The notes beneath the pieces are model-generated. The model ran no database searches and was not told the origin of the DNA. It saw only the letters and a program-made list of their open reading frames with translations. This document shows, piece after piece, positions 1 through 64,000 of a DNA stretch of 64,000 nucleotides (positions within the stretch are counted from its first letter, which is position 1; the number at the start of each line of letters is the position of its first letter). Position numbers and translations under genes: made by a program. The DNA lies in assembly GCF_055900595.2 (NCBI RefSeq), contig NZ_CM148325.1. One strand, written 5' to 3'.

Positions 1-882
1 GAGGATTTTTTGAAGAGAAATAATATTCCCCCCATTCATCATAAAATGGGTGGCAAATGTATGCCTCAATACATGAACCGCTTGACCGTCCGGCAAATTA
101 GGCTTAGCCACCTTCAGTTTCAGCCTAAACCATTTATAACTCACCCGAAATAAACGCCCCTCCTTGCGATGTTTTACAAGCCTAACAACATCATCAGAAA
201 CAGGAACAACCCGACGCTTATTATTTTTTGTGAAATTAAATACAACCTTATTACCGATAATATGTTCCCCCATTAGCTGATATGCTTCATTCCAGCGACA
301 GCCTGTAGACAACAAAAGGACAGCCATTCGGTAATAATCTCCCGAACCCTTGCAGATAGAAAGAAACGCACCAATCTCTTCATGATTAAGATAAGCCATC
401 TCTGGGGTTTTTTCCTTGAGGCGAGGAAGCGACAATACAGGGTTACTACCGTGATATTCACCAATCTCTGCCATAGCCTTTAACGCAGCGCTAAACGCAA
501 AAAGATCATGGTTGATTGTAGATGCCTTAACCCCTTGATCGAGACGGCGCGATCTATATTCAGCAACCATGCGTTCATCAATCTCGTACATCATAGGGTC
601 ACCCATATCAAGACAAATACACTGGAGGTTATTCAGTCTACGATTCGCGTAATCCTTGTGACGACCTATCAGTAACCACCACGTCGCAATGAAATCGCTT
701 AAATATCGCTTGTCCAGAAGATTACCGAAAACATCAACAGAAGGGCGATCAGCAAGAACTTCGCGTTCAAATGCTACAGCCAGATTTTTTTTCTCAAACT
801 TCCGACGAATGCGCCTTCCCTTACTTCCGTCGGGTCGAATGTCCACAAAATAGCGACCATCTTCGAGCTTCTTAATTGACAT
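1..882 (-). CDS. int: Tyrosine integrase, P2 Int-like; 3' end truncated by the window edge
   Basis: The minus-strand frame is open from the ATG at 882-880 to position 1 (294 codons). It is missing from the ORF track because it has no stop in the window. It starts MSIKKLEDGRYFVDIRPDGSKGRRIRRKF and ends ..VLRHTFATHFMMNGGNIISLQKIL, matching the remembered P2 Int N-terminus and the catalytic RH..ATHF box. Confidence 0.85.
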   Translation of the reverse strand, partial: MSIKKLEDGRYFVDIRPDGSKGRRIRRKFEKKNLAVAFEREVLADRPSVDVFGNLLDKRYLSDFIATWWLLIGRHKDYANRRLNNLQCICLDMGDPMMYEIDERMVAEYRSRRLDQGVKASTINHDLFAFSAALKAMAEIGEYHGSNPVLSLPRLKEKTPEMAYLNHEEIGAFLSICKGSGDYYRMAVLLLSTGCRWNEAYQLMGEHIIGNKVVFNFTKNNKRRVVPVSDDVVRLVKHRKEGRLFRVSYKWFRLKLKVAKPNLPDGQAVHVLRHTFATHFMMNGGNIISLQKIL

Positions 883-951
883 AAGAAGACCCTCCAACAG
901 TCCATTCTCCATCTTGAAAACAGATAGAGAAAACGTATTCCTTATAAAGAG

Positions 952-1251
952 TTAACCAGTCTGTTTCCCTGATTGGGGTGACGTTGTTTCGACGTGCCCA
1001 CAGTGTGCGAGAGCCGGGGCTATTTGCCCGTGTTCTGGGTCGATGCGGTCATACATAAACCAATTCTGATACTTATGAAAACGGGGGTGACCAAATATCT
1101 TAATTGCAGATTCCAATGTCATCTTAGATTTGTCACGCTCATAGCCGTGATAGGTTGTGTAATTAAGCCCTACTAAATCAACAAATTGCTGTTTTGTTAG
1201 CCTTTCCGAATCTCGCATGATCGCTAACTTTTCACCTTGAGTATTTGACAT
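952..1251 (-). CDS. C: Immunity repressor, P2 C-like (99 aa)
   Basis: It has the same length as P2 C and is collinear with it as recalled (MSNT..EK..MR.SE.L..QQ..., C-terminal QIAPALAH.G..ETTSP.SG..TG). It lies next to int and is divergent from the cox-like ORF. Confidence 0.85.
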   Translation of the reverse strand: MSNTQGEKLAIMRDSERLTKQQFVDLVGLNYTTYHGYERDKSKMTLESAIKIFGHPRFHKYQNWFMYDRIDPEHGQIAPALAHCGHVETTSPQSGKQTG

Positions 1252-1292
1252 ATTTACGAGTACTCCATATAGTTACGCAAAAACAACATTCC

Positions 1293-1334
1293 TAGCCTAA
1301 AACGGCAAAACACCGTCAAAGGCCGATTAGGCTA
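1293..1334. promoter_or_regulatory. Candidate C operator / Pe-Pc switch region
   Basis: Two near-identical octamers, TAGCCTAA (1293-1300) and TAGGCTAA (1327-1334), sit in the 94-bp C/cox-like divergent gap. P2 C is known to bind direct repeats flanking Pe. Confidence 0.3.
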
Positions 1335-1345
1335 AGCAAGCCTCA

Positions 1346-1993
1346 ATGAATGGCAACCTTGGAGTGTATCAAAAAATGGCAAAACAACGAGATTTTGAAC
1401 AAATCACGACACATCAGCATTGCCGTCTCTATCCATTAGACGGCTACATCACGATGAACGTGTGCAAAATGAGTTCAACGCAGGCTGGACGCATACGTGA
1501 TATGAGTCTGAGCGACTTACAACAACAGGAGTTTGTTAGCCCAGAGGAGTTTGCATACATCACGGGGCGCACCTACAAAGCAGCCAAAAACATCATGGAC
1601 CGAAACGAAAGCCTGCTTATTAAGGAATACGCCACGCCAGACGCAACACGACCTAAGCGATTTATCAGACTCCAGCACTACTGGGCCGCAATTATCAACA
1701 ACAAAGCATCGCTGACACCACGCGAGCATCTATTTATCAATGAGATTCGAAACAACAAAACGCTTTACCGCGAGATGATGAAAATCAATCTCAAGATTCG
1801 CGAAGGGCGAGAAGTCTCGAAAAAAAACCAAGATACTCCCATCAATCGCAATCAGCGGCATAACACCAAAAGGAGTTTTCCCATGTGCGACCTGAGCAAA
1901 GCAGAGCTAATTGCAATCATATTGTTTGCCATAGATTTTGGTTTTCTTTTGAGCGGCGCAATTCTCCTTCCTGCAATTAACAGGAAAAATTAA
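1346..1993 (+). CDS. Cox/Apl-like excisionase-repressor with a long C-terminal extension ending in a TM helix; start uncertain (1346, 1376 or 1502)
   Basis: The segment VSPEEFAYITGRTYKAAKNIMDRNESLLIKEYATPDATRPKRFIRLQHYWAAI aligns by eye with the P2 Cox HTH region. It is the first gene of the rightward early operon. At 215 aa it is much longer than the 91 aa of Cox. Confidence 0.5.
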   Translation: MNGNLGVYQKMAKQRDFEQITTHQHCRLYPLDGYITMNVCKMSSTQAGRIRDMSLSDLQQQEFVSPEEFAYITGRTYKAAKNIMDRNESLLIKEYATPDATRPKRFIRLQHYWAAIINNKASLTPREHLFINEIRNNKTLYREMMKINLKIREGREVSKKNQDTPINRNQRHNTKRSFPMCDLSKAELIAIILFAIDFGFLLSGAILLPAINRKN

Positions 1994-2023
1994 TCACCAC
2001 TGCAAATAACAAGAGCCAACAAC

Positions 2024-2239
2024 ATGACCCCAAGACAAGTATTAATCTCCAAAAATGATGACATATTGCACTTTCAAGTAAAATACATAATAGCCACAAC
2101 AAAGGTAGGAACATCAATCTATATACACTATCAGAATTTCTATCTGGAGAGAGTCTTCGAAACGGAAGGAGAAGCCCAGAAGTTTTTGATACACATAAAA
2201 GATTGCATAGAAGGAAAAATAAGACCAGGGGATCAATAA
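2024..2239 (+). CDS. Hypothetical early protein (71 aa)
   Basis: ORF on the early-operon strand in an AT-rich segment. Its stop overlaps the next start (TAATG). Confidence 0.45.
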   Translation: MTPRQVLISKNDDILHFQVKYIIATTKVGTSIYIHYQNFYLERVFETEGEAQKFLIHIKDCIEGKIRPGDQ

Positions 2240-2547
2240 TGCGAAAACATTATTCACAACCATATATCCGTAACAGTGCGCCACGCAGCAATAACCGCTG
2301 GAGCCTGCGCGAAACACACGCAACACCAGGCGGTCACGTTGTAAAACAAACTGGGGAACACACCTGGCTGATTGAGCAGGCTGGACTCGTGATCCACAGA
2401 TGCAACCGCAATCCGTTTACCGGAAACCGCATCTTTGCACTGAGCAGCGGCGACAACCAGTTCGGGCAGGATTTCACGCTACACGAAGCCCTGCGAACTG
2501 CCGACCGCTTAATCGCGGGGCGCAGCTTTCAGCACCCGGATTACTAA
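2239..2547 (+). CDS. Hypothetical early protein (102 aa)
   Basis: The ATG at 2239 overlaps the previous stop. No motif recognised. Confidence 0.45.
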   Translation: MRKHYSQPYIRNSAPRSNNRWSLRETHATPGGHVVKQTGEHTWLIEQAGLVIHRCNRNPFTGNRIFALSSGDNQFGQDFTLHEALRTADRLIAGRSFQHPDY

Positions 2548-2590
2548 AGAAAAGTCGGCTTAATAAGCCCTGAGCCAGTCTTAATAAGAC

Positions 2591-2848
2591 ATGAGAGGCG
2601 ATAAGATGAAAAGAGCCTACAAAGAAATCGCTAACGACATACTTCAGAATTATCACCTAACCCTTGCAAACGAGGGTGTCGCCTATGATGAGCAATCGTT
2701 CCGCGCAATGCAGGGTGGGATTCTTGGGCTGTATATCGCCGCCACAGCCAGCGGCGACCTCGAAGCGCTGGCAGAATTAAAGGTTATCTATCCGAAAGAA
2801 CTTGGCGAAGACCTGATTAAACCCTATCTCATTGAGGAGCTGGCATGA
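2591..2848 (+). CDS. Hypothetical early protein (85 aa, or 80 aa from the ATG at 2606)
   Basis: ORF on the early strand, translationally coupled (ATGA) to the next small ORF. Confidence 0.45.
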   Translation: MRGDKMKRAYKEIANDILQNYHLTLANEGVAYDEQSFRAMQGGILGLYIAATASGDLEALAELKVIYPKELGEDLIKPYLIEELA

Positions 2849-2970
2849 ATATTCTTATCTCGTGGTTAATTCTCATCCTCGCCATTATTTGCGCGGTGGG
2901 AATCATGCGAATTATTAACGGCATTAAAACCATCGAATCATTATTTACTGGCGACAAGCGCCATAAATAA
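2845..2970 (+). CDS. Small single-TM peptide (41 aa, MNILISWLILILAIICAVGIMRII...)
   Basis: ATGA overlap with the upstream ORF and a hydrophobic N-terminal helix. It is below the 60-aa cut-off of the ORF track. Confidence 0.35.
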   Translation: MNILISWLILILAIICAVGIMRIINGIKTIESLFTGDKRHK

Positions 2971-3050
2971 ATAACCGGAAATTACCAGAAAGCAAGAAAA
3001 CATCCGCAACGGCGGAGGGATTCCCTTACGCCTGAAATAAGGAGCAGCGA

Positions 3051-3266
3051 ATGAGTAAACCACTAACCAGCATTGAGCGAAAAATTGTTTTTATGAATGT
3101 GGCAGGCGTGCAGTTCGAAGTGGATAAGCAGGTCATCGTCTCCGAAACGAGATGCCCGGCAGCAGGTGAGCAATGCACCTACCTGACACTGGCAGACGGC
3201 ACGCAAATAACCGCCGTCACCGACACCATTCGCGAGCTTGTGATTATCAGAGGGGTTAAACGATGA
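3051..3266 (+). CDS. Hypothetical early protein (71 aa)
   Basis: Strong SD (AGGAG) 6 nt upstream of the ATG. Confidence 0.5.
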   Translation: MSKPLTSIERKIVFMNVAGVQFEVDKQVIVSETRCPAAGEQCTYLTLADGTQITAVTDTIRELVIIRGVKR

Positions 3267-3475
3267 CCAGCAAATACACCACCAACGCACGCAAGCCAGG
3301 CAAGGAGGCACGTCATCACATTGCCGTTCTGCGCAATCTCATCATGTGCGAAATCGACGACTTTGTGGCGGGACTGGGCCAGCCGGGCGAGCCAGCAACA
3401 CCGGGCGAAATACACAAAGAACTACGCCGCCGCATAGAAAGCGCGGTGGATTACGTCATGAACCCGAACGACTGA
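3263..3475 (+). CDS. Hypothetical early protein (70 aa)
   Basis: ATGA overlap with the previous ORF. Confidence 0.5.
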   Translation: MTSKYTTNARKPGKEARHHIAVLRNLIMCEIDDFVAGLGQPGEPATPGEIHKELRRRIESAVDYVMNPND

Positions 3476-3515
3476 CCAGAACGCGAGCGCGCGCCGGATG
3501 ACGCACGCATAACGC

Positions 3516-4001
3516 TTAGCGGGAAGCGCCAACCGTAAGGCTGGCAATGATTTTTTCGGAGAGTGAGAGAGATTCGCGATGATTAAGACCAAGAGCAGCA
3601 CAAGCTTTATTGCGCGCCGGGTTGTCCATGCATTCAAGCACCGGAGAGTCCTGCTTCTCAATTTCCACCAGTCGCGCCAGCAACACCTCCGTGCTGAGAC
3701 CGTCGCTTTCAGTAATCAGGACGTTATAGCGATGAGCCTGTTCTTTTGCAGCCTGAGCGCGTCGCCCAAATTTCCAGGCGATATTGCAGCCACTAAGCAC
3801 AGCCACGATACCACCCAGCAACCAACTGAAATTGCTGTCTGCAAACACAGTAGCCCCAGACGTAAGGATGACAGCATTAATCACCGTATCCATACGGCGG
3901 TTAAACACCTCCGAAATATGTTCAAGCCAGTAACTGTTCCAGAGACGAAACATGACCTCGTGTCGCCGTTCGGCATGATTTTCAGTTGGTTGTCTGTTCA
4001 T
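3516..4001 (-). CDS. Two-TM membrane protein, SLATT-like (161 aa); opposite-strand moron
   Basis: An N-terminal helix is followed by two adjacent hydrophobic helices (VINAVILTSGATVFA, FSWLLGGIVAVLSGCNIAW). Then comes WKFGRRAQAAKEQAHRYNVL, the layout I associate with SLATT 2TM effector domains. GAGGAGGG SD. Antisense to the early operon. Confidence 0.55.
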   Translation of the reverse strand: MNRQPTENHAERRHEVMFRLWNSYWLEHISEVFNRRMDTVINAVILTSGATVFADSNFSWLLGGIVAVLSGCNIAWKFGRRAQAAKEQAHRYNVLITESDGLSTEVLLARLVEIEKQDSPVLECMDNPARNKACAALGLNHRESLSLSEKIIASLTVGASR

Positions 4002-4244
4002 TGCGGTTTAACCCTCCTCATCATCTCGCCCCTGCCCTTTTTCAGGCGCGGGAGCCGGTTGCCGTGGCACATGAAATTTATCGCTATCAGACATTTATTT
4101 TTTCCCGTGTGTTGTTGAACAAACTGCCCGCACAGTTTTGACGGAACGGCGGGCGCTTCAAGCGTAACACACCCTTCTTTTCCGGTTGAAGGCGAAAAAA
4201 ACCGGACAGCTACCCGACACAAACCAGACCAGCGGAGAACTGCC

Positions 4245-4799
4245 ATGTACGCACTTAAACCTATGGGGATACCAGGCAAAGCCCCGGCGCATGTGAAAGC
4301 CTGGACACAGCAGGAAGATGATTTGCTGATCACCCTGTACCCGCAGCACACAGCACGAGATATCGCCGGACGTCTGGGGCGCAGCTACGAAGGAGTTCGC
4401 GGCCGCATTTCTCGTCTGCGTGAACAGGGCAGGATTGGCATCAAGCAGCAAAGACTAAGCGATGAGATGATCGCCACGCTCATCAGGAACCGCCACACCA
4501 GGTCCCTCAAGGAACTGGCACACATGGCGAAAGTTTCGACACGCACGGTAACCAACCGATTGAGGGCGCTGGGCTACAGCCTGATCAAATGCGGAGAACT
4601 GCATAAAAACGCCGTCTACAGCGACTGCATCGTTGAGATTATCAACCAGTTACGCGACGAGCAGGGCCTGACGTTCAGGGAAATCGCGCAGCGCCTTAGC
4701 CACGAACTACAGCCGAACCCCACCCCGGCACTTGCTCGCCATCTCTACTGGCGCCGCACAGCAGCCGACGCCGTACTCCGCGAACTGTTACCAGATTGA
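4245..4799 (+). CDS. Putative DNA-binding protein with three HTH-like repeats (184 aa)
   Basis: It contains a Myb/SANT-like WTQQEDDLLITLY..ARDIAGRLGRSYEGVRGRISRL segment and two further HTH-like segments (SLKELAHMAKVSTRTVTNRLRAL and LTFREIAQRLSHEL). GGAGA SD. Confidence 0.55.
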   Translation: MYALKPMGIPGKAPAHVKAWTQQEDDLLITLYPQHTARDIAGRLGRSYEGVRGRISRLREQGRIGIKQQRLSDEMIATLIRNRHTRSLKELAHMAKVSTRTVTNRLRALGYSLIKCGELHKNAVYSDCIVEIINQLRDEQGLTFREIAQRLSHELQPNPTPALARHLYWRRTAADAVLRELLPD

Positions 4800-4919
4800 G
4801 CAATCACCATGTACACACAAAAAAACCGCTTGCAACAACAAACCGGAACAGGGTACGCTTCCCCCGCACCTCATAAAACGGGTGTCGGGTTTCGCAGCCT
4901 GCTGACTAGCAAAGCGCAC

Positions 4920-4940
4920 AACCGCGCCAGCGGTTTTTTT
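4920..4940 (+). terminator. Intrinsic terminator inside the leader of the replication operon
   Basis: AACCGC-GCCA-GCGGTT stem-loop followed by a U-run (7 T in total). Its 3' half and U-tract are also part of a 15-bp long-range pairing with 4816-4830. Confidence 0.55.
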
Positions 4941-4981
4941 GTGCGTACTGTATTGCCACGTCTTTTTCGCACACGAATTAT

Positions 4982-5062
4982 GGCGGGGCGTACGGGGCCG
5001 ACTTCGGTCGGGCCGGGTTCTTTGCTAGCCGGTACTGCGAACCTCGTACGTCTCGCCACCCA
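4982..5062 (+). ncRNA. C4 (P1/P7) / CI (P4)-type antisense RNA candidate, tRNA-like
   Basis: A 13-bp closing helix pairs 4982-4994 with 5045-5057 (11 Watson-Crick and 2 G-U pairs), followed by ACCCA. It encloses a C(UUCG)G hairpin (4995-5014) and a second hairpin (5016-5043). The second hairpin carries CUUUGCUAG (5020-5028) and CUGCGAA (5035-5041), which are complementary to sites on both sides of the RNA. Confidence 0.55.
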
Positions 5063-5119
5063 CAGTTTCGCAGCTCTGGATGGTGAGTTTTTAAAACTTA
5101 CTAGCAAAGAGGCCACACC

Positions 5120-5338
5120 ATGGCAAACCGCAAACAGCGCCGCGCTACTGCGGAGCATCACCACGTCCGCGCCCAAATCGACAAACGCCTTTTCCGCGCA
5201 TCACGCGTTGCACGCATCATGCACATCAACATGCTGCATGAACGCAGAGGGGCACTACCGAACACCTATATCGCCTCCGTTTTCAGCTATCTGGCGGACG
5301 ATCTCGCCGAGCTGCAACACCTCATTAACCAGCACTGA
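5120..5338 (+). CDS. Small basic protein (72 aa), in the position Icd holds downstream of c4 in P1
   Basis: The AAGAGG SD (5107-5112) lies inside the predicted antisense target a2 (5101-5110). The ORF is in a different frame from, and overlaps, the implausible 201-aa track ORF. Confidence 0.5.
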   Translation: MANRKQRRATAEHHHVRAQIDKRLFRASRVARIMHINMLHERRGALPNTYIASVFSYLADDLAELQHLINQH

Positions 5339-5410
5339 TAAACATCCCGAAGCCATCCTGCGCCCGTTCGCGGGAGGCTTCCACACATCTGTAGTCGGGA
5401 GGATTGCGCC

Positions 5411-5779
5411 ATGATTCTGGCTGACGATTTTCTGGAGTACCTGAACAACACCGAGCGCGACCTGTACGCGCGCGTTCTCACCCGTTACGAGAAATACAAA
5501 CTTTCACTGCCAGAGCATCAACTCCGCGAAGGCGATATCGACATTGAAGGGCGCTACATCGTCAGGCGCCGCATAGCGGGCTACGGCATCTGGCGTGTCA
5601 CCGGACTTGAGCATTCATTGCTGACCATCTGCCAGAGTCCGTCCGGCGTGATAACGGAGATCGTCGCCGATAGTCTGCGACTCACCCATCACAGCGCCAC
5701 CCCGGAAGAAACGCTGGCAGAAACCCAGCGTCTGTGTCGCGTCATTGCCAACGCCGCCCTCCGCGCAGACAGGAGGTAA
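5411..5779 (+). CDS. Hypothetical early protein (122 aa)
   Basis: GGGAGG SD; immediately precedes gpA. Confidence 0.5.
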   Translation: MILADDFLEYLNNTERDLYARVLTRYEKYKLSLPEHQLREGDIDIEGRYIVRRRIAGYGIWRVTGLEHSLLTICQSPSGVITEIVADSLRLTHHSATPEETLAETQRLCRVIANAALRADRR

Positions 5780-5782
5780 GCG

Positions 5783-8272
5783 ATGGAGTTCGTCAGAGAC
5801 TGGCAAAAACCGCGCCCCGCTATCGGGCGCGAAGGCTTACCCGTACCTGAAACCGCACTGGATACCATCCTGAAGTGTTACCGCGCAGACGAAGAGCGCG
5901 CACTGCACGCTGAAGAGCAGGGTCATCCGCTTGCGGGCACAACCATCGGTAACGCGATCGACAAGTGGGAAGGCGCACAGGAGCGCCAGGAAGAGGCCAT
6001 CACGCTCACACAGGAAGCGAGAAGACACCCGCCCACCCTTATTGAGGAAACCCTCAAAGAGCTGGACACCCTGCCCAAGTGGTTGAGGCTGCCGCTGATT
6101 AAGCACCTGAACTTTTTAAGGCGCAAACAGGAGGACGAACAACAGAAAGGCAAGCGCGGCAAGGACACCCGCAAATATGAGCGCTTCCTGAAAAACGGCA
6201 TCCCCGCACGTCTTCGCCGTATTCGTGAGATTAACGCTCGCTTTGCACCGTTAAGTTTTCAGGCCGCTGCCATGCGCGAGAGTCTGGAAGAACTGATCAC
6301 ACTGCCGAACCTGAGCCGTGAACGCATCCAGAAAATAGCCGTACTGCTTGCCAGCGCCGTTAAAATGCATCTTGCCGACGCAATGGACAAGGCCCGCGAA
6401 ATAACAGGGAACGACAAAGACGACAACCTGAACAACTGGCTGATTGCCTACCAGTATATTGGTCGCCGTGTCCTGAAGCTGGGGATCACCCCACCATACT
6501 GGAGCGCCCTTGAACTCCGCCCCGACCGCAGAAGCCCCCCGGACGTGACACTGGTTCCGGGCGCTGTTTTGCGCCTGAACGACGCCGAATGGTGGAATAA
6601 AAAACTTCGCCAGATGCACGACGTCTGGCGTGAGGAACTTTTACGTGCAGCGGGCCTTGTATCCCGCCAGACCTCCGTTTATGTGAGCCGTGAAGCGCTG
6701 GCAGACTTCCGCGAAAAACAGGCCCGTACCCGCGATTTTCTCAAAGCGCACGACGTGGAGAACGAAGACGGCGAACGCATCAGTCTGGAAGATATCTACT
6801 ACGCCAGTACATCCAACCCGCATAACCGCCGCAACGAGATGATGGCGTGCGTTAAGGGAATGGAGCTTATCGCACAGGAACGCGGCGACGTGGCCTTCTT
6901 CGTCACGGTCACAGCCCCGTCTCGTTTTCACAGCGTCACCGACGCAGGCACGCTGAACCCGAAATACAAAGGCGCAACCGTAAAGGACGCCAGCGACTAT
7001 CTGGTTTATAACTTCTTCGCCTCCGCCCGCAAACTCATCAAAAAAGAGAAGCGGGGCTGGTACGGCATTCGCACCGTGGAGCCTCACCACGACGGCACGC
7101 CCCACTGGCACATGCTGGTATTCACAAGCCCTGAGAACGAAGAGCGCATCACGGAAATCATGTGCAATGCCGCCATTCGCGAAGACCGGGCAGAGCTGGG
7201 CGACGACATCACCCCGCGCTTCAAGTGCGAGAAGATAGATCCCGAAAAAGGCACGCCAACCAGCTACATCGCCACCTACATAGGCAAAGGCATTGACGCC
7301 GCTGCATTCGGCGACACGGATCCAAAAACAGGTAAACCGCCCGTTGACCACGAAAGCGGAAAACCTATGGCGGACACCGTGGAAAACGCCGTCGCCTGGG
7401 CGCGCCTGCATCGCATTCGCCAGTTCCAGTTCTTTGGCCTCCCTTCCCGTCAGGTGTGGCGTGAGTTCCGCCGCCTTGCCGGACAAATGGCACGCAACCC
7501 GAAGGGGCCGCAGGCACTGACCAACCCCAAAGCCGACGCCCTCCTTGTTGCAGCCGATACGGGGTGTTTTGCCAGCTACATCATGCATCAGGGCGGTGTG
7601 CTCATTCCCCGTAGTGAATATCTGGCCCGCACAGCCTACGTCACCGCAGAAGAGCCGAACAATTACAGCGAATTCCCCGAGCGCATTTACGGTATCCGCA
7701 TGCCGGAACTGGGGGAGGACTTCACGTTATGCACCCACCCGGAAGAGTGGAAAATCGTCAGAAAGGAACCGGAACCAGACAACCGCACGGGCGAGGGTTT
7801 TGACCTTCAGGGCGGCCCCGCCGCCCCTTGGACTCGTGGCAATAACTGTCACCCTGACGAAAAAACAACCAACAACAGCACACAAACAGAACAGTCAGAG
7901 TGGGCAAAACTGCCCCCCTTACCCCCATCGTCGGACGGTTTTGTGAGCTGGTTTAAGTCGCTTAAGAGGCCGGACAGGAAAAAACTACAAAGATTGCTCA
8001 AAAAACGCACCGAAGAGAGTCGCCAGAACGCCAGCGGCGGCACCGACACACCCACCGACACCATTAACCTGGGCGTTGTGCTGCCGGAACTGCCGGAAAT
8101 CGTGCAAGTCCGCCGCGATCTGGAAGCGCTGGGCGCGGACTTCCCCGAAGCAATGGCCCATTCCGTCTTTATGGGTGCCCGCGTTCGTCTGGGTGACGGT
8201 CGCACCGTTCACCGCGACGAGCAGACCGGGCGCATCACCGTCACCAGTCTGCAACCGGAGGCGAAACCATGA
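5783..8272 (+). CDS. A: Rolling-circle replication initiator endonuclease, P2 gpA family (829 aa)
   Basis: HUH-type metal motif EPHHDGTPHWHMLVF and tyrosine motif TSYIATYIGK. Same position and size class as P2 A. Confidence 0.9.
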   Translation: MEFVRDWQKPRPAIGREGLPVPETALDTILKCYRADEERALHAEEQGHPLAGTTIGNAIDKWEGAQERQEEAITLTQEARRHPPTLIEETLKELDTLPKWLRLPLIKHLNFLRRKQEDEQQKGKRGKDTRKYERFLKNGIPARLRRIREINARFAPLSFQAAAMRESLEELITLPNLSRERIQKIAVLLASAVKMHLADAMDKAREITGNDKDDNLNNWLIAYQYIGRRVLKLGITPPYWSALELRPDRRSPPDVTLVPGAVLRLNDAEWWNKKLRQMHDVWREELLRAAGLVSRQTSVYVSREALADFREKQARTRDFLKAHDVENEDGERISLEDIYYASTSNPHNRRNEMMACVKGMELIAQERGDVAFFVTVTAPSRFHSVTDAGTLNPKYKGATVKDASDYLVYNFFASARKLIKKEKRGWYGIRTVEPHHDGTPHWHMLVFTSPENEERITEIMCNAAIREDRAELGDDITPRFKCEKIDPEKGTPTSYIATYIGKGIDAAAFGDTDPKTGKPPVDHESGKPMADTVENAVAWARLHRIRQFQFFGLPSRQVWREFRRLAGQMARNPKGPQALTNPKADALLVAADTGCFASYIMHQGGVLIPRSEYLARTAYVTAEEPNNYSEFPERIYGIRMPELGEDFTLCTHPEEWKIVRKEPEPDNRTGEGFDLQGGPAAPWTRGNNCHPDEKTTNNSTQTEQSEWAKLPPLPPSSDGFVSWFKSLKRPDRKKLQRLLKKRTEESRQNASGGTDTPTDTINLGVVLPELPEIVQVRRDLEALGADFPEAMAHSVFMGARVRLGDGRTVHRDEQTGRITVTSLQPEAKP

Positions 8273-8679
8273 ACCGTTATCATTGTGTACTGCCGCGCCA
8301 CTACTTCGGTCAGATTATGCGCTCGCGTATTCCGGCGGTCACGCTGCGAAACCTGAGCACGGTACCGCAGCCGGGCGATGAGCTGGAAATCGCCGTAGCA
8401 GGCCCTGACCGTTCAGCCAGCTGCGTGACCGCCGACGTGCTGAACGCCGTGCCCGTAGGTGGTGACTGGCTGGTTGCCATCCGCTTCCGCCAAGACCCGT
8501 TCGCACCTGAACCGCTCACCCCCGCAGGCCGCATCATGCAGAACTGGCGGGATGAACGCGCGAAGGCGAACTGCGAAAAACTGATTAACAGGATTGCCAC
8601 GACAAACCGACATGCCGCGCTGGCGCGCCGGATATACCCCGCAAAATCAACACAACCAACAGGAGTAAAAGGCCCATGA
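8269..8679 (+). CDS. Hypothetical protein (136 aa), possibly with an ASCH/DUF3850-like PUA fold
   Basis: ATGA overlap with the A stop. The N-terminus HCVLPRHYFGQIMRSRIPAVTLRN....PGDELEI resembles the ASCH-type pattern. This is a weak, by-eye call. Confidence 0.45.
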   Translation: MNRYHCVLPRHYFGQIMRSRIPAVTLRNLSTVPQPGDELEIAVAGPDRSASCVTADVLNAVPVGGDWLVAIRFRQDPFAPEPLTPAGRIMQNWRDERAKANCEKLINRIATTNRHAALARRIYPAKSTQPTGVKGP

Positions 8680-8822
8680 AAAGAATCGCCGGAACTGACT
8701 ACCAGGAGCTGCTTAAAGCGGTGGAAAACTACCGTTCAGCGCTGGTGTGGTGTGAGATTAAGCCCTGTGACCCGGGAGCAGTTAAGGATTGCAACCGGCG
8801 CGTGAGGACATTCAGCGCGTAA
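8676..8822 (+). CDS. Small hypothetical protein (48 aa, MKRIAGTDYQELLKAVENYRSALVWCEIKPC...)
   Basis: ATGA overlap with the upstream ORF. Below the track cut-off. Confidence 0.35.
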   Translation: MKRIAGTDYQELLKAVENYRSALVWCEIKPCDPGAVKDCNRRVRTFSA

Positions 8823-8937
8823 TTGGCTACCGCTATGTAGCAGCCATTATTGACCTTGTGAATGAACTGGAGGAAGCAAAAGAGCGCATCGCAGAACTGG
8901 AAACCCAGAATAACCCCAACCAGCAGGAGCAGAAGCC

Positions 8938-9519
8938 ATGAAAAAAAGAGACCTTAAAAAACACCTCCGTAGTCAGATTGAATATTTTGAAGATAAGGCT
9001 GCAAAAACAGGGCTTTCCGGTAAAGAGAACATGAACTTCAGGGCACACCTCCTGACGTGGAGAATACTTAATATCACGAGAGATGGACTTGAGCCGCTAG
9101 CCTACCTGATGGAAGATGGCGAGACCCTCATACAGGATCCCAATGTGGAAATGGAGAAGAAAGAGATGGACCTGCCGATAATCGGGCTGTTTGAGATCCC
9201 TGAACTAATAGGACGTTATGAACACGAAAACCGCCAGCTTGCCGCCTTTTTATCCGTGACAATCGAACGACTGGAAACCGTGAAACACGATATTCCGTTC
9301 GGTTTTGATGAGCGCACCGAGGGTGATTTGCTCAGCTTTCAGATTGCCCTGAACGTGCTCACCGCAGAGCCTTCTGCGTGGCTACGCCCGGAACGGCACC
9401 ACAACACGTTCGCATTTACCGTAATTCCCTACGATGCCGCACAGGAAGAGGATAACTTCGAGACCAGGCTTGTTCCCCTGTATCAGATTGCGGATTTCTA
9501 TACGTTGATTCGCTGGTAA
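8938..9519 (+). CDS. Hypothetical cargo protein (193 aa), no recognisable domain
   Basis: AGGAG SD, visibly AT-rich codon usage compared with its neighbours, and a strong terminator after it. Confidence 0.55.
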   Translation: MKKRDLKKHLRSQIEYFEDKAAKTGLSGKENMNFRAHLLTWRILNITRDGLEPLAYLMEDGETLIQDPNVEMEKKEMDLPIIGLFEIPELIGRYEHENRQLAAFLSVTIERLETVKHDIPFGFDERTEGDLLSFQIALNVLTAEPSAWLRPERHHNTFAFTVIPYDAAQEEDNFETRLVPLYQIADFYTLIRW

Positions 9520-9534
9520 TCCCCCACAGTAAAA

Positions 9535-9557
9535 CAGCCCGACCGGGCTGTTTTTTT
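9535..9557 (+). terminator. Intrinsic terminator
   Basis: CAGCCC-GACC-GGGCTG followed by TTTTTTT. Confidence 0.7.
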
Positions 9558-9614
9558 ATCTGATATTTTTGATAACGTTGACCGGCTCATTAGCAAAAAA
9601 GCAAAGAGGAAAAC

Positions 9615-10001
9615 ATGAAAGCCCGTATCGGGATCATCCCGGAAAAAGCCCTGCGCCAGCACCTGATTGATATTGCCAGAGGGAAGCGAAAACCACAGCC
9701 CGACGAGCCAAAGGTATGGTTTTCATCCATCAATGCGGCAGGCCAGACGCTGAGCAATGAAAATATCGCCCTTCTGCGTCTTATGAATGAGGAGAAGCCG
9801 CAGACCATGACCGCACTTGCGGAGTTATCCGGCAGAAAACTGAGCAACCTGTCTGTAACCCTGAAAATGCTGAGCAGCTACGGTTTTGTCAGTCTGGAAA
9901 AGAAAGGGAATACTGTACACCCGAAAGCACTTTTTACCGATTTTGAAATCATCGTTGATCCGTCCGTGGGTTCAGTACATCGCGCCACCGCCCGGCCCTG
10001 A
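9615..10001 (+). CDS. Winged-HTH (MarR/ArsR-like) DNA-binding protein (128 aa)
   Basis: AAGAGG SD. The segment NIALLRLMNEEKPQTMTALAELSGRKLSNLSVTLKMLSSYGFVSLEKKGN is a typical wHTH. It is a single-gene unit between two terminators. Confidence 0.55.
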   Translation: MKARIGIIPEKALRQHLIDIARGKRKPQPDEPKVWFSSINAAGQTLSNENIALLRLMNEEKPQTMTALAELSGRKLSNLSVTLKMLSSYGFVSLEKKGNTVHPKALFTDFEIIVDPSVGSVHRATARP

Positions 10002-10013
10002 AGTGCGCAATAA

Positions 10014-10040
10014 ACAGCCCCGTTCGGGGCTGTTATTTAT
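10014..10040. terminator. Bidirectional hairpin terminator between convergent genes
   Basis: ACAGCCCC-GTTC-GGGGCTGT with T-rich flanks on both strands. Confidence 0.6.
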
Positions 10041-10411
10041 TCCAGAATCAGCTGTTCAGGTGTGCAGCCGTACAGTCTGGCAAGGCGCTCAATATTTGCC
10101 CTGCGCGGGCGTTCTGTTCTTTCGAATTCGGACACGGTAGCCTGCCTGATACCCAGCGCATCCGCCACCTGCTTTTGCGTCATTCCGCGATAGATTCGCC
10201 ACGCCGCCTGCATGGTGCAGCCACGTTCCGAGAGGATGTTGACCACCTCGTTGGGATACAGCGTATCAGGCGATGCACTCGGTTCGTTCTGGACGTCCTC
10301 GTAGAGTTCGTCAAGGTCGCTGTCTCCTGCCAGTTTTTCAAACAACGCCACTGGCAGAATGACGGATACCCTGTTACCCGCACCGTCAGTAATAAACTGA
10401 ATCTGACTCAT
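10037..10411 (-). CDS. Antitoxin: N-terminal Phd/YefM-like segment plus C-terminal Xre-type HTH (124 aa)
   Basis: The C-terminal MTQKQVADALGIRQATVSEFERTERPRRANIERLARLYG is an Xre HTH. It lies downstream of a RelE/ParE toxin gene (HigBA-like order). AGGAGGGG SD. Confidence 0.75.
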   Translation of the reverse strand: MSQIQFITDGAGNRVSVILPVALFEKLAGDSDLDELYEDVQNEPSASPDTLYPNEVVNILSERGCTMQAAWRIYRGMTQKQVADALGIRQATVSEFERTERPRRANIERLARLYGCTPEQLILE

Positions 10412-10451
10412 TTGCCCCTCCTGCTAAACATCGGTTTATTTTTTAATTTGC

Positions 10452-10484
10452 TGCCGGTGATAAAAAACGGCGGGTCGCCCCGCC
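10452..10484 (-). terminator. Strong intrinsic terminator between the toxin and antitoxin genes
   Basis: On the minus strand, directly after the toxin stop: GGCGGG-GCGA-CCCGCC followed by GTTTTTT. Confidence 0.6.
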
Positions 10485-10751
10485 TTAGTATGTTGTCGAG
10501 GTTCTCCGCTGAATACGGAGGATCCTGATAACCACTATCTGCCCTCCCTCAATCGTGAACCTGACACGGTAATGATTTACCCTGAGTCTGTACTCCCCGC
10601 CCGAGTCAGTGAGCTTTTTAATATCCAGATTCTGGAACTTCGGATAGCCATAAAGCGCGTTAACTTTCTCGCGTAAGGATTTCTGATCCCTCGCTGGCAA
10701 AACCCGTAAATCTTTGATTGCCCGAGGGGTCCACATGATTTCAGTCGTCAT
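10485..10751 (-). CDS. RelE/ParE-family toxin (88 aa from the ATG at 10751; the track start at 10757 is GTG)
   Basis: The sequence ..WTPRAIKDLRVLPARDQKSLREKVNAL...YRLRVNHYRVRFTIEGGQIVVIRILRIQRR has the typical RelE/ParE fold signature (YR.RVG.YR..F...). Confidence 0.8.
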   Translation of the reverse strand: MTTEIMWTPRAIKDLRVLPARDQKSLREKVNALYGYPKFQNLDIKKLTDSGGEYRLRVNHYRVRFTIEGGQIVVIRILRIQRRTSTTY

Positions 10752-10802
10752 AAACACACCGGAAGCAAATTATTAAAGAGCCGTGCCCGCTGGCACACCT
10801 TA

Positions 10803-10846
10803 AATATAGGTTTTAACCCCTATATTGTCAAACAAAATCCCTATAT
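10803..10846 (-). promoter_or_regulatory. Sigma70 promoter of the TA unit, overlapped by a palindromic operator
   Basis: On the minus strand, TTGACA (10831-10826), a 17-nt spacer and TATATT (10808-10803). The inverted repeat AATATAGG (10803-10810) / CCTATATT (10819-10826) and a third half-site CCTATAT (10840-10846) overlap the promoter. Confidence 0.55.
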
Positions 10847-10859
10847 CATGAAGTAAAAA

Positions 10860-11140
10860 AGCACCTCCCGCGACCTCCCTTTCCGGTGCACGAAAGTGCA
10901 CAAATTTGCACAATTTTTTTGAACGACTTTTTGCCCTTCCGGCCCGTGTGGCGTCTGGATCCGTCGGGGATCCGTGCGTGCACGAAAAAAGGCCTTTTTC
11001 TGCGCGCAGGTGACGGGGGAACAGCCCGCGTTTCAGGGGGTAAATAGCATTCCCTGAACGATGTTGCAGTGACACAACAGAATGGCTGTATTTCTCACGC
11101 TGAGCGTGAAAAAGACGTAAGGGCTTTTGATTTGATGGGG
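10860..11140. other. Probable cos / packaging-recognition region (non-coding, repeat-rich)
   Basis: It sits in the non-coding gap of about 580 bp between the TA unit and orf167, in the region where P2 has cos. It holds four GTGCAC/TGCAC motifs (10886, 10896, 10907, 10978), two of them as GTGCACGAAA. It also has the palindrome CTGCGCGCAG (11000-11009) and the G-rich 19-mer GGTGACGGGGGAACAGCCC (11009-11027), which matches about 12/19 of the remembered P2 cos end GGCGAGGCGGGGAAAGCAC. An alternative GGCGA-starting 19-mer lies at 11886-11904. Confidence 0.3.
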
Positions 11141-11340
11141 TGAAAGATAAGGCCGTCAAAATCGCACTGAGGCAGCGAGAATATGTCGTCAGAGTTGCGG
11201 GGTTGCGTAAGCATCCGCCCGGCGATGATGGCTACAGGGCTGGAGATGTTGTGAAATTATCTGAAGGAATAACCAGCTTGCAGGAGAACCCGGGCAAAGT
11301 CAGAATAGCGGCAGGCATCAACTCAAAAGAGGATAATGTC

Positions 11341-11844
11341 ATGAGCCACTTTAATGATTTATGCCAGATCAATCGTGAAGCTGAAGAAAAACGCGCTGAG
11401 GCAGCTCAAATTTTGCGGGATGAAGCGGCAAGGCTGATTGATTTCTATGAAGAATGGCTGGGGCTTCCATCCATGTACTGGGAAGACGATGATGGCGACC
11501 TGCACCGCTACGTGGAGACAGGCTTGCCATGTAAGACAGCGGCGGATTTTAGTCCTCTTTCAGTCCACAATATCGCATCTGCACCAGACAATATTTTCCG
11601 CATGGCCGTACGAACCTGGGTTAAGTCATCTGACAGCAGCTACCCGGTAAGCGTGGTTATTGCACTTGAATTATATTCAGTAGATGCGGAACGGGTGTCT
11701 CTGAGAGTCCGGGTGGAAGACGATATTTCTGTTCGCGTATTTATCAATAAACCCAGCGAAGAAGCCTGGGGCGATGTTGTTATGCACATGAAAAAGCACA
11801 TCGCTAATCACCTGAAAAAGCGAGCGCCATCAGCACTTCGTTAA
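11341..11844 (+). CDS. Hypothetical cargo protein (167 aa); the GTG-extended 234-aa track ORF was rejected
   Basis: AAGAGGA SD 6 nt before the ATG at 11341. No domain recognised. An 11-bp hairpin lies downstream (11859-11884). Confidence 0.5.
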   Translation: MSHFNDLCQINREAEEKRAEAAQILRDEAARLIDFYEEWLGLPSMYWEDDDGDLHRYVETGLPCKTAADFSPLSVHNIASAPDNIFRMAVRTWVKSSDSSYPVSVVIALELYSVDAERVSLRVRVEDDISVRVFINKPSEEAWGDVVMHMKKHIANHLKKRAPSALR

Positions 11845-11910
11845 GCAGAGCTGGAGAGTCGGGGCATAAATTTTTTATGCCCCGGCGAAGCAGCAGACAA
11901 GCGAAGCGCG

Positions 11911-12966
11911 TCAGGATATGGGCCGGGTGTCTAACAGTGCGTAAGGGTTAAAACGGATCACCTCTTCGCCCAGCCAGTCGTTGACGTGTTTCATTGCTTC
12001 CATGACGGGCATCAGTTCGTTAATGGCAAACACACGGGCTGCCTTCTCCACATCCCCGAATGACCCCTTCTCACCCGGCATGGCCCCCATCAGCTGAGGT
12101 GGCACGCGGTGCACAGCCAGCACGTCATCACGCGATGCGGCCTTGACGTTCATGAACTCATCCTTTGCGGTGATTTGCTGAAACGGCAAAATCTGTACGC
12201 CATCCTTACCACCTCCCGCCGCGTGGATGAGCAGATTTTTAAACGCCCCGCCACCACGCGCGCTTTGCAGTGTTTCCCGCAGTTTTTCCATGCTTTCACG
12301 GTCAACCTGCGCCGCACCGATGTAGACAATACAGCCCGCGTGTGAGCCGTTATCGTAGTAGAGCTTGCGGAAGATATCGGCGGAATGTGACAGGCTGGCA
12401 GACAGCAGGCCGCCCAGGTAATCCGGCATCCCGTAAATCTCCTGGTTGATATCAGGATTCATCAGGTGGCATATCGTCCCCTCACGAAAGCGGTACTCTT
12501 CCTGTCCTTCCTGTATATACCACCATGATTTCATATCGCTGCCACGTCGCATGTATTTCGCCAGCGCCCGGCGCAGGGCCAGCGGTTCGCCAAGCATGTT
12601 GCGCCGCAGCTCAAGACAGGCATTACCGAACACAAACCAGTCCATCGCCACCCCGGCGAACTCCTGGCGGGACAGCAGAGGATGTGGAATATAGCAGCCC
12701 AGCAGCACATTACGTTTGAAGCTGAGCGCCGACTGGTGCCAGGACGTCTGGCGGGCAGCCCGTGCCAGTCCGTACCAGTCAACGGGCGTTTCAAACCACC
12801 GCCCGTTGTCGGCGCAGTACATGCTGTCCAGCAGGTCGGCCCCTGACAGCCGGTAAGGTCCTTCAAACGTGAAGGCACTCAGTGTCGGGTCGCTTCGCAG
12901 GGAATCCGCAAGGCTGCCCTGCGCTGCGCGGGCGTTCGTACGTCGTTGTTTATTTTTTCTGCTCAT
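11911..12966 (-). CDS. Q: Portal protein, P2 gpQ-like
   Basis: Collinear by eye with remembered P2 Q (..FGNA.LE.....PDINQE.YG.P.YL......LFRRKYY.NG.HAG.I.Y...). Adjacent to terminase P. Confidence 0.9.
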   Translation of the reverse strand: MSRKNKQRRTNARAAQGSLADSLRSDPTLSAFTFEGPYRLSGADLLDSMYCADNGRWFETPVDWYGLARAARQTSWHQSALSFKRNVLLGCYIPHPLLSRQEFAGVAMDWFVFGNACLELRRNMLGEPLALRRALAKYMRRGSDMKSWWYIQEGQEEYRFREGTICHLMNPDINQEIYGMPDYLGGLLSASLSHSADIFRKLYYDNGSHAGCIVYIGAAQVDRESMEKLRETLQSARGGGAFKNLLIHAAGGGKDGVQILPFQQITAKDEFMNVKAASRDDVLAVHRVPPQLMGAMPGEKGSFGDVEKAARVFAINELMPVMEAMKHVNDWLGEEVIRFNPYALLDTRPIS

Positions 12967-14717
12967 CAGAACTCCGTAACACTGAAGGGGGCGGCATCAT
13001 GTTCACCGCCGACAGGTTCGTTGATAACGGCCAGCATGGTGGCCCATGCAAGATCGCCATGGCTTACGCCTCTTGCGCGATCTGTTTCGTAGGTGATAAA
13101 TCCGGCCTGCGTTTTTGTTTTGCGTACCGCGTTAAAGGCGCTCACCAGTTCGCGCTCGCTGCGGTCGTACTCCCACCGCCCGGCGCGCATGAGCTGCAGC
13201 ATCTTCAGAACCAGCGTGCGCTTTGATGACAGGGTGAAGGTGTAGGGAATGGCTGCCGGAAAAAAGCGCTTCACAATCTGATACACCGCATCCCCGTGAC
13301 CGCCGGTTACGTCAATACCGATATGCTCAACGTTATAGCGAAAGGTGAACTCTTCAATCACCTTCGCCTGCGCCTCAAACTCCAGCCCCTGCACCCGCCG
13401 CGTCTCCACGGTGCGAAAACGCCCGCCCGGTACGGCTGGCGGCACCACCACGACAACCGCCCCGCTGTCACCGTTCCCGCTACTGCCGTTGGCGTCGTAC
13501 CCAATCCACACAGGGCGGTTCCCCATCGGACGCGGTGCAAACGGCTTCCAGTCCGGCCACTCGTCGTATCCGTCAACACCGCAGCCAATCAGGATATTCA
13601 GGTTAAATGCCGATTCCCCTTCGCGAGCAAATTCACACATGTAGAGATTGCGGAACTCGTCTTCAGTGTTATTGCGCCGGATTTTGTCAATGTTGGTTAA
13701 CGTCCATCCCTGACTGACCACATCTTCCAGCGTCACAATTTGCCGCCAGATATAGTCAGGACAGATAAGGCCGTTATGAAGCGCATTCCAGCTCACATCA
13801 AAATGCTGACGTTTATGAGTACGAAGCCCTTCATTCCAGTGATCGCCGTTCCAGTATGCATACGCCTCATGTGTTTCACTTGATGGCGTGGAAAAATAGG
13901 TACACCGCAAACCATCCAGCGTTGCCATAGCAGCAGCCACCTTGCGCAGCTCTGCGAAACGCCCCGTCCAGAAAAACTCATCAAAATACAGATTCCCTGT
14001 GTACGCTTGCGCGGTGGCCGCAGAAGTGCCGAGAAAATGCAGCTCTGCACCGTTGGAGAGGATGACTTTATCGCCCCCTTTCAGTTCCACATCAACTTCA
14101 GATGCAGCCTTCTGAATAATGCTTTTAAACTGGAGCGCCTGACGACGAGACGCAGACAAAAAAATCTGGTTACGCTGGTAAGGTTGTGCCACATCGTCAC
14201 GCAGCGCCATCAGCAGCGCTTCCTGCGCAAAATACCAGGTCGCCCCAATCTGGCGGGATTTCAGGATCATCCTGTCAGTAATTCCGGCACGCTCACAGGC
14301 ACCGATAGCATCAAGCCATTTGCGCTGGTGTCCGGCCAGCCTGTCGGTAATTTTTTCCCGCAGCGCCGCGATCTGTTCCGGCGTGAAATGATTTTTGTGT
14401 TTTTTCGCCCGGCCTTTCTTTCCTGTTGCCGTCTCATCCGGCAGACCGTCATGCAGCTTTTTAAGCTGACGGGTCAGCAAATCAATTTCCTTAAAGTCCC
14501 CGCCTGTTTTATTCTGTTTTTCCGTGAGCTGAATGAGTCGCGCATCCATGGACTGCGTGACACGCTGAACCGGGGGCGTCTCATCCCACTGGTCGCGTTT
14601 TTTCCACGAATGGATCGTGTTCTGGTTGATACCCATAAGGCGGGAAATTTCCGCAACAGGGTAACCCTGCCAGTACAGCTGGCGTGCCCGCTGGCGAACA
14701 AATGTATCCTGAATCAT
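12966..14717 (-). CDS. P: Terminase large (ATPase) subunit, P2 gpP-like
   Basis: The N-terminus RARQLYWQGYPVAEISRLMGINQNTIHSWKKRDQWDE matches the remembered P2 P. Size and position also fit. Confidence 0.9.
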   Translation of the reverse strand: MIQDTFVRQRARQLYWQGYPVAEISRLMGINQNTIHSWKKRDQWDETPPVQRVTQSMDARLIQLTEKQNKTGGDFKEIDLLTRQLKKLHDGLPDETATGKKGRAKKHKNHFTPEQIAALREKITDRLAGHQRKWLDAIGACERAGITDRMILKSRQIGATWYFAQEALLMALRDDVAQPYQRNQIFLSASRRQALQFKSIIQKAASEVDVELKGGDKVILSNGAELHFLGTSAATAQAYTGNLYFDEFFWTGRFAELRKVAAAMATLDGLRCTYFSTPSSETHEAYAYWNGDHWNEGLRTHKRQHFDVSWNALHNGLICPDYIWRQIVTLEDVVSQGWTLTNIDKIRRNNTEDEFRNLYMCEFAREGESAFNLNILIGCGVDGYDEWPDWKPFAPRPMGNRPVWIGYDANGSSGNGDSGAVVVVVPPAVPGGRFRTVETRRVQGLEFEAQAKVIEEFTFRYNVEHIGIDVTGGHGDAVYQIVKRFFPAAIPYTFTLSSKRTLVLKMLQLMRAGRWEYDRSERELVSAFNAVRKTKTQAGFITYETDRARGVSHGDLAWATMLAVINEPVGGEHDAAPFSVTEF

Positions 14718-14779
14718 TTCTCCCCCTCATGTGATTCAGGCAGTTTACTCACCCCTTACAGGCCTCCTGCCATGCCCGG

Positions 14780-14806
14780 TGTTGTCGGCATTCGCTTACA
14801 ACAAAC
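14780..14806. promoter_or_regulatory. Late-promoter activator (Ogr-type) site in the P/O divergent region
   Basis: TGTTGT-CGGCATTCGCTT-ACAACA contains the TGT-N12-ACA dyad known for P2 late promoters. The 16-mer TTCGCTTACAACAAAC (14791-14806) recurs at 31508-31523. Confidence 0.5.
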
Positions 14807-14871
14807 GCACTTTGTCTGTCCCTGCCCCGTTTTGCCATCATGAGACAAACGATCATCACGAGGGCCCGACA

Positions 14872-15708
14872 ATGCCTGAACAGAAAAAAACATCCCGTAA
14901 AACATTCCGCGTGGCCGTTTCCGGTCCCACCGCAGACGGTCGCGAAATCAGTGCCGCAGATTTGCGCGCGGCGGCCAGTAACTTCAACCCTGAGATTTAC
15001 GGCGCACGCGTGAACGTGGAGCACTGGCTTTCACCGGTTCCGTCCAGTGAATTTTCCGCCATGGGTGATGTGACGGCACTGAGCACAGAAGAAATCACCG
15101 AAGGTCCGCTGGTCGGTCGTACTGCGCTGTATGCGGAAATCGAACCCACCGACCGCATGAAAAATCTGGTCTCCCGGGGTAAGAAAATTTACTCCAGTAT
15201 TGAGCTGGCACGAAATTTCACCCCTACGGGCACCCCGTATCTTATTGGCCTTGCCATGACAGACACCCCGGCAAGCATCGGCACGGAGCGTCTTCAGTTC
15301 GCCCTGCAGCAGCGCCGTTCGGTCATGACCTTCAATAATCAGCAGACGGAAGCACCGATGTTCTCTGACGCCATTGAGGCTGAAGTGATCGAACTGACGG
15401 AGCGCCGCAGCGAGGAAGGTGCGCAGTGGTTTAACCGCGTGATGAACATGATTGGGCGAGGACGCAGGGCTGACGACACCCGGTTCTCCCGCATTCATGA
15501 CGCCGTTGAGGGGATAGCCTCATCGCATGCCGACCTTCTCGACCGCTTCAGTGCACTGGAATCGCGCCATCAGGCAGACAGACAGAAAGTCGCCACCCTG
15601 TCCACTGAGCTGGCAGAGCTGAAAAACAGACTGCGCGGACTGGACGCTGATCAGCAAAGTCGTTTTACGGCAACCGGCGGGCAGTCCAGACAACTGGCTG
15701 ACTACTGA
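14872..15708 (+). CDS. O: Capsid scaffold protein, P2 gpO-like
   Basis: From the ATG at 14872: MPEQKKTSRKTFRVAVSGPTADGREISAADL..NVEHW, which parallels P2 O (..FRIGVEGDTCDGRVISAQDI..NLEH). The track start at 14731 is an upstream GTG. Confidence 0.85.
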   Translation: MPEQKKTSRKTFRVAVSGPTADGREISAADLRAAASNFNPEIYGARVNVEHWLSPVPSSEFSAMGDVTALSTEEITEGPLVGRTALYAEIEPTDRMKNLVSRGKKIYSSIELARNFTPTGTPYLIGLAMTDTPASIGTERLQFALQQRRSVMTFNNQQTEAPMFSDAIEAEVIELTERRSEEGAQWFNRVMNMIGRGRRADDTRFSRIHDAVEGIASSHADLLDRFSALESRHQADRQKVATLSTELAELKNRLRGLDADQQSRFTATGGQSRQLADY

Positions 15709-15736
15709 CAGAAATAACCACAAGAGGTGATAACCG

Positions 15737-16876
15737 ATGAATCTGATCATGAGCGATGCCGCGCGGGCCGAGCTTTTTGCTTACCAGGCACAACAGGCAG
15801 AGATGAATAACATCACGATATCTGCGCTCTCCTCCCGCTTTTCGGTACAACCGGCAGTGCAGCAGAGATTTGAAAACGCATCAAAGGAAAGCCATGATTT
15901 TCTTCAGAAAGTCAACAGCATTGGTGTGACAGAGCAGAAAGGTGAAAAGGTACTCCTGGACACCACCGGGCCGGTTGCGCGCACGAACAGCAGTTATGAC
16001 GGCACAAATCGTCGTAACCCGCTGAATGTGGTGGACATGAAAGCGCGACGCTATGAGTGCGAGCAGGTGAACTACGACACCTTCATCTCCTACCCTCAGC
16101 TTGACATGTGGGCCGGACACCCTGACTTCCAGCTGCGTGTGAGTCGCCAGATTGCCAGACAGGTGGCACTTGATCGCATCATGACAGGTTTTAACGGTAC
16201 GCACCATGCGGAAGTCTCGGATATAAAAAAACACCCGCGACTTGAGGACGTCAATAAGGGGTGGCTGCAGGATATCAGGGACCAGGCCCCGCAACGCGTC
16301 ATGAAAGACGTGATGCTGACTGCGCGCAATATGGACAATTCGGTGGCATACACCGGCAGATACGCCAATCCCGATGCACTGATCCAGGATGCACGCTCAT
16401 CCCTGCTTGACGAATGGCACAAGGACGCAGACGACCTCGTTGTCATCATGGGGCGAAACCTCTTTAACTCCCTGCGCCTGCCGGTCCTGAACAGTATCAG
16501 CATGCAGAATCCGAATGCCGAACTGCTTGCCGGACAGCTCATTGTGTCAACGCGGACCATTGGCGGCCTTGATGTGTACCTTGCGCCATTTTTCCCGGCT
16601 CAGTCAATACTCATCACCTCATTCAGCAACCTGTCGGTTTACTGGCAGAAGGGGTCCATGCGTCGTCTCATGAAGGATGAGCCCGAATACAACCGTATCG
16701 CCATCTATCAGTCCGTTAACGACTGCTATGTGGTTGAGGACCATGGTAAGTGCGCACTGATTGAGAATATCAGCTTTGCCGAATATGACCATGACGCGCC
16801 GGACTGGTACCGGGACGCCACAAAAGCACTGTCAGCGCAGGCTGAAGACAGGGATGCAGGGGAAGAGGAGGATTAA
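15737..16876 (+). CDS. N: Major capsid protein, P2 gpN-like
   Basis: Blocks such as YECEQVNYD......LD.WA..PDFQLR, IMTGFNG and VGWLQ match remembered P2 N. Confidence 0.9.
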   Translation: MNLIMSDAARAELFAYQAQQAEMNNITISALSSRFSVQPAVQQRFENASKESHDFLQKVNSIGVTEQKGEKVLLDTTGPVARTNSSYDGTNRRNPLNVVDMKARRYECEQVNYDTFISYPQLDMWAGHPDFQLRVSRQIARQVALDRIMTGFNGTHHAEVSDIKKHPRLEDVNKGWLQDIRDQAPQRVMKDVMLTARNMDNSVAYTGRYANPDALIQDARSSLLDEWHKDADDLVVIMGRNLFNSLRLPVLNSISMQNPNAELLAGQLIVSTRTIGGLDVYLAPFFPAQSILITSFSNLSVYWQKGSMRRLMKDEPEYNRIAIYQSVNDCYVVEDHGKCALIENISFAEYDHDAPDWYRDATKALSAQAEDRDAGEEED

Positions 16877-16878
16877 CC

Positions 16879-17661
16879 ATGCTGACACCGGCACAGGCTC
16901 ATTTCCAGCGCGTGATGGCTTTACGGGCAGGAACGGCAGCAGAAAACGAGGATATCGTGGCCCGCACGGCTCATGAGCAGGTCCTTCACCGTCTGCGCCT
17001 GGCACAGCAACGCATAAAGGGCGTCCAGGCAAAAGCGGCAAAGGCCGCGCTCAAGCGTGAAATGCTGCCGGGTTTTGCAGGCTGGATAGACGGCACGCTG
17101 GAAGCCGACGGCGGACAGCAGGATGAGGTGATAGCCACACTCATGGTGTGGGCCGTGGACTGTGGCGACCTGGCGCTTGCACTGCGCATCGGGGATTATG
17201 TGGTTCGCCACAACCTCACGATGCCTGACAACTTCGGGCGTACGGCAGCCACGGTACTGACCGAGGAAATCTGCAACCCTGTTCTGACACAGGCCGGAAC
17301 GGATGCACACGCCGATTTGTCCGGCTACATCGAACCGCTGGACACCCTCTGGCAAATTGTCGCGAACCGGGACATGCCCGATGAGGTCCGCGCCAAGCTG
17401 TGCAAGGCATGCGCCTTTGCCCGTCGTGGCCTGACCGATGCCGACAGCATGGCGGTGAGTCTGAAGCTGTTCCGTGAGGCAATGCACCTTAACCCGAATG
17501 CGGGGGTAAAACGTGAGATTGCCACGCTTTCACGGGCCCTGAAAAAGGCCGGACAGGATGAAGCCGCTGCCGCACAGGAGCCTGCGGCACAGAAAGATAC
17601 AACCAGAGAACAGACCACGACGCCGAAGGCGAAAGCGAAAGCGAAGGCGAAACGTGGTTAA
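16879..17661 (+). CDS. M: Terminase small subunit, P2 gpM-like
   Basis: ..LPGFAGWIDGTLE...GQQDEV..TLMVW..D.GD...AL.I..Y...H.LTMP and DMPDEVRAKL match remembered P2 M. Lysine-rich C-terminus. Confidence 0.85.
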   Translation: MLTPAQAHFQRVMALRAGTAAENEDIVARTAHEQVLHRLRLAQQRIKGVQAKAAKAALKREMLPGFAGWIDGTLEADGGQQDEVIATLMVWAVDCGDLALALRIGDYVVRHNLTMPDNFGRTAATVLTEEICNPVLTQAGTDAHADLSGYIEPLDTLWQIVANRDMPDEVRAKLCKACAFARRGLTDADSMAVSLKLFREAMHLNPNAGVKREIATLSRALKKAGQDEAAAAQEPAAQKDTTREQTTTPKAKAKAKAKRG

Positions 17662-17763
17662 CGGCTGACCCCGTCAGAAGGCGGCGTGCCGGGCGTTCCG
17701 GTTACGGTTTTCCGTTCCCCTTACACCCGGCACCCACCGCTTTTTTTTCTGAAGGAGCGATTT

Positions 17764-18258
17764 ATGAGCATGGTCGCAAGACCGGAAGCCGCCCCTGCGC
17801 GGGACGACATCACCGACACCGACGACGGCGACGCCACCATCACCGCCGGGGCATTCTGGCCGGAGATTGTGCTGCGGGAGCTGCGCCTTGCAGTACGCCT
17901 GCCGGGCCGCATCACCTCCACACGTCTGGCGCACGTTGCCACGGGAGCCGTGGCTCACGTCACGCGGGAGCTGGAAGAGTGGCAGCAGGCGCAAATCGCC
18001 GCAGGATTCAGCACGCTGACAGACGTACCTGCCGCCACCATCAACGGTGAGAGCGTCAACGCCTGGCATTACCGGCACGCCGTCTACAGCGCCACCCGTG
18101 CCCTGATTCTGGAGCGCTGGCGGGATGTGGACACCACCGACAAGGGGGACCGCAGGGCTGACGCACTGGATGAGCAGGTGGAGGACCTGTGGCGCGACGT
18201 GCGCTGGGCGATTTCCGATATTCTCGGCTTTCCCCGTCTTTTTGTGGAGCTTGTGTGA
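17764..18258 (+). CDS. L: Head completion/stabilisation protein, P2 gpL-like
   Basis: From the ATG at 17764 (AAGGAG SD): ..QQAQIAAGFSTLTDVPA..INGES......Y..AVY..........RWRDVD.T.KGD..AD......EDLWRDVRWAI resembles P2 L. Confidence 0.85.
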   Translation: MSMVARPEAAPARDDITDTDDGDATITAGAFWPEIVLRELRLAVRLPGRITSTRLAHVATGAVAHVTRELEEWQQAQIAAGFSTLTDVPAATINGESVNAWHYRHAVYSATRALILERWRDVDTTDKGDRRADALDEQVEDLWRDVRWAISDILGFPRLFVELV

Positions 18259-18455
18259 TGAAAGTGAGGGCACTTCAGGGGGACACCGTGGATTTACTCT
18301 GTTTCCGGCACTACGGCACCACGCAGGGGGTGACCGCACAGGTACTTGATGCCAATCCCGGGCTCTGCCGCCAGGTAATTCTGGAAGCGGGACAGGAGGT
18401 GGAGATGCCGGAGCCGGAAAGGAAACAGCAACGCGAAAAGGTAAAGCTATGGTGA
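18258..18455 (+). CDS. X: Tail protein X, P2 gpX-like (LysM-like)
   Basis: MKVRALQGDTVDLLCFRHYGTTQGVTAQVLDANPGL compares with P2 X MKTFALQGDTLDAICVRYYGRTEGVVETVLAANPGL. Confidence 0.8.
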   Translation: MKVRALQGDTVDLLCFRHYGTTQGVTAQVLDANPGLCRQVILEAGQEVEMPEPERKQQREKVKLW

Positions 18456-18739
18456 CGGGATTTTTTCAGCGCGTCAGTGACTGGATCACCTTCTGGGCGT
18501 CAGTGACGGCAACAACCATTGGTGTTATGACCATCAGCGAAAAAATTGCGCTGGCCGGGCTGCTTCTGGGGTCACTTTCCGCCATCCATGCCTGGCGCCA
18601 CCGCAGGCGTACGGAGCAGGCAATGAAGCGCCGCAATGACCTTATCGCCCGCATCCTGGCACGTTCAGAAAACCGCGAGCTTCACGACGGTGAGAGACGG
18701 GCACTGGACAGCGTGAGACAGGACGGAGAAGAGCGGTGA
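18449..18739 (+). CDS. Holin (two TM helices; pinholin-like)
   Basis: Two hydrophobic helices (WITFWASVTATTIGVMTI and IALAGLLLGSLSAIHAW) and a charged C-terminus. It lies directly upstream of a SAR endolysin. Confidence 0.6.
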   Translation: MVTGFFQRVSDWITFWASVTATTIGVMTISEKIALAGLLLGSLSAIHAWRHRRRTEQAMKRRNDLIARILARSENRELHDGERRALDSVRQDGEER

Positions 18740-19281
18740 AGCTGCCGGTAAAACGTTATGCGGTGGCGGCCATTGTGGCGCTGGGCGTCTCCATGGCACC
18801 CGGTGAACTGAGAACCTCACGGGAAGCACAGATAAAAATCGCCACCCGGGAAGAGTGCCGGGCGACACCGTACCGTGATATTGCAGGAGTAATGACCGTG
18901 GGATGTGGTTCAACAGGGGGCGTGGAGAACCGGGTTTACGGAGAAAAGGAGGTGGCCCGCCGCTGGGTGAATGACCTGCGGCACGCGGAAAACTGTATCA
19001 ACCAGAACTTCAGCGGTGCCGCCATGCCCCAGTCCGCCTTTGAGGCGATGACCGACGCGGCGTTCAACGTCGGCTGTACCGGCCTGATGTGGTACCGGGA
19101 CAGGAGCGGCAACCGGCAGCGCACCACCATCTGGAAGCACGCACAGGCGCACCGCTGGGTGGCGATGTGCGGGAGACTGACCGATTTTGTCAACAGTGGC
19201 GGACGCCGCTCACAGGGGCTGGTTAACCGCCGGGAGGAGTTCAGACAGTGGTGTCTTCGCGACACGGGAGGCAGCACATGA
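18736..19281 (+). CDS. SAR endolysin (T4-lysozyme fold, phage 21 R-like)
   Basis: N-terminal signal-arrest-release helix AVAAIVALGVSMAPG, then the catalytic spacing E-8-D-5-T (EECRATPYRDIAGVMTVGCG). Confidence 0.8.
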   Translation: MKLPVKRYAVAAIVALGVSMAPGELRTSREAQIKIATREECRATPYRDIAGVMTVGCGSTGGVENRVYGEKEVARRWVNDLRHAENCINQNFSGAAMPQSAFEAMTDAAFNVGCTGLMWYRDRSGNRQRTTIWKHAQAHRWVAMCGRLTDFVNSGGRRSQGLVNRREEFRQWCLRDTGGST

Positions 19282-19685
19282 GACCGGTTTACGCCGTGAT
19301 TGTTGCCCTCATGGTGACCGCCCTGACGGCAGTGGCCATGTGGCAGTCATACCGGCTGGGGCGTGCCGGTGAGGCACGTGACGCCGCAGAGCAGCAGCTG
19401 GGCGAATACAGCCGTGCGCTGCGTGAATCCTCCGCCGTTATCAGCGATGCCTCCGCCGTACTGCATGAGGTGATGACGCAGCGACAGCAAAGGGCACAGG
19501 AAGGAGAAGCCAGACGTGAACAGCTTCGCGAAATTACTGCGACGGATGAGTGCGCCCGCGCTCTTCCTGACCACCGTTTTACTGACCGGCTGCGCGAACA
19601 CACGGAACGCGCCACTGCCCGCGCCCTCCTTCCGGTTCATTCCGGCGGGACTGACGACGGGAACACGGCCCCCGCCCTTCCCTGA
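19278..19685 (+). CDS. i-spanin (Rz/LysB-like)
   Basis: N-terminal TM (VYAVIVALMVTALTAVAMW) followed by a charged coiled-coil. ATGA overlap with the endolysin. Confidence 0.65.
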   Translation: MRPVYAVIVALMVTALTAVAMWQSYRLGRAGEARDAAEQQLGEYSRALRESSAVISDASAVLHEVMTQRQQRAQEGEARREQLREITATDECARALPDHRFTDRLREHTERATARALLPVHSGGTDDGNTAPALP

Positions 19686-19830
19686 ACACCCCACCTGGGG
19701 AAATATCGGGATATGGAGCGACAGCCTCCTGGATGCACTGGAAACCTGCAACGCAGACAAACAGGCCATTGAGGCGCTGGAGCGCCGGAGACTCAACCGA
19801 CAGAACGGAGGGGGACATGCTGAAAAGTAA
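19546..19830 (+). CDS. o-spanin lipoprotein (Rz1/LysC-like); starts inside the i-spanin gene in another frame
   Basis: MSAPALFLTTVLLTGC carries a lipobox, followed by a proline-rich mature part. It overlaps and extends beyond the i-spanin gene, as P2 lysB/lysC do. Confidence 0.6.
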   Translation: MSAPALFLTTVLLTGCANTRNAPLPAPSFRFIPAGLTTGTRPPPFPEHPTWGNIGIWSDSLLDALETCNADKQAIEALERRRLNRQNGGGHAEK

Positions 19831-20281
19831 ATCCCTGAGCACACACATGAGTACAGCGTGCCGGTGGTGCAGGGCCAACCCGGAAAAGTTCACCGTGTTC
19901 ATTGAACGTGGCGGGATAGAGACCACCGGCGAGACGCCGACGTTCGTGTACAACTACCGGCTCGTGATGTTCGTCATGGACTACACGGGCGACCTGGACG
20001 ACCTGACGCTGCCGCTGATTGTCTGGCTGGCAGAGAACCAGCCGCAGTTGCTGCTTAATCCTGAGCGCAACGGCGATATTCAGTTCACGGCGGCCATTAA
20101 CGACGACGACAGTGCGGACGTGCTTTTTGAGGTGCCGCTGCGCGAGCGCGTGCGCGTCACCCGCAGGGATGACGGCACCCTCACAACGGAACATCTGCCG
20201 GAGCCGAAATCGCGCATCCCGCAGGACGGCGACTGGTCGCACATTCTGGAGGATGTGACGTGGGAGGTGACCGGTGACTGA
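19817..20281 (+). CDS. R: Tail completion protein, P2 gpR-like
   Basis: From the ATG at 19817 (GGAGGGGG SD): ..DYTGDLDDLTLPLIVWLAENQPQL compares with P2 R ..DFTGDFDLLIVPVLAWLRENQPDI. Confidence 0.8.
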   Translation: MLKSKSLSTHMSTACRWCRANPEKFTVFIERGGIETTGETPTFVYNYRLVMFVMDYTGDLDDLTLPLIVWLAENQPQLLLNPERNGDIQFTAAINDDDSADVLFEVPLRERVRVTRRDDGTLTTEHLPEPKSRIPQDGDWSHILEDVTWEVTGD

Positions 20282-20915
20282 CAGGGCTTTCACTGAACTG
20301 GACCGCACAATGCGGACCATCAGTAGCGGACTTTCCCCGCAGGCACTGAGCCGGATTGCCGGGCAGCTTGCCAGAGAGCTTCGCCGCAGCCAGCAACAGC
20401 GCATGCGTGCACAGAAAGCGCCGGACGGTACACAGTGGGAGCCGCGCAGACGGCGCATCAGCCGCCTGCAGCAGCGTATCCGCTTCATCCGGAACAACGA
20501 AACCCGCACGCTGAAAAACTGGCATCACGACGTGAGCAGACACGGACGCACCATCACCGGCTGGGATGAGGATAAGGGAGGCCTGCGCACCTTCTACCGG
20601 GAGGATATCACCCGTTATATTGAAATCAGCACCCGCCGCATCAGCCGCAACGCCACAAAGACCGTACCGATGTTTGCGAAGCTGCGCACGGCACGCTACC
20701 TGAAAGCCAGAGGCGATGCGGGCGGTCTGACCGTCGGTTATGACGGCGTGGCGGCACGCATTGCCCGCGTTCACCAGTTCGGGGAGCGCGACCGGGTGGC
20801 CGCAGGGGTGTATACGGATTATCCGGCCCGTGAACTTCTTGGAATAACACCGGCAGATGAACGGCTGATTGCCGACAGGTTACTGAACCGCATTGCGGGA
20901 GAAATATCATCATGA
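20274..20915 (+). CDS. S: Tail completion / virion morphogenesis protein, P2 gpS-like
   Basis: Position and the motif LARELRRSQQQRMRAQKAPDG..W fit the remembered P2 S. Confidence 0.75.
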   Translation: MTDRAFTELDRTMRTISSGLSPQALSRIAGQLARELRRSQQQRMRAQKAPDGTQWEPRRRRISRLQQRIRFIRNNETRTLKNWHHDVSRHGRTITGWDEDKGGLRTFYREDITRYIEISTRRISRNATKTVPMFAKLRTARYLKARGDAGGLTVGYDGVAARIARVHQFGERDRVAAGVYTDYPARELLGITPADERLIADRLLNRIAGEISS

Positions 20916-21493
20916 ACGCGGAGCTTATGCGCCTTATCAGCAACATTATCAGAACCGGCGTGATTTTCGACGTGAACCCGCAGACCTGGGAGGTCCGGGT
21001 GCGCAGTGGCGGACTGGAGACAGGCTGGCTTCGCTGGAGCACCGCGCGGGCGGGCGCGTTCAGTGTCTGGGTGCCGCCAGCCACCGGTGAACAGGTGGCG
21101 TTCGTCTGTATCGGTGGTAATCCCGAAACCGCGATAATCATCGGCAGCCTCTGGAGCGATGATATCCCGGCACCGGGCAGCACACTGAAGGAAATCATCA
21201 TGACAGCACCGGACGGTGCGGTATTCCGCTACGATGCAGACGCCGGTGCACTGGAGGTTAAGGGGATTAAAACAGCCAGCATTCAGGCCGACACGCGCAT
21301 CACCCTGGACACGCCGGAGGTGGTGTGTACCCGCAAACTTATCACCGCCACCCTGGAGGTGCAGAACGGCGGCGAGATGCGCGGCAGCATATCCCACAGC
21401 GGCGGCAGCCTGACATCCAACGGTATCACCGTTCATACGCACACCCACGGTGGCGTCAGGACGGGCCCGGGCACCACGGGAGGCCCGCAATGA
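20912..21493 (+). CDS. V: Baseplate spike/assembly protein, P2 gpV-like
   Basis: ..IRTGVI.......RV..GG..T.WL.W...RAG and the C-terminal TLDTPEVVCT..LIT.TLEVQ.GG.MRG.I.H.GG.L.SNG...HTH.H match P2 V. Confidence 0.85.
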   Translation: MNAELMRLISNIIRTGVIFDVNPQTWEVRVRSGGLETGWLRWSTARAGAFSVWVPPATGEQVAFVCIGGNPETAIIIGSLWSDDIPAPGSTLKEIIMTAPDGAVFRYDADAGALEVKGIKTASIQADTRITLDTPEVVCTRKLITATLEVQNGGEMRGSISHSGGSLTSNGITVHTHTHGGVRTGPGTTGGPQ

Positions 21494-21840
21494 CCGCTGT
21501 TTACAGGGGGATGAACCCGCAGGGAACCGGCACGCTGAGCGACAGCGAACACCTGAAAAACAGCGTGCGGGATATCCTGACCACACCGCCAGGCAGCCGG
21601 GTGATGCGCCGCGAATACGGCAGCCTGTTACCGGACCTCATCGACGAGCCCATGAACGACACCACGCGTTTACAGTGCATGAGCGCCACGGTGACTGCGC
21701 TGGCGCGCCATGAACCCCGTATAGCACTGCAGAACGTCGATGTGAACTGGCGGGCTGGCGGACGCGCCGTGGTGACGTTATCCGGCATCATCACCGAAAC
21801 CATGCAGAACATCACATTCAGTATCACCATAAGGGAGTAA
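21490..21840 (+). CDS. W: Baseplate wedge protein, gpW/gp25 family
   Basis: From the ATG at 21490: ..LKNSVRDILTTPPGSRVMRREYGSLLPDLIDEPMN is the typical GPW/gp25 motif. Confidence 0.85.
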   Translation: MTAVYRGMNPQGTGTLSDSEHLKNSVRDILTTPPGSRVMRREYGSLLPDLIDEPMNDTTRLQCMSATVTALARHEPRIALQNVDVNWRAGGRAVVTLSGIITETMQNITFSITIRE

Positions 21841-21843
21841 ATC

Positions 21844-22740
21844 ATGCCTTCCGTTGACCTGTCACAGTTACCGGAACCGGCCATCATCGCGCAGCCGGAT
21901 TTTGAGTCCATCCTGGCAGACATTAAAACCATGATGGTGAGCTCCTTCCCGGAAGAATACCGCGCCGCCGTCACCCGTGCCCTTACTCTGGAATCCGAGC
22001 CATTGAACATCATTTCCCAGGCCATGGCCTTTCGTGAAATGCTGCTTCGCCAGCGCATCAATGAAGCCGCCCGCGCCTGCATGCTCAGCCACAGCCGGGG
22101 CAGTGACCTGGACAATCTGGCTGCCAACAACAACACCCGCCGCCTGGTCATTCATCCGGCCACTGATACCACGGAAGCAGTGATGGAAAGCGACACATCG
22201 CTGCGTCTGCGTGCCCAGTCAGCCTGGGACGGCCTGAGTGTGGCCGGACCGTCCGGCGCGTATGAGTATTTTGCCCGGAGCGCAAGCGGTCTTGTCCGTG
22301 ATGCGCGCGCCATCAGCCCGTCACCGGCCACAGTCACCGTCTCCATCCTGTCAGCAGACGGTGACGGCACCGCCGGTGAGGCGTTACTGAACACGGTGCG
22401 CACCGCCCTGAATGCCGAGAACGTGCGCCCGGTTGCCGACCGCCTGACTGTGCAGAGTGCTACCATCGTGAACTGGGAAATGGAAGCGAAGCTGTATTTT
22501 TATCCAGGGCCGGAGTCTGAACCCATGCTTGCGGCCGCTGACGCCGCTTTCCGTGCATGGCTGGCAGACCAGGGCCGTATCGGTCAGGATGTGGCCCTGT
22601 CAGCCATCACTGCAGCGCTGCATGTTCACGGTGTCCAGCGCGTTGAGGTCATAAAACCCACGCAGAACATCACCATCAGTGACACTCAGGCAGCCAGATG
22701 TACCACATTCAGCATCAGCGAAGGAGGACGCAATGAGTGA
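21844..22740 (+). CDS. J: Baseplate wedge protein, P2 gpJ-like
   Basis: Size, position and N-terminus (DLSQLPEP.II...DFE.IL...K) fit P2 J. Confidence 0.85.
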   Translation: MPSVDLSQLPEPAIIAQPDFESILADIKTMMVSSFPEEYRAAVTRALTLESEPLNIISQAMAFREMLLRQRINEAARACMLSHSRGSDLDNLAANNNTRRLVIHPATDTTEAVMESDTSLRLRAQSAWDGLSVAGPSGAYEYFARSASGLVRDARAISPSPATVTVSILSADGDGTAGEALLNTVRTALNAENVRPVADRLTVQSATIVNWEMEAKLYFYPGPESEPMLAAADAAFRAWLADQGRIGQDVALSAITAALHVHGVQRVEVIKPTQNITISDTQAARCTTFSISEGGRNE

Positions 22741-23461
22741 CAGGAAAAAAACAGACAGCGCACAGCACAGTACATCACTGCTTCCACCGTCCGCAGGGCC
22801 ATTCATGCGCGCCACAGAGGCGACAGGAGTACGCATCAGTACCATACCGGTGGACGCCGACACCCTGTGGTCGCCGGACCGCTGCCCTGCTCACCTCCTG
22901 CCCTACCTTGCATGGGCATGTTCCGTTGACCGCTGGGACCGCAACTGGCCGGAAGAGACCAGACGACAGGTGATTGGCCAGTCCTGGAAGGTACACCGCC
23001 AGAAAGGAACGGTCAGCGCACTGAGGGAAACAGCCGCAGCATTCGGTTATGAGATGACCATCAGTGAATGGTGGGAGCATGGAGGGCAGCCGGGCACCTT
23101 TACTGTGACCATCGGGGCAGACACTCAGGGCATCGGCCCTGAAACATGGCTGGAGATGGAGGATCTGCTCAATGATGCACGTCCGGTTTCACGTCATATG
23201 ACGGGGCTTTATGCCGCCCTGCGTTCTGGCGTGACGGTTTACTGCGCTGCGGGAGCAGGCTGTGATGAGCTTGTAACCATTCACCAGAAAGCTCGCGCCT
23301 CCCTGGCGGGCCAGGTGACCATCATCGCAGCAGGAGACACACACACAACCGACAGTGTGACCGTACTGCCGGGGGTTCCGTCAGGTATGTACGGGGAGAT
23401 CTGTATCCGTACCGGCGCAGGTATATTCGTGAGTGAGATTGTGGAGGTTATCACCTTATGA
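22733..23461 (+). CDS. I: Baseplate protein, P2 gpI-like, with a C-terminal extension (242 aa)
   Basis: From the ATG at 22733: ..LW.PD.CPA.LLPYLAWA.SVDRWD..WPE..+R.VI......H..KGT..A.R matches P2 I. Confidence 0.85.
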   Translation: MSDRKKTDSAQHSTSLLPPSAGPFMRATEATGVRISTIPVDADTLWSPDRCPAHLLPYLAWACSVDRWDRNWPEETRRQVIGQSWKVHRQKGTVSALRETAAAFGYEMTISEWWEHGGQPGTFTVTIGADTQGIGPETWLEMEDLLNDARPVSRHMTGLYAALRSGVTVYCAAGAGCDELVTIHQKARASLAGQVTIIAAGDTHTTDSVTVLPGVPSGMYGEICIRTGAGIFVSEIVEVITL

Positions 23462-24573
23462 ACACCGATTTTTATTCCGTTCTGACGGATGCCGGGCTGA
23501 AAAAACTGGCGGCAGCCGCAGCATCAGGGAATCAGATGAAAATCACCCATATGGCTGTAGGCGACGGAAACGGAAAAGCCGTAACACCCGGCAGGGCCGA
23601 CACCAGGCTTGTCAGGGAAAAATACCGTGCGCCACTGAACAGTCTGGAAGAAGACACAGAGAGACCGGGGCATGTTATCGCAGAAATGGTGATACCTGAA
23701 AAACAGGGAGGGTGGTGGATCAGAGAATTCGGATTATTCGACGAAGACGGCGGAATGATTGTTACAGGCAAATTTCCTGACACATGGAAGCCTGCACCTG
23801 GTCAGGGTGGAGCACGACTGATATCAGTGAAAGTGGTTGTGGCAGTATCACATACAGAAAACATTGTGCTGAAAGTGGATCCTTCTGTTGTCATGGCAAC
23901 CCGGGAATGGGTGAACACAAAAGCAGAGCAGTTAAAGAAAGAGCTCAGACAACCTGATGCAACCACCAAAACAAAAGGCATTGTTCAGCTTAGCAGTGAC
24001 ATCAACAGCACCTCTGAAACGCAGGCTGCCACCCCCGGAGCGGTAAAAGCCGTGAATGATCGTGTGGACGGAAAACAGGACGCGGATCCCACGCTCACAT
24101 CTCTGTCCGGGAAAAATGCACAGCAACTGAGGCAGCTTCTGGGGCTGGGCACGCTTGCCACCCTGAACAGGGGCACCGGTTCAGGGAATGTGCCGGACAT
24201 GAGTCACTTTGCGAGTAAAAAAGCAGACTACGGTTACCAGTGTTTTCCTGGCGGCATAATGATCCAGTGGCTGCGGATCCCCTCAGACCACACAGAAAGA
24301 GCTGTCAGTCAGGAAGCCCGGGTGGCACTAAGCGGCGTGCGACTGTTTTCAGTGGAGGGTAACTGGAACGGTAATAACATGATTAAGACCCTGGCAAACT
24401 ACCAGTGGCCGAGAGTTTTCGGGGCAATTTATGCGACCGTTGCAACCAGGAATCACGGATCTGCATGGCGAGTATATCCGGTGTCCGCGAACAAGGATGT
24501 GCGTGTCGTATCCATTGCCTGGGCGGGAGAAGGTACAGATGACACTTATGTGGTTGGGGTGGGAAGAGTATGA
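23458..24573 (+). CDS. H: Tail fibre protein, P2 gpH-like N-terminus with a divergent short C-terminal domain (371 aa)
   Basis: The N-terminus ..AGLKKLAAAAASG....ITHMAVGDGNGK resembles P2 H (..AGAAKLAAATAPG....ITTMAVGDGGGK). The C-terminal half is unrelated to what I recall of P2 H. Confidence 0.8.
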   Translation: MNTDFYSVLTDAGLKKLAAAAASGNQMKITHMAVGDGNGKAVTPGRADTRLVREKYRAPLNSLEEDTERPGHVIAEMVIPEKQGGWWIREFGLFDEDGGMIVTGKFPDTWKPAPGQGGARLISVKVVVAVSHTENIVLKVDPSVVMATREWVNTKAEQLKKELRQPDATTKTKGIVQLSSDINSTSETQAATPGAVKAVNDRVDGKQDADPTLTSLSGKNAQQLRQLLGLGTLATLNRGTGSGNVPDMSHFASKKADYGYQCFPGGIMIQWLRIPSDHTERAVSQEARVALSGVRLFSVEGNWNGNNMIKTLANYQWPRVFGAIYATVATRNHGSAWRVYPVSANKDVRVVSIAWAGEGTDDTYVVGVGRV

Positions 24574-25016
24574 AAATGATGTGGTCGCCGTCTGTGGGCG
24601 GTTTTTTTGGTGAAGACAGCAGCCATATACCGGAAGATGCGGTGGAGGTTGATGAATCGATGTGGAGCAGGATGATGGAGGGACAACTTGAGGGAAAAAT
24701 TATCGTTAACGGCCCTGACGACCTGCCTGTTCTGGAAGAGCGTCCGGGACCGGGGCCAGAAGAATACCGGCATCAGGCTCGCCTTGAGCTTGCTGACCTT
24801 CGCCGACAGGGGCTGGAACACATAGAGTCGATGCGCTGGCGTGACAAAGCGGTCATGAACAGGCTGGGAGAAGAGGAGAAGCAGGAGTATAACGCCTGGC
24901 TTGACTGGCTCGACGCGCTTGACAGTACGGACATATCAGGGGCACCGGATGTGGTGTGGCCGGTGATGCCCGTCACGGTGGTTCCTGAACATCCTCAGAA
25001 AAAATTGCCGGAGTGA
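24570..25016 (+). CDS. G: Tail fibre assembly chaperone (gpG/Tfa-like)
   Basis: ATGA overlap with H. The size and acidic composition are typical of Tfa proteins. Confidence 0.7.
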   Translation: MKMMWSPSVGGFFGEDSSHIPEDAVEVDESMWSRMMEGQLEGKIIVNGPDDLPVLEERPGPGPEEYRHQARLELADLRRQGLEHIESMRWRDKAVMNRLGEEEKQEYNAWLDWLDALDSTDISGAPDVVWPVMPVTVVPEHPQKKLPE

Positions 25017-25022
25017 ACAGCC

Positions 25023-25050
25023 TCCGGCCTGAGACTGCACTCAGGCCGGA
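25023..25050. terminator. 11-bp hairpin between convergent G and U (possible bidirectional terminator; no clear U-tract)
   Basis: TCCGGCCTGAG-ACTGCA-CTCAGGCCGGA. Confidence 0.4.
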
Positions 25051-25057
25051 AATTCTG

Positions 25058-25504
25058 TTATCTGCCAGCATTGCGGATGATACCCGAAAGCATATCAGAC
25101 ACCGACGGCATCATTCGCTCCCGCAAATCCTCATCACAGCGTTCCATACTGACAGTGAACTCAATTTTTTTGGCCTTACCGTGGCGGTCAAGTTCGCTTC
25201 GCGTTGTGCGGACAGCCGTTATCACATACATGCCGTATATCTGCCCCACACCGTCAATCAGCGGCCATGGGCGGCCAGTGTAAGCCTGCGTCGTTAAAAG
25301 GCTGAGGGAAACCTCACCGCCGGTAATTTCGGGATAAAGCACACCGGACAACGTGATCTGGTCGTCACCCGCCCCGATATACTGCCAGCTGGCCGAACGA
25401 TTGATGCGTTCATTTTTAACGTGGCGCCAGGTTTTATTATGTTGCAGTTGTTGATGAGGCAGCGTGCGCAACTCAAAAACAAACATGCCGTAAATCATCA
25501 TCAT
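25058..25504 (-). CDS. U: Tail protein, P2 gpU-like
   Basis: MMMIYGMFVFELRTLPHQQLQHNKTWRH...ITLSGVLYPEITGG compares with P2 U MMMVLGLFVFMLRTVPYQELQYQRSWRH...ITLSGVLYPELTGG. Confidence 0.85.
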   Translation of the reverse strand: MMMIYGMFVFELRTLPHQQLQHNKTWRHVKNERINRSASWQYIGAGDDQITLSGVLYPEITGGEVSLSLLTTQAYTGRPWPLIDGVGQIYGMYVITAVRTTRSELDRHGKAKKIEFTVSMERCDEDLRERMMPSVSDMLSGIIRNAGR

Positions 25505-25515
25505 GCGAGGTACTC

Positions 25516-28500
25516 CTAATCTCTGTCACGGAAACTACCGACTGTCTGGCGGATACGGCGTTCCATTTCCGCACGGACGGCATCACCCACCATTTTTGCC
25601 AGTTCGCGCGGGTTTTGCGTGTGAACATCATGCAGGTGAATATGCAGTTCGCCAGTTAATCCCCATGGTGCCGGATCACTCTGACGCGGTCGGGGCGATG
25701 CGGGGGATATGGGCTGGCGCACAGCCTCAACCACCGGACGGGATGTTGCCGTTACGACGGGTGTCATTACCGGCGCAATATTGCCGGACACTACCGGTTT
25801 AATTACCGGGGAGAGCGTCGGTATAACATCGCCAGCCATAACCGGTTTGATCGCTGGCGAAATAACCGGAGCAACAGACTCAGCCATGACGGAACTGACA
25901 GGCTGAGGCGCTCTCACTATGCCAGCATCGATAACCAGCATGAGCTCGCGTACTGCCTCAAGGACAGGACGGGATATTGCCGCCATCACTGGTGTCATTA
26001 GCGGGGAGAACGTCGGCATGACATCGTGAGTCATAACCGGTTTGATCACCGGCGAAACCACCGGCGTAATATTACCGGACAGTACCGGACGGACGACCGG
26101 AGGAATAACCGGCACATTATTCACGGACACCACCGGCTTCACGACCGGCGACACGTTCGCCGTGGTGGATATCAGCGGCGAAACACTGACAGGCGGTGGC
26201 GCTGGCAGCGGTGGCAACGAAGGCACACTGACCGACGGCACCTGCGGCAGTCTGACAGGTGGCTCACTGACACTACCCGGTAACAGGGAAGCTGCGCGGT
26301 TAAAGCGTTCCTCCTTCCACTCACCACGAACGGCCAGCGCTTCCGGCAGGTTTTTAAAGATAATATCGCCGGGACCAGTGCGTTTTTTCGCCTGTTTCGC
26401 CTCATCCAGCAGGCCACCGGTGTTATCGACGATTTTATTCAGGCGACGCATGGTGCCGGTATTCTCCCCCGTCAGCGGAGCAGTTGCTGCAGGTGCAGGT
26501 ACTGGCGGCTTTTTGTCTTTGTCATTTTGCGGCGGATTAATGACATTAACATCCGCCAGGAGCATGGCGGCTTTCTCGTTCAGCAGCTCCTTCTGCTTCA
26601 GCTCTTCCGCCTTTTTCCGGGCGCGCTCAACCGCCGACGGAATCAGCCCGAGTTTTTCCAGCACCCGGGTTAATGAGTCAATCAGCAGCGTAACCGGACC
26701 GGTCACCAGATTGCTGATAAACTCCCCGACCTTCTGCCCGAACGTCCGCCCGGCTTCCGTGCACTTGTCCAGCTCATCCTTTGTTGTGCTTACCGGCGCG
26801 AACAAATCCACGAACCACTGCCACACACGCCCGATTGTCTGCCCGACATACTCAAACAATGGTCCCAGTGGTGCCACAGCCTCGCGCAGTGGCGTAAGCC
26901 CCTGCCACAGGCCGGACAAGAACCCGCCCACGACAGCCTTCAGCTGGTCCCAGTGCCGCCAGATAAGCACTGCCGCACCGACCAGTGTCGCCACCACAAG
27001 GCCCACCGGACTTAACAGAAAACCCAGCGCCCCGCCAAGTGCGCCCACCGCACCACTCACCATCCCCCACAGTGCGGGCAGACCTGACAGTCTGAGCGCC
27101 AGTATTCCGATACCGCGCCCCAGTGAAATCAGTGCGCCGCCAGGTGAAGTGAACGCAGCCAGCAGACCACCACGCAGCGCGCCAAGTCCCGCCTGCACAC
27201 CACGAAGCCGCCCCGCAACTACGCCCAGCAGTGCAGCAAACCGTCCGGCACCGGAGGTGATACCGACAAACAGCACGCGCCAGCCACCGATACCGCCCAG
27301 CGGACCACCGAGTACGCCGCGCAGCTGCGTCAGTAACGGCAGCGCACGACCGAGGCCGGATGTGCCGGTCAGCAGGGCAAACCCAAGACGCAGTTTTGCC
27401 AGCGGCCCCATCAACACACCAGTGGCAAGTGACAGCGCCCCCATGGCCGCAACCGCAGCCAGCAGTGCACCACCGGCAATCAGCAGTTGTTTTGTCAGTT
27501 CAGGGTGCGCCTGGGCCAGCGCGGTGACTTTCGCAATAACCCGGGTGAACGACTGCGTGACAGAACGCAGCGGCCCGTCAACGAGGTCAGCGACACGGAT
27601 ACGCAGCCCTTCCCATGCGCTGTTCAGTGATTTCAGGTCGCCGTCCAGGTTGTCCGCCATGATTCTGGCGTTTTCTTCCAGTTCGCCGTTCGCTGCCTGA
27701 ATCTCACGCGTCAGGCGCGGCAGGTTTTTTTCGCCTGCCTGTTCAACCAGGCTCATCAGGGAGACATACGCCTCCTGCCCGGCAATATCTGAAAAGAACG
27801 AGACTTTTGCCGCGTTACCGTATTTACGGGTGGCCTGATACAGCTCATACAGGATATCTTCCATCGGGCGCATGTTCCCGTAAGCATCCTGCGTTTCCAC
27901 GCCCAGCTGTTTCAGCGCCTTTGCTGCCGCTTTAGGCGGGTTCACAAGGCGGGACAGACTGGAGCGCAGCGCCGTACCAGCATCACTGCCACGTATCCCC
28001 ATCGACCCAAGCAACCCGGTCATGGCTGCGGTCTGTTCAAGAGACAGACCGAGTGAGGCGGCGACCGGTCCCGTATATTTCATCGTCTCACCAAGCCCGC
28101 GCAGGTCGGTATTGGTGCGGGTGAACGTTGCGGCCAGCGTGTCACCCACGCGGTTCATCTGGTCGGCAGACAACCCGAACTGCGTAAGGATATTTGAGCT
28201 GATATCGGCCGTCTGACCGAGGTCCATGCCGCTGGCCGTTGCCAGATTCAGCACGCCGGGAAGAGCCGCCTGTATCGCCTGCGGCGTGAACCCCGCCATG
28301 GCAAGGAACGCCTGACCGCTGGCAGCATCACCTGCGGTAAACTGCGTTTCGGAGCCGAGTTTAAGCGCCTGTTCGCGCAGCGCCTTAAACTGCGGACTGT
28401 TTTTGTCAATACGGGTCAGCGCCTGGACGCGCGACATCTCCTTACCAAAACTGACCGCCGGTTGCAGGAAACGCCCGGCCGCATAGCCACCTGCCGCTGC

Positions 28501-29058
28501 CGTGCCGACTGCCGTAAATCCACCCGCTTTCAGTTTTCCCGCCATCTCCTGAGCGCGGAAATATTGCTGGCGTGCCTGCGTGACGCGTGCCAGAGTCTGC
28601 CGTTCACGTTCCAGCTGTTCGTTGTATTGCTGTGTTCGCCGTATGGCCTGTTGAATGGTGTTGTCACTGCCGGAAAGCGCAATACCGTGACGCCGCAGCT
28701 CACCACCCAGTTCGCGCATTCGCTGAACTTCACGCGCACGGACCTCATTGAGACGCTCAAGTTTGAGGCTCAAATCGTTCATCAGCTTTTTCTGTTTGTC
28801 AGACAGCACGGTTCCGGCGCGCTGAATTTGCTGAAGTGCGCTTAACTGGCGTTGTGCCCGGGCAATGCCGTTTCCGGCCTTGTTTGCAGCCTCGCGGGCG
28901 CGATCAAATGAACGGGCGTGGCGTTCCAGGTTTTTGATCGCACCCTGCGTTCTCTGTATGGAGTCGCCAAGCTGGCCCATCATGCGACGGGCGTTTTCGG
29001 TGGGACGGGTCAGCCTGTCAACAGCGCTGAAGGCGACCCGTATATCAAGCGTTTTCAT
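25516..29058 (-). CDS. T: Tail tape-measure protein, gpT-like (about 1180 aa from the ATG at 29058; the track start at 29094 is GTG)
   Basis: Long helical, Ala/Gly/Leu-rich protein with a central hydrophobic region, between E/E' and U. The C-terminal third carries P/V-rich tandem repeats. Confidence 0.9.
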   Translation of the reverse strand: MKTLDIRVAFSAVDRLTRPTENARRMMGQLGDSIQRTQGAIKNLERHARSFDRAREAANKAGNGIARAQRQLSALQQIQRAGTVLSDKQKKLMNDLSLKLERLNEVRAREVQRMRELGGELRRHGIALSGSDNTIQQAIRRTQQYNEQLERERQTLARVTQARQQYFRAQEMAGKLKAGGFTAVGTAAAGGYAAGRFLQPAVSFGKEMSRVQALTRIDKNSPQFKALREQALKLGSETQFTAGDAASGQAFLAMAGFTPQAIQAALPGVLNLATASGMDLGQTADISSNILTQFGLSADQMNRVGDTLAATFTRTNTDLRGLGETMKYTGPVAASLGLSLEQTAAMTGLLGSMGIRGSDAGTALRSSLSRLVNPPKAAAKALKQLGVETQDAYGNMRPMEDILYELYQATRKYGNAAKVSFFSDIAGQEAYVSLMSLVEQAGEKNLPRLTREIQAANGELEENARIMADNLDGDLKSLNSAWEGLRIRVADLVDGPLRSVTQSFTRVIAKVTALAQAHPELTKQLLIAGGALLAAVAAMGALSLATGVLMGPLAKLRLGFALLTGTSGLGRALPLLTQLRGVLGGPLGGIGGWRVLFVGITSGAGRFAALLGVVAGRLRGVQAGLGALRGGLLAAFTSPGGALISLGRGIGILALRLSGLPALWGMVSGAVGALGGALGFLLSPVGLVVATLVGAAVLIWRHWDQLKAVVGGFLSGLWQGLTPLREAVAPLGPLFEYVGQTIGRVWQWFVDLFAPVSTTKDELDKCTEAGRTFGQKVGEFISNLVTGPVTLLIDSLTRVLEKLGLIPSAVERARKKAEELKQKELLNEKAAMLLADVNVINPPQNDKDKKPPVPAPAATAPLTGENTGTMRRLNKIVDNTGGLLDEAKQAKKRTGPGDIIFKNLPEALAVRGEWKEERFNRAASLLPGSVSEPPVRLPQVPSVSVPSLPPLPAPPPVSVSPLISTTANVSPVVKPVVSVNNVPVIPPVVRPVLSGNITPVVSPVIKPVMTHDVMPTFSPLMTPVMAAISRPVLEAVRELMLVIDAGIVRAPQPVSSVMAESVAPVISPAIKPVMAGDVIPTLSPVIKPVVSGNIAPVMTPVVTATSRPVVEAVRQPISPASPRPRQSDPAPWGLTGELHIHLHDVHTQNPRELAKMVGDAVRAEMERRIRQTVGSFRDRD

Positions 29059-29571
29059 GCTCTGCGTTCCCGCTGCGAAGGGCCGCCCGCTCACGCCAGG
29101 CGACCACCTCGCCGGGATCCATCAGGAAGATTTCAGCGGGAGACCAGTTGAAAATAACGGCGATATCCGCCACAAAGTCTTCAATATGCTCAAAGGGCAC
29201 GACGGTTATCAGCCTGCCGTCGCCGCCACGCTCTTCCCGCCAGAGTCCTGACCGGCCAAAAAATTAACCGCCACCCCGCACAGCTGAATAAAATCAGCGG
29301 ACCCCATGCGCTTAAGCAGAACCTCGTCCAGTCGCGGCGAAGTGACGCGCGGGAGTAACTCAAACATCGCGTCCGTTTTCATGTTCAGCACGTCAAGCAG
29401 TGACAGCCCGCGCAGTGAACCGGCCTGCTGTACAGCAGGCGTGATTTCCACATACGTGATTTTTTTGTTACCGAGCACAAGGGGCGTTTTCAGCGTCACG
29501 CCGCGCTCACTGGTCACGTCCGCCGCATCAGCACCGTCAGTAACAGGGGCAACAACCGGATTTTCTTTCAT
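29045..29571 (-). CDS. gpE+E' fusion made by a -1 programmed frameshift
   Basis: The slippery heptamer T TTT TTG lies on the minus strand at 29263-29257 in the E frame. The -1 frame stays open for 70 further codons (FFGRSGLWREER...WSPAEIFLMDPGEVVAWRERAALRSGNAEHENA) and stops at 29047-29045, overlapping the T start. This is the established arrangement in P2-like and many other tailed phages. Confidence 0.75.
29209..29571 (-). CDS. E: Tail assembly chaperone, P2 gpE-like
   Basis: Position between FII and T. It contains the conserved slippery site near its 3' end. Confidence 0.85.
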   Translation of the reverse strand: MKENPVVAPVTDGADAADVTSERGVTLKTPLVLGNKKITYVEITPAVQQAGSLRGLSLLDVLNMKTDAMFELLPRVTSPRLDEVLLKRMGSADFIQLCGVAVNFLAGQDSGGKSVAATAG

Positions 29572-29621
29572 GAATAAAACCTCAAATCAGGGGGCGACGC
29601 CACGCGCCGCCGTGGAAAACA

Positions 29622-30140
29622 TTAACCACCAAGACCAATCGCCGAGCGCACGCGGTCCGGGAAGACGCTTTTGCCGTCCTTGCGTTCGATGTGGTTCAGT
29701 AAATCAATCTCCAGCACCGGACGGTCGTTAATGCTGAGTTTGTAGTAGGTACTTTTGACCGCATAGGTGTGAGACGTGACCTCACCCTGTTTGGCCTCCC
29801 CGGTATCAATTTCCGTCACGCGACCGCGAAGCTCAATCTCGTACAGGTCACTCTGTTCTTCATCGTTGTAGTACTCACCGACAAAGCGCAGCAGCGTACC
29901 GTCAATCGTTCCGCCGTACTTGAGGAACAGTTCGCGGGTCGGCCCGCCCATGGTGAAACTCGCATCCAGCGCGCCGTCATCCAGGCCAAGGTCGATATTT
30001 ACTGCACCGGCCATACCACCACCGCGATAGGCTTCCGTTTTACGGGTCAGTTTGGGGGCCGTGAAGCCGGTCACTCTGCCAATCTGGTTCACCCCGTCAG
30101 TAAACAGCGTGAACACCCTGAGATTTTTTGGTACGGCCAT
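29622..30140 (-). CDS. FII: Tail tube protein, P2 FII-like
   Basis: ..PKLTRKTEAYRGGGMAGAVNIDLGLDD.AL......GG and EIDTGEAKQGE match remembered P2 FII. Confidence 0.9.
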   Translation of the reverse strand: MAVPKNLRVFTLFTDGVNQIGRVTGFTAPKLTRKTEAYRGGGMAGAVNIDLGLDDGALDASFTMGGPTRELFLKYGGTIDGTLLRFVGEYYNDEEQSDLYEIELRGRVTEIDTGEAKQGEVTSHTYAVKSTYYKLSINDRPVLEIDLLNHIERKDGKSVFPDRVRSAIGLGG

Positions 30141-31423
30141 TAAGCACCTCCAAGCGTCGCAAATGCAGGACCAAAGAATTCATCAGTAAACGTCTGGTAA
30201 AGTTCCATATCCTCAAGCGGCGGAACGGGCGTGTACTTGTAGCGGATACGCACGCGTCCCTGACGAAGTTCCGTGGTGCTGTTATCCACCACGTCATACC
30301 AGCACTCCGCACCAACGAGACGTCCTGACGTAACCAGCGCATCCAGTTTTGCGCGAATTGCGCTTAACACGTCTTTCACATTAGCAGGGGTCAGCGGGGC
30401 ATCAATCGTTTCAAACTGCGCTTCCGCAACAGAATCAGCCAGCACCTGAGCGGTTCGCGTGTACACCTCAAAGATATACGCCTTCGTTTCCGGCGTACGG
30501 TTGCCCCAGAAGCGGAAACCGTTACGGCGAATGATGGTGGTGATTTCCTTGTTGTTGAGATTGTTGGCATCGCTGTCTTCGGACTGAAGGGACCAGAACA
30601 CCGGGCTGGAAATACCCAGCACATTTCTTACCGGCACGTTGGACAGCGATTTATGCCAGCCCTGTTCGTGGTCAATACGTGCACGTAAACCGCAGGCGTA
30701 CGCCGCAGCCGGGAAGACCTCATTAGCGCCGGATTTCGGGTTATGGGCGATGAAGTCAGGCCAGAGCAGCATAAGTTCGCGCTCGTTAAATCTGGCGCGG
30801 TAGCTGATTGCATCAGCGGGCTTCTTGCAGTTGTGACAGCCCGCGTAGACAAATGCGCGAAGTTTTTCTGCAATTACACACAGGGATTTTGTGACAGCTT
30901 CAGTATCCAGTCCGGGCGCTGCGATGATGCGCGGACGGTAACCGATGGCATCATCCTGTTCAGCTATCAGAAGTGCATACATACCGGTATAATTACCGTC
31001 GTCATCCGTGCCACCAATGACATACTGGTCCTGCGTTTTGTGTGGGTATACAGGATGTGCATCTTCAGACTCATCAATACCAAAAAATGCCCTGTCTTCA
31101 GGATCCAGATGACCGAATGATGTAACTCCTGTATCCGGGGCGCCCTGAGAACTGGCATCAGGAACGCGCACCACAATCACCTTCGTGCTCACCTGGTCGG
31201 CGACAGCCTTAAGTGAACGGTACAGCGTGCCCTTTGTGCCGGTCTTACCCAGCACATCACTGACGCGGGTCAGCAGTATGGGTTTGTTCAGCGGGAACAG
31301 AGTTTCATCCGCGTCATCTGCCGTAGCCACAATACCAATAACACTGGAATCCACATCATTAATGGCGGTGGTAAGGCCGGTACTTTCCCTTACGCGCGCA
31401 CCATGAAAGCGTGTTTCACTCAT
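30140..31423 (-). CDS. FI: Contractile tail sheath protein, P2 FI-like
   Basis: From the ATG at 31423: ..DADETLFPLNKPILLT, RELMLLWPDF, LRARIDHEQGWHKSLSNV, IRRNGFRFWGNRT and YTRTAQVLAD all parallel P2 FI. Confidence 0.9.
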   Translation of the reverse strand: MSETRFHGARVRESTGLTTAINDVDSSVIGIVATADDADETLFPLNKPILLTRVSDVLGKTGTKGTLYRSLKAVADQVSTKVIVVRVPDASSQGAPDTGVTSFGHLDPEDRAFFGIDESEDAHPVYPHKTQDQYVIGGTDDDGNYTGMYALLIAEQDDAIGYRPRIIAAPGLDTEAVTKSLCVIAEKLRAFVYAGCHNCKKPADAISYRARFNERELMLLWPDFIAHNPKSGANEVFPAAAYACGLRARIDHEQGWHKSLSNVPVRNVLGISSPVFWSLQSEDSDANNLNNKEITTIIRRNGFRFWGNRTPETKAYIFEVYTRTAQVLADSVAEAQFETIDAPLTPANVKDVLSAIRAKLDALVTSGRLVGAECWYDVVDNSTTELRQGRVRIRYKYTPVPPLEDMELYQTFTDEFFGPAFATLGGA

Positions 31424-31507
31424 ATGTTTCACCCTTGTCTGGCTGGTTGATTTTGCGTAATCATTACCCACGATGCCGCCGGTATCATCTCCTGCCCGTT
31501 CTCACCG

Positions 31508-31523
31508 TTCGCTTACAACAAAC
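31508..31523. promoter_or_regulatory. Second copy of the late-promoter 16-mer, in the FI/D divergent gap
   Basis: TTCGCTTACAACAAAC is identical to 14791-14806. Here only the ACA half of the TGT-N12-ACA dyad is perfect (TCT-N12-ACA). CATGAC lies 40 nt downstream; in the O promoter region CATGAG lies 41 nt downstream. Confidence 0.45.
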
Positions 31524-31583
31524 AGCCGTTCACCACGGTCGCACGCCGTGAAAACATGACGGGACACACCACGAGGGCAGACC

Positions 31584-32675
31584 ATGACCGACCTGTTAAT
31601 CAACGTTCCGTCACCGGATATCGAAATCACCATCAACAACAACAGACTCCGTAACGTCACGGAGCGGCTCATGACGCTGTCACTGACCGACAACCGGGGC
31701 TTTGAGGCGGACCGCGTCACCCTGACCATTGACGACGCGGACGGGCAGCTTCAGCTGGCACAGCGCGGCGCACGCCTGAACGTGATGATTGGCTGGCGCG
31801 GGGAGGCGCTGGTTAACAAGGGTGTCTACATCGTTGATGAAGTGACGTGGGAAGGCCCGCCGGACAAACTGACCATCACCGCCAGCAGCGCCGATTTTCG
31901 CGAAGAGTTCAACGTGAAGCGTGAAGTCTCCTGGCACGACGTGACGGTAAAACAGGTTGTGTCAGCCATCGCGCACCGCTACGGCCTGAAAGCACAGATA
32001 AGCGATATCCTCATGGATATCGAAATTGACCACGCAGACCAGACCGAAGAGAGCGATATATCCTTCCTGACCCGCATGGCTGAAATGCTGGGTGCGATTG
32101 CCACCGTAAAAAACGGCAGCCTGTTATTCATTCTGCCGGGTGGCGGAACCGGGCCGGACGGAAGAGCCCTGCCTTCGTTCGCCATTACCCGCAGCAGCGG
32201 CGACAGTCACCGCTTTCGCATTGCTGACCGTGATGCGTATACGGGGGTCCGGGCGCACTGGCTCGATCTGAAGTTCGGGCAAAAGAAAAAAGTGAACGTG
32301 AAGCGACGCAGGGAAGCCGGGAAACAGAAACAGGAGAAGAGCAGCAGCCGGGAAGGTGATTACATGGAGGGCGCGGAAGGGAACGTCTACGTTCTGCGCA
32401 GGACTTACCAGAATGAAGAAACCGCACGACGTGCAGCAGCTGCAAAGTGGCAGGAACTACAGCGGGGCGCGGCATCATTCTCCATCACGCTGGCGCGCGG
32501 TCGTGCCGACCTGTACCCTGAAATGCACGGCAGGGTAACAGGTTTTAAAAGCGAGGTGGACAATCAGGACTGGATTATTGCCAGGGTGGAGCACAGCATA
32601 GATGAAAGCGGCTTCACCACACAACTGGAGCTGGAAGCGAAAATCCCCGAATGGATAGCAGATTCAGGCGGATAA
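31584..32675 (+). CDS. D: Late tail/baseplate hub protein, P2 gpD-like
   Basis: ..MTLSLTDNRGFEADRVTLTIDDADGQ, SWHD, GDYMEG, KW..LQRG.A.FSI.LA.GRADLY match remembered P2 D. Confidence 0.9.
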   Translation: MTDLLINVPSPDIEITINNNRLRNVTERLMTLSLTDNRGFEADRVTLTIDDADGQLQLAQRGARLNVMIGWRGEALVNKGVYIVDEVTWEGPPDKLTITASSADFREEFNVKREVSWHDVTVKQVVSAIAHRYGLKAQISDILMDIEIDHADQTEESDISFLTRMAEMLGAIATVKNGSLLFILPGGGTGPDGRALPSFAITRSSGDSHRFRIADRDAYTGVRAHWLDLKFGQKKKVNVKRRREAGKQKQEKSSSREGDYMEGAEGNVYVLRRTYQNEETARRAAAAKWQELQRGAASFSITLARGRADLYPEMHGRVTGFKSEVDNQDWIIARVEHSIDESGFTTQLELEAKIPEWIADSGG

Positions 32676-32718
32676 AATTAAAATGAGCCATCTCCACTCA
32701 GCCAGATAAGGAGAAGCC

Positions 32719-32970
32719 ATGTTCCGTTGTCCCCTGTGCGGTGCATCCGCACGTATCCGCACCAGTCGCAATGAAAATGATTCAGGCACAGTTCGCCTGA
32801 AGTACTACCAGTGCAATAACCTCGAATGCGGGATCGGCTTTACCACACTGGAGGGTTTTAACAAATTCACATCAAAACGCGCCCCGTCGCCGCAGGGTAC
32901 AGAGCGGATACCGTGGGAAGATTTTCCGGGATCTCACAGGGGGAATGCTCAGATGAATCTTGATATTTAA
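32719..32970 (+). CDS. ogr: Late transcription activator, Ogr/Delta zinc-finger family
   Basis: MFRCPLCGASARIRTSR.......RLKYYQCNNLECG..FTT compares with P2 Ogr MFHCPLCQHAAHARTSR....ERYHQCQNVNCSATFIT (C-X2-C...C-X4-C). Confidence 0.85.
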   Translation: MFRCPLCGASARIRTSRNENDSGTVRLKYYQCNNLECGIGFTTLEGFNKFTSKRAPSPQGTERIPWEDFPGSHRGNAQMNLDI

Positions 32971-33019
32971 GAACAATAATCAGGTTGAGAGGACATCATA
33001 AGGCAAGTAGATTAACGGC

Positions 33020-33114
33020 AGATACTTTCCCGCAACCACGGGCAAGTATTTAATTATCCATGATGAAATATGACCTAAATTGTTTTTTGCCCGCCGGAAA
33101 GCGGGCATTTTTTT
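33020..33114 (+). ncRNA. sRNA-like module A (also an attR-core candidate)
   Basis: Promoter-like TTGAGA (32985-32990), 17-nt spacer, TAGATT (33008-33013). Extended stem-loop at 33020-33051. AU-rich single strand, then terminator GCCCGC-CGGAAA-GCGGGC followed by A and U7 (33089-33114). Confidence 0.35.
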
Positions 33115-33328
33115 ATTCTTTTGTGGTTATGGGGTCATCAGGAACCACGTGCAGATTATATTTTTGTTTTTTTGGCGTTCCTCCGGCAGCAACGAGTTCA
33201 TCAATAAGACACTGACACGCCTGAACATCCCGGGCATGTCTTAGTTTCACCTTTATTGATTTAACCTTATCCTCACCGGAGGAGAAATGCAGTTCAATCT
33301 CAATATCGTTTCTTCGGAACAATCTCAT
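33113..33328 (-). CDS. Small protein orf71 (71 aa), unknown family; paralogue of orf73
   Basis: G-rich SD (CAGGGGGG) 4 nt before the ATG. MRLFRRNDIEIELHFSSGEDKVKSIKVKLRHARDVQACQCLIDELVAAGGT... aligns by eye with orf73. AT-rich cassette. Confidence 0.45.
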   Translation of the reverse strand: MRLFRRNDIEIELHFSSGEDKVKSIKVKLRHARDVQACQCLIDELVAAGGTPKKQKYNLHVVPDDPITTKE

Positions 33329-33423
33329 ACGCCCCCCTGAACATATCAGAAATGCTAGTATCGAAAAATGAGAAAACAGTTAGACAGGAGAAACATATTA
33401 ACACAAATCATTTATACCTATAG

Positions 33424-33441
33424 ATGAAATTATAATTTCAT
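33424..33441. promoter_or_regulatory. Perfect 18-bp palindrome in the orf71 / module-B divergent gap
   Basis: ATGAAATTA|TAATTTCAT. It contains TATAAT on both strands. Candidate operator. Confidence 0.3.
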
Positions 33442-33500
33442 TCATGAATATGATAGATAACTATATTGTGAACAAAATGAAAAATGGCTAAATTAAAAAT

Positions 33501-33581
33501 GGGCATGGAGGAATGCCTCGTAATCAGTAATACATGATCCATACTTCCTTGTTTTGCCCGCCGGAAAGCGGGCATTTTTTT
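33501..33581 (+). ncRNA. sRNA-like module B
   Basis: TTGTGA (33466-33471), 17-nt spacer, TAAATT (33489-33494). 5' hairpin GGCAU-GGAGGA-AUGCC. Its terminator is identical to that of module A (33556-33581). Confidence 0.3.
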
Positions 33582-33685
33582 GGCGGTTACCATCGCCTCA
33601 CCTTCCTGGTTCACACAAAGCAACCCTGATTTTCCATGAAAACTTCAGGGTTGAGCCAAAAGCACAAAGACAGTAGATTAACCAA

Positions 33686-33783
33686 GGGTACCCGCCACCT
33701 GCCAACAGGAACGGTATCCAGTACGTATTAATGACTGACAATTCACATTGCTGTTTTGCCCGCCAGAAGGTGGGCATTTTTTT
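33686..33783 (+). ncRNA. sRNA-like module C
   Basis: TTGAGC (33651-33656), 17-nt spacer, TAGATT (33674-33679). Stem GGGUACC/GGUAUCC (33686-33692 / 33713-33719) encloses CCUG-CCAA-CAGG. Terminator GCCCGCC-AGAA-GGUGGGC followed by U-run (33758-33783). Confidence 0.35.
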
Positions 33784-33888
33784 GGCAGTTATCATGGACG
33801 CACCTTCATGACACATATTAAGCAGACCTGATTTTTCCATGAAAAATTCATGGTTGAGACAAAAGCACAAAAACAGTAGATTAACCAC

Positions 33889-33987
33889 GGGTGCCTGCCA
33901 CCTGACAACAGGAAGGGGTGTCCATTATCCATGATATACAAACGAAAAGTCTTGTCTTTTGCCCGCCGTTGCGCGGGCTTTTTTTTT
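33889..33987 (+). ncRNA. sRNA-like module D
   Basis: TTGAGA (33854-33859), 17-nt spacer, TAGATT (33877-33882). The homologous stem 33889-33895 / 33917-33923 keeps pairing only through G-U wobbles. Terminator GCCCGC-CGUUGC-GCGGGC followed by U9 (33961-33987). Confidence 0.35.
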
Positions 33988-34016
33988 GCCACCCTCACCA
34001 GTGAGGGTACCATCAT

Positions 34017-34238
34017 TCAGAGGCGCGTAAGCCACCCGGCGTTAACATCCTGCCCGTCAACCCTGACCGCAGAGTCTGAACGGCAGGCACCGGAAGCAGT
34101 ACCAAAAACACCTCTGACAAGTTCCGCCACCTTCCCGATATCATCAGGCGCCACATTCCTCACCTCGACAGCGATCCGTGGCGTACCATCATCGTTAACA
34201 AGCGTGGCTTTAAGGCTGGTACGACGGGCAAATAACAT
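34017..34238 (-). CDS. Small protein orf73 (73 aa), paralogue of orf71
   Basis: Strong SD GGGAGGGGG 5 nt before the ATG at 34238. MLFARRTSLKATLVNDDGTPRIAVEVRNVAPDDIGKVAELVRGVFGTASG... The longer 95-aa track ORF lacks an SD. Confidence 0.45.
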   Translation of the reverse strand: MLFARRTSLKATLVNDDGTPRIAVEVRNVAPDDIGKVAELVRGVFGTASGACRSDSAVRVDGQDVNAGWLTRL

Positions 34239-34288
34239 CAACACCCCCTCCCTTCGGTTCGTTGCACTGGCAGCACGATACCACCAGG

Positions 34289-34329
34289 AAAAAGAAAAGC
34301 CCACAACGTCAGGATTGCGGGCTTTTTTT
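34289..34329. terminator. Bidirectional terminator / last att-core-like hairpin before the copA promoter
   Basis: AGCCCACAA-CGTCAGGA-TTGCGGGCT flanked by an A-run (5' side) and T7 (3' side). In style it resembles the remembered P2 att core (AAAAAATAAGCCCG...). Confidence 0.5.
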
Positions 34330-34395
34330 CTTCAAAAATGGACACTACGTGGACACTGATTAAATAATCCTTTCTTAATCAGACTGTTAAAATGC

Positions 34396-34426
34396 TTGAC
34401 CTTCCCCTTGCTGGAAGGTTTAACCT
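34396..34426 (+). promoter_or_regulatory. copA promoter with CueR (MerR-type) operator
   Basis: TTGACC (34396-34401), 19-bp spacer, TAACCT (34421-34426). Dyad ACCTTCC-N7-GGAAGGT at 34399-34419. This is the established CueR-activated promoter architecture. Confidence 0.85.
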
Positions 34427-34465
34427 TTAACACAGTCAGTCAACACTGTCTTAAAGGAGTACGTT

Positions 34466-36970
34466 ATGTCACAAACTATCGACCTGACCCTGGACGGCCT
34501 GTCCTGCGGTCACTGCGTTAAACGCGTGAAAGAAAGTCTCGAACAGCGCCCGGATGTTGAGCAGGCGGATGTGTCTATCACTGAAGCGCACGTTACCGGT
34601 ACTGCCAGTGCAGAACAGCTGATCGAAACCATCAAACAAGCGGGTTATGACGCATCTGTAAGCCACCCAAAGGCTAAACCGCTGGCGGAGTCATCAATCC
34701 CGTCGGAAGCACTGACAGCGGTTTCTGAGGCGCTTCCGGCAGCAAACGCCGATGACGATGACAGTCAGCAGTTGCTGCTGAGCGGCATGAGCTGCGCCAG
34801 CTGTGTTACCCGCGTACAAAATGCGCTGCAAAGCGTACCGGGCGTCACTCAGGCACGGGTAAACCTGGCGGAGCGTACTGCGCTGGTGATGGGCAGTGCC
34901 TCCCCACAAGATTTAGTGCAGGCAGTGGAAAAAGCGGGCTACGGCGCGGAAGCGATTGAAGATGACGCTAAACGCCGCGAGCGCCAGCAGGAAACCGCCG
35001 TCGCTACCATGAAGCGCTTCCGCTGGCAGGCAATTGTCGCTCTGGCGGTAGGTATCCCGGTGATGGTCTGGGGGATGATCGGCGATAACATGATGGTCAC
35101 CGCCGACAACCGCAGTCTGTGGTTAGTTATCGGCCTGATAACGCTGGCGGTAATGGTTTTCGCCGGCGGGCATTTTTACCGTAGCGCATGGAAAAGCCTG
35201 CTGAACGGTGCGGCGACAATGGATACGCTGGTGGCGCTGGGTACTGGCGTGGCGTGGCTCTATTCAATGAGCGTCAACCTGTGGCCGCAGTGGTTCCCGA
35301 TGGAAGCGCGACATCTTTATTACGAAGCCAGTGCGATGATTATCGGTCTGATTAATCTCGGTCATATGCTGGAAGCGCGCGCACGTCAGCGTTCTTCAAA
35401 GGCGCTGGAGAAATTACTCGATTTAACCCCGCCGACGGCGCGCCTGGTCACTGACGAAGGTGAAAAAAGCGTGCCGCTGGCAGATGTTCAGCCTGGTATG
35501 TTACTACGCCTGACGACCGGCGATCGCGTACCGGTAGATGGTGAAATTACCCAGGGCGAAGCGTGGCTGGATGAAGCAATGCTGACGGGCGAACCTATTC
35601 CGCAGCAAAAAGGCGAAGGCGATAGCGTTCATGCAGGTACCGTGGTGCAGGACGGTAGCGTGCTGTTTCGTGCCAGTGCGGTTGGCAGCCATACTACGCT
35701 GTCACGGATCATTCGTATGGTGCGCCAGGCCCAGAGCAGTAAACCGGAAATCGGCCAGTTGGCGGATAAAATCTCTGCCGTATTTGTGCCGGTAGTGGTG
35801 GTGATTGCGCTGGTCAGTGCGGCAATCTGGTACTTCTTTGGTCCGGCACCGCAAATTGTTTATACCCTGGTGATTGCCACTACGGTACTGATTATCGCCT
35901 GCCCGTGTGCGCTGGGGCTGGCAACGCCAATGTCGATTATTTCCGGCGTCGGGCGTGCGGCTGAATTTGGCGTGCTGGTGCGGGACGCCGACGCGCTGCA
36001 GCGCGCCAGTACGCTCGACACCGTAGTGTTCGATAAAACCGGGACGCTGACCGAAGGGAAGCCGCAGGTTGTCGCAGTAAAAACATTTGCTGATGTTGAT
36101 GAAGCGCAAGCATTGCGTCTGGCGGCGGCACTGGAACAAGGTTCCAGCCATCCGCTGGCACGGGCGATCCTCGATAAAGCAGGCGATATGCAGCTGCCGC
36201 AGGTCAACAGCTTCCGTACATTGCGTGGGCTGGGCGTGAGCGGTGAAGCAGAAGGTCATGCGTTATTGCTGGGTAATCAGGCGTTGTTAAATGACCAGCA
36301 AGTCGATACTAAAGCGATTGAAGCAGATATTTCAGCCCAGGCATCGCAAGGGGCAACGCCTGTGCTGCTGGCGGTTGACGGGAAAGCGGTGGCCTTGCTG
36401 GCGGTGCGCGATCCGTTGCGTAACGATAGTGTGGCGGCACTGCAACGTCTGCATAAAGCGGGATATCGTCTGGTGATGCTAACCGGGGATAACCCGACCA
36501 CCGCCAATGCGATCGCCAAAGAAGCAGGGATTGATGAGGTGATAGCCGGCGTGCTGCCAGACGGTAAAGCCGAAGCGATCAAACGTCTGCAAAGTGAAGG
36601 ACGTCAGGTGGCAATGGTGGGCGACGGCATTAACGACGCGCCAGCGCTGGCTCAGGCGGATGTCGGTATTGCTATGGGTGGCGGCAGCGATGTTGCCATT
36701 GAAACCGCGGCGATTACCCTGATGCGCCATAGCCTGATGGGTGTTGCGGATGCGCTCGCAATTTCCCGCGCAACGCTGCGCAACATGAAGCAGAACCTGC
36801 TCGGTGCGTTTATCTACAACAGCATTGGTATTCCGGTCGCCGCCGGTATTTTGTGGCCGTTCACGGGAACACTGCTTAACCCGGTGGTTGCCGGAGCGGC
36901 AATGGCGCTCTCGTCGATTACCGTAGTGAGTAACGCCAACCGGTTGCTGCGGTTTAAACCGAAGGAATAA
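34466..36970 (+). CDS. copA: Cu(I)-exporting P-type ATPase
   Basis: 834 aa, with two N-terminal GLSCGHC/GMSCASC metal-binding domains, CPC, DKTGT and GDGINDAP motifs. Recognised as E. coli CopA. Confidence 0.97.
34666..34672 (+). other. copA -1 programmed frameshift site giving CopA(Z)
   Basis: Slippery C CCA AAG at codons 67-69. The -1 frame reads GGC TAA, giving the published 70-aa metallochaperone product. Confidence 0.7.
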
Positions 36971-36974
36971 GTAT

Positions 36975-37065
36975 GTCATTGCGGATGCGCTGCTTTAGGG
37001 TGGCGCATCTGGCATCGACGCATGCCTGCCGGATGCGGCGATGTTTTGGCCTTACGCGACCTTTT
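36975..37065. repeat. REP-type extragenic palindromes
   Basis: TGCGGATGCG...CGCATCTGGCA and GCCTGCCGGATGCGGCG motifs typical of E. coli REP. Confidence 0.6.
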
Positions 37066-37165
37066 TGCACGTTTTCCCCGGCGTGCCAAATATTTAATCC
37101 GTCCCAACTCCATTTGCGCCATCCCTCACCGCGCGCTAGCATGATATTTCACAAAGGGAGGTCGT

Positions 37166-37960
37166 ATGGATCTGTTGTACCGGGTAAAAACGCTTTGGGC
37201 CGCGCTGTGCGGTAATCATTACACCTGGCCTGCTATCGATATCTCTCTTCCCGACCATCGCCATTTTCATCTAATCGGCAGTATTCATATGGGTAGCCAC
37301 GATATGGCTCCCCTGCCCACCCGTTTGCTCAAAAAGCTCAAAAACGCCGATGCGCTGATCGTCGAGGCGGATGTTTCTACCAGCGATACGCCTTTTGCCA
37401 ATTTGCCTGCCTGCGAGGCGCTGGAAGAGCGCATTAGCGAGGAGCAACTCCAAAACCTGCAGCACATTAGCCAGGAGATGGGCATTTCTCCGTCGCTCTT
37501 TTCTACCCAACCGCTGTGGCAAATCGCGATGGTTCTTCAGGCAACGCAAGCGCAAAAACTGGGGCTGCGGGCAGAATATGGTATCGATTACCAGCTATTG
37601 CAGGTGGCGAAGCAACAACATAAACCCGTGATTGAACTGGAAGGGGCAGAAAACCAGATTGCCATGTTGCTCCAGCTCCCTGACAAAGGACTGGCGCTGC
37701 TGGACGATACGCTGACCCACTGGCACACCAACGCTCGTTTGCTGCAACAAATGATGAGTTGGTGGCTGAATGCACCACCGCAAAATAATGAAATAACGCT
37801 GCCCAATACGTTCAGTCAGTCGCTGTACGATGTGTTGATGCATCAGCGAAATCTCGCCTGGCGGGACAAATTACGCGCTATGCCGCCGGGGCGCTATGTG
37901 GTCGCGGTCGGTGCACTACACCTGTATGGAGAAGGGAATTTGCCACAAATGTTGCGCTAA
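37166..37960 (+). CDS. ybaP: TraB/GumN-family protein
   Basis: 264 aa. Synteny between copA and chiX/ybaK as in E. coli. Confidence 0.8.
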   Translation: MDLLYRVKTLWAALCGNHYTWPAIDISLPDHRHFHLIGSIHMGSHDMAPLPTRLLKKLKNADALIVEADVSTSDTPFANLPACEALEERISEEQLQNLQHISQEMGISPSLFSTQPLWQIAMVLQATQAQKLGLRAEYGIDYQLLQVAKQQHKPVIELEGAENQIAMLLQLPDKGLALLDDTLTHWHTNARLLQQMMSWWLNAPPQNNEITLPNTFSQSLYDVLMHQRNLAWRDKLRAMPPGRYVVAVGALHLYGEGNLPQMLR

Positions 37961-38042
37961 AAAAATGGCCAATATCGCTATTGGCCCGTCAAAGAGGAAT
38001 TTCATTTTTTTATTATTATGCCGTCACTTTAAGCGACGGTGT
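37959..38042 (-). ncRNA. chiX: ChiX (MicM/SroB) Hfq-dependent sRNA
   Basis: The reverse complement reads ACACCGTCGCTTAAAGTGACGGCATAATAATAAAAAAATGAAATTCCTCTTTGACGGGCCAATAGCGATATTGGCCATTTTTTT. This matches my memory of the 84-nt ChiX sequence and its ybaK-ybaP location. Confidence 0.85.
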
Positions 38043-38163
38043 AACTCGATTGTCGCTCAATCTCACCATCCTGCCAATACTCTTAGGCAAGATGACTCTT
38101 TTTTTTGGACCGCCATCAGGCGTATGCTTGCTTCGTTTTTTTGTTTAAGGCAGGAAAATTACC

Positions 38164-38643
38164 ATGACACCCGCAGTTAAATTACTCGAAAAAAACAAGA
38201 TTTCGTTTCAAATCCATACCTACGAGCACGATCCAGCTGAAACCAATTTTGGCGATGAAGTCGTCAAAAAATTAGGTTTGAATCCGGATCAGGTCTACAA
38301 AACGCTGCTGGTCGCAGTGAACGGTGATATGAAACATCTGGCAGTGGCCGTTACGCCGGTCGCCGGTCAACTGGATCTTAAAAAAGTAGCAAAGGCGTTG
38401 GGTGCCAAGAAAGTTGAGATGGCCGATCCGATGGTCGCGCAGCGTTCGACGGGATATCTGGTTGGGGGGATTAGCCCACTGGGGCAGAAAAAACGCCTGC
38501 CGACGATTATCGACGCCCCCGCGCAAGAGTTTGCCACTATTTTTGTTTCTGGCGGCAAGCGCGGGCTGGACATCGAACTGGCGGCAAGCGACCTGGCGAA
38601 GATCCTCGATGCCAAATTTGCTGATATCGCTCGTCGCGATTAA
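38164..38643 (+). CDS. ybaK: Cys-tRNA(Pro)/Cys-tRNA(Cys) deacylase
   Basis: 159 aa, YbaK/ProX editing-domain sequence; synteny. Confidence 0.9.
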
Positions 38644-38679
38644 GCATTGTGCCGGATGCGAACATCCGGCACTTTCGGA

Positions 38680-40332
38680 TTACTGCCAGCTCACCTCACC
38701 TTTCGGTTCATAGACACTCACATCCAGCGGCGAGTTTTTCTGGATATACGCTTTCAGCACTTCAGCATCAATAAAGCCGGTATTCACATAGCCCGGTTTG
38801 TTATCCAGACGCGGATAGCCATCACCGCCAGTGGCATTGAAGTTTAATGTCGCCATACGGTAAGTTTTCGCCGGATCGACCGGTTCGCCTTTGATTTTCA
38901 GGTCGTTCAGTTTGCCGTCTTTCGCCACAAAGCTAACGTTGGCAAATTGCGGATAGGCACCAGAATCAGGCTTCATTTGTGCGACGGCGGTCAGGTAATC
39001 AATCACCTCTTTACCGGTCATGTCGGCATACACCACCACATTGCCGAATGGCTGCACTTTCAGCACATTTTTATAGCTGATATCACCTGTTTCGATAGAA
39101 TCACGAATTCCGCCTCCGCTCATCACCGCAAAGTCGGCACCAGTGCGATCCATTTGTGCTGCCAGAATCAACCGCCCCATATTGGTCTGTACAAAACGCA
39201 CTTTGCTGCGGTCGCCTTCCAGACGACCATTGGTTTCGCCTATTTTCACTTCCAGCTGCGCTTTGCCTTTGTTCTGGAACGGTGATAACAGCGAAATCAT
39301 TTGCTGGTTTTCGGCGATTTCAGGGGTGTAAAGCACACGCTCGCTTTTCCCGTCTTCCCAGGTCACTTTCTTCTTCAGGTTTACCGGAATCAACTGGTAG
39401 TTGACCATTTTCATTTCGCCGTTGCGAAACTCAAAGTCGGCCCGACCAACGTACTTGCCCCACTCATGCGCTTGTACAATCCAGATGCCATTTTGTTGAT
39501 CCGGTTTGCATGGCGTACCAGGAACGTAATCGACCTGTTTTTTATTTTCTGCCGCCATACAGACTGGATCTTGCGAGTGACCTCCGACGATCATCGCCAG
39601 CGATCCGGCAGGCAGCGCGCGTGCCATCTCCACATCGCCCGCTGCATTAGAGCCGTGCTCACCATTGTCGTAATGCCCCATATGGGTTGCCGCGATAATA
39701 ATGTCTGGCTTTTCTGTCTGTTGCAGCTCCTGAATCACCAGCTTCGCTTTATCAGCGGGCTTACGAAATTCGATATCAGTGAAGTATTCCGGGTTACCAA
39801 TTTTGGCTGTGTCATCGGTTGTCAGCCCAATAACGGCAATTTTCAGATCCTGACGCTTAAACAGCGCCCATGGTTTAAACAGGCGCTCACCAGTGCTTTT
39901 TTGGTAGATATTGGCGGAAAGCAACGGGAACTTAGCCCACTTTTCCTGCTGGCGTAATACGGTGAGCGGGTTATCAAATTCATGATTACCGATCGCCATT
40001 GCATCATAGCCCACCAGATTCATACCTCGAAAATCAGGTTCGGCATCCTGTAAGTCGGACTCGGGCACGCCAGTATTAATGTCGCCACCGGAAAGTAGCA
40101 GCACGCTACCACCTTCAGCCGCAACCTCTTTGCGAATACCGTCCACCAGCGTTTTTTGCGCCGCCAGACCATATTCGCCATATTCATTACGCCAGAAATG
40201 ACCATGATGATCATTGGTATGCAGAACTGTAATTTTGTAGGTTTTATCCTGCTCATAAGCCAGAGCAGTTTCACTCGCCAGTGTAAATGTGGTTAACAGT
40301 GCTAACGCCACGCCCCGCTGCAATAATTTCAT
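38680..40332 (-). CDS. ushA: UDP-sugar hydrolase / 5'-nucleotidase, periplasmic
   Basis: 550 aa, signal peptide, metallophosphatase motifs (HTNDHHG, GGD, GNHEFD). Recognised as UshA. Confidence 0.95.
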   Translation of the reverse strand: MKLLQRGVALALLTTFTLASETALAYEQDKTYKITVLHTNDHHGHFWRNEYGEYGLAAQKTLVDGIRKEVAAEGGSVLLLSGGDINTGVPESDLQDAEPDFRGMNLVGYDAMAIGNHEFDNPLTVLRQQEKWAKFPLLSANIYQKSTGERLFKPWALFKRQDLKIAVIGLTTDDTAKIGNPEYFTDIEFRKPADKAKLVIQELQQTEKPDIIIAATHMGHYDNGEHGSNAAGDVEMARALPAGSLAMIVGGHSQDPVCMAAENKKQVDYVPGTPCKPDQQNGIWIVQAHEWGKYVGRADFEFRNGEMKMVNYQLIPVNLKKKVTWEDGKSERVLYTPEIAENQQMISLLSPFQNKGKAQLEVKIGETNGRLEGDRSKVRFVQTNMGRLILAAQMDRTGADFAVMSGGGIRDSIETGDISYKNVLKVQPFGNVVVYADMTGKEVIDYLTAVAQMKPDSGAYPQFANVSFVAKDGKLNDLKIKGEPVDPAKTYRMATLNFNATGGDGYPRLDNKPGYVNTGFIDAEVLKAYIQKNSPLDVSVYEPKGEVSWQ

Positions 40333-40549
40333 ACTTCTCTCCCTGATCAGATTTCAACGTGTTGAAAAATAGTATGACGCGACATCATAGACAAGTCTGC
40401 GTCCGGTGAAGATAAATCTGCATCCAGATTAGAAATTCTGTATTCAGCGTTGAGACTTCCTTCAGGCGGCGCATACAGGTATGTTAGTCGGGTAATAATC
40501 ACAAATAAGATCATTCTTTACATCGCAACCCTGAAAAAGTGACTTTCCT

Positions 40550-41770
40550 ATGGCAATGAGTGAACAAACCCAGCCAGTGGCTGGCGCTGCTGCGTCAACG
40601 ACCAAGGCCCGAACATCGTTTGGTATTTTAGGTGCTATCAGCCTCTCACATCTGCTGAACGACATGATCCAATCGCTGATTCTGGCGATTTATCCCCTGC
40701 TTCAGTCAGAATTTTCTCTGACATTTATGCAAATTGGCATGATAACCCTCACCTTCCAGCTCGCCTCTTCACTATTGCAACCGGTGGTCGGCTACTGGAC
40801 GGATAAATATCCGATGCCGTGGTCGTTGCCGATTGGCATGTGCTTTACCTTAAGCGGTCTGGTGCTGCTGGCGCTGGCGGGCAGTTTTGGCGCAGTTCTG
40901 CTGGCGGCGGCGTTGGTCGGCACTGGTTCGTCGGTCTTTCACCCGGAATCCTCACGCGTGGCCCGAATGGCGTCTGGTGGCCGTCATGGTCTGGCGCAAT
41001 CTATCTTCCAGGTCGGCGGAAACTTTGGCAGTTCACTTGGTCCCTTGCTGGCGGCGGTAATTATCGCGCCTTATGGCAAAGGTAACGTGGCGTGGTTTGT
41101 ACTGGCTGCTCTGTTAGCTATCGTGGTGCTGGCGCAAATCAGCCGTTGGTACTCTGCACAGCACCGAATGAATAAGGGCAAACCCAAAGCAACGATTATC
41201 AATCCACTGCCGCGCAACAAAGTGGTACTGGCGGTCAGCATTCTGTTAATCCTGATTTTCTCGAAATATTTCTATATGGCGAGCATCAGCAGCTATTACA
41301 CCTTTTATCTGATGCAAAAATTCGGATTATCTATCCAGAATGCCCAGCTTCATCTATTTGCATTCCTGTTTGCCGTTGCGGCAGGTACGGTGATCGGCGG
41401 GCCTGTAGGGGATAAAATTGGACGGAAATATGTGATTTGGGGCTCTATCCTCGGCGTTGCGCCGTTTACGCTGATTTTACCCTACGCCAGCCTGCACTGG
41501 ACGGGGGTTTTAACGGTGATTATTGGATTTATCCTCGCTTCGGCGTTCTCTGCCATTCTGGTCTACGCTCAGGAGCTACTTCCAGGACGTATCGGTATGG
41601 TTTCTGGACTCTTTTTCGGTTTTGCTTTCGGCATGGGGGGTCTGGGAGCGGCAGTTCTGGGGCTTATCGCCGACCACACCAGCATCGAGTTAGTCTATAA
41701 AATCTGTGCTTTCCTGCCACTATTGGGGATGTTGACCATATTCCTACCTGATAACCGGCATAAAGACTGA
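40550..41770 (+). CDS. fsr: Fosmidomycin resistance MFS transporter
   Basis: 406 aa, 12-TM MFS; synteny. Confidence 0.9.
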   Translation: MAMSEQTQPVAGAAASTTKARTSFGILGAISLSHLLNDMIQSLILAIYPLLQSEFSLTFMQIGMITLTFQLASSLLQPVVGYWTDKYPMPWSLPIGMCFTLSGLVLLALAGSFGAVLLAAALVGTGSSVFHPESSRVARMASGGRHGLAQSIFQVGGNFGSSLGPLLAAVIIAPYGKGNVAWFVLAALLAIVVLAQISRWYSAQHRMNKGKPKATIINPLPRNKVVLAVSILLILIFSKYFYMASISSYYTFYLMQKFGLSIQNAQLHLFAFLFAVAAGTVIGGPVGDKIGRKYVIWGSILGVAPFTLILPYASLHWTGVLTVIIGFILASAFSAILVYAQELLPGRIGMVSGLFFGFAFGMGGLGAAVLGLIADHTSIELVYKICAFLPLLGMLTIFLPDNRHKD

Positions 41771-42007
41771 TTTCATTGCAGCCAAAGGCAAACTTTGGCT
41801 GCATCGTTTTACAGTCGCCATAAGCCTTTCCTCTGTTAAACCGCCTTCTGTTTTCCGATCCGTGCTTTTTTTGCCGCTAATTCCATTTTTCTGCAAAATT
41901 CAACAATTATTCATAAACATCATCAATGAAATTGTCATAAACTATTACCTGTAATTTTGGTTTTCCCGGCCAAAAATGGACAATAACCACCAGGAAAAGG
42001 AGACGGA

Positions 42008-43684
42008 ATGCATCACGCCACCCCGCTTATCACCACCATTGTTGGCGGCCTTGTGCTCGCCTTTATCCTCGGCATGCTGGCCAATAAACTACGCATTTCT
42101 CCTCTGGTGGGATACCTGTTAGCAGGTGTGCTGGCGGGACCATTCACTCCTGGCTTTGTTGCCGATACCAAGCTCGCGCCGGAACTGGCGGAGCTGGGCG
42201 TTATTCTGCTGATGTTCGGCGTCGGTTTGCACTTTTCGCTGAAGGATTTGATGGCGGTAAAGGCCATCGCCATTCCCGGCGCGATCGCCCAGATAGCCGT
42301 GGCGACGCTGCTGGGTATGGCGCTCTCCGCCGTGCTGGGCTGGTCGTTAATGACCGGTATCGTGTTCGGTTTATGTCTTTCCACCGCCAGTACCGTGGTG
42401 TTACTGCGCGCACTTGAAGAACGGCAATTAATAGACAGCCAGCGTGGGCAAATCGCCATCGGTTGGTTGATTGTGGAAGACCTGGTCATGGTTCTGACGC
42501 TGGTATTGCTGCCCGCAGTAGCAGGAATGATGGAACAGGGCGATGTGGGCTTTGCCACTCTTGCAGTCGATATGGGGATCACCATCGGCAAGGTGATCGC
42601 ATTTATCGCCATTATGATGCTGGTAGGTCGCCGTCTGGTGCCGTGGATTATGGCACGCAGCGCAGCAACCGGTTCCCGCGAGCTGTTTACCCTGTCGGTG
42701 CTGGCGCTGGCGTTAGGGATTGCCTTTGGTGCGGTGGAGCTGTTTGATGTCTCCTTTGCACTCGGTGCGTTCTTTGCCGGGATGGTACTGAACGAGTCTG
42801 AACTGAGTCACCGTGCTGCCCACGATACGCTGCCATTACGCGACGCGTTTGCGGTGCTGTTTTTTGTCTCCGTCGGAATGCTGTTTGATCCGTTAATTCT
42901 GATTCAGCAACCACTGGCGGTGCTAGCGACGCTGGCGATTATTCTGTTTGGTAAGTCATTAGCCGCGTTTTTCCTGGTGCGACTGTTTGGTCACTCTCAA
43001 CGTACGGCATTAACTATCGCCGCCAGCCTGGCGCAAATTGGTGAGTTCGCTTTTATCCTGGCGGGGCTGGGGATGGCGCTGGATCTGTTGCCGCAGGCCG
43101 GACAAAACCTGGTGCTGGCAGGGGCAATCCTGTCGATTATGCTTAACCCGGTGCTGTTCGCGCTGCTGGAGAAATATCTGGCGAAGACCGAAACGCTGGA
43201 AGAGCAGACGCTGGAAGAAGCTATCGAAGAGGAGAAGCAGATTCCGGTGGATATCTGCAACCATGCGCTGCTGGTAGGTTATGGTCGTGTGGGCAGCCTG
43301 CTGGGGGAGAAGTTGCTCGCATCTGATATTCCTTTAGTGGTGATTGAGACGTCACGTACTCGCGTCGATGAACTGCGCGAGCGCGGGGTCCGGGCGGTAT
43401 TAGGCAACGCGGCGAATGAAGAAATTATGCAACTAGCGCATCTGGAATGCGCAAAATGGCTGATCCTGACGATTCCCAATGGTTACGAAGCAGGCGAGAT
43501 TGTGGCGTCTGCTCGCGCGAAAAACCCGGATATTGAGATTATCGCCCGCGCCCATTATGACGACGAGGTAGCATATATTACCGAGCGCGGGGCGAATCAG
43601 GTGGTAATGGGCGAGCGTGAAATCGCCCGTACTATGCTGGAACTGCTGGAAACGCCACCGGCGGGTGAAGTGGTGACGGGGTAA
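42008..43684 (+). CDS. ybaL: CPA2-family cation:proton antiporter with C-terminal RCK/TrkA-N domain
   Basis: 558 aa. Kef-type membrane domain plus the GYGRVG Rossmann motif; synteny. Confidence 0.9.
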   Translation: MHHATPLITTIVGGLVLAFILGMLANKLRISPLVGYLLAGVLAGPFTPGFVADTKLAPELAELGVILLMFGVGLHFSLKDLMAVKAIAIPGAIAQIAVATLLGMALSAVLGWSLMTGIVFGLCLSTASTVVLLRALEERQLIDSQRGQIAIGWLIVEDLVMVLTLVLLPAVAGMMEQGDVGFATLAVDMGITIGKVIAFIAIMMLVGRRLVPWIMARSAATGSRELFTLSVLALALGIAFGAVELFDVSFALGAFFAGMVLNESELSHRAAHDTLPLRDAFAVLFFVSVGMLFDPLILIQQPLAVLATLAIILFGKSLAAFFLVRLFGHSQRTALTIAASLAQIGEFAFILAGLGMALDLLPQAGQNLVLAGAILSIMLNPVLFALLEKYLAKTETLEEQTLEEAIEEEKQIPVDICNHALLVGYGRVGSLLGEKLLASDIPLVVIETSRTRVDELRERGVRAVLGNAANEEIMQLAHLECAKWLILTIPNGYEAGEIVASARAKNPDIEIIARAHYDDEVAYITERGANQVVMGEREIARTMLELLETPPAGEVVTG

Positions 43685-43694
43685 GACATTGATT

Positions 43695-43885
43695 CCATTG
43701 CCGGATGCGATGCTGGCGCATCTTATCCGGCCTACAGGTGCCACCTTCCAAAGGTCGGATAAGGCGTTTATGTCGCATCCGACTGTCATTGCCGGATGCG
43801 ATGTTGACACATCTTATCCAGCCTACAGGTGCCATCTTTCGTAGGTCGGATAAGGCGTTTATGCCGCATCCGACTGTCATCAGTC
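43695..43885. repeat. BIME: two tandem REP pairs of about 100 bp
   Basis: The unit ATTGCCGGATGCGATG...CATCTTATCC.GCCTACAGGTGCCA...GTCGGATAAGGCGTTTATG.CGCATCCGACTGTCAT occurs twice. Confidence 0.85.
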
Positions 43886-43892
43886 CGATAAC

Positions 43893-45197
43893 TTAACGAT
43901 CCCAGTAAGACTCTTCCAGACTGTCTTCACGCTCCGGTAAGCCGCGCGTTAAACGAGGTGAATGCTGGTTCAGTACCTGATAGCTCACACGGTTAGCATA
44001 TTTACACACCTGCGCTAATGACGAATACGTTAACCAGGTGAATTTATGTTTGCTGGAGTTTGGTACGTTGCTACGGTGGTAGCTGTTGGCGGTAATGTCA
44101 TGCAGCAATGCTGCCAGTGCGCCATCCCCGGCACCGTTGGTGTTCATGATCTTTTCCGGCCCGCCCATGTACGGCGCAATGTGAGAATAGACGCGCAGCG
44201 GGTTCTGGCAATCTTTATGGCGCATGGCGCGGCTAAACTCATACTGGTTAAATTCCGCTATAGCGCCCGGCAGCAGCGGATGCTGGGTTTTACGTTTCGC
44301 TTCGTCTTCAGTAAAGCCCGCCATATACAAGCCGATTGGCCCGGCGGTGCACAGCACCAGATCAACCCAGTCCAGCGCCTTGTCAGATGCCAACAACGGA
44401 TCGCTTTCTCCGGTCAACGCTTCGGCCTCATCTTCGTTCATCGCAAGGATAGAGACGTGATCTTTGAGGAATTGCTGCCACCACTGCGGATTCTCGGCAA
44501 TGACAAACTTGGTGCCCAGCGTCAGCACCACCGGTACGTTATATTTCTTCGCGTACTCAATGGCTTTCATGGTTGCTTCCGGCATGGGTTCACCCGGCTT
44601 ACAACGCACCAGATAAGAAGTGAGAACCAGTGCCGAGGCTCCGGCAATCACATCTTCCGGAATACTTTCAGCCCGCAGCTGGTTCATGTGGCCAGGGCTG
44701 ATAGCAAAGGTACGTTCCCCGGACTCGCCAATCAGGGTAAAGCAGCGACCAATCGGGCCGTCCACGCCTTGCAGATAGTTAAGATCGGTACGGCTGGAGG
44801 TGTTACACAGGTAACGATAGGCATAGCTGCCAATTTCAATATTGCTGCACATGACGCCCAGCAGCACCGAACGGTCGTCCGCGAGCACCGAGTAGTTGTG
44901 CATGGTGTTACCAATGGTGCCACCCGCAAACTGGTGAGTAATCAGGTTTTTCTGTTTCAGCTCCTGATAAAGTGCTTCGGCAACATCATCCTCAATCACC
45001 AGTGAATGCCCGGCGCTTAATCCATAACGCTCAATGAACTCATCATCCACTTTCGCTTCAATATCGACCAGCGTTTGATCGATACCCACTACCCAGGCAG
45101 CGCTGGTTTCGTTTTCTGGCTGGAATTGCTGAAGCAGCGGATCGCGTGCGTTTACGGGAAAATAATGTTTGGATTTACGTTTGCCGGGAAATTTCAT
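43893..45197 (-). CDS. gsk: Inosine-guanosine kinase
   Basis: 434 aa, PfkB-family motifs (NTNGAGDGALAALLHD); synteny. Confidence 0.95.
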   Translation of the reverse strand: MKFPGKRKSKHYFPVNARDPLLQQFQPENETSAAWVVGIDQTLVDIEAKVDDEFIERYGLSAGHSLVIEDDVAEALYQELKQKNLITHQFAGGTIGNTMHNYSVLADDRSVLLGVMCSNIEIGSYAYRYLCNTSSRTDLNYLQGVDGPIGRCFTLIGESGERTFAISPGHMNQLRAESIPEDVIAGASALVLTSYLVRCKPGEPMPEATMKAIEYAKKYNVPVVLTLGTKFVIAENPQWWQQFLKDHVSILAMNEDEAEALTGESDPLLASDKALDWVDLVLCTAGPIGLYMAGFTEDEAKRKTQHPLLPGAIAEFNQYEFSRAMRHKDCQNPLRVYSHIAPYMGGPEKIMNTNGAGDGALAALLHDITANSYHRSNVPNSSKHKFTWLTYSSLAQVCKYANRVSYQVLNQHSPRLTRGLPEREDSLEESYWDR

Positions 45198-45348
45198 GGT
45201 TGTTTTTACGGGTGGTTAACTGAGCGGCGAATGTTAACACAATCAGACGGGAGCGCGCGAGACGCAGCCAGTTTCAATATCAGCAGGCGGGATCGCATTT
45301 TCATGGCAGTGGTTCCTTACAATGACGTAATTTGAAAGGAGTTTTTGC

Positions 45349-46308
45349 ATGAAGCCGGAAAACAAATTACCCGTTCTGGACCTTATTTCTGCTGAAATGA
45401 AGACCGTTGTGAATACTCTTCAGCCGGATTTACCGCCCTGGCCCGCAACGGGAACGATTGCTGAGCAACGACAGTATTACACACTTGAGCGCCGATTCTG
45501 GAATGCGGGCGCTCCAGAAATGGCAACCAGCGCTTACATGGTTCCCACACCTTATGGTCAGGTCGAGACTCGCCTCTACTCACCCAAAAGTCACAGCCCG
45601 GCGACACTATTTTATCTGCATGGTGGTGGTTTTATTCTCGGCAATCTTGATACCCACGATCGGATTATGCGACTGCTGGCAAATTACACCCAATGTACAG
45701 TGATTGGTATTGCTTACACTCTTTCGCCGGAAGCACGTTTTCCGCAGGCAATAGAGGAAATTGTGGCTGCCTGTTGCCACTTCCACCAGCAGGCAGAGGA
45801 TTATCAAATCAATATGTCACGCATTGGTTTTGCTGGTGATTCTGCAGGCGCAATGCTGGCGCTCGCCGGTGCGTTGTGGTTACGTGATAAACAGATAGAT
45901 TGCGGTGAAGTTGCGGGCGTTTTGCTGTGGTATGGGCTTTACGGATTACGGGATTCCGTGACTCGTCGTCTGTTGGGCGGTGTTTGGGATGGCTTAACGC
46001 AAGAGGATTTACAGATGTATGAAGAGGCGTATTTAAGCAACGACGCTGACCGCGAGTCGCCGTATTACTGCCTGTTTAATAATGATCTCACTCGTGAGGT
46101 TCCGCCCTGTTTTATTGCCGGAGCGGAGTTCGATCCGCTGCTGGATGACAGCCGTCTGCTTTACCAGACGTTAGCGGCGCATCAGCAGCCCTGTGAGTTC
46201 AAACTCTACCCAGGCACGCTGCACGCCTTTTTGCATTATTCACGGATGATGAAAGCCGCCGACGAGGCTCTTCGCGACGGCGCTCAGTTCTTTACCGCTC
46301 AGCTTTAG
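45349..46308 (+). CDS. aes: Acetyl esterase
   Basis: 319 aa, HGGG oxyanion motif and GDSAGA nucleophile elbow. Confidence 0.95.
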
Positions 46309-47267
46309 CGATACGCGGCAACAAGATTAGCCATCATTTCGATATGTTCCGGTGTGGCATTAAGCGCCGGAATATATTCGTATTTTTTCCCGCCCGCACC
46401 GAGGAAGACCTCACGGTTTTGCTCGGCAATCTCTTCCAGCGTCTCCAGACAATCTGCAGCAAAGCCCGGGCACATCACCTGAATATGACCTACGCCTTTT
46501 TCTCCGAGCATTTTCAGCGTTTCATCGGTATAAGGCATTAGCCAGGGTTCCCGACCAAAACGCGACTGAAAGGTCATCATCACTTTTTCCGGAGCCATTC
46601 CCAGTGCGGAAGCCAGTTCACGTGTAGTTGTGCGACAACGTTGCGGGTAATCATCGCCTTCATCGGCATAACGCTGGGGAATGCCATGATAAGAGAGCAG
46701 CAGCAGATCCGGTTCGCCATGTTTGGCAAAAGAAGCACGTACGCTGTTCGCCAGTGCATTAATGTAATCGTGGTTATCGGCGTAATCACGAATAAACGAT
46801 ATCCCCGGAATGCTACGTTTGCGCGCCAGAATGCGTGCCAGTTCATCCCATACCGCACCGACCGTTGAACAGGAGTATTGCGGATAAAGCGGAAGCACCA
46901 CAATATGATCTACATGCTCTGCCAGGAGTTCATCTACGGCGCTTTCCAGTGATGGCGAGCCGTAGCTCATTCCCAGCGCTACGGGCGTCTCCGGTAAACG
47001 TTGTGCCAGCGCCTGCTGTTGCTGGCGGCTGTAAACCATCAGTGGCGAGCCGCCCTCCATCCAGACAGAGGCATACAACTTCGCCACACGCGGCGAGCGC
47101 AGCGGCAAAATCACGCCGTGCAGCAACGGCCACCACAACAGCCGTGAGGTATCAACCACGCGTCTGTCGCTTAAAAATTGTTTCAGGTAGCGTTTTACCG
47201 CTTCAGGAGTGGGGGCATCGGGTGTACCCAGGTTTGCCAGCAGAATACCGGTTTTAGTTTGACGCAT
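46305..47267 (-). CDS. hemH: Ferrochelatase
   Basis: 320 aa. Recognised sequence. 4-bp convergent overlap with aes as in E. coli. Confidence 0.95.
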
Positions 47268-47398
47268 TACCGCCTCTTATCGATTCAACTTGTTGATAAT
47301 TGTAGCGGAAAAGTGAAGAAGAAGAACTAATTGCTGTGAGAGGTTTTGCCTGAGGAGGATGAGCAGACCTGCCCGAAAGCAGATCTGCTGCGGCTTAA

Positions 47399-48115
<717 letters not shown>

Positions 48116-48185
48116 TCAAGAAAGGCACCTGAGGCTGAAACGGTTAATGGCGAGATAATTTGCGGAAAGGACAGATGATGAAAAG

Positions 48186-48220
48186 AAAAATGCCGGATGA
48201 CACGAGGGTCATCCGGCATT
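48186..48220 (-). terminator. htpG terminator
   Basis: On the minus strand, AATGCCGGATGAC-CCTCGT-GTCATCCGGCATT followed by TTTTT. Confidence 0.7.
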
Positions 48221-48223
48221 ACA

Positions 48224-50098
48224 TCAGGAAACCAGCAGCTGGTTCATACGACGAATAAACAGGTTCGGATCTTCCAGCGTACCGCGCTCTGCCAGCAGCG
48301 CCTGATCCAACAGTAATTCTACCCACTCGCTGAACTTCGCTTCATCTTCAGTATCTGCCGCACGTTTCACCAGTACGTGATCCGGGTTCAGTTCGAAGAT
48401 GTATTTCACTTCTGGTACTTTCTGGCCCGCCGCAGCGAACAGTTTCGCCATCTGGGTGCTCATTTCGTCCGCGTCGGTCGAAACGATCGCTGGCGTATCG
48501 GTCAGACGGTGGGTCAGACGGACATCTTTCACGCGCTCGCCGAGCAGGGCTTTCACACGGTCGATGAACGGAGTCAGTGCTTTCTCCGCTTCTTTCGCGT
48601 TCTCATCAACTTCGTCAGCCAGTTTTTCCAGCGACTCGTCAACTTTAGACACAGACTGGAACGGTTTACCGTCGAACTCAGTCAGATAGTTCATCATCCA
48701 CTCATCGATGCGGTCGGAAAGCAGCAGAACTTCGATGCCTTTCTTACGCAGCAGTTCCAGGTGCGGGCTGCTCTTCGCTGCCGCATAGCTGTCTGCGGTG
48801 ATGTAGTAGATTTTCTCCTGCCCTTCTTTCATGCGGGAAACGTAGTCTTCCAGAGACACGGTCTGCGCAGAAGAGTCGGTATGGGTAGAAGCAAAACGCA
48901 GCAGTTTGGCGATCGCTTCCTGGTTAGCGAAATCTTCCGCCGGACCTTCTTTCAGTACCAGGCCAAACTGTTGCCAGAAGGTCTGGTATTTTTCCGCGTC
49001 GTCTTTCGCCAGTTTTTCCAGCATTTGCAGCACACGCTTGGTCAGCGCATTGCGCAGGTTGCGGGTTACGGTGCTGTCCTGGAGGATTTCACGGGAAACG
49101 TTCAGCGGCAGATCGCTGGAGTCAATCAGACCACGCACGAAGCGCAGATAGTTCGGCATGAACTGTTCTGCGTCGTCCATGATGAACACACGCTGGACGT
49201 ACAGTTTCAGGCCGTGCTTATGATCGCGGTTCCACATATCCCACGGTGCCTGCGACGGAATATACAGCAGGCTGGTGTACTCCTGCTTACCTTCGACACG
49301 GTTGTGGCTCCAGGTCAGCGGATCGTTAAAGTCGTGAGCGATGTGTTTGTAGAACTCTTTGTACTCTTCATCGGTGATTTCCGACTTGTTACGAGTCCAC
49401 AGCGCCTGCGCTTTGTTGATTTTCTCCCAGGAGATAACGGTTTCGCCGTCTTTCTCTTCGCGTTTTTCGATCTCTACCGGCAGCGCGATATGGTCGGAGT
49501 ATTTGCTGATGATGGAACGCACGCGCCAGTCATCGAGGAACTCGTCTTCGCCTTCACGCAGATGCAGGGTGATTTCAGTACCACGATCTTCTTTGGTGAT
49601 GTCGGCAACGGTATATTCACCTTCGCCAGCCGATTCCCAGAAGACGCCGTTTTCTGGTTTTTCGCCTGCCGCGCGAGTACGCACGGTCACTTTGTCGGCC
49701 ACGATAAACGCAGAGTAGAAACCAACACCAAACTGACCGATCAGTTGGCTGTCTTTCGCCTGGTCAGAACCCAGGGATTCGAGGAATGATTTGGTGCCGG
49801 ATTTAGCGATAGTCCCCAGATGGTCAATCACTTCGTCGCGGGTCATCCCCACGCCGTTATCGGAGATGGTAAGCGTGCGCTTGTCTTTATCGAAAGAGAC
49901 ACGAACGCGCAGTTCGCCATCACCTTCGTACAGGTCCGGGTTGGAGAGCGCGCGGAAACGCAGCTTGTCCGCCGCATCGGAGGCGTTAGAGATAAGCTCA
50001 CGCAGGAAGATTTCTTTATTGGAATAGAGAGAATGGATCATCAGGTGCAGAAGTTGTTTCACTTCTGACTGAAAACCACGAGTTTCTTGTCCTTTCAT
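48224..50098 (-). CDS. htpG: Hsp90-family chaperone
   Basis: 624 aa. The N-terminus [42 protein letters not shown] is recognised. Confidence 0.97.
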
Positions 50099-50207
50099 GT
50101 AGGTCTACCTCAATAATGCCATTTTAAGGTTAAAAACAGGATGAGGGAGAGATGGGGACAAGGGAGAATAATTTCAAGCGAGAGCAGGTGATCCTGCTCT
50201 CGTTTGC

Positions 50208-50812
50208 TTAAAAACGAATCTTATGACGCCCGGCAAGGGAGTGTGACAGCGTGGTGCCATCGACCATTTCCAGCTCGCCGCCAACCGGTACGCCATGAGC
50301 GATTCGGCTGGCTTCCACGTCATATTGCGCGCAAAGCTCGGCAATGTAGTTAGCGGTAGCTTCACCTTCAACCGTGGGGTTGGTGGCTAGGATCACTTCA
50401 GTGATTTTTTCCTCTGCCAGACGCTGTTCCAGACGATCAAGGCCGATATCATCCGGACCGATGCCGTCCAGCGGTGACAGATGTCCCATCAACACAAAAT
50501 AACGACCTGAAAACTGCCCCGTCTGCTCAATGGCATAAATGTCCGCCGGACTCTCCACCACGCAGATTTGACCGTTTTCCTGACGACGCGGATTCGAACA
50601 GATGTTACAGACTTCCTGTTCGGTGAAAGTGCGGCAATCGGCGCAGTGGCCGATTTCCGACATCGCCCGGGTGAGCGCCTGCGCCAGACGCATCCCGCCG
50701 CTACGATCGCGCTGAAGCAGCGTGAACGCCATACGCTGCGCCGACTTCGGGCCAACGCCCGGCAGACAGCGCAGTGCTTCCATAAGCTGTGTTAACAGCG
50801 GGCTGGTTTGCA

Positions 50813-50813
<1 letters not shown>
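50208..50813 (-). CDS. recR: Recombination mediator RecR
   Basis: 201 aa, C4 zinc finger ([16 protein letters not shown]), Toprim domain. Confidence 0.95.
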
Positions 50814-51157
<344 letters not shown>

Positions 51158-51194
51158 TCACGTTAAGGATGACGAACGTAAGCTGTGCTTACGA

Positions 51195-53126
51195 TCAAAT
51201 GGGGCGGATACTTTCTTCATCCAGCTCCGCATCGAAGAATCGACGCAGGGTCTGAATATTATTATCCGCAATAATGGACTCGCGCGCCTGCGCAAGTTTT
51301 TCTTCGTATATCGCCTGACGCCATTCCAGCGGCGTGCGCACCGCGGGATTATCATCTTCAACGATAGTCAGTTCAACCGTTGAACCTTTTAACGTGCTCA
51401 ACGCTTCAGCCAGTTTTTGCTGTGCACCGCGGTTGTTTAAATGCCGCTGAGAGGAGCGCAAATGCAGACATACTGCGTTGTCGCTCTCCTCTTTCCAAGC
51501 ATTTAACGCCACCTGTTCGACCAGTTTTGGTAGCGAAAGTTGGCTCACCTGTGCCGCCCAAGGATCGCGGTCAATGGCTTCTGCCGCCAGCTTTGCCGCC
51601 AGTTCCGGCGTTTTTTCATGTTCCAGCGCTTTTTTCAGCGCCTTCGGCGTGGCGACCACCTCTTTTTGCTGCATCACTGGAGTGGTAGCCTTCCAGCGAT
51701 ACGCTTCTTTTTTGGCTGGTGCTTTTTCCAGCGCCGATGGCCCCGGACGCGCCTGAACGCGATCGGTGACCGAAGCCAGTCTTTCCAGCGCAGCGTTATT
51801 CACCGGCCGCGCGCGGGTAGCGGCTGCCGGTTCACTCTTTTTTGCTTTGGTTGCTCCCTGTGCGCGCTGCAGTTGTTGGCGCGCTGCCAGCACCTGGCTG
51901 GTGGTTTCTGAGAGCGGTACAGTCGGTGCCTGCTGCGGTGCTGATTGCGGTTGCGGCGGCACCTGGGTTGGCGTCATTACTGCCGTTGGCGCGACGGGCG
52001 CAAAAGACTGGCGTGGCACTTCTGGCTCAGGCAGCGGCATACGCGGATGAAACGCCAGTGCGCGCAACAGTGTCATCTCAACGCCCATGCGGCGGTCCGG
52101 CGCATACGGTAATTCTTTGCGACCAATCAACAGCGTTTGATAGTAAAGCTGAATATCCGTCGGCGGTATGGTGCGCGCCAGTTCACGCATCCGCAGCTCG
52201 ATGGCGGCCATGTCGTTGCCCAGCGCAGCAGGGGAAAGTTGCACCATTGCAATGCGGTGCAACAGGCCGAGCATTTCTACCAGCAACGCTTCCCACTCAA
52301 TACCACGAGCGGCGGCTTCATTAATCAGCGACATTACACGCTCGCCGTTGGCTTCAACCATCGCTTCAACCAGCGACAGCGCCTGATCGTCGTCAAGCGT
52401 ACCCAGCATCGCACTGACCGCCTGGGTTGAAACCTGGCCGTCACCGCTGGCAATTGCCTGGTCGGTTAAACTTAGGGCATCTCGCAAGCTGCCTTCAGCG
52501 GCGCGCGCCAGCAGTTGCAGCGCCCGCGGCTCGTGAGCGATATGTTCTTCGTTGAGGATGTGCTCAAGCTGATGGCGAATTTGCTCGACATCCAGCGCCT
52601 TGAGATGAAATTGCAGGCAGCGTGACAAAATCGTCACCGGCAATTTCTGCGGATCGGTCGTCGCCAGCAGAAACTTGACGTGCTCCGGCGGTTCTTCAAG
52701 GGTTTTTAACAGTGCGTTAAAGCTGTGGCGCGACAGCATATGCACTTCGTCGATCAGATAAACTTTAAAACGACCACGCGCTGGCGCGTACTGGACGTTA
52801 TCCAGCAGGTCGCGGGTATCTTCGACTTTGGTGCGCGAGGCGGCGTCGATTTCAATCAGATCGACAAAGCGCCCCTGCTCAATTTCACGACAGTTATCGC
52901 ACACGCCGCACGGCGTCGCGGTAATGCCGGTTTCGCAGTTTAGCCCCTTCGCCAGCAGTCGGGCGATAGAGGTTTTTCCGACGCCACGGGTGCCGGAAAA
53001 AAGATAAGCATGATGAATACGCCCTAACGACAAGCCGTTCGCCAGTGCGGTCAGCACATGTTCCTGGCCGACGACGTCAGCAAAGGTTTGTGGGCGCCAT
53101 TTTCGGGCTAAGACCTGATAACTCAT
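51195..53126 (-). CDS. dnaX: DNA polymerase III tau subunit (gamma by frameshift)
   Basis: 643 aa, Walker A GTRGVGKTS, zinc module, recognised sequence. Confidence 0.97.
   Translation of the reverse strand: MSYQVLARKWRPQTFADVVGQEHVLTALANGLSLGRIHHAYLFSGTRGVGKTSIARLLAKGLNCETGITATPCGVCDNCREIEQGRFVDLIEIDAASRTKVEDTRDLLDNVQYAPARGRFKVYLIDEVHMLSRHSFNALLKTLEEPPEHVKFLLATTDPQKLPVTILSRCLQFHLKALDVEQIRHQLEHILNEEHIAHEPRALQLLARAAEGSLRDALSLTDQAIASGDGQVSTQAVSAMLGTLDDDQALSLVEAMVEANGERVMSLINEAAARGIEWEALLVEMLGLLHRIAMVQLSPAALGNDMAAIELRMRELARTIPPTDIQLYYQTLLIGRKELPYAPDRRMGVEMTLLRALAFHPRMPLPEPEVPRQSFAPVAPTAVMTPTQVPPQPQSAPQQAPTVPLSETTSQVLAARQQLQRAQGATKAKKSEPAAATRARPVNNAALERLASVTDRVQARPGPSALEKAPAKKEAYRWKATTPVMQQKEVVATPKALKKALEHEKTPELAAKLAAEAIDRDPWAAQVSQLSLPKLVEQVALNAWKEESDNAVCLHLRSSQRHLNNRGAQQKLAEALSTLKGSTVELTIVEDDNPAVRTPLEWRQAIYEEKLAQARESIIADNNIQTLRRFFDAELDEESIRPI
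51837..51843 (-). other. dnaX -1 programmed frameshift site (A AAA AAG)
   Basis: The minus strand reads GCA AAA AAG AGT GAA. After a -1 slip it reads GAG TGA, giving gamma. A GC-rich stem (CCGGCAGCCGCTACCCGCGCGCGGCCGG) follows. Textbook recoding site. Confidence 0.9.
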
Positions 53127-53254
53127 TGGCAGGCTCTGAAACGCTGGAAGGTGGATTCACGAAGGGGTAATGCTAACACAGCCCCGTCAGAACGGCGAGG
53201 CTGAATGCACATCTTGTGCTGTCCGTAGCGTGGGCAGCACAAGACTGGCAATAA

Positions 53255-53806
53255 TTAATGGCCCGGGAACGGGACAAGGCTGTAGCTGGTAATGCCCTGT
53301 TTTTCCAGACGCTGTTCGCCGCCGAGATCGAACAGGTTGATAATGAACGCAGCATCAGCCACTTCACCACCCAGACGACGGATCAGTTTAACGGTCGCTT
53401 CGATAGTGCCGCCGGTTGCCAGCAGATCGTCCACCACCAGAACTTTGTCGCCCGGTTTGATGGCATCAACGTGGATTTCCAGCTGATCGGTGCCGTATTC
53501 CAGGTCGTAAGTTTCACTGATGGTTTCACGCGGCAGTTTGCCCGGTTTACGGACCGGTACAAAGCCAACGCCCAGACCCAGAGCTACCGGAGCGCCAAAC
53601 AAGAAGCCACGCGCTTCGGTGCCGACAACTTTGGTAATGCCCGCATTTTTGTAACGCTCAACCAGTAAATCGATGCTGAGAGCGTAAGCTTTCGGGTCTT
53701 CCAGTAAGCTGGTGACATCGCGGAAAAGAATGCCGGGTTTTGGGTAGTCCTGAATGCTTTTGATGCTATTTTTGAGATACTCAAGCTGCTGTGCAGTCGC
53801 GGTCAT
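53255..53806 (-). CDS. apt: Adenine phosphoribosyltransferase
   Basis: From [30 protein letters not shown] (183 aa), PRPP motif [13 protein letters not shown]. Confidence 0.95.
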
Positions 53807-53958
53807 AAGTGTATGCCTGCTTGTTACGGTGGTACTCACGGCGCGTTTTAAACGAGTCAAAAGTAACAGTTGTTTAACCTTTGACCGCCTGCGCCTGTGC
53901 TCGAAAACGCCAGAATGTACTGGCTGTGGGCGATAATTGCAACAGCGATTGTTGTGCT

Positions 53959-54336
53959 TCAGTGCTTTTCTTGCTTTTCATCAATCACCGGAATTCGCCA
54001 CATATAAAAAAGCAAACAGGCGAGAATTACCAGCAACATGATGCGCCCCCATGGCATCTGGACGAACCACAGAGAAATGGCAAACGTGAGTAAAATAAGC
54101 AAAATCGCCCGCGGTTTGACGCCGCGCGGCATCGCATGATGTTTCTGCCAGAAACGTAGATAGCTGCCAAACCATGAGCGGTAGAGCAACCAGGCGTGAA
54201 AGCGCGGGGAAGAACGGGCAAAGCACCAGGCCGCCAGCAGGATAAACGGCGTCGTCGGTAATACCGGTAATACCACGCCCAGCGTACCCAGCACTACCGC
54301 CAGCCAGCCAATGATGATTAAAATGATTCGTTGCAT
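53959..54336 (-). CDS. ybaN: Inner-membrane protein, DUF454 family
   Basis: 125 aa, hydrophobic; synteny. Confidence 0.85.
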
Positions 54337-54405
54337 ATTGAGTGTTGTCAGCTTACAGAGTGGCTACTTTAGCATAACAATTATCATTTTCATTGAGGTC
54401 TTATC

Positions 54406-54933
54406 GTGAAAACCGCCCTGCTGCTGGAAAAACTGGAAGGACAGCTCGCCACGCTGCGTCAGCGTTGTGCCCCGGTAGCGCAATTTGCCACGCTAAGTGC
54501 CCGTTTTGACAGGCACCTTTTTCAGACCCGTGCGACAACACTACAGGCTTGTCTCGATGAGGCGGGCGATAATCTGGCTGCGCTTCGTCATGCGGTTGAG
54601 CAGCAACAGATGCCGCAAGTGGCCTGGCTGGCGGAACATCTGGCTGCACAACTGGAAGCCATCGCGCGTGAAGCCTCCGCCTGGTCATTGCGCGAGTGGG
54701 ACAGTGCGCCACCGAAAATTGCCCGCTGGCAGCGTAAACGTATTCAGCATCAGGATTTTGAGCGGCGACTTCGTGAGATGGTTGCCGAACGTAAAGCCCG
54801 CCTGGCGCGGGTGACCGATCTCGTGGAACAGCAAACGCTGCATCGTGAAGTAGAAGCCTATGAAGCACGCCTGGCACGCTGCCGTCATGCGCTGGAAAAA
54901 ATCGAAAACAGGATAGCGCGTTTAACTCGCTAG
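54406..54933 (+). CDS. priC: Primosomal replication protein N''
   Basis: 175 aa, helical; synteny with ybaM and ybaN. Confidence 0.85.
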
Positions 54934-54946
54934 CAATGGAGAGAGT

Positions 54947-55108
54947 ATGTCACTGGAAAATGCCCCTGACGATGTCAAACTGGCCGTCGATTTGATTGTG
55001 CTGCTGGAAGAAAATCAGATCCCAGCCCGCACCGTACTGCGCGCGCTGGATATTGTAAAACGCGATTATGAAAAGAAATTAACGCGCGATGATGAGGCGG
55101 AAAAGTGA
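54947..55108 (+). CDS. ybaM: Small protein YbaM (53 aa)
   Basis: [53 protein letters not shown], with GGAGAG SD. Below the track cut-off. Confidence 0.7.
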
Positions 55109-55151
55109 GAAATAAATGGGGCCGCTAAATGTCCCCTAAGATTGCGGGTAA

Positions 55152-55262
55152 ACGCAAAACTGCCTGATGCGCTACGCTTATCAGGCCTACACCGCTCCTG
55201 CAATATATTGAATTCTTGCGGTTTCGTAGGCCGGATAAGGCGGTCACGCCGCATCCGGCATG
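55152..55262. repeat. REP elements
   Basis: GCCTGATGCGCTACGCTTATCAGGCCTAC ... GTAGGCCGGATAAGGCGGTCACGCCGCATCCGGCA. Confidence 0.8.
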
Positions 55263-55319
55263 AACAACGCGCACTTTGTCAGTAATCTCGGGGCAACTAA
55301 ATGTCGCCCCCTTTGGTTA

Positions 55320-58300
55320 TTACCCTACCGCTGGTGTCGGATCGTCGCCTTTGTAGTCGCGTTTTACTTCCGTCACCTCATCGCCCTTCTCGTTGTGCAG
55401 ATGCACTTCAAGCTGGTTAAAGGCAATGTTGATGTCGTTTTCACGGCACAGCTGATCGATAGTACGGTTCAGCTCATCGACAGTACGGCTACGGTCACGC
55501 AGTTCACGCACATACAGACGCAGCTCATGATCCAACGTGCTGGCACCAAACGCCGTAAAGAAGACTTCCGGCATTGGTTCGTGCATCACCCTTGGGTGCT
55601 CAGTCGCCGCCTTCAGTAACACTTTACGCACTTTTTCCAGATCGGAGCCATAGGCCACACCGAGACGGATCACCAGACGCGTAGTAGTGTCAGTCAACGA
55701 CCAGTTGATCAGACGCTCGGTAACAAACGCTTTGTTCGGGATGATCACTTCTTTGCGATCGAAATCGGTAATCGTTGTCGCACGAATACGAATCTTACTT
55801 ACCGTCCCCGAGAAGCTACCAATGGTTACCGTATCGCCAATGCGTACCGGACGTTCGAACAGAATGATCAAACCGGAGACAAAGTTACCGAAGATCTCTT
55901 GTAAACCAAAACCAAGACCTACGGATAATGCTGCCGCCAGCCACTGGAGTTTATCCCACGAGACGCCCAGCGATCCGAACACCGTCATCGCACCAACGGC
56001 AATAATGATGTAGTTAAGGATGGTAGTAATGGCATACGACGCGCCCTGGCGCATATTCAGGCGCGAGAGCACCAACACTTCCAGCAAACCAGGCAGGTTG
56101 CGAATCAACGCCCAGGCTACCATTGAGGCGATAATCGCAAACAACAGACTGCCCATGGTGACGTTTTTCACCACCGCAGCGCCAGCTTCAGTGCCGTTGT
56201 AATGCCAGAGCGTGATGCTGTCGAGATAGCTGAACACGGTGATCAAATCTGACCAAATTGCCCAGAACATGACACCGAACAGCGCAAACATCAGCAACAT
56301 AGTAATACGCAGCGTCTGTTGGTTAACCTGCTCCAGTGCAATGGTTGGTTCTTCCGGCGGTTCGGCACCTTCTGCGCCCTCTTTCACCAGATTCTGTCGA
56401 CGCGCTAGCGCACGACGCCAGGCGATACGCCGCGCCGCTACGCTTAAGCCGCGCAATACCGTCTGGTACAGCAGGTTCCAGATAATCACCAGATACACGG
56501 TTTCAATCCAACGTCCGGAGAGGCGCAGTGTGGTGTAGAAATAACCCGTGGCGGTCAGCACCATCAACGCAATCGGGATTATCGACAGTATGGTAATGGT
56601 GACAAGTCGCATGGTGTGCGACTCTTTATCACGCCAGCTTTCGCGGCACATTGGCCATACCAGGAAGGCAATCAGCAGCAGGTTGAAGAAAATCATCGCC
56701 TGCCCCAGCACATCATCCATCAGATGCAGCGGGGAAAGTTCTGCCACCACAGACCAGAAATGGATAGGCAGCAACGCGAGACTGATGCGGACAATTTGCC
56801 GACGCCAGTGGCTGGTCTGCTGTTCCGGCATGCCGAAGTGACGCACGGCAACACCGTTTTTCTCCAGTACCTTCCAGCACAGGCCAAACACCAGCCAGAA
56901 AATCGCCAGTTTTTTACTGAACGACCATAGCAGTTCGCTGATGTTGAGCTGCATGGTCAACAGAATCAGGCCAACCGCGAGAATAATCAGGCACACCGGC
57001 AGCGCACGGATCAGGTCGATAAGGATCGCTTTTGGTGTGTTGAGCTGGCTGTCGTTACGCAGGGAACCCACAGCGGAAGCCAGTTTTTGTTGATACGCTT
57101 TCAGCCAGCCCAGACGCCAGTGGATCAGCCCGGCAATTAATAGCAGTGGCAAACCAGCGAGGAAAGCGATAAAGACGGCAGGCCAGGCTTTTTCCCAGTT
57201 TACCGTGATCTTCATCGACTTAAATTCATCTTTCAGCGTTTGTGGGAACGCTTTGATCCAGTCCCAGTCCATTGGACGGTTACTGTTCACCCAAAAGATT
57301 TGCTGAGTCAGGATCGATTTCAGGTTTTTCGACACGCTCATTAACTGCTGCTGGTTGATTTGCAGGTTAATGGCCATCATCAGCTGGTTACCCAACTGTT
57401 TGTTAAGCTGATCCAGCAATTCGCGACGCATATCAACTACTTGCAATAACGCATCGTGAACTTCGCTGTTGACTTCGTTGGTGTGACCTTCTTCCAGTTT
57501 GTTGACGAACGCATCGCTCTGGAAGAGTGCATCACGCTGCTGGTTAACTTCAAACTGTTCGAGACGCAAATCCGCGATGCGGTTGGTCATGTTTTCCAGT
57601 TCATCCGCCGAGGGCAGCGTTTGTTGTTGCTGGTAAAGGATACGAGACAACAGCAGACTGCCCTTCAGGACGGCAATCTGCTCCTTAATATTTCGTTCCG
57701 ATTGCAGCGCCCGCTCAAGCCAGTTTTTGACTTTAATGTTTTGCTGCATTAGCTGATTACCGTTTTCAGTCGCGGTAATCAGACGCTGACTCAACTGCTG
57801 GTTAATTTCCAGTTCCTGTTTCACCAGAGGATTAGCCTGAATACGTGCAGCTTCATCCGGGGAGACGGCTTCCTGCGCCGTTTTTTCGGTTAAGGTCAGG
57901 CGCTTACTGTTTACCGCTTCTTGCAACAGTTGCAACTGGTGTTCCAGACGAGCACTGTTCGCCGTCACGTAATCACGCTGCTTTTGCAAGGTATCCTGTA
58001 AGACGGTGTTCCCTTCCAGGCTTTTTCGCTGCTGGTCAATCTCAGCATTCAGCAAAACCTGCTGGGCCTGCATCAACACTTTCTGGCTGGGACGTAAGGC
58101 AGTATCGCCAACATCAGTGCCATCCAGGCGGCTGCGAATTTGTTGCAGCTGCTGCGAAGCGTTATACATCGCATTTTGCACGCGTTCGGGCTGCGTCTGT
58201 AACGAAACCAGCTGGCTGTTATAAGACGCCAGATCGTTTTGTGCGTTTTGCAAATCGTCCAGCGCCTGGGCAACGCGAGTTTCCAGCTGGCGCAACGAAA

Positions 58301-58682
58301 GCGTGCTCAGAATTTTGCGCGTTTCTTCGTCGTTATCGACATCGCTAAGTGCTGTTAACGCCGCGGTCGCCTGACGCATTTTTTCCGGCGCTTCAGCGAC
58401 TTTTTGCCGTAGCTGAACTGTCTCTTCTTTTATGCGATCGATTTTATCGAGGGTGGCTAATGTATCTGTCAGATCCTGCTGCACCAGTTTGTCCTGAGCA
58501 GAAAGATCTTTTTGTTTATTCAGTGAGTCAAGTTGTGCCTGCAGGTCCGCTTTTGTTGGCAGATCACCATTCGATGGCGCCCGCGCAAACGCCGTGTTCT
58601 GGCATAACAAGACAAAAACAAAAGCAATAAATGCTGAAAAAACAAAATGCCGTGATCGTTTGTAATACTGGAACATAGTCAT
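55320..58682 (-). CDS. mscK: Potassium-dependent mechanosensitive channel
   Basis: 1120 aa: signal sequence, long coiled-coil periplasmic domain, multi-TM region and a C-terminal MscS domain. Recognised as MscK/KefA. Confidence 0.95.
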   Translation of the reverse strand: MTMFQYYKRSRHFVFSAFIAFVFVLLCQNTAFARAPSNGDLPTKADLQAQLDSLNKQKDLSAQDKLVQQDLTDTLATLDKIDRIKEETVQLRQKVAEAPEKMRQATAALTALSDVDNDEETRKILSTLSLRQLETRVAQALDDLQNAQNDLASYNSQLVSLQTQPERVQNAMYNASQQLQQIRSRLDGTDVGDTALRPSQKVLMQAQQVLLNAEIDQQRKSLEGNTVLQDTLQKQRDYVTANSARLEHQLQLLQEAVNSKRLTLTEKTAQEAVSPDEAARIQANPLVKQELEINQQLSQRLITATENGNQLMQQNIKVKNWLERALQSERNIKEQIAVLKGSLLLSRILYQQQQTLPSADELENMTNRIADLRLEQFEVNQQRDALFQSDAFVNKLEEGHTNEVNSEVHDALLQVVDMRRELLDQLNKQLGNQLMMAINLQINQQQLMSVSKNLKSILTQQIFWVNSNRPMDWDWIKAFPQTLKDEFKSMKITVNWEKAWPAVFIAFLAGLPLLLIAGLIHWRLGWLKAYQQKLASAVGSLRNDSQLNTPKAILIDLIRALPVCLIILAVGLILLTMQLNISELLWSFSKKLAIFWLVFGLCWKVLEKNGVAVRHFGMPEQQTSHWRRQIVRISLALLPIHFWSVVAELSPLHLMDDVLGQAMIFFNLLLIAFLVWPMCRESWRDKESHTMRLVTITILSIIPIALMVLTATGYFYTTLRLSGRWIETVYLVIIWNLLYQTVLRGLSVAARRIAWRRALARRQNLVKEGAEGAEPPEEPTIALEQVNQQTLRITMLLMFALFGVMFWAIWSDLITVFSYLDSITLWHYNGTEAGAAVVKNVTMGSLLFAIIASMVAWALIRNLPGLLEVLVLSRLNMRQGASYAITTILNYIIIAVGAMTVFGSLGVSWDKLQWLAAALSVGLGFGLQEIFGNFVSGLIILFERPVRIGDTVTIGSFSGTVSKIRIRATTITDFDRKEVIIPNKAFVTERLINWSLTDTTTRLVIRLGVAYGSDLEKVRKVLLKAATEHPRVMHEPMPEVFFTAFGASTLDHELRLYVRELRDRSRTVDELNRTIDQLCRENDINIAFNQLEVHLHNEKGDEVTEVKRDYKGDDPTPAVG

Positions 58683-58809
58683 GATGAATGAAGGTTTCTG
58701 AACCTGAAGAACGACCTGAAAAAGTCAAACCGCAAGAATATCACGACGCAGTGAACCAGAATAGCAACGACGAAAATGTCCAGGAAAAATCCTGGAGTCA
58801 GATTCAGGG

Positions 58810-59457
58810 TTATTCGTTAGTGGCAGGATTACGAAGCGTGGGGCACAGGAGATACATCTCCAGTAAGATGGCGACGTAATCGCGGGCTTCTTTTTTAAGA
58901 TCAAAAGATTGCGGGGCAAAGAGCCAGTTTTCCATCAGGCCGGAAATATAGCCGCGCATAATAATTGCTGCGCGACGCGTCATTAAATCCGCAGGCAACA
59001 TTTTCGCTTCAATACAATGTTTTAACGTTTGTTCTATACGGTCATAACTTTCCAGACAGAGATTACGTTGTGCCTGTTGCACAACAGCCATTTCTCCGAC
59101 AAATTCGCATTTGTGGAATATAATCTCCATCAATAATCGACGCCGTTCTTCTGTCACCGTGGATTCAAGAACATGAATTAATATCTCTCTTAATACTGAG
59201 AGTGGATCGCCAGGGAATTTTGCCTGATACTCAAGCTCTAGTTCACCAATATTGGATTCTGACAGTTCCCAGATCTCACTGAACAAATCCGACTTGTCTT
59301 TAAAATGCCAGTAGATTGCACCGCGCGTAACGCCAGCTGCTTTTGCAATCTCACCCAGCGAGGTGGATGATACCCCCTGCTGTGAGAAAAGACGTAGAGC
59401 CACATCGAGGATGTGTTGGCGCGTTTCCTGCGCTTCTTGTTTGGTTTTTCGTGCCAT
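58810..59457 (-). CDS. acrR: TetR-family repressor of acrAB
   Basis: 215 aa, [52 protein letters not shown]. Confidence 0.96.
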
Positions 59458-59485
59458 ATGTTCGTGAATTTACAGGCGTTAGATT

Positions 59486-59509
59486 TACATACATTTATGA
59501 ATGTATGTA
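59486..59509. promoter_or_regulatory. AcrR operator palindrome in the acrR/acrA divergent region
   Basis: TACATACATT-TATG-AATGTATGTA, the known 24-bp AcrR inverted repeat. I recall TGTG in the centre for K-12. Confidence 0.75.
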
Positions 59510-59598
59510 CCATAGCACGACGATAATATAAACGCAGCAATGGGTTTATTAACTTTTGACCATTGACCAATTTGAAATCGGACACTCGAGGTTTACAT

Positions 59599-60792
59599 AT
59601 GAACAAAAACAGAGGGTTTACGCCTCTGGCGGTCGTTCTGATGCTCTCAGGCAGCTTAGCCCTAACAGGATGTGACGACAAACAGGCCCAACAAGGTGGC
59701 CAGCAGATGCCCGCCGTTGGCGTAGTTACAGTCAAAACTGAACCTCTGCAGATCACAACCGAGCTTCCGGGTCGCACCAGTGCCTACCGGATCGCAGAAG
59801 TTCGTCCTCAAGTTAGCGGGATTATCCTGAAGCGTAATTTCAAAGAAGGTAGCGACATCGAAGCAGGTGTCTCTCTCTATCAGATTGATCCTGCGACCTA
59901 TCAGGCGACATACGACAGTGCGAAAGGCGATTTAGCGAAAGCCCAGGCTGCAGCCAATATCGCGCAATTGACGGTGAATCGTTATCAGAAACTGCTGGGT
60001 ACGCAGTACATCAGTAAGCAAGAGTACGATCAGGCTCTGGCTGATGCGCAACAGGCGAATGCCGCGGTAACTGCGGCGAAAGCTGCCGTTGAAACTGCGC
60101 GTATCAATCTGGCTTACACCAAAGTCACCTCTCCAATTAGCGGCCGCATTGGTAAGTCAAACGTGACGGAAGGTGCCCTGGTGCAAAACGGTCAGGCGAC
60201 TGCGCTGGCAACCGTGCAGCAACTTGATCCGATCTACGTTGATGTGACTCAGTCCAGCAACGATTTCCTGCGCCTGAAACAGGAACTGGCAAATGGCACG
60301 CTGAAACAAGAGAACGGCAAAGCCAAAGTGTCGCTGATCACCAGTGACGGCATTAAGTTCCCACAGGACGGTACGCTGGAGTTCTCTGACGTTACTGTCG
60401 ATCAGACCACCGGGTCTATCACCCTACGCGCTATCTTCCCGAACCCGGATCACACTCTGCTGCCGGGTATGTTCGTGCGCGCACGTCTGGAAGAAGGGCT
60501 TAATCCAAACGCCATTTTAGTCCCGCAACAGGGTGTAACCCGTACGCCGCGTGGCGATGCTACCGTACTGGTGGTTGGCGCGGATGACAAAGTGGAAACC
60601 CGTCCGATCGTTGCAAGCCAGGCTATTGGCGATAAGTGGCTGGTGACAGAAGGTCTGAAAGCAGGCGATCGCGTAGTAATAAGTGGGCTGCAGAAAGTGC
60701 GTCCTGGTGTCCAGGTAAAAGCACAAGAAGTTACCGCTGATAATAACCAGCAAGCCGCAAGCGGTACTCAGCCTGAACAGTCCAAGTCTTAA
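59599..60792 (+). CDS. acrA: Multidrug efflux periplasmic adaptor
   Basis: From MNKNRGFTPLAVVLMLSGSLALTGC (lipobox), 397 aa. Confidence 0.96.
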   Translation: MNKNRGFTPLAVVLMLSGSLALTGCDDKQAQQGGQQMPAVGVVTVKTEPLQITTELPGRTSAYRIAEVRPQVSGIILKRNFKEGSDIEAGVSLYQIDPATYQATYDSAKGDLAKAQAAANIAQLTVNRYQKLLGTQYISKQEYDQALADAQQANAAVTAAKAAVETARINLAYTKVTSPISGRIGKSNVTEGALVQNGQATALATVQQLDPIYVDVTQSSNDFLRLKQELANGTLKQENGKAKVSLITSDGIKFPQDGTLEFSDVTVDQTTGSITLRAIFPNPDHTLLPGMFVRARLEEGLNPNAILVPQQGVTRTPRGDATVLVVGADDKVETRPIVASQAIGDKWLVTEGLKAGDRVVISGLQKVRPGVQVKAQEVTADNNQQAASGTQPEQSKS

Positions 60793-60811
60793 CTTAAACA
60801 GGAGCCGTTAA

Positions 60812-63964
<3,153 letters not shown>

Positions 63965-64000
63965 TACAACGTGTAATCACTAAGGCCGCGCAAGCGGCCT

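Follow-up and report, generated by a model that had tools for sequence, protein, structure and literature searches.

The 64,000-nt stretch of DNA analysed here (the window; NCBI RefSeq assembly GCF_055900595.2, contig NZ_CM148325.1) carries an E. coli prophage of the P2-like family Peduoviridae, which lies between glsA and copA. A near-identical prophage (99.5%) is present in strain CM2, whereas E. coli Z0117EC0005, which lacks the prophage, shows a 100% match to the right flank. Gene identities were assigned from Pfam and PHROGs profile matches, and the genes and intervals that bear on the late region are as follows.

5783-8272: gpA, rolling-circle replication initiator (Phage_GPA, 4.9e-102)
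12966-14717, minus strand: P, large terminase (Terminase_6N/6C and a gpP-like domain)
14872-15708, plus strand: O, scaffold (Phage_GPO, 1.1e-87)
24570-25016, plus strand: G, tail fibre assembly protein (Pfam Caudo_TAP, 2.1e-15; phrog_188)
25017-25057: G/U gap between convergent genes, 41 bp
25023-25050, plus strand: terminator-like hairpin in the G/U gap, 11-pair stem with 8 GC
25028-25007, minus strand: terminator-like hairpin overlapping the plus-strand one, then AATTTTTTCT
25058-25504, minus strand: U, tail protein (Pfam Phage_P2_GpU, 6.7e-41)
25516-29058, minus strand: T, tape measure (PhageMin_Tail, 3.3e-58; phrog_28, 4.8e-186)
29045-29571, minus strand: span of E and E+E' (sequence and ORFs)
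29045-29200, minus strand: E', in the -1 frame relative to E
29209-29571, minus strand: E (phrog_103, 4e-31)
29622-30140, minus strand: FII, tail tube (Pfam Phage_tube, 3.8e-44)
30140-31423, minus strand: FI, tail sheath, 427 aa (PF04984, PF22671, PF17482; phrog_23, 3.5e-119)
31424-31583: FI/D gap between divergent genes, 160 bp
31584-32675, plus strand: D, baseplate hub / late control D protein (Pfam Phage_GPD, 4.4e-17; phrog_52, 7.4e-150)
32719-32970, plus strand: ogr, zinc-finger late activator (Pfam Ogr_Delta, 4.9e-14)
33088-33107, plus strand: terminator-like hairpin with a T7 run after ogr, at the close of the D-ogr unit

Preceded by H and I on the plus strand, G is the final gene of a long plus-strand unit, O...S-V...G. 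Because S (20274-20915) overlaps V (20912-21493) and leaves no space for a pV promoter, O...G would form one long transcription unit. The initial annotation had placed U, T, E/E', FII and FI (25058-31423) on the minus strand, and the profile identities and strands agree. It was also right about the convergence of G and U around an 11-bp stem, although the gap measures 41 bp rather than 42 bp, and about the divergence of FI and D across 160 bp. D, which it described as left on its own, is indeed uncoupled from FI-U but is not alone, because the co-directional ogr starts 43 bp downstream. In a scan of 14-33.5 kb, the plus-strand hairpin between G and U headed the list of terminator-like sites and had the highest numbers of stem pairs (11) and of G-C pairs (8). 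All tail ORFs of the prophage are intact. T probably starts at the ATG at 29058, which gives a protein of ~1180 aa, while its longest ORF reaches 29094. A P2-type slippery site, T TTT TTG, was found by sequence inspection at 29257-29263 within E, and a -1 frameshift there into the E' frame would yield E+E'. The RefSeq annotation of the CM2 prophage contains a 'GpE family' ORF and the same FI start (ATG 31423). The Ogr translation carries four cysteines in the arrangement CX2C-X24-CX4C.

The gene content is that of Peduoviridae throughout. P and Q (portal) diverge from O, accompanied by N (P2-family capsid) and M, and the names of these head and packaging genes are supported by the CM2 RefSeq annotation; gpA occurs together with an Ogr/Delta late activator, and the contractile-tail set is represented by V, W, J, I, H, G, FI, FII, E/E', T, U, D, R and S. 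The synteny is of the P88 type, with FI...U opposite to V...G and D-ogr, and with FI and D head to head. The ICTV genus criterion is ~70% nucleotide intergenomic similarity. VIRIDIC-like blastn estimates place the prophage outside Xuanwuvirus (~41% to P88 and ~38% to 520873; megablast, 75-78% identity over 27-46% of the query) and outside Novemvirus (~29% to phiT5282H). Judged by genome similarity, it is an undescribed genus-level lineage without a close isolated relative, since it is only ~41% similar to P88. PADLOC and Pfam searches of the cargo ORFs of the prophage recognised no defence system.

We compared the order of the tail genes with that of other P2-like phages and prophages. The P2 annotation puts FI-FII-E-T-U-D on the strand of V-G. 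Compared with P2, the block is therefore inverted, as the initial annotation stated, and the inversion also holds against the 186-type and Fels-2 order. The inverted order was found in Xuanwuvirus P88 and 520873, Novemvirus phiT5282H, Reipivirus Kp4851-1 and Reginaelenavirus Kp4860-2, that is, in four ICTV genera. It was present in 80 of 80 IMG/VR relatives whose D is 73-99% identical, and in 59 of 59 prophages of species-representative genomes with D at least 57% identical, which come from ~25 genera, almost all Enterobacterales. The phylogenies of D, FI and U delimit a clade in which every one of the 141 loci scored, the window among them, is inverted. The 19 scorable loci with D at 52% identity or below all have the canonical P2 order; five further loci in this range had no FI match and were left unscored. 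Within E. coli, 1079 of 5426 complete genomes (~20%) carry the head-to-head FI/D junction colinearly, 25 match window positions 12000-33000 colinearly at a coverage of at least 80%, and the RefSeq annotation of strain CM2 gives an order identical to that of the window.

Neighbour-joining trees of D, FI and U, unrooted and with the window in each set, parted inverted from canonical loci by a single branch (bootstrap 100, 100 and 96 of 100), and the window's three proteins fall on the inverted side. D identity reaches a minimum of 54% inside the inverted set and a maximum of 57% between the sets; a D cut-off therefore cannot cleanly split the arrangements, and the case for a single event is built on the split in the trees. 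The canonical order in the outgroups phiCTX, Shewanella M16-3 and Vibrio MAR, together with the general sheath-to-hub order of contractile tails, sets the polarity of the inversion. The one-branch split in all three trees thus points to one ancient inversion. Independent inversions may have occurred elsewhere in Peduoviridae, since the canonical relatives form a small sample (21 loci) picked by two D peptide patterns. No convincing flanking inverted repeats were found between the block ends (25017-25057 versus 31424-31583), where only chance-level pairs appeared; the best pair near both ends (24951/31555, 18 nt, 83% complementarity) is unremarkable among 95 pairs. The initial annotation had likewise seen none at the two breakpoints, and none would be expected, given the age of the inversion. 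Taken as comparative sequence evidence, these patterns indicate that the flipped block is lineage synteny from one ancient event and not a rearrangement of the window prophage; the reading of a rearrangement in the initial annotation gives way to an arrangement that is the norm for described P2-like genera. Our literature search found no paper describing the FI...U inversion or an FI/D promoter, though the genomes are public. The P88 and phiSM papers give genome maps without discussing orientation, and other matches to 'inversion' concerned tail-fibre cassettes or IS elements.

The spacer between FI and D has a counterpart between P and O, and the two regions contain the following elements.

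14718-14871: P/O control region between divergent genes, sister of the FI/D region
14783-14800: perfect TGT-N12-ACA dyad in the P/O spacer, with -10-like hexamers 45 nt to each side
31424-31583: FI/D control region between divergent genes, candidate bidirectional Ogr-dependent late promoter
31465-31460, minus strand: -10-like AATGAT toward FI
31500-31517: Ogr-type dyad TCT-N12-ACA in the FI/D spacer, motif match 5/6 (left half TCT, not TGT)
31552-31557, plus strand: -10-like AAACAT toward D, a weak -10

P2 late promoters are Ogr-dependent and have a TGT-N12-ACA consensus (PMC3931495). At the sequence level the window has the same features, namely an upstream dyad placed near -55 and a -10 at the matching distance. 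Around the FI/D dyad centre the two -10-like hexamers are mirrored, each at +44 to +49. The 16-mer TTCGCTTACAACAAAC of the FI/D spacer is common only to the P/O region (0 of 100 shuffles reached two matches), and the leaders of D and O have in common both this 16-mer and the CACGAGGGC Shine-Dalgarno context. Of 106 unique spacers, 97 contain a GTTGT-N12-ACAAC-like dyad scoring at least 8/10, and most of these dyads are located 75-88 nt from the FI ATG; the distance in P2 and canonical relatives is about 79-83 nt. Measured from the dyad centre in 32 diverse FI/D spacers (<80% identical), A2 and T6 of the -10 stand exactly at +44 in 97% of cases toward FI and in 81% toward D, whereas at any other offset they co-occur in at most 22%. 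Canonical pF regions show A2/T6 at +44 in 94% on the FI side but in only 19% on the far side. In the P2 annotation (NC_001895), pP and pO are assigned a single common activator site, and the pF start is placed ~57 nt from the dyad centre. A third composite dyad/-10 match, at window position 170, sits inside the AT-rich integrase gene and was regarded as a chance match.

These motifs and their conservation make the FI/D spacer a candidate bidirectional Ogr-dependent late promoter. An alternative would accept the clade-typical order but hold that D-ogr is not activated by Ogr from the shared dyad: D would depend on an unrelated promoter or solely on constitutive transcription of the ogr type, with the mirror -10 a coincidence. 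The imperfect half-site (TCT) and the weak D-side hexamer, which 19% of the diverse spacers lack, speak for this alternative. A generic sigma-70 scan detected no promoter in the FI/D spacer, a result expected for activator-dependent promoters with a poor -35 and equally for the absence of any promoter, and so uninformative. Against it, the D-side A2/T6 is sharply confined to +44, mirrors the FI side and is absent from the far side of canonical pF; the leader elements common to D and O likewise argue for late control, and D is an essential late tail protein that requires late expression. We therefore regard Ogr-independent expression of D as unlikely.

We propose, with high confidence, that the window's prophage belongs to a large, old branch of Peduoviridae in which FI-FII-E/E'-T-U was inverted once together with pF, leaving D-ogr as a late unit of its own. 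In this proposal the tail-shaft operon would have flipped once, long ago, taking the late promoter pF and its Ogr site along. The FI...U unit runs toward G and would end at the hairpin in the 41-bp gap. The Ogr dyad presumed to drive FI also faces D, where the clade has a -10 at the mirror position, so that the 160-bp spacer could act as a bidirectional late promoter built like the divergent P/O promoter. D and ogr would then make up a separate late unit that ends at the terminator downstream of ogr, and the late genes would be served by two bidirectional regions, P/O and FI/D. We also lean, somewhat more cautiously, towards a broader view: that the inversion created a second mirror-symmetric Ogr-dependent bidirectional late promoter (-10 at +/-44 nt), and that the whole branch runs all its late genes from these two regions. 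If so, the D hub and the Ogr activator are expressed independently of the sheath and tube genes. The inverted layout is functional, since P88 and phiSM, both of which have it, are plaque-forming, contractile-tailed phages (PMC5285337, PMC6456863).

Three other explanations of the order fare far worse. Gin/Cin/Hin-type invertases flip tail-fibre segments of Mu, P1 and P88-like phages, and a phase-variable block flipped by such an enzyme would occur in both orientations in populations. An invertase gene does adjoin U, at the left breakpoint, in P88, 520873 and 27 of 102 relatives; in the canonical Fels-2 it directly adjoins FI, and the ancestral inversion could conceivably have arisen when an invertase acted on a cryptic site. 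However, tblastn returned no match to the P88 invertase anywhere in the window, no inverted crossover sites were found at the block ends, orientation is uniform in the 141 clade loci, the junction is colinear in the 1079 E. coli genomes, and the D-side -10 has co-evolved with a fixed orientation. Present-day switching is thus very improbable. The invertases bear on a further claim of the initial annotation, the loss of the cargo position after G: this is so locally in the window, but 27 of 102 relatives carry an invertase and alternative tail-fibre segments at the G/U junction.

Even less credit attaches to the idea, refuted by the survey, of a recent event confined to this prophage or its strain, which would have broken the F operon, stranded D and perhaps left a defective prophage. 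Such an event would account for an order inverted against the P2, 186-type and Fels-2 genomes, but the other 140 scored clade loci, with D identity down to 54% and in four ICTV genera, are all inverted; a fifth of complete E. coli genomes have the same junction, P88 and phiSM are viable with it, and the tail ORFs are intact here. The remaining candidate, an assembly artefact in which a mis-joined contig or repeat flipped the 6.4-kb segment, was also raised by the initial annotation and has nothing in its favour beyond the unusual order; it can be set aside, because colinear copies exist in 25 independent complete E. coli genomes, the CM2 annotation shows the same order and the junctions lack repeats able to mislead an assembler.

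With the inversion read as old and fixed, the order seen in the window is what P88-like Peduoviridae normally show, and it is no sign of a defective prophage, of misassembly or of an active switch. It offers a clean, easily scored marker of a deep P2-like clade that spans at least four ICTV genera and was met in ~25 genera, almost all Enterobacterales. Pipelines for annotation and classifiers based on synteny should take account of this clade where they presume the P2 order. The branch may also serve as a natural experiment in how an activator-dependent promoter turns bidirectional: the dyad travelled with FI, and the new-side -10 appears only in the inverted clade.

Among known phages, P88 (Xuanwuvirus, Peduoviridae; NC_026014) resembles the window in having P-Q divergent from O...S-V...G, U-T-E'-E-FII-FI on the opposite strand followed by D and an ogr-type regulator, and a TCT-N12-ACA dyad in the FI/D spacer. 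The tail proteins are 59-85% identical (U 85, FI 77, FII 77, D 77, T 59%). P88 differs at the G/U junction, which measures 41 bp in the window but in P88 accommodates a DNA invertase together with an invertible tail-fibre cassette; its tape measure is shorter (935 aa versus ~1180 aa), and it also has ParM/partition genes. The Enterobacter phage phiT5282H and the Klebsiella phages Kp4851-1 and Kp4860-2 show the same inverted FI...U with D-ogr divergent and have D proteins 67-75% identical, but belong to other hosts and genera.

P2 (Peduovirus; NC_001895) has the same gene set (P, Q, O, N, M, L, X, lysis, R, S, V, W, J, I, H, G, FI, FII, E/E', T, U, D, ogr and gpA), the same T TTT TTG frameshift site in E/E', an Ogr zinc finger, TGT-N12-ACA sites ~80 nt upstream of FI and a terminator after ogr. 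Its proteins are 33-54% identical to those of the window. In P2, FI...D is a single operon on the V...G strand, whereas in the window FI...U is inverted and D-ogr stands apart; the interval from G to pF is occupied in P2 by the fun(Z) cargo, P2 has a separate pV promoter where S overlaps V in the window, and it uses four late promoters compared with the two bidirectional regions proposed for the window's branch. A rearranged late region is also known from the P2-like Stenotrophomonas phage Smp131, in which the late tail operons are reordered relative to P2 with TGT-N12-ACA promoters kept, and a single dyad read in both directions constitutes PP'/PO' (PMC3931495). By its published description, Smp131 differs from the window in that V and W moved between operons, and it comes from a distant host group. 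The closest parallel to the FI/D spacer is pP/pO of P2, where one dyad between divergent late genes is centred ~55 nt from each start, the geometry also found in the window; pP/pO serves packaging and head genes, whereas the FI/D region would serve the tail shaft and hub.

We assigned the genes of the window with Pfam and PHROGs, which confirmed every gene name and strand in the initial annotation:

12966-14717, minus strand, P
14872-15708, plus strand, O
19733-20281, plus strand, R
20274-20915, plus strand, S
20912-21493, plus strand, V
22679-23461, plus strand, I
23458-24573, plus strand, H
24570-25016, plus strand, G
25058-25504, minus strand, U
25516-29058, minus strand, T
29045-29571, minus strand, E/E'
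29622-30140, minus strand, FII
30140-31423, minus strand, FI
31584-32675, plus strand, D
32719-32970, plus strand, ogr

The P2-like prophage carrying them extends from window position 1, within the integrase gene, to ~33.4 kb, adjoining copA (34466-36970), and the stretch at 38-58 kb belongs to the E. coli chromosome (100% identity to several complete genomes). Strain CM2 has a 99.5% identical prophage, flanked by glsA and the copA side, whose RefSeq annotation gives the genes in the same order. FI-FII-E-E'-T-U-D form a single operon in P2, co-directional with V...G, whereas the block from U to FI is inverted in the window, as originally proposed. The convergent G/U gap contains the 11-bp stem described before but measures 41 rather than 42 bp; the divergent FI/D gap is indeed 160 bp. 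D is divergent from the block but not solitary, since ogr follows it. The P2-type E+E' frameshift site (T TTT TTG) lies at 29257-29263.

This inversion had been read as a rearrangement, unless it were an assembly artefact or the norm for a described P2-like genus. The late region of this prophage has colinear copies in 25 complete E. coli genomes, and the head-to-head FI/D junction is colinear in 1079 of 5426; misassembly and private rearrangement are both excluded. The order proved to be the norm for described P2-like genera: Escherichia phage P88 (Xuanwuvirus) matches the window exactly and the inverted order recurs in phage 520873 (Xuanwuvirus), Enterobacter phage phiT5282H (Novemvirus), and Klebsiella phages Kp4851-1 (Reipivirus) and Kp4860-2 (Reginaelenavirus). 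To score orientation, we then searched fetched loci with the window tail proteins by tblastn. The block was inverted in all 80 IMG/VR loci (D 73-99% identical), and also in 59/59 loci with D at least 57% identical in a second sample (80 loci from bacterial assemblies, one genome per species). These 59 span ~25 genera, almost all Enterobacterales, including Salmonella, Serratia, Symbiopectobacterium, Erwinia, Pantoea, Enterobacter, Kosakonia, Klebsiella, Providencia, Photorhabdus, Xenorhabdus, Morganella, Hafnia, and Yersinia. Where D was no more than 52% identical, all 19 scored loci were canonical, as were Fels-2 and Gegevirus; five further loci had no FI match and were left unscored. Because the two groups meet at the edges of their identity ranges, we built neighbour-joining trees, in which a single branch divides inverted from canonical loci (bootstrap of 100: D, 100; FI, 100; U, 96). 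All three outgroups (phiCTX, Shewanella phage M16-3, and Vibrio phage MAR) have the canonical order. The simplest reading of these sequences is that an ancient inversion happened once and has been fixed ever since, making the order lineage synteny.

Among the relatives, one P88-type enterobacterial prophage (NZ_JBQPOM010000071.1, 1-21050; D 77% and U 85% identical to the window) sits on a 226-kb Firmicute-labelled contig of 'Vagococcus sp. WN89Y', an assembly that is probably contaminated or mislabelled. An IS21-family element splits the sheath gene FI in the phage 520873 locus (31638-34782), and another is present in the E. coli GF60 copy of the window prophage; given such insertions in the tail block, some deposited members are likely defective.

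No evidence supports the block being an actively switching invertible segment: no invertase homologue was found in the window, crossover-type inverted repeats are absent from the two block junctions, in line with the initial annotation, and orientation is uniform in 141/141 clade loci. P88-type phages and 27/102 relatives do carry an invertase with alternative tail-fibre segments between G and U. The junction after G, previously considered lost as a cargo position, is therefore still a cargo site in the clade, although empty in the window. In canonical Fels-2, the invertase directly adjoins FI; that an invertase caused the original inversion is speculation.

P2 late promoters contain a TGT-N12-ACA dyad bound by the activator Ogr (PMC3931495). 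In the P2 annotation, divergent pP and pO have one activator site in common, and pF starts ~57 nt from the dyad centre. The window has a perfect dyad in the P/O spacer (14783-14800) and TCT-N12-ACA in the FI/D spacer (31500-31517). Both spacers contain the 16-mer TTCGCTTACAACAAAC, with no other copy in 64 kb (two hits in 0/100 shuffles), and the O and D leaders have the ribosome-binding context CACGAGGGC in common. The FI/D dyad is flanked by:

31465-31460, minus strand, -10-like hexamer AATGAT, FI side
31552-31557, -10-like hexamer AAACAT, D side

A GTTGT-N12-ACAAC-like dyad (score at least 8/10) was detected in 97/106 unique FI/D spacers of the clade, in most cases at 75-88 nt from the FI start codon. 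P2 and canonical relatives show the same spacing, so pF moved with the block. We aligned 32 spacers <80% identical on the dyad centre and scored the invariant -10 positions A2 and T6, which occurred at exactly +44 in 97% on the FI side and 81% on the D side (other offsets, at most 22%). In contrast, 16 canonical pF regions had the FI-side -10 in 94% but the far-side one in only 19%, and the D-side -10 is thus a feature of the inverted clade. At the window edge, within the AT-rich integrase gene, a third composite match (170-191; GATGT-N12-ACAAC with a -10-like hexamer to either side) was attributed to chance.

From motifs and conservation, we infer that pF was converted into a mirror-symmetric bidirectional late promoter, the FI/D spacer acting as an Ogr-dependent, P/O-like one. 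D-ogr would gain its own late transcript, terminating at 33088-33107, and the FI...U transcript would terminate at the hairpins at 25007-25050. S overlaps V in the window, as in P88 (S, 19576-20211; V, 20208-), leaving no spacer for the pV promoter or orf30-type insert, whereas P2 has one; O through G looks like a single transcription unit of ~10 kb. Given this overlap, and with no intergenic composite dyad/-10 site beyond P/O and FI/D, two bidirectional control regions would serve the late genes.

Several accessory features were also observed. The Ogr homologue (83 aa) has a CX2C-X24-CX4C cysteine spacing, versus the CX2C-X22-CX4C quoted for P2, and an extended C-terminus. Between gpA and the portal gene, a cargo region (8700-11900) at the P2 old/tin hotspot position contains:

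9615-10001, HVO_A0114-type winged-helix protein
10037-10411, minus strand, HTH_3 protein

PADLOC recognised no defence system in this region, and its ORFs 8938-9519, 10800-11159, and 11140-11844 had no family match. From the ogr terminator to copA, 33100-34460 is of low GC (0.42), contains a 142-aa ORF (33931-34359) without family match, and must hold the putative right end (attR). The tape measure T is longer than in P88 (~1180 versus 935 aa), and a tail longer than that of P88 is predicted; its C-terminal third has a duplicated Pro/Val-rich unit of ~70 aa (...SPVIKPVM...SRPVLEAVRE / ...PAIKPVM...SRPVVEAVRQ), and the CM2 annotation lists the gene as a truncated pseudogene.

P88 is mitomycin-inducible and plaque-forming, with a burst size of ~65 and a contractile tail of ~137-140 nm (PMC5285337), and the Citrobacter rodentium phage phiSM is temperate and active (PMC6456863). 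The inverted order is thus no bar to normal tail assembly. Genomes with this order have been public since 2014, and our literature search found no paper remarking on the block inversion or a bidirectional FI/D promoter. Only the inferred pF conversion is mildly novel. The prophage has the defining features of Peduoviridae but falls outside Xuanwuvirus (nucleotide similarity ~41%) and Novemvirus (~29%), and no deposited phage comes nearer than ~78% identity across a third of the genome. The prophage represents a new lineage within a known kind, with the known synteny of its clade.

Follow-up and report, generated by a model that had tools for sequence, protein, structure and literature searches.

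Organization of the ogr-copA region

The window, which is the whole stretch of DNA analysed (64,000 nucleotides), contains a P2-like prophage with an array of four small RNA-like genes, modules A to D, each of which is predicted to be transcribed separately. The final conserved phage gene ahead of the array is ogr, and the cargo block that follows it consists of the four paralogous units and one small protein gene (orf71). The features of this region are as follows.

32719-32970, plus strand: ogr, 83 aa (Pfam Ogr_Delta, E=4.9e-14; RefSeq annotation of an identical locus)
32985-33013, plus strand: module A promoter, TTGAGA, 17-nt spacer and TAGATT (motif search, alignment)
33020-33114, plus strand: predicted module A RNA of ~95 nt, with a 5' hairpin (8+4 bp), a single-stranded UUAUCCAUGAU... 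tail, a terminator at 33088-33107 and U7
33113-33328, minus strand: ORF71, a 71-aa protein encoded between A and B (annotated, WP_001236182.1)
33424-33441, no strand: ATGAAATTATAATTTCAT, a perfect palindrome of 18 bp that separates ORF71 from the divergent module B (sequence read)
33466-33494, plus strand: module B promoter, TTGTGA (33466-33471), 17-nt spacer and TAAATT (33489-33494) (sequence read directly)
33501-33581, plus strand: predicted module B RNA of ~81 nt, with a 5' hairpin GGGCAU/AUGCCU, a tail and a terminator at 33555-33574
33624-33650, no strand: imperfect palindrome CCCTGATTTTCCATGAAAACTTCAGGG, abutting the -35 of module C (sequence read)
33651-33679, plus strand: module C promoter, TTGAGC, 17-nt spacer and TAGATT (motif search)
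33686-33783, plus strand: predicted module C RNA of ~98 nt, with a tac/fbi-type 5' hairpin, a single-stranded tail and a terminator at 33757-33776
33854-33882, plus strand: module D promoter, TTGAGA, 17-nt spacer and TAGATT (motif search, alignment)
33889-33987, plus strand: predicted module D RNA of ~97 nt, with a terminator at 33961-33978 (folds)
34017-34304, minus strand: 95-aa ORF (73 aa in the annotation) that separates the array from the P' arm (ORF list, annotation)
34339-34355, plus strand: direct repeat TGGACAC-N4-TGGACA, present once in the window; putative arm-type Int sites in the P' arm
34395-34414, plus strand: attR core CTTGACCTTCCCCTTGCTGG, overlapping the copA promoter; the true right end of the prophage (alignment of empty site, attL and attR)

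An identical ogr-A-orf71-B-C-D block is found in prophages at copA, serS and ihfA. Its presence in related prophages at three distinct att sites shows that the entire block is cargo of the phage, located between ogr and the P' arm of attP. The 95-aa ORF that follows the array does not match any family among the Pfam, PHROG, NCBIfam and PADLOC profiles.

Each module is predicted to have its own sigma-70-like promoter with an exact spacing of 17 bp, and this spacing is 17 in all module variants. The pattern TTGAGM-N17-TAGATTAAC has exactly three matches, at 32985, 33651 and 33854, as compared with 0.08 in shuffled sequences, in agreement with a preliminary description of this DNA, in which a common TTGAG(A/C)-17-TAGATT promoter was assigned to modules A, C and D. 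When the promoters of A and D1 are compared, the hexamers are identical at 12/12 positions and the spacers at 8/17 (p=0.002); when those of A and B1 are compared, the hexamers are identical at 10/12 positions and the spacers at 4/17 (p=0.002). The variant promoter of module B (TTGTGA-17-TAAATT) and the identity of its terminator to that of A, both described earlier, are also confirmed, because the terminators of A (33085-33114) and B (33552-33581) are identical over 30/30 nt. The terminators of C (33754-33783) and D (33957-33986) match at 27/30 and 25/30 nt respectively, so that the four modules have near-identical terminators, in line with the conserved terminator originally reported, and no terminator-type match is expected by chance.

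In all four modules, UUUU is followed by GCCCGCC-loop-GCGGGC and U7-U9, which is predicted to be a rho-independent terminator. The predicted fold consists of a 5'-terminal hairpin, an unpaired AU-rich middle and this terminator in 9 of the 10 variants; the module starts (33020, 33501, 33686 and 33889) and the layout proposed previously are thus reproduced as predicted folds. The module A RNA has a folding energy of -27.7 kcal/mol (z=-3.4), and its sequence is 100% identical across all 11 loci that hold this module. All four modules, B included, are homologous and share the motif WWATCMRTRA immediately 3' of the hairpin. C and D form the tandem repeat that had been noticed, but with a period of 203 rather than ~195 (~2 copies, 78-84% matches, TRF). 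Pairing of their 5' stem is retained, as had been stated, via one-sided or wobble changes only; no double-sided compensatory change is found.

The positions of the terminator stem are invariant among the variants, while the loops vary. The promoter hexamers, the 17-bp spacing and the terminator stems stay conserved, whereas the spacers, loops and tails diverge, and this pattern argues that the modules are kept as transcription units, within a narrow, recombination-mosaic family. The palindrome ATGAAATTATAATTTCAT is a candidate operator; upstream of B3 in the related locus L002 its arms are kept and its centre is different. The palindrome CCCTGATTTTCCATGAAAACTTCAGGG has a second copy ahead of D, at ~33827-33853, and is conserved in all C and D variants.

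Relationship of the modules to hok

About 74 related P2-like phages, the ogr genes of which are 71-73% identical, have one hok-type promoter/5'-end motif each and no such units, and in nearly all of those that were read the motif belongs to a hok/sok locus directly after ogr. The promoters and 5' ends of modules C and D align with hok (-10 TAGATTA, then ..C.CGGGTGCCT..C..CTGA). The -35 TTG and the -10 TAGATTA of module A, which occupies the same position after ogr, align with hok as well, and for module B the promoter alone aligns with it (hok1 promoter of L002). The 3' part of D is similar to the 3' end of hok2 with a score of 36, as compared with a mean of 7.1, a standard deviation of 3.0 and a maximum of 20 for 200 shuffles, and C2 is similar to the hok 3' end with a score of 21 (shuffles, 7.1 +/- 3.1). 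A, B and C1 are no more similar to the hok 3' tail than shuffles are, so that the 3' descent of these modules from hok rests on their homology to D and C2. When the full-length hok1 mRNA of the phage is folded, a 15-bp stem between its 5' and 3' regions is followed by an unpaired tail of 21 nt and the terminator, which is the architecture of the modules. The Rfam sok/hok-leader model begins at the same +1 (GGGUGCC); the Rfam sok model (RF01794) matches L002 at 6890-7049 and 8895-9052 with E~1e-8, and does not match the window between 32600 and 34500 even at E<=10.

These results suggest that the modules look like "mini-hok" units, that is, hok mRNA genes without their middle. In each unit, the hok promoter would be followed by the initial ~17-30 nt of the mRNA, with the 5' tac element, and then immediately by the 3' end of hok, which consists of the fbi element, a single-stranded tail of ~20-35 nt and the intrinsic terminator; the interior of ~310 nt (ucb, mok, the Sok target and the hok ORF) would have been lost. 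Because this interior has been lost, the long-range tac/fbi stem of the hok mRNA would now form the local 5' hairpin. The hairpin is thus inherited from hok, and its presence is therefore no independent evidence of a new function.

The modules resemble the hok mRNA (plasmid R1 parB and the chromosomal and phage hok homologues) in that their promoter and +1 are homologous and in that the 5' tac is predicted to pair with the 3' fbi, ahead of a single-stranded tail and an intrinsic terminator; the tac/fbi model, including the trimming of the 3' tail on hok activation, is described in PMC9841398. Like hok in related P2-like phages, they are placed directly after ogr. They differ from the hok mRNA in that they have no ucb, dcb, mok, Sok target or hok ORF, so that neither toxin production nor Sok binding is possible, in that the tac/fbi stem is a local hairpin, and in that there are 3-6 copies of the unit, the tails of which have diverged.

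hok is annotated in related loci only, and no Hok/Gef ORF or Sok target is found in the block. In related arrays, hok2 is decaying, with its start changed from ATG to ATA and its -10 lost. As shown by blastn of L015 versus the window, the terminator of module D is joined to DNA that in related phages is located after the terminator of hok2; the phage in the window, which has the array and no hok, lost hok through recombination between terminators. Arrays persist with or without an adjoining hok, and some of them are immediately followed by a live hok.

The region is a recombination mosaic. Between B1 and B2, identity is 94-100% in promoter, hairpin and terminator but 61% in the tail. D1 and D2 have an identical tail, while their spacers are identical at 9/17 positions and their hairpins differ. 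Homologous recombination would have raised the number of units to 3-6 per phage and reshuffled them, with the conserved promoters, hairpins and terminators as sites of exchange. The repeated terminators act as recombination joints in homologous recombination, not in Int-mediated integration.

The block is present in 30 of 5426 E. coli genomes, in three IMG/VR contigs and in five metagenome contigs (locus L013 is left out as a chimeric assembly). The exact promoter-plus-terminator pattern has no match in the GTDB species representatives, and the terminator-only pattern finds unrelated single sRNA-like genes in Rahnella, Oxalobacteraceae and lambdoid contigs. Among deposited phages, no nucleotide match to the block is detected in either near or distant mode. 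The exact terminator sequence is absent from a full-text literature search, and literature keyword searches for sRNA genes of P2-like prophages give none beside ogr.

Possible functions of the RNAs

The best explanation of the array, with a probability of roughly 0.6, is that it is a prophage cargo of mini-hok transcription units which presumably encode trans-acting non-coding RNAs. The view of the modules as a family of sRNA-like genes that are carried by the phage, non-coding and transcribed on their own is supported as a prediction, in partial agreement with the preliminary description. Each unit should yield a stable non-coding RNA of 80-98 nt with its 5' end at the hairpin base, and the predicted end of this RNA (UUUU, a GC-rich hairpin and U7-U9) has the layout of an Hfq-type (or ProQ-type) sRNA. 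The RNAs would be made in the lysogen from the hok-type sigma-70 promoters and may act in trans via the single-stranded tail on mRNAs of the host or of competing phages. The single-stranded tails carry CAU and CUUCCUU, which are anti-start- and anti-SD-like words, and the tail of module B carries the anti-SD-like UACUUCCUU. A trans-acting sRNA function of the modules is plausible, as judged from their sequence.

It is a tentative and rather doubtful possibility that the array is a recombination-shuffled set of regulatory sRNAs born from both ends of a type I toxin mRNA. In that case, the tac/fbi stem of hok would have become a protective hairpin at the 5' end and the 3' tail of hok a seed cassette open to exchange, and the set may reprogramme host genes in the lysogen or interfere with competing phages or plasmids. 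If this were true, a route of sRNA birth by exaptation of toxin mRNA UTRs would be documented. The ancestor (hok after ogr in sister phages), the decaying hok2 and the multiplied products are all still visible in related prophages, and the arrays offer a small natural model of the exchange of seed-like tails between frames of promoter, hairpin and terminator that stay constant. Should the RNAs prove to be expressed and active, they would clearly exemplify the origin of new sRNA genes from the untranslated ends of a toxin mRNA, and P2-like phages would join the phages known to carry sRNA cargo.

As predicted from their sequence, the modules are similar to the prophage Hfq-dependent sRNAs of E. 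coli (AgvB/AsxR, DicF, Esr41, HnrS and svsR), which are short, independently transcribed, non-coding and located in accessory regions of prophages. They share with these sRNAs a U-rich stretch, a GC-rich terminator, a long U tail and the presence of several copies per genome; HnrS is present in up to nine copies per genome (PMC13502914), and svsR is a prophage-encoded Hfq-dependent sRNA of E. coli (PMC12803456). They differ in that they are carried by a P2-like and not a lambdoid phage, form a tandem array, have different tails and are derived from a toxin mRNA, and in that no sequence or Rfam match links them to these sRNAs (AgvB, 18-20 bits versus a threshold of 56). The block as a whole has no Rfam match at gathering thresholds, consistent with the earlier remark that the modules were not recognised as a named sRNA, and its best sub-threshold scores (18-24 bits, search at E<=10) are driven by the terminator.

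Module C2 has the 11-mer CUCACAUUGCU in common with the seed region of RyhB, and the terminator shapes are similar. However, the Rfam score for RyhB is 18 bits against a threshold of 55, the shared words are in a different order, and, with so many sRNAs known, a shared 11-mer does not exceed what chance would give. Mimicry of RyhB by module C is rejected, because the predicted pairing at the sodB translation start is no better than that of shuffles (z=-0.5). A role as a sponge of C4, isrK or ChiX is also rejected (z-scores near 0). In the prophage and flanking host DNA, complementarity to the modules is limited to 9-11 nt, which is at chance level, and the complementarity of the orf71 mRNA is not above chance.

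The main rival to an sRNA function is that the modules are non-functional decay products of hok/sok, in which internal deletions disarmed the toxin, unequal crossing-over copied the scars, and any RNA is without a role. This explanation is possible, though unlikely. It agrees with the descent of the modules from hok, with the presence of the decaying hok2 in the same arrays, since decay products are expected in such a lineage, and with the loss of hok from the window by terminator-terminator recombination. The very narrow distribution of the block (30/5426 E. coli genomes), the negative target searches (prophage and flanking DNA, orf71 mRNA, C4/isrK/ChiX and sodB) and the lack of compensatory changes within C and D point in the same direction. 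However, in paralogues with ~25-60% identity in tails and spacers, the two hexamers, the spacing of exactly 17 bp and the stems of the terminators are all preserved, whereas hok2, which is truly decayed, has lost its -10. In addition, the D tail is identical in D1 and D2 despite their differing spacers and hairpins, and the arrays persist irrespective of a neighbouring hok. If inert, the modules would be a useful example of type I toxin loci that were disarmed and left sRNA look-alikes which genome scans flag.

A remaining role of the mini-hok RNAs in the hok/sok circuit is improbable; as decoys or anti-addiction RNAs, for example, they might keep the processed hok mRNAs of resident or incoming elements closed, or they might compete for 3' processing nucleases. 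The units carry tac, fbi and the 3' tail that is trimmed in hok activation (mechanism in PMC9841398), and the presence of a live hok immediately after some arrays agrees with such a role. In contrast, the fbi-like arm is predicted to be locked in a stable local hairpin, the hairpins of A and B no longer match the tac of the phage hok, and the phage in the window has an array without hok. The Sok target region is also lacking, as the Rfam sok model finds nothing in the block even at E<=10, whereas the hok loci of L002 match it at E~1e-8.

Attachment site, coding potential and ORF71

Three-way alignment of attL, attR and an empty site identifies the att core as CTTGACCTTCCCCTTGCTGG, a 20-bp sequence from the copA promoter that is unique in the window. 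With the core and both prophage ends defined, all four modules of the window sit inside one prophage. The same sequence is present at both ends and once in the empty site, as is required of an att core, whereas the module terminators do not show this distribution and none of them is found on the attL side. P2 integrates at the 3' end of the sRNA gene cyaR, and the module terminators had been proposed to be att cores of P2-like integrases, with the modules as sRNA genes partly duplicated by serial integrations. This established behaviour of P2 speaks for the proposal, as does the arrangement at serS in other strains, where a prophage abuts a remnant of a related prophage, so that module numbers there do grow by successive integrations. 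The proposal is nevertheless highly unlikely, because the core is the 20-mer at 34395-34414 in the copA promoter, attL lacks a module terminator, the identical block is present at three unrelated att sites, a single prophage (L015) holds six modules internally, and the arm-type repeats are located elsewhere. For the locus in the window, the alignment of attL, attR and the empty site refutes the proposal.

The TGGACAC-N4-TGGACA repeats are located >340 bp from the last module, and a similar pair adjoins int at attL. The possibility, also raised earlier, that the block represents only attP arms is rejected, because the arm-type repeat is unique at 34339-34355, outside the block, and the block has four promoter/terminator pairs. 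An sRNA-like terminator close to the prophage end is likewise seen at att sites in sRNA 3' ends (P2 at cyaR; P4-like elements at tRNA and tmRNA genes), but here the att core is a promoter sequence (PcopA), and the sRNA-like genes are wholly inside the phage.

A coding function of the modules for small proteins or type I toxins, on either strand, is scarcely credible: mechanical ORFs are present and the minus strand of B1 has an ATG preceded by AAGGAAG, but the 10 ORFs of the block, on both strands, have no Pfam match (Hok/Gef included), plus-strand ORFs begin upstream of the promoter or read through the terminator, minus-strand ATGGAT ORFs are broken in B4 (ATG to ACG), in B2 and by a frameshift between D1 and D2, and 1-nt indels occur throughout the module variants. 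The 31-codon plus-strand ORFs of the repeat (33636-33731 and 33839-33934; 17/25 identical) begin upstream of the -35 without a Shine-Dalgarno sequence, in line with the earlier view that the repeat is probably not coding.

The preliminary description overlooked the 71-aa minus-strand gene (33113-33328) and the descent of the modules from hok. Searches of Pfam, NCBIfam and PADLOC with ORF71 give no match, and its AF2 model (pLDDT 76) has no fold match in PDB. A divergent type I toxin-antitoxin pair of ORF71 with B or another module is rejected, because the duplex energies are within those of shuffles. Among 1.84 billion representatives, ORF71 has eight matches at E<=0.001, with only three distant relatives (P0009-P0011). 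It matches the C-terminal half of PHROG 14142, a PHROG of unknown function, with E=4.9e-12, and in related phages it belongs to the repeated unit orf71-B-C.

Organization of the module array and the att core

The window is E. coli DNA that begins within int of a P2-like prophage, which is integrated between glsA and copA. Four sRNA-like modules (A to D) lie between ogr and copA, and the features attributed to them in a preliminary description are all found in the sequence:

32985, 33651 and 33854: TTGAGM-N17-TAGATTAAC, the only three occurrences (A, C and D)
33466-33494: promoter of module B, TTGTGA-N17-TAAATT
33020, 33501, 33686 and 33889: RNA starts of A to D, assuming +1 at 7 nt past each -10
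33085-33114, 33552-33581, 33754-33783 and 33957-33986: terminators, the first two identical at 30 of 30 nt

The four intrinsic terminators are nearly identical (TTTTGCCCGCC-loop-GCGGGCATTTTTTT), and shuffled sequences give none. The tandem repeat that includes C and D is detected by TRF (about 2 copies, 78-84% matches), but its period is 203 bp, not the approximately 195 bp first proposed. The predicted fold of the modules begins with a hairpin at nucleotide 1, which is followed by an unpaired AU-rich middle and a terminator with U7-U9. When the unique variants are aligned (10 distinct tails, or 12 RNAs if terminator-loop variants are counted separately), module B proves homologous to A, C and D. 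A WWATCMRTRA motif is located directly 3' of the hairpin in all modules (UUAUCCAUGAU, GUAUCAAUGAC, UAAUCAGUAAU).

Alignment of the empty site (NEBExpress) with the attL and attR sides defines the att core as 20 bp, CTTGACCTTCCCCTTGCTGG, at 34395-34414, overlapping the copA promoter. A direct repeat, TGGACAC-N4-TGGACA, is present at 34339-34355 and also beside int at attL, and represents candidate Int arm-type sites. The positions of the core and these repeats indicate that all DNA from ogr through approximately 34394 is phage DNA. Prophages that lie downstream of serS or of ihfA also contain the ogr-A-orf71-B-C-D block, which at ihfA is followed by hicAB. The proposal that the terminators serve as att cores is contradicted by the location of the core in the copA promoter and by the presence of the same block at other att sites. 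Serial integrations are likewise not the source of the four modules, because all of them lie within the phage DNA of one prophage here. At serS, the prophage of some strains abuts a remnant of a related prophage, and the intact form of this remnant (related locus L015) has six modules on its own.

The target of the prophage is the CueR-controlled copA promoter; the core spans its -35 and some of its spacer. This promoter is reconstituted intact at attR, yet with phage DNA immediately upstream of the -35, and a partial copy remains beside int at attL.

Relationship of the modules to hok mRNA genes

The promoter and mRNA start of hok (ATTGCC-N17-TAGATTacgcgcGGGTGCCTTTCGGCTGA) are alignable with TTGAGA-N17-TAGATTaaccacGGGTGCCTGCCACCTGA, the promoter and initial ~17 nt in C and D, and the Rfam sok/hok-leader model starts at GGGUGCC, the same +1 as in these 5' sides. 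The related locus L002 carries two hok copies, hok1 and hok2; the module B promoter is alignable with that of hok1. The second copy is decaying:

L002 8895-9297, also in L015: hok2, start codon changed from ATG to ATA, -10 deleted

Past its loop, module D is alignable with the hok2 mRNA 3' end, at a score of 36 as compared with 7.1 ± 3.0 (maximum 20) for shuffles. The aligned elements are fbi GGCGCCC, TTCCCTG.., ACAAAACAAAAAA and TTTGCCCGCCATTGAGAGGGC in hok2, and fbi-like GGUGUCC, UUAUCCAUG.., ACAAACGAAAAG and UUUUGCCCGCC-loop-GCGGGC in D. In the predicted fold of the full-length phage hok1 mRNA, the first 15 nt form a 15-bp stem with a segment ending GGCACCC, followed by an unpaired 21-nt tail and the terminator. 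This stem corresponds to the published closure of hok mRNA by its 5' and 3' pairing elements, tac and fbi (PMC9841398). These comparisons indicate that the modules have the architecture of hok mRNA with a short loop in place of the ~310-nt interior, and they are therefore termed mini-hok units. Neither a Hok/Gef ORF nor a Sok target is found in them. The modules are derivatives of hok mRNA genes by descent, but are not hok/sok loci, because the toxin ORF and Sok target that define such loci are absent.

Of 80 IMG/VR loci encoding a relative of the window's Ogr, 77 are at 71-73% Ogr identity, with a hok/sok locus directly after ogr in nearly all. Exactly one hok-type promoter/5'-end motif is present in 74 of these 77 loci, and a mini-hok unit in none. 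The terminators of hok2 and of the modules are of one type, and the module D terminator is fused to DNA that in L015 and L002 adjoins the terminator of hok2. This junction indicates that the window phage lost hok through recombination between two terminators.

Maintenance and possible function of the modules

No known RNA family in Rfam matches the modules, and neither strand of the modules has a conserved ORF. Neither mini-hok RNAs nor sRNA genes beside ogr are described in the literature searched. The array is a well-defined candidate case of sRNAs arising from a toxin mRNA. The main rival explanation is that the modules are inert scars left by disarmed hok loci. The spacers and tails of paralogues are only ~25-60% identical, yet both promoter hexamers are nearly unchanged (A and D1: hexamers 12/12, spacer 8/17, p=0.002; A and B1: 10/12 and 4/17, p=0.002), the promoter spacing is 17 in all variants, and terminator stems are invariant while their loops vary. 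This pattern argues for maintenance; in hok2, a case of true decay, the -10 and start codon are gone. Two further observations also favor maintenance: variants D1 and D2 have an identical tail but differ in spacers and hairpins, and B1 and B2 show an abrupt cassette-like exchange, with 94-100% identity across promoter, hairpin and terminator and 61% in the tail. Against maintenance, the hairpin changes within C and D are one-sided or wobble only, the hairpin itself is inherited from hok, and a clean rate comparison is ruled out, because the region is a recombination mosaic. Also against it, the family is very rare, being detected in 30 of 5426 complete E. coli genomes, 3 IMG/VR contigs and 5 metagenome contigs, and in no deposited phage or other species representative. 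A smaller possibility is that the modules are residual players in the hok circuit.

In the likeliest mechanism, the hok-type promoters would be constitutively active in the lysogen. They would yield stable RNAs, ~80-98 nt long and showing the hallmarks of sRNAs bound by Hfq or ProQ, which would act via their single-stranded tails; several tails contain anti-start-codon (CAU) and anti-SD (CUUCCUU) words. The modules are predicted to work as prophage-encoded sRNAs do, while belonging to no described family. No target is found within the prophage, in the host DNA that flanks it, or in orf71 mRNA, C4, isrK or ChiX. RyhB mimicry by variant C2 is rejected, because the 11-mer shared with the RyhB seed is within chance and the predicted sodB pairing gives no backing.

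An imperfect 27-bp palindrome with CCYTGA half-sites adjoins the -35 of C (33624-33650) and D (~33827-33853) and is missing from A and B, which suggests a regulator acting on C and D only.

Neighboring genes and look-alike loci

Two ORFs accompany the array, the first of them overlooked in the preliminary description:

33113-33328, minus strand: ORF71, annotated, 71 aa, between modules A and B
34017-34304, minus strand: ORF of 95 aa (73 aa as annotated), adjoining the P' arm

ORF71 corresponds only to the C-terminal half of the 128-133-aa proteins of PHROG 14142 (function unassigned); it has a start of its own, together with a G-rich Shine-Dalgarno-like run. It is separated from module B by a perfect 18-bp palindrome (33424-33441), and the orf71-B-C unit is duplicated in related phages. 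The 95-aa ORF has no match in the family libraries searched; it is kept beside the P' arm in copA- and serS-site prophages, with hicAB in its place at ihfA.

Adjacent isrK and C4 antisense RNAs (4866-4940 and 4976-5063; Rfam matches above gathering thresholds) lie in the early region, near a gene annotated 'derepression protein', and would be a P1-type c4/ant immunity RNA within a P2-type phage. In the NZ_CP100500.1 prophage (L004), an accessory cluster at 16711-19311 (~window 8300-10900), a usual P2 hot spot between replication and portal genes, encodes a DUF6516/HVO_A0114-type pair, a RelE-family toxin with HTH partner and a hypothetical gene. This prophage may be defective, because the annotation lists its tail tape-measure gene as an incomplete pseudogene (L004 35707-37482, ~window 27300-29050) adjoined by a ~1.7-kb unannotated gap.

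The metagenome contig L013 (OERJ01002631.1), in which AT-rich DNA, apparently of another organism, is fused to module B2 exactly at the -10, is most likely a chimeric assembly. Terminators of the same shape (UUUUGCCCGCC-N6-CGGGCAUUUUUU) are present in unrelated sRNA-like genes:

L009 2294-2460, minus strand
L010 5740-5900, plus strand
Rahnella loci L018, L023-L025, L030 and L033-L035

One such gene is found in lambdoid-looking viral contigs and has a CU-rich anti-SD-like tail, and another is kept across Rahnella species.
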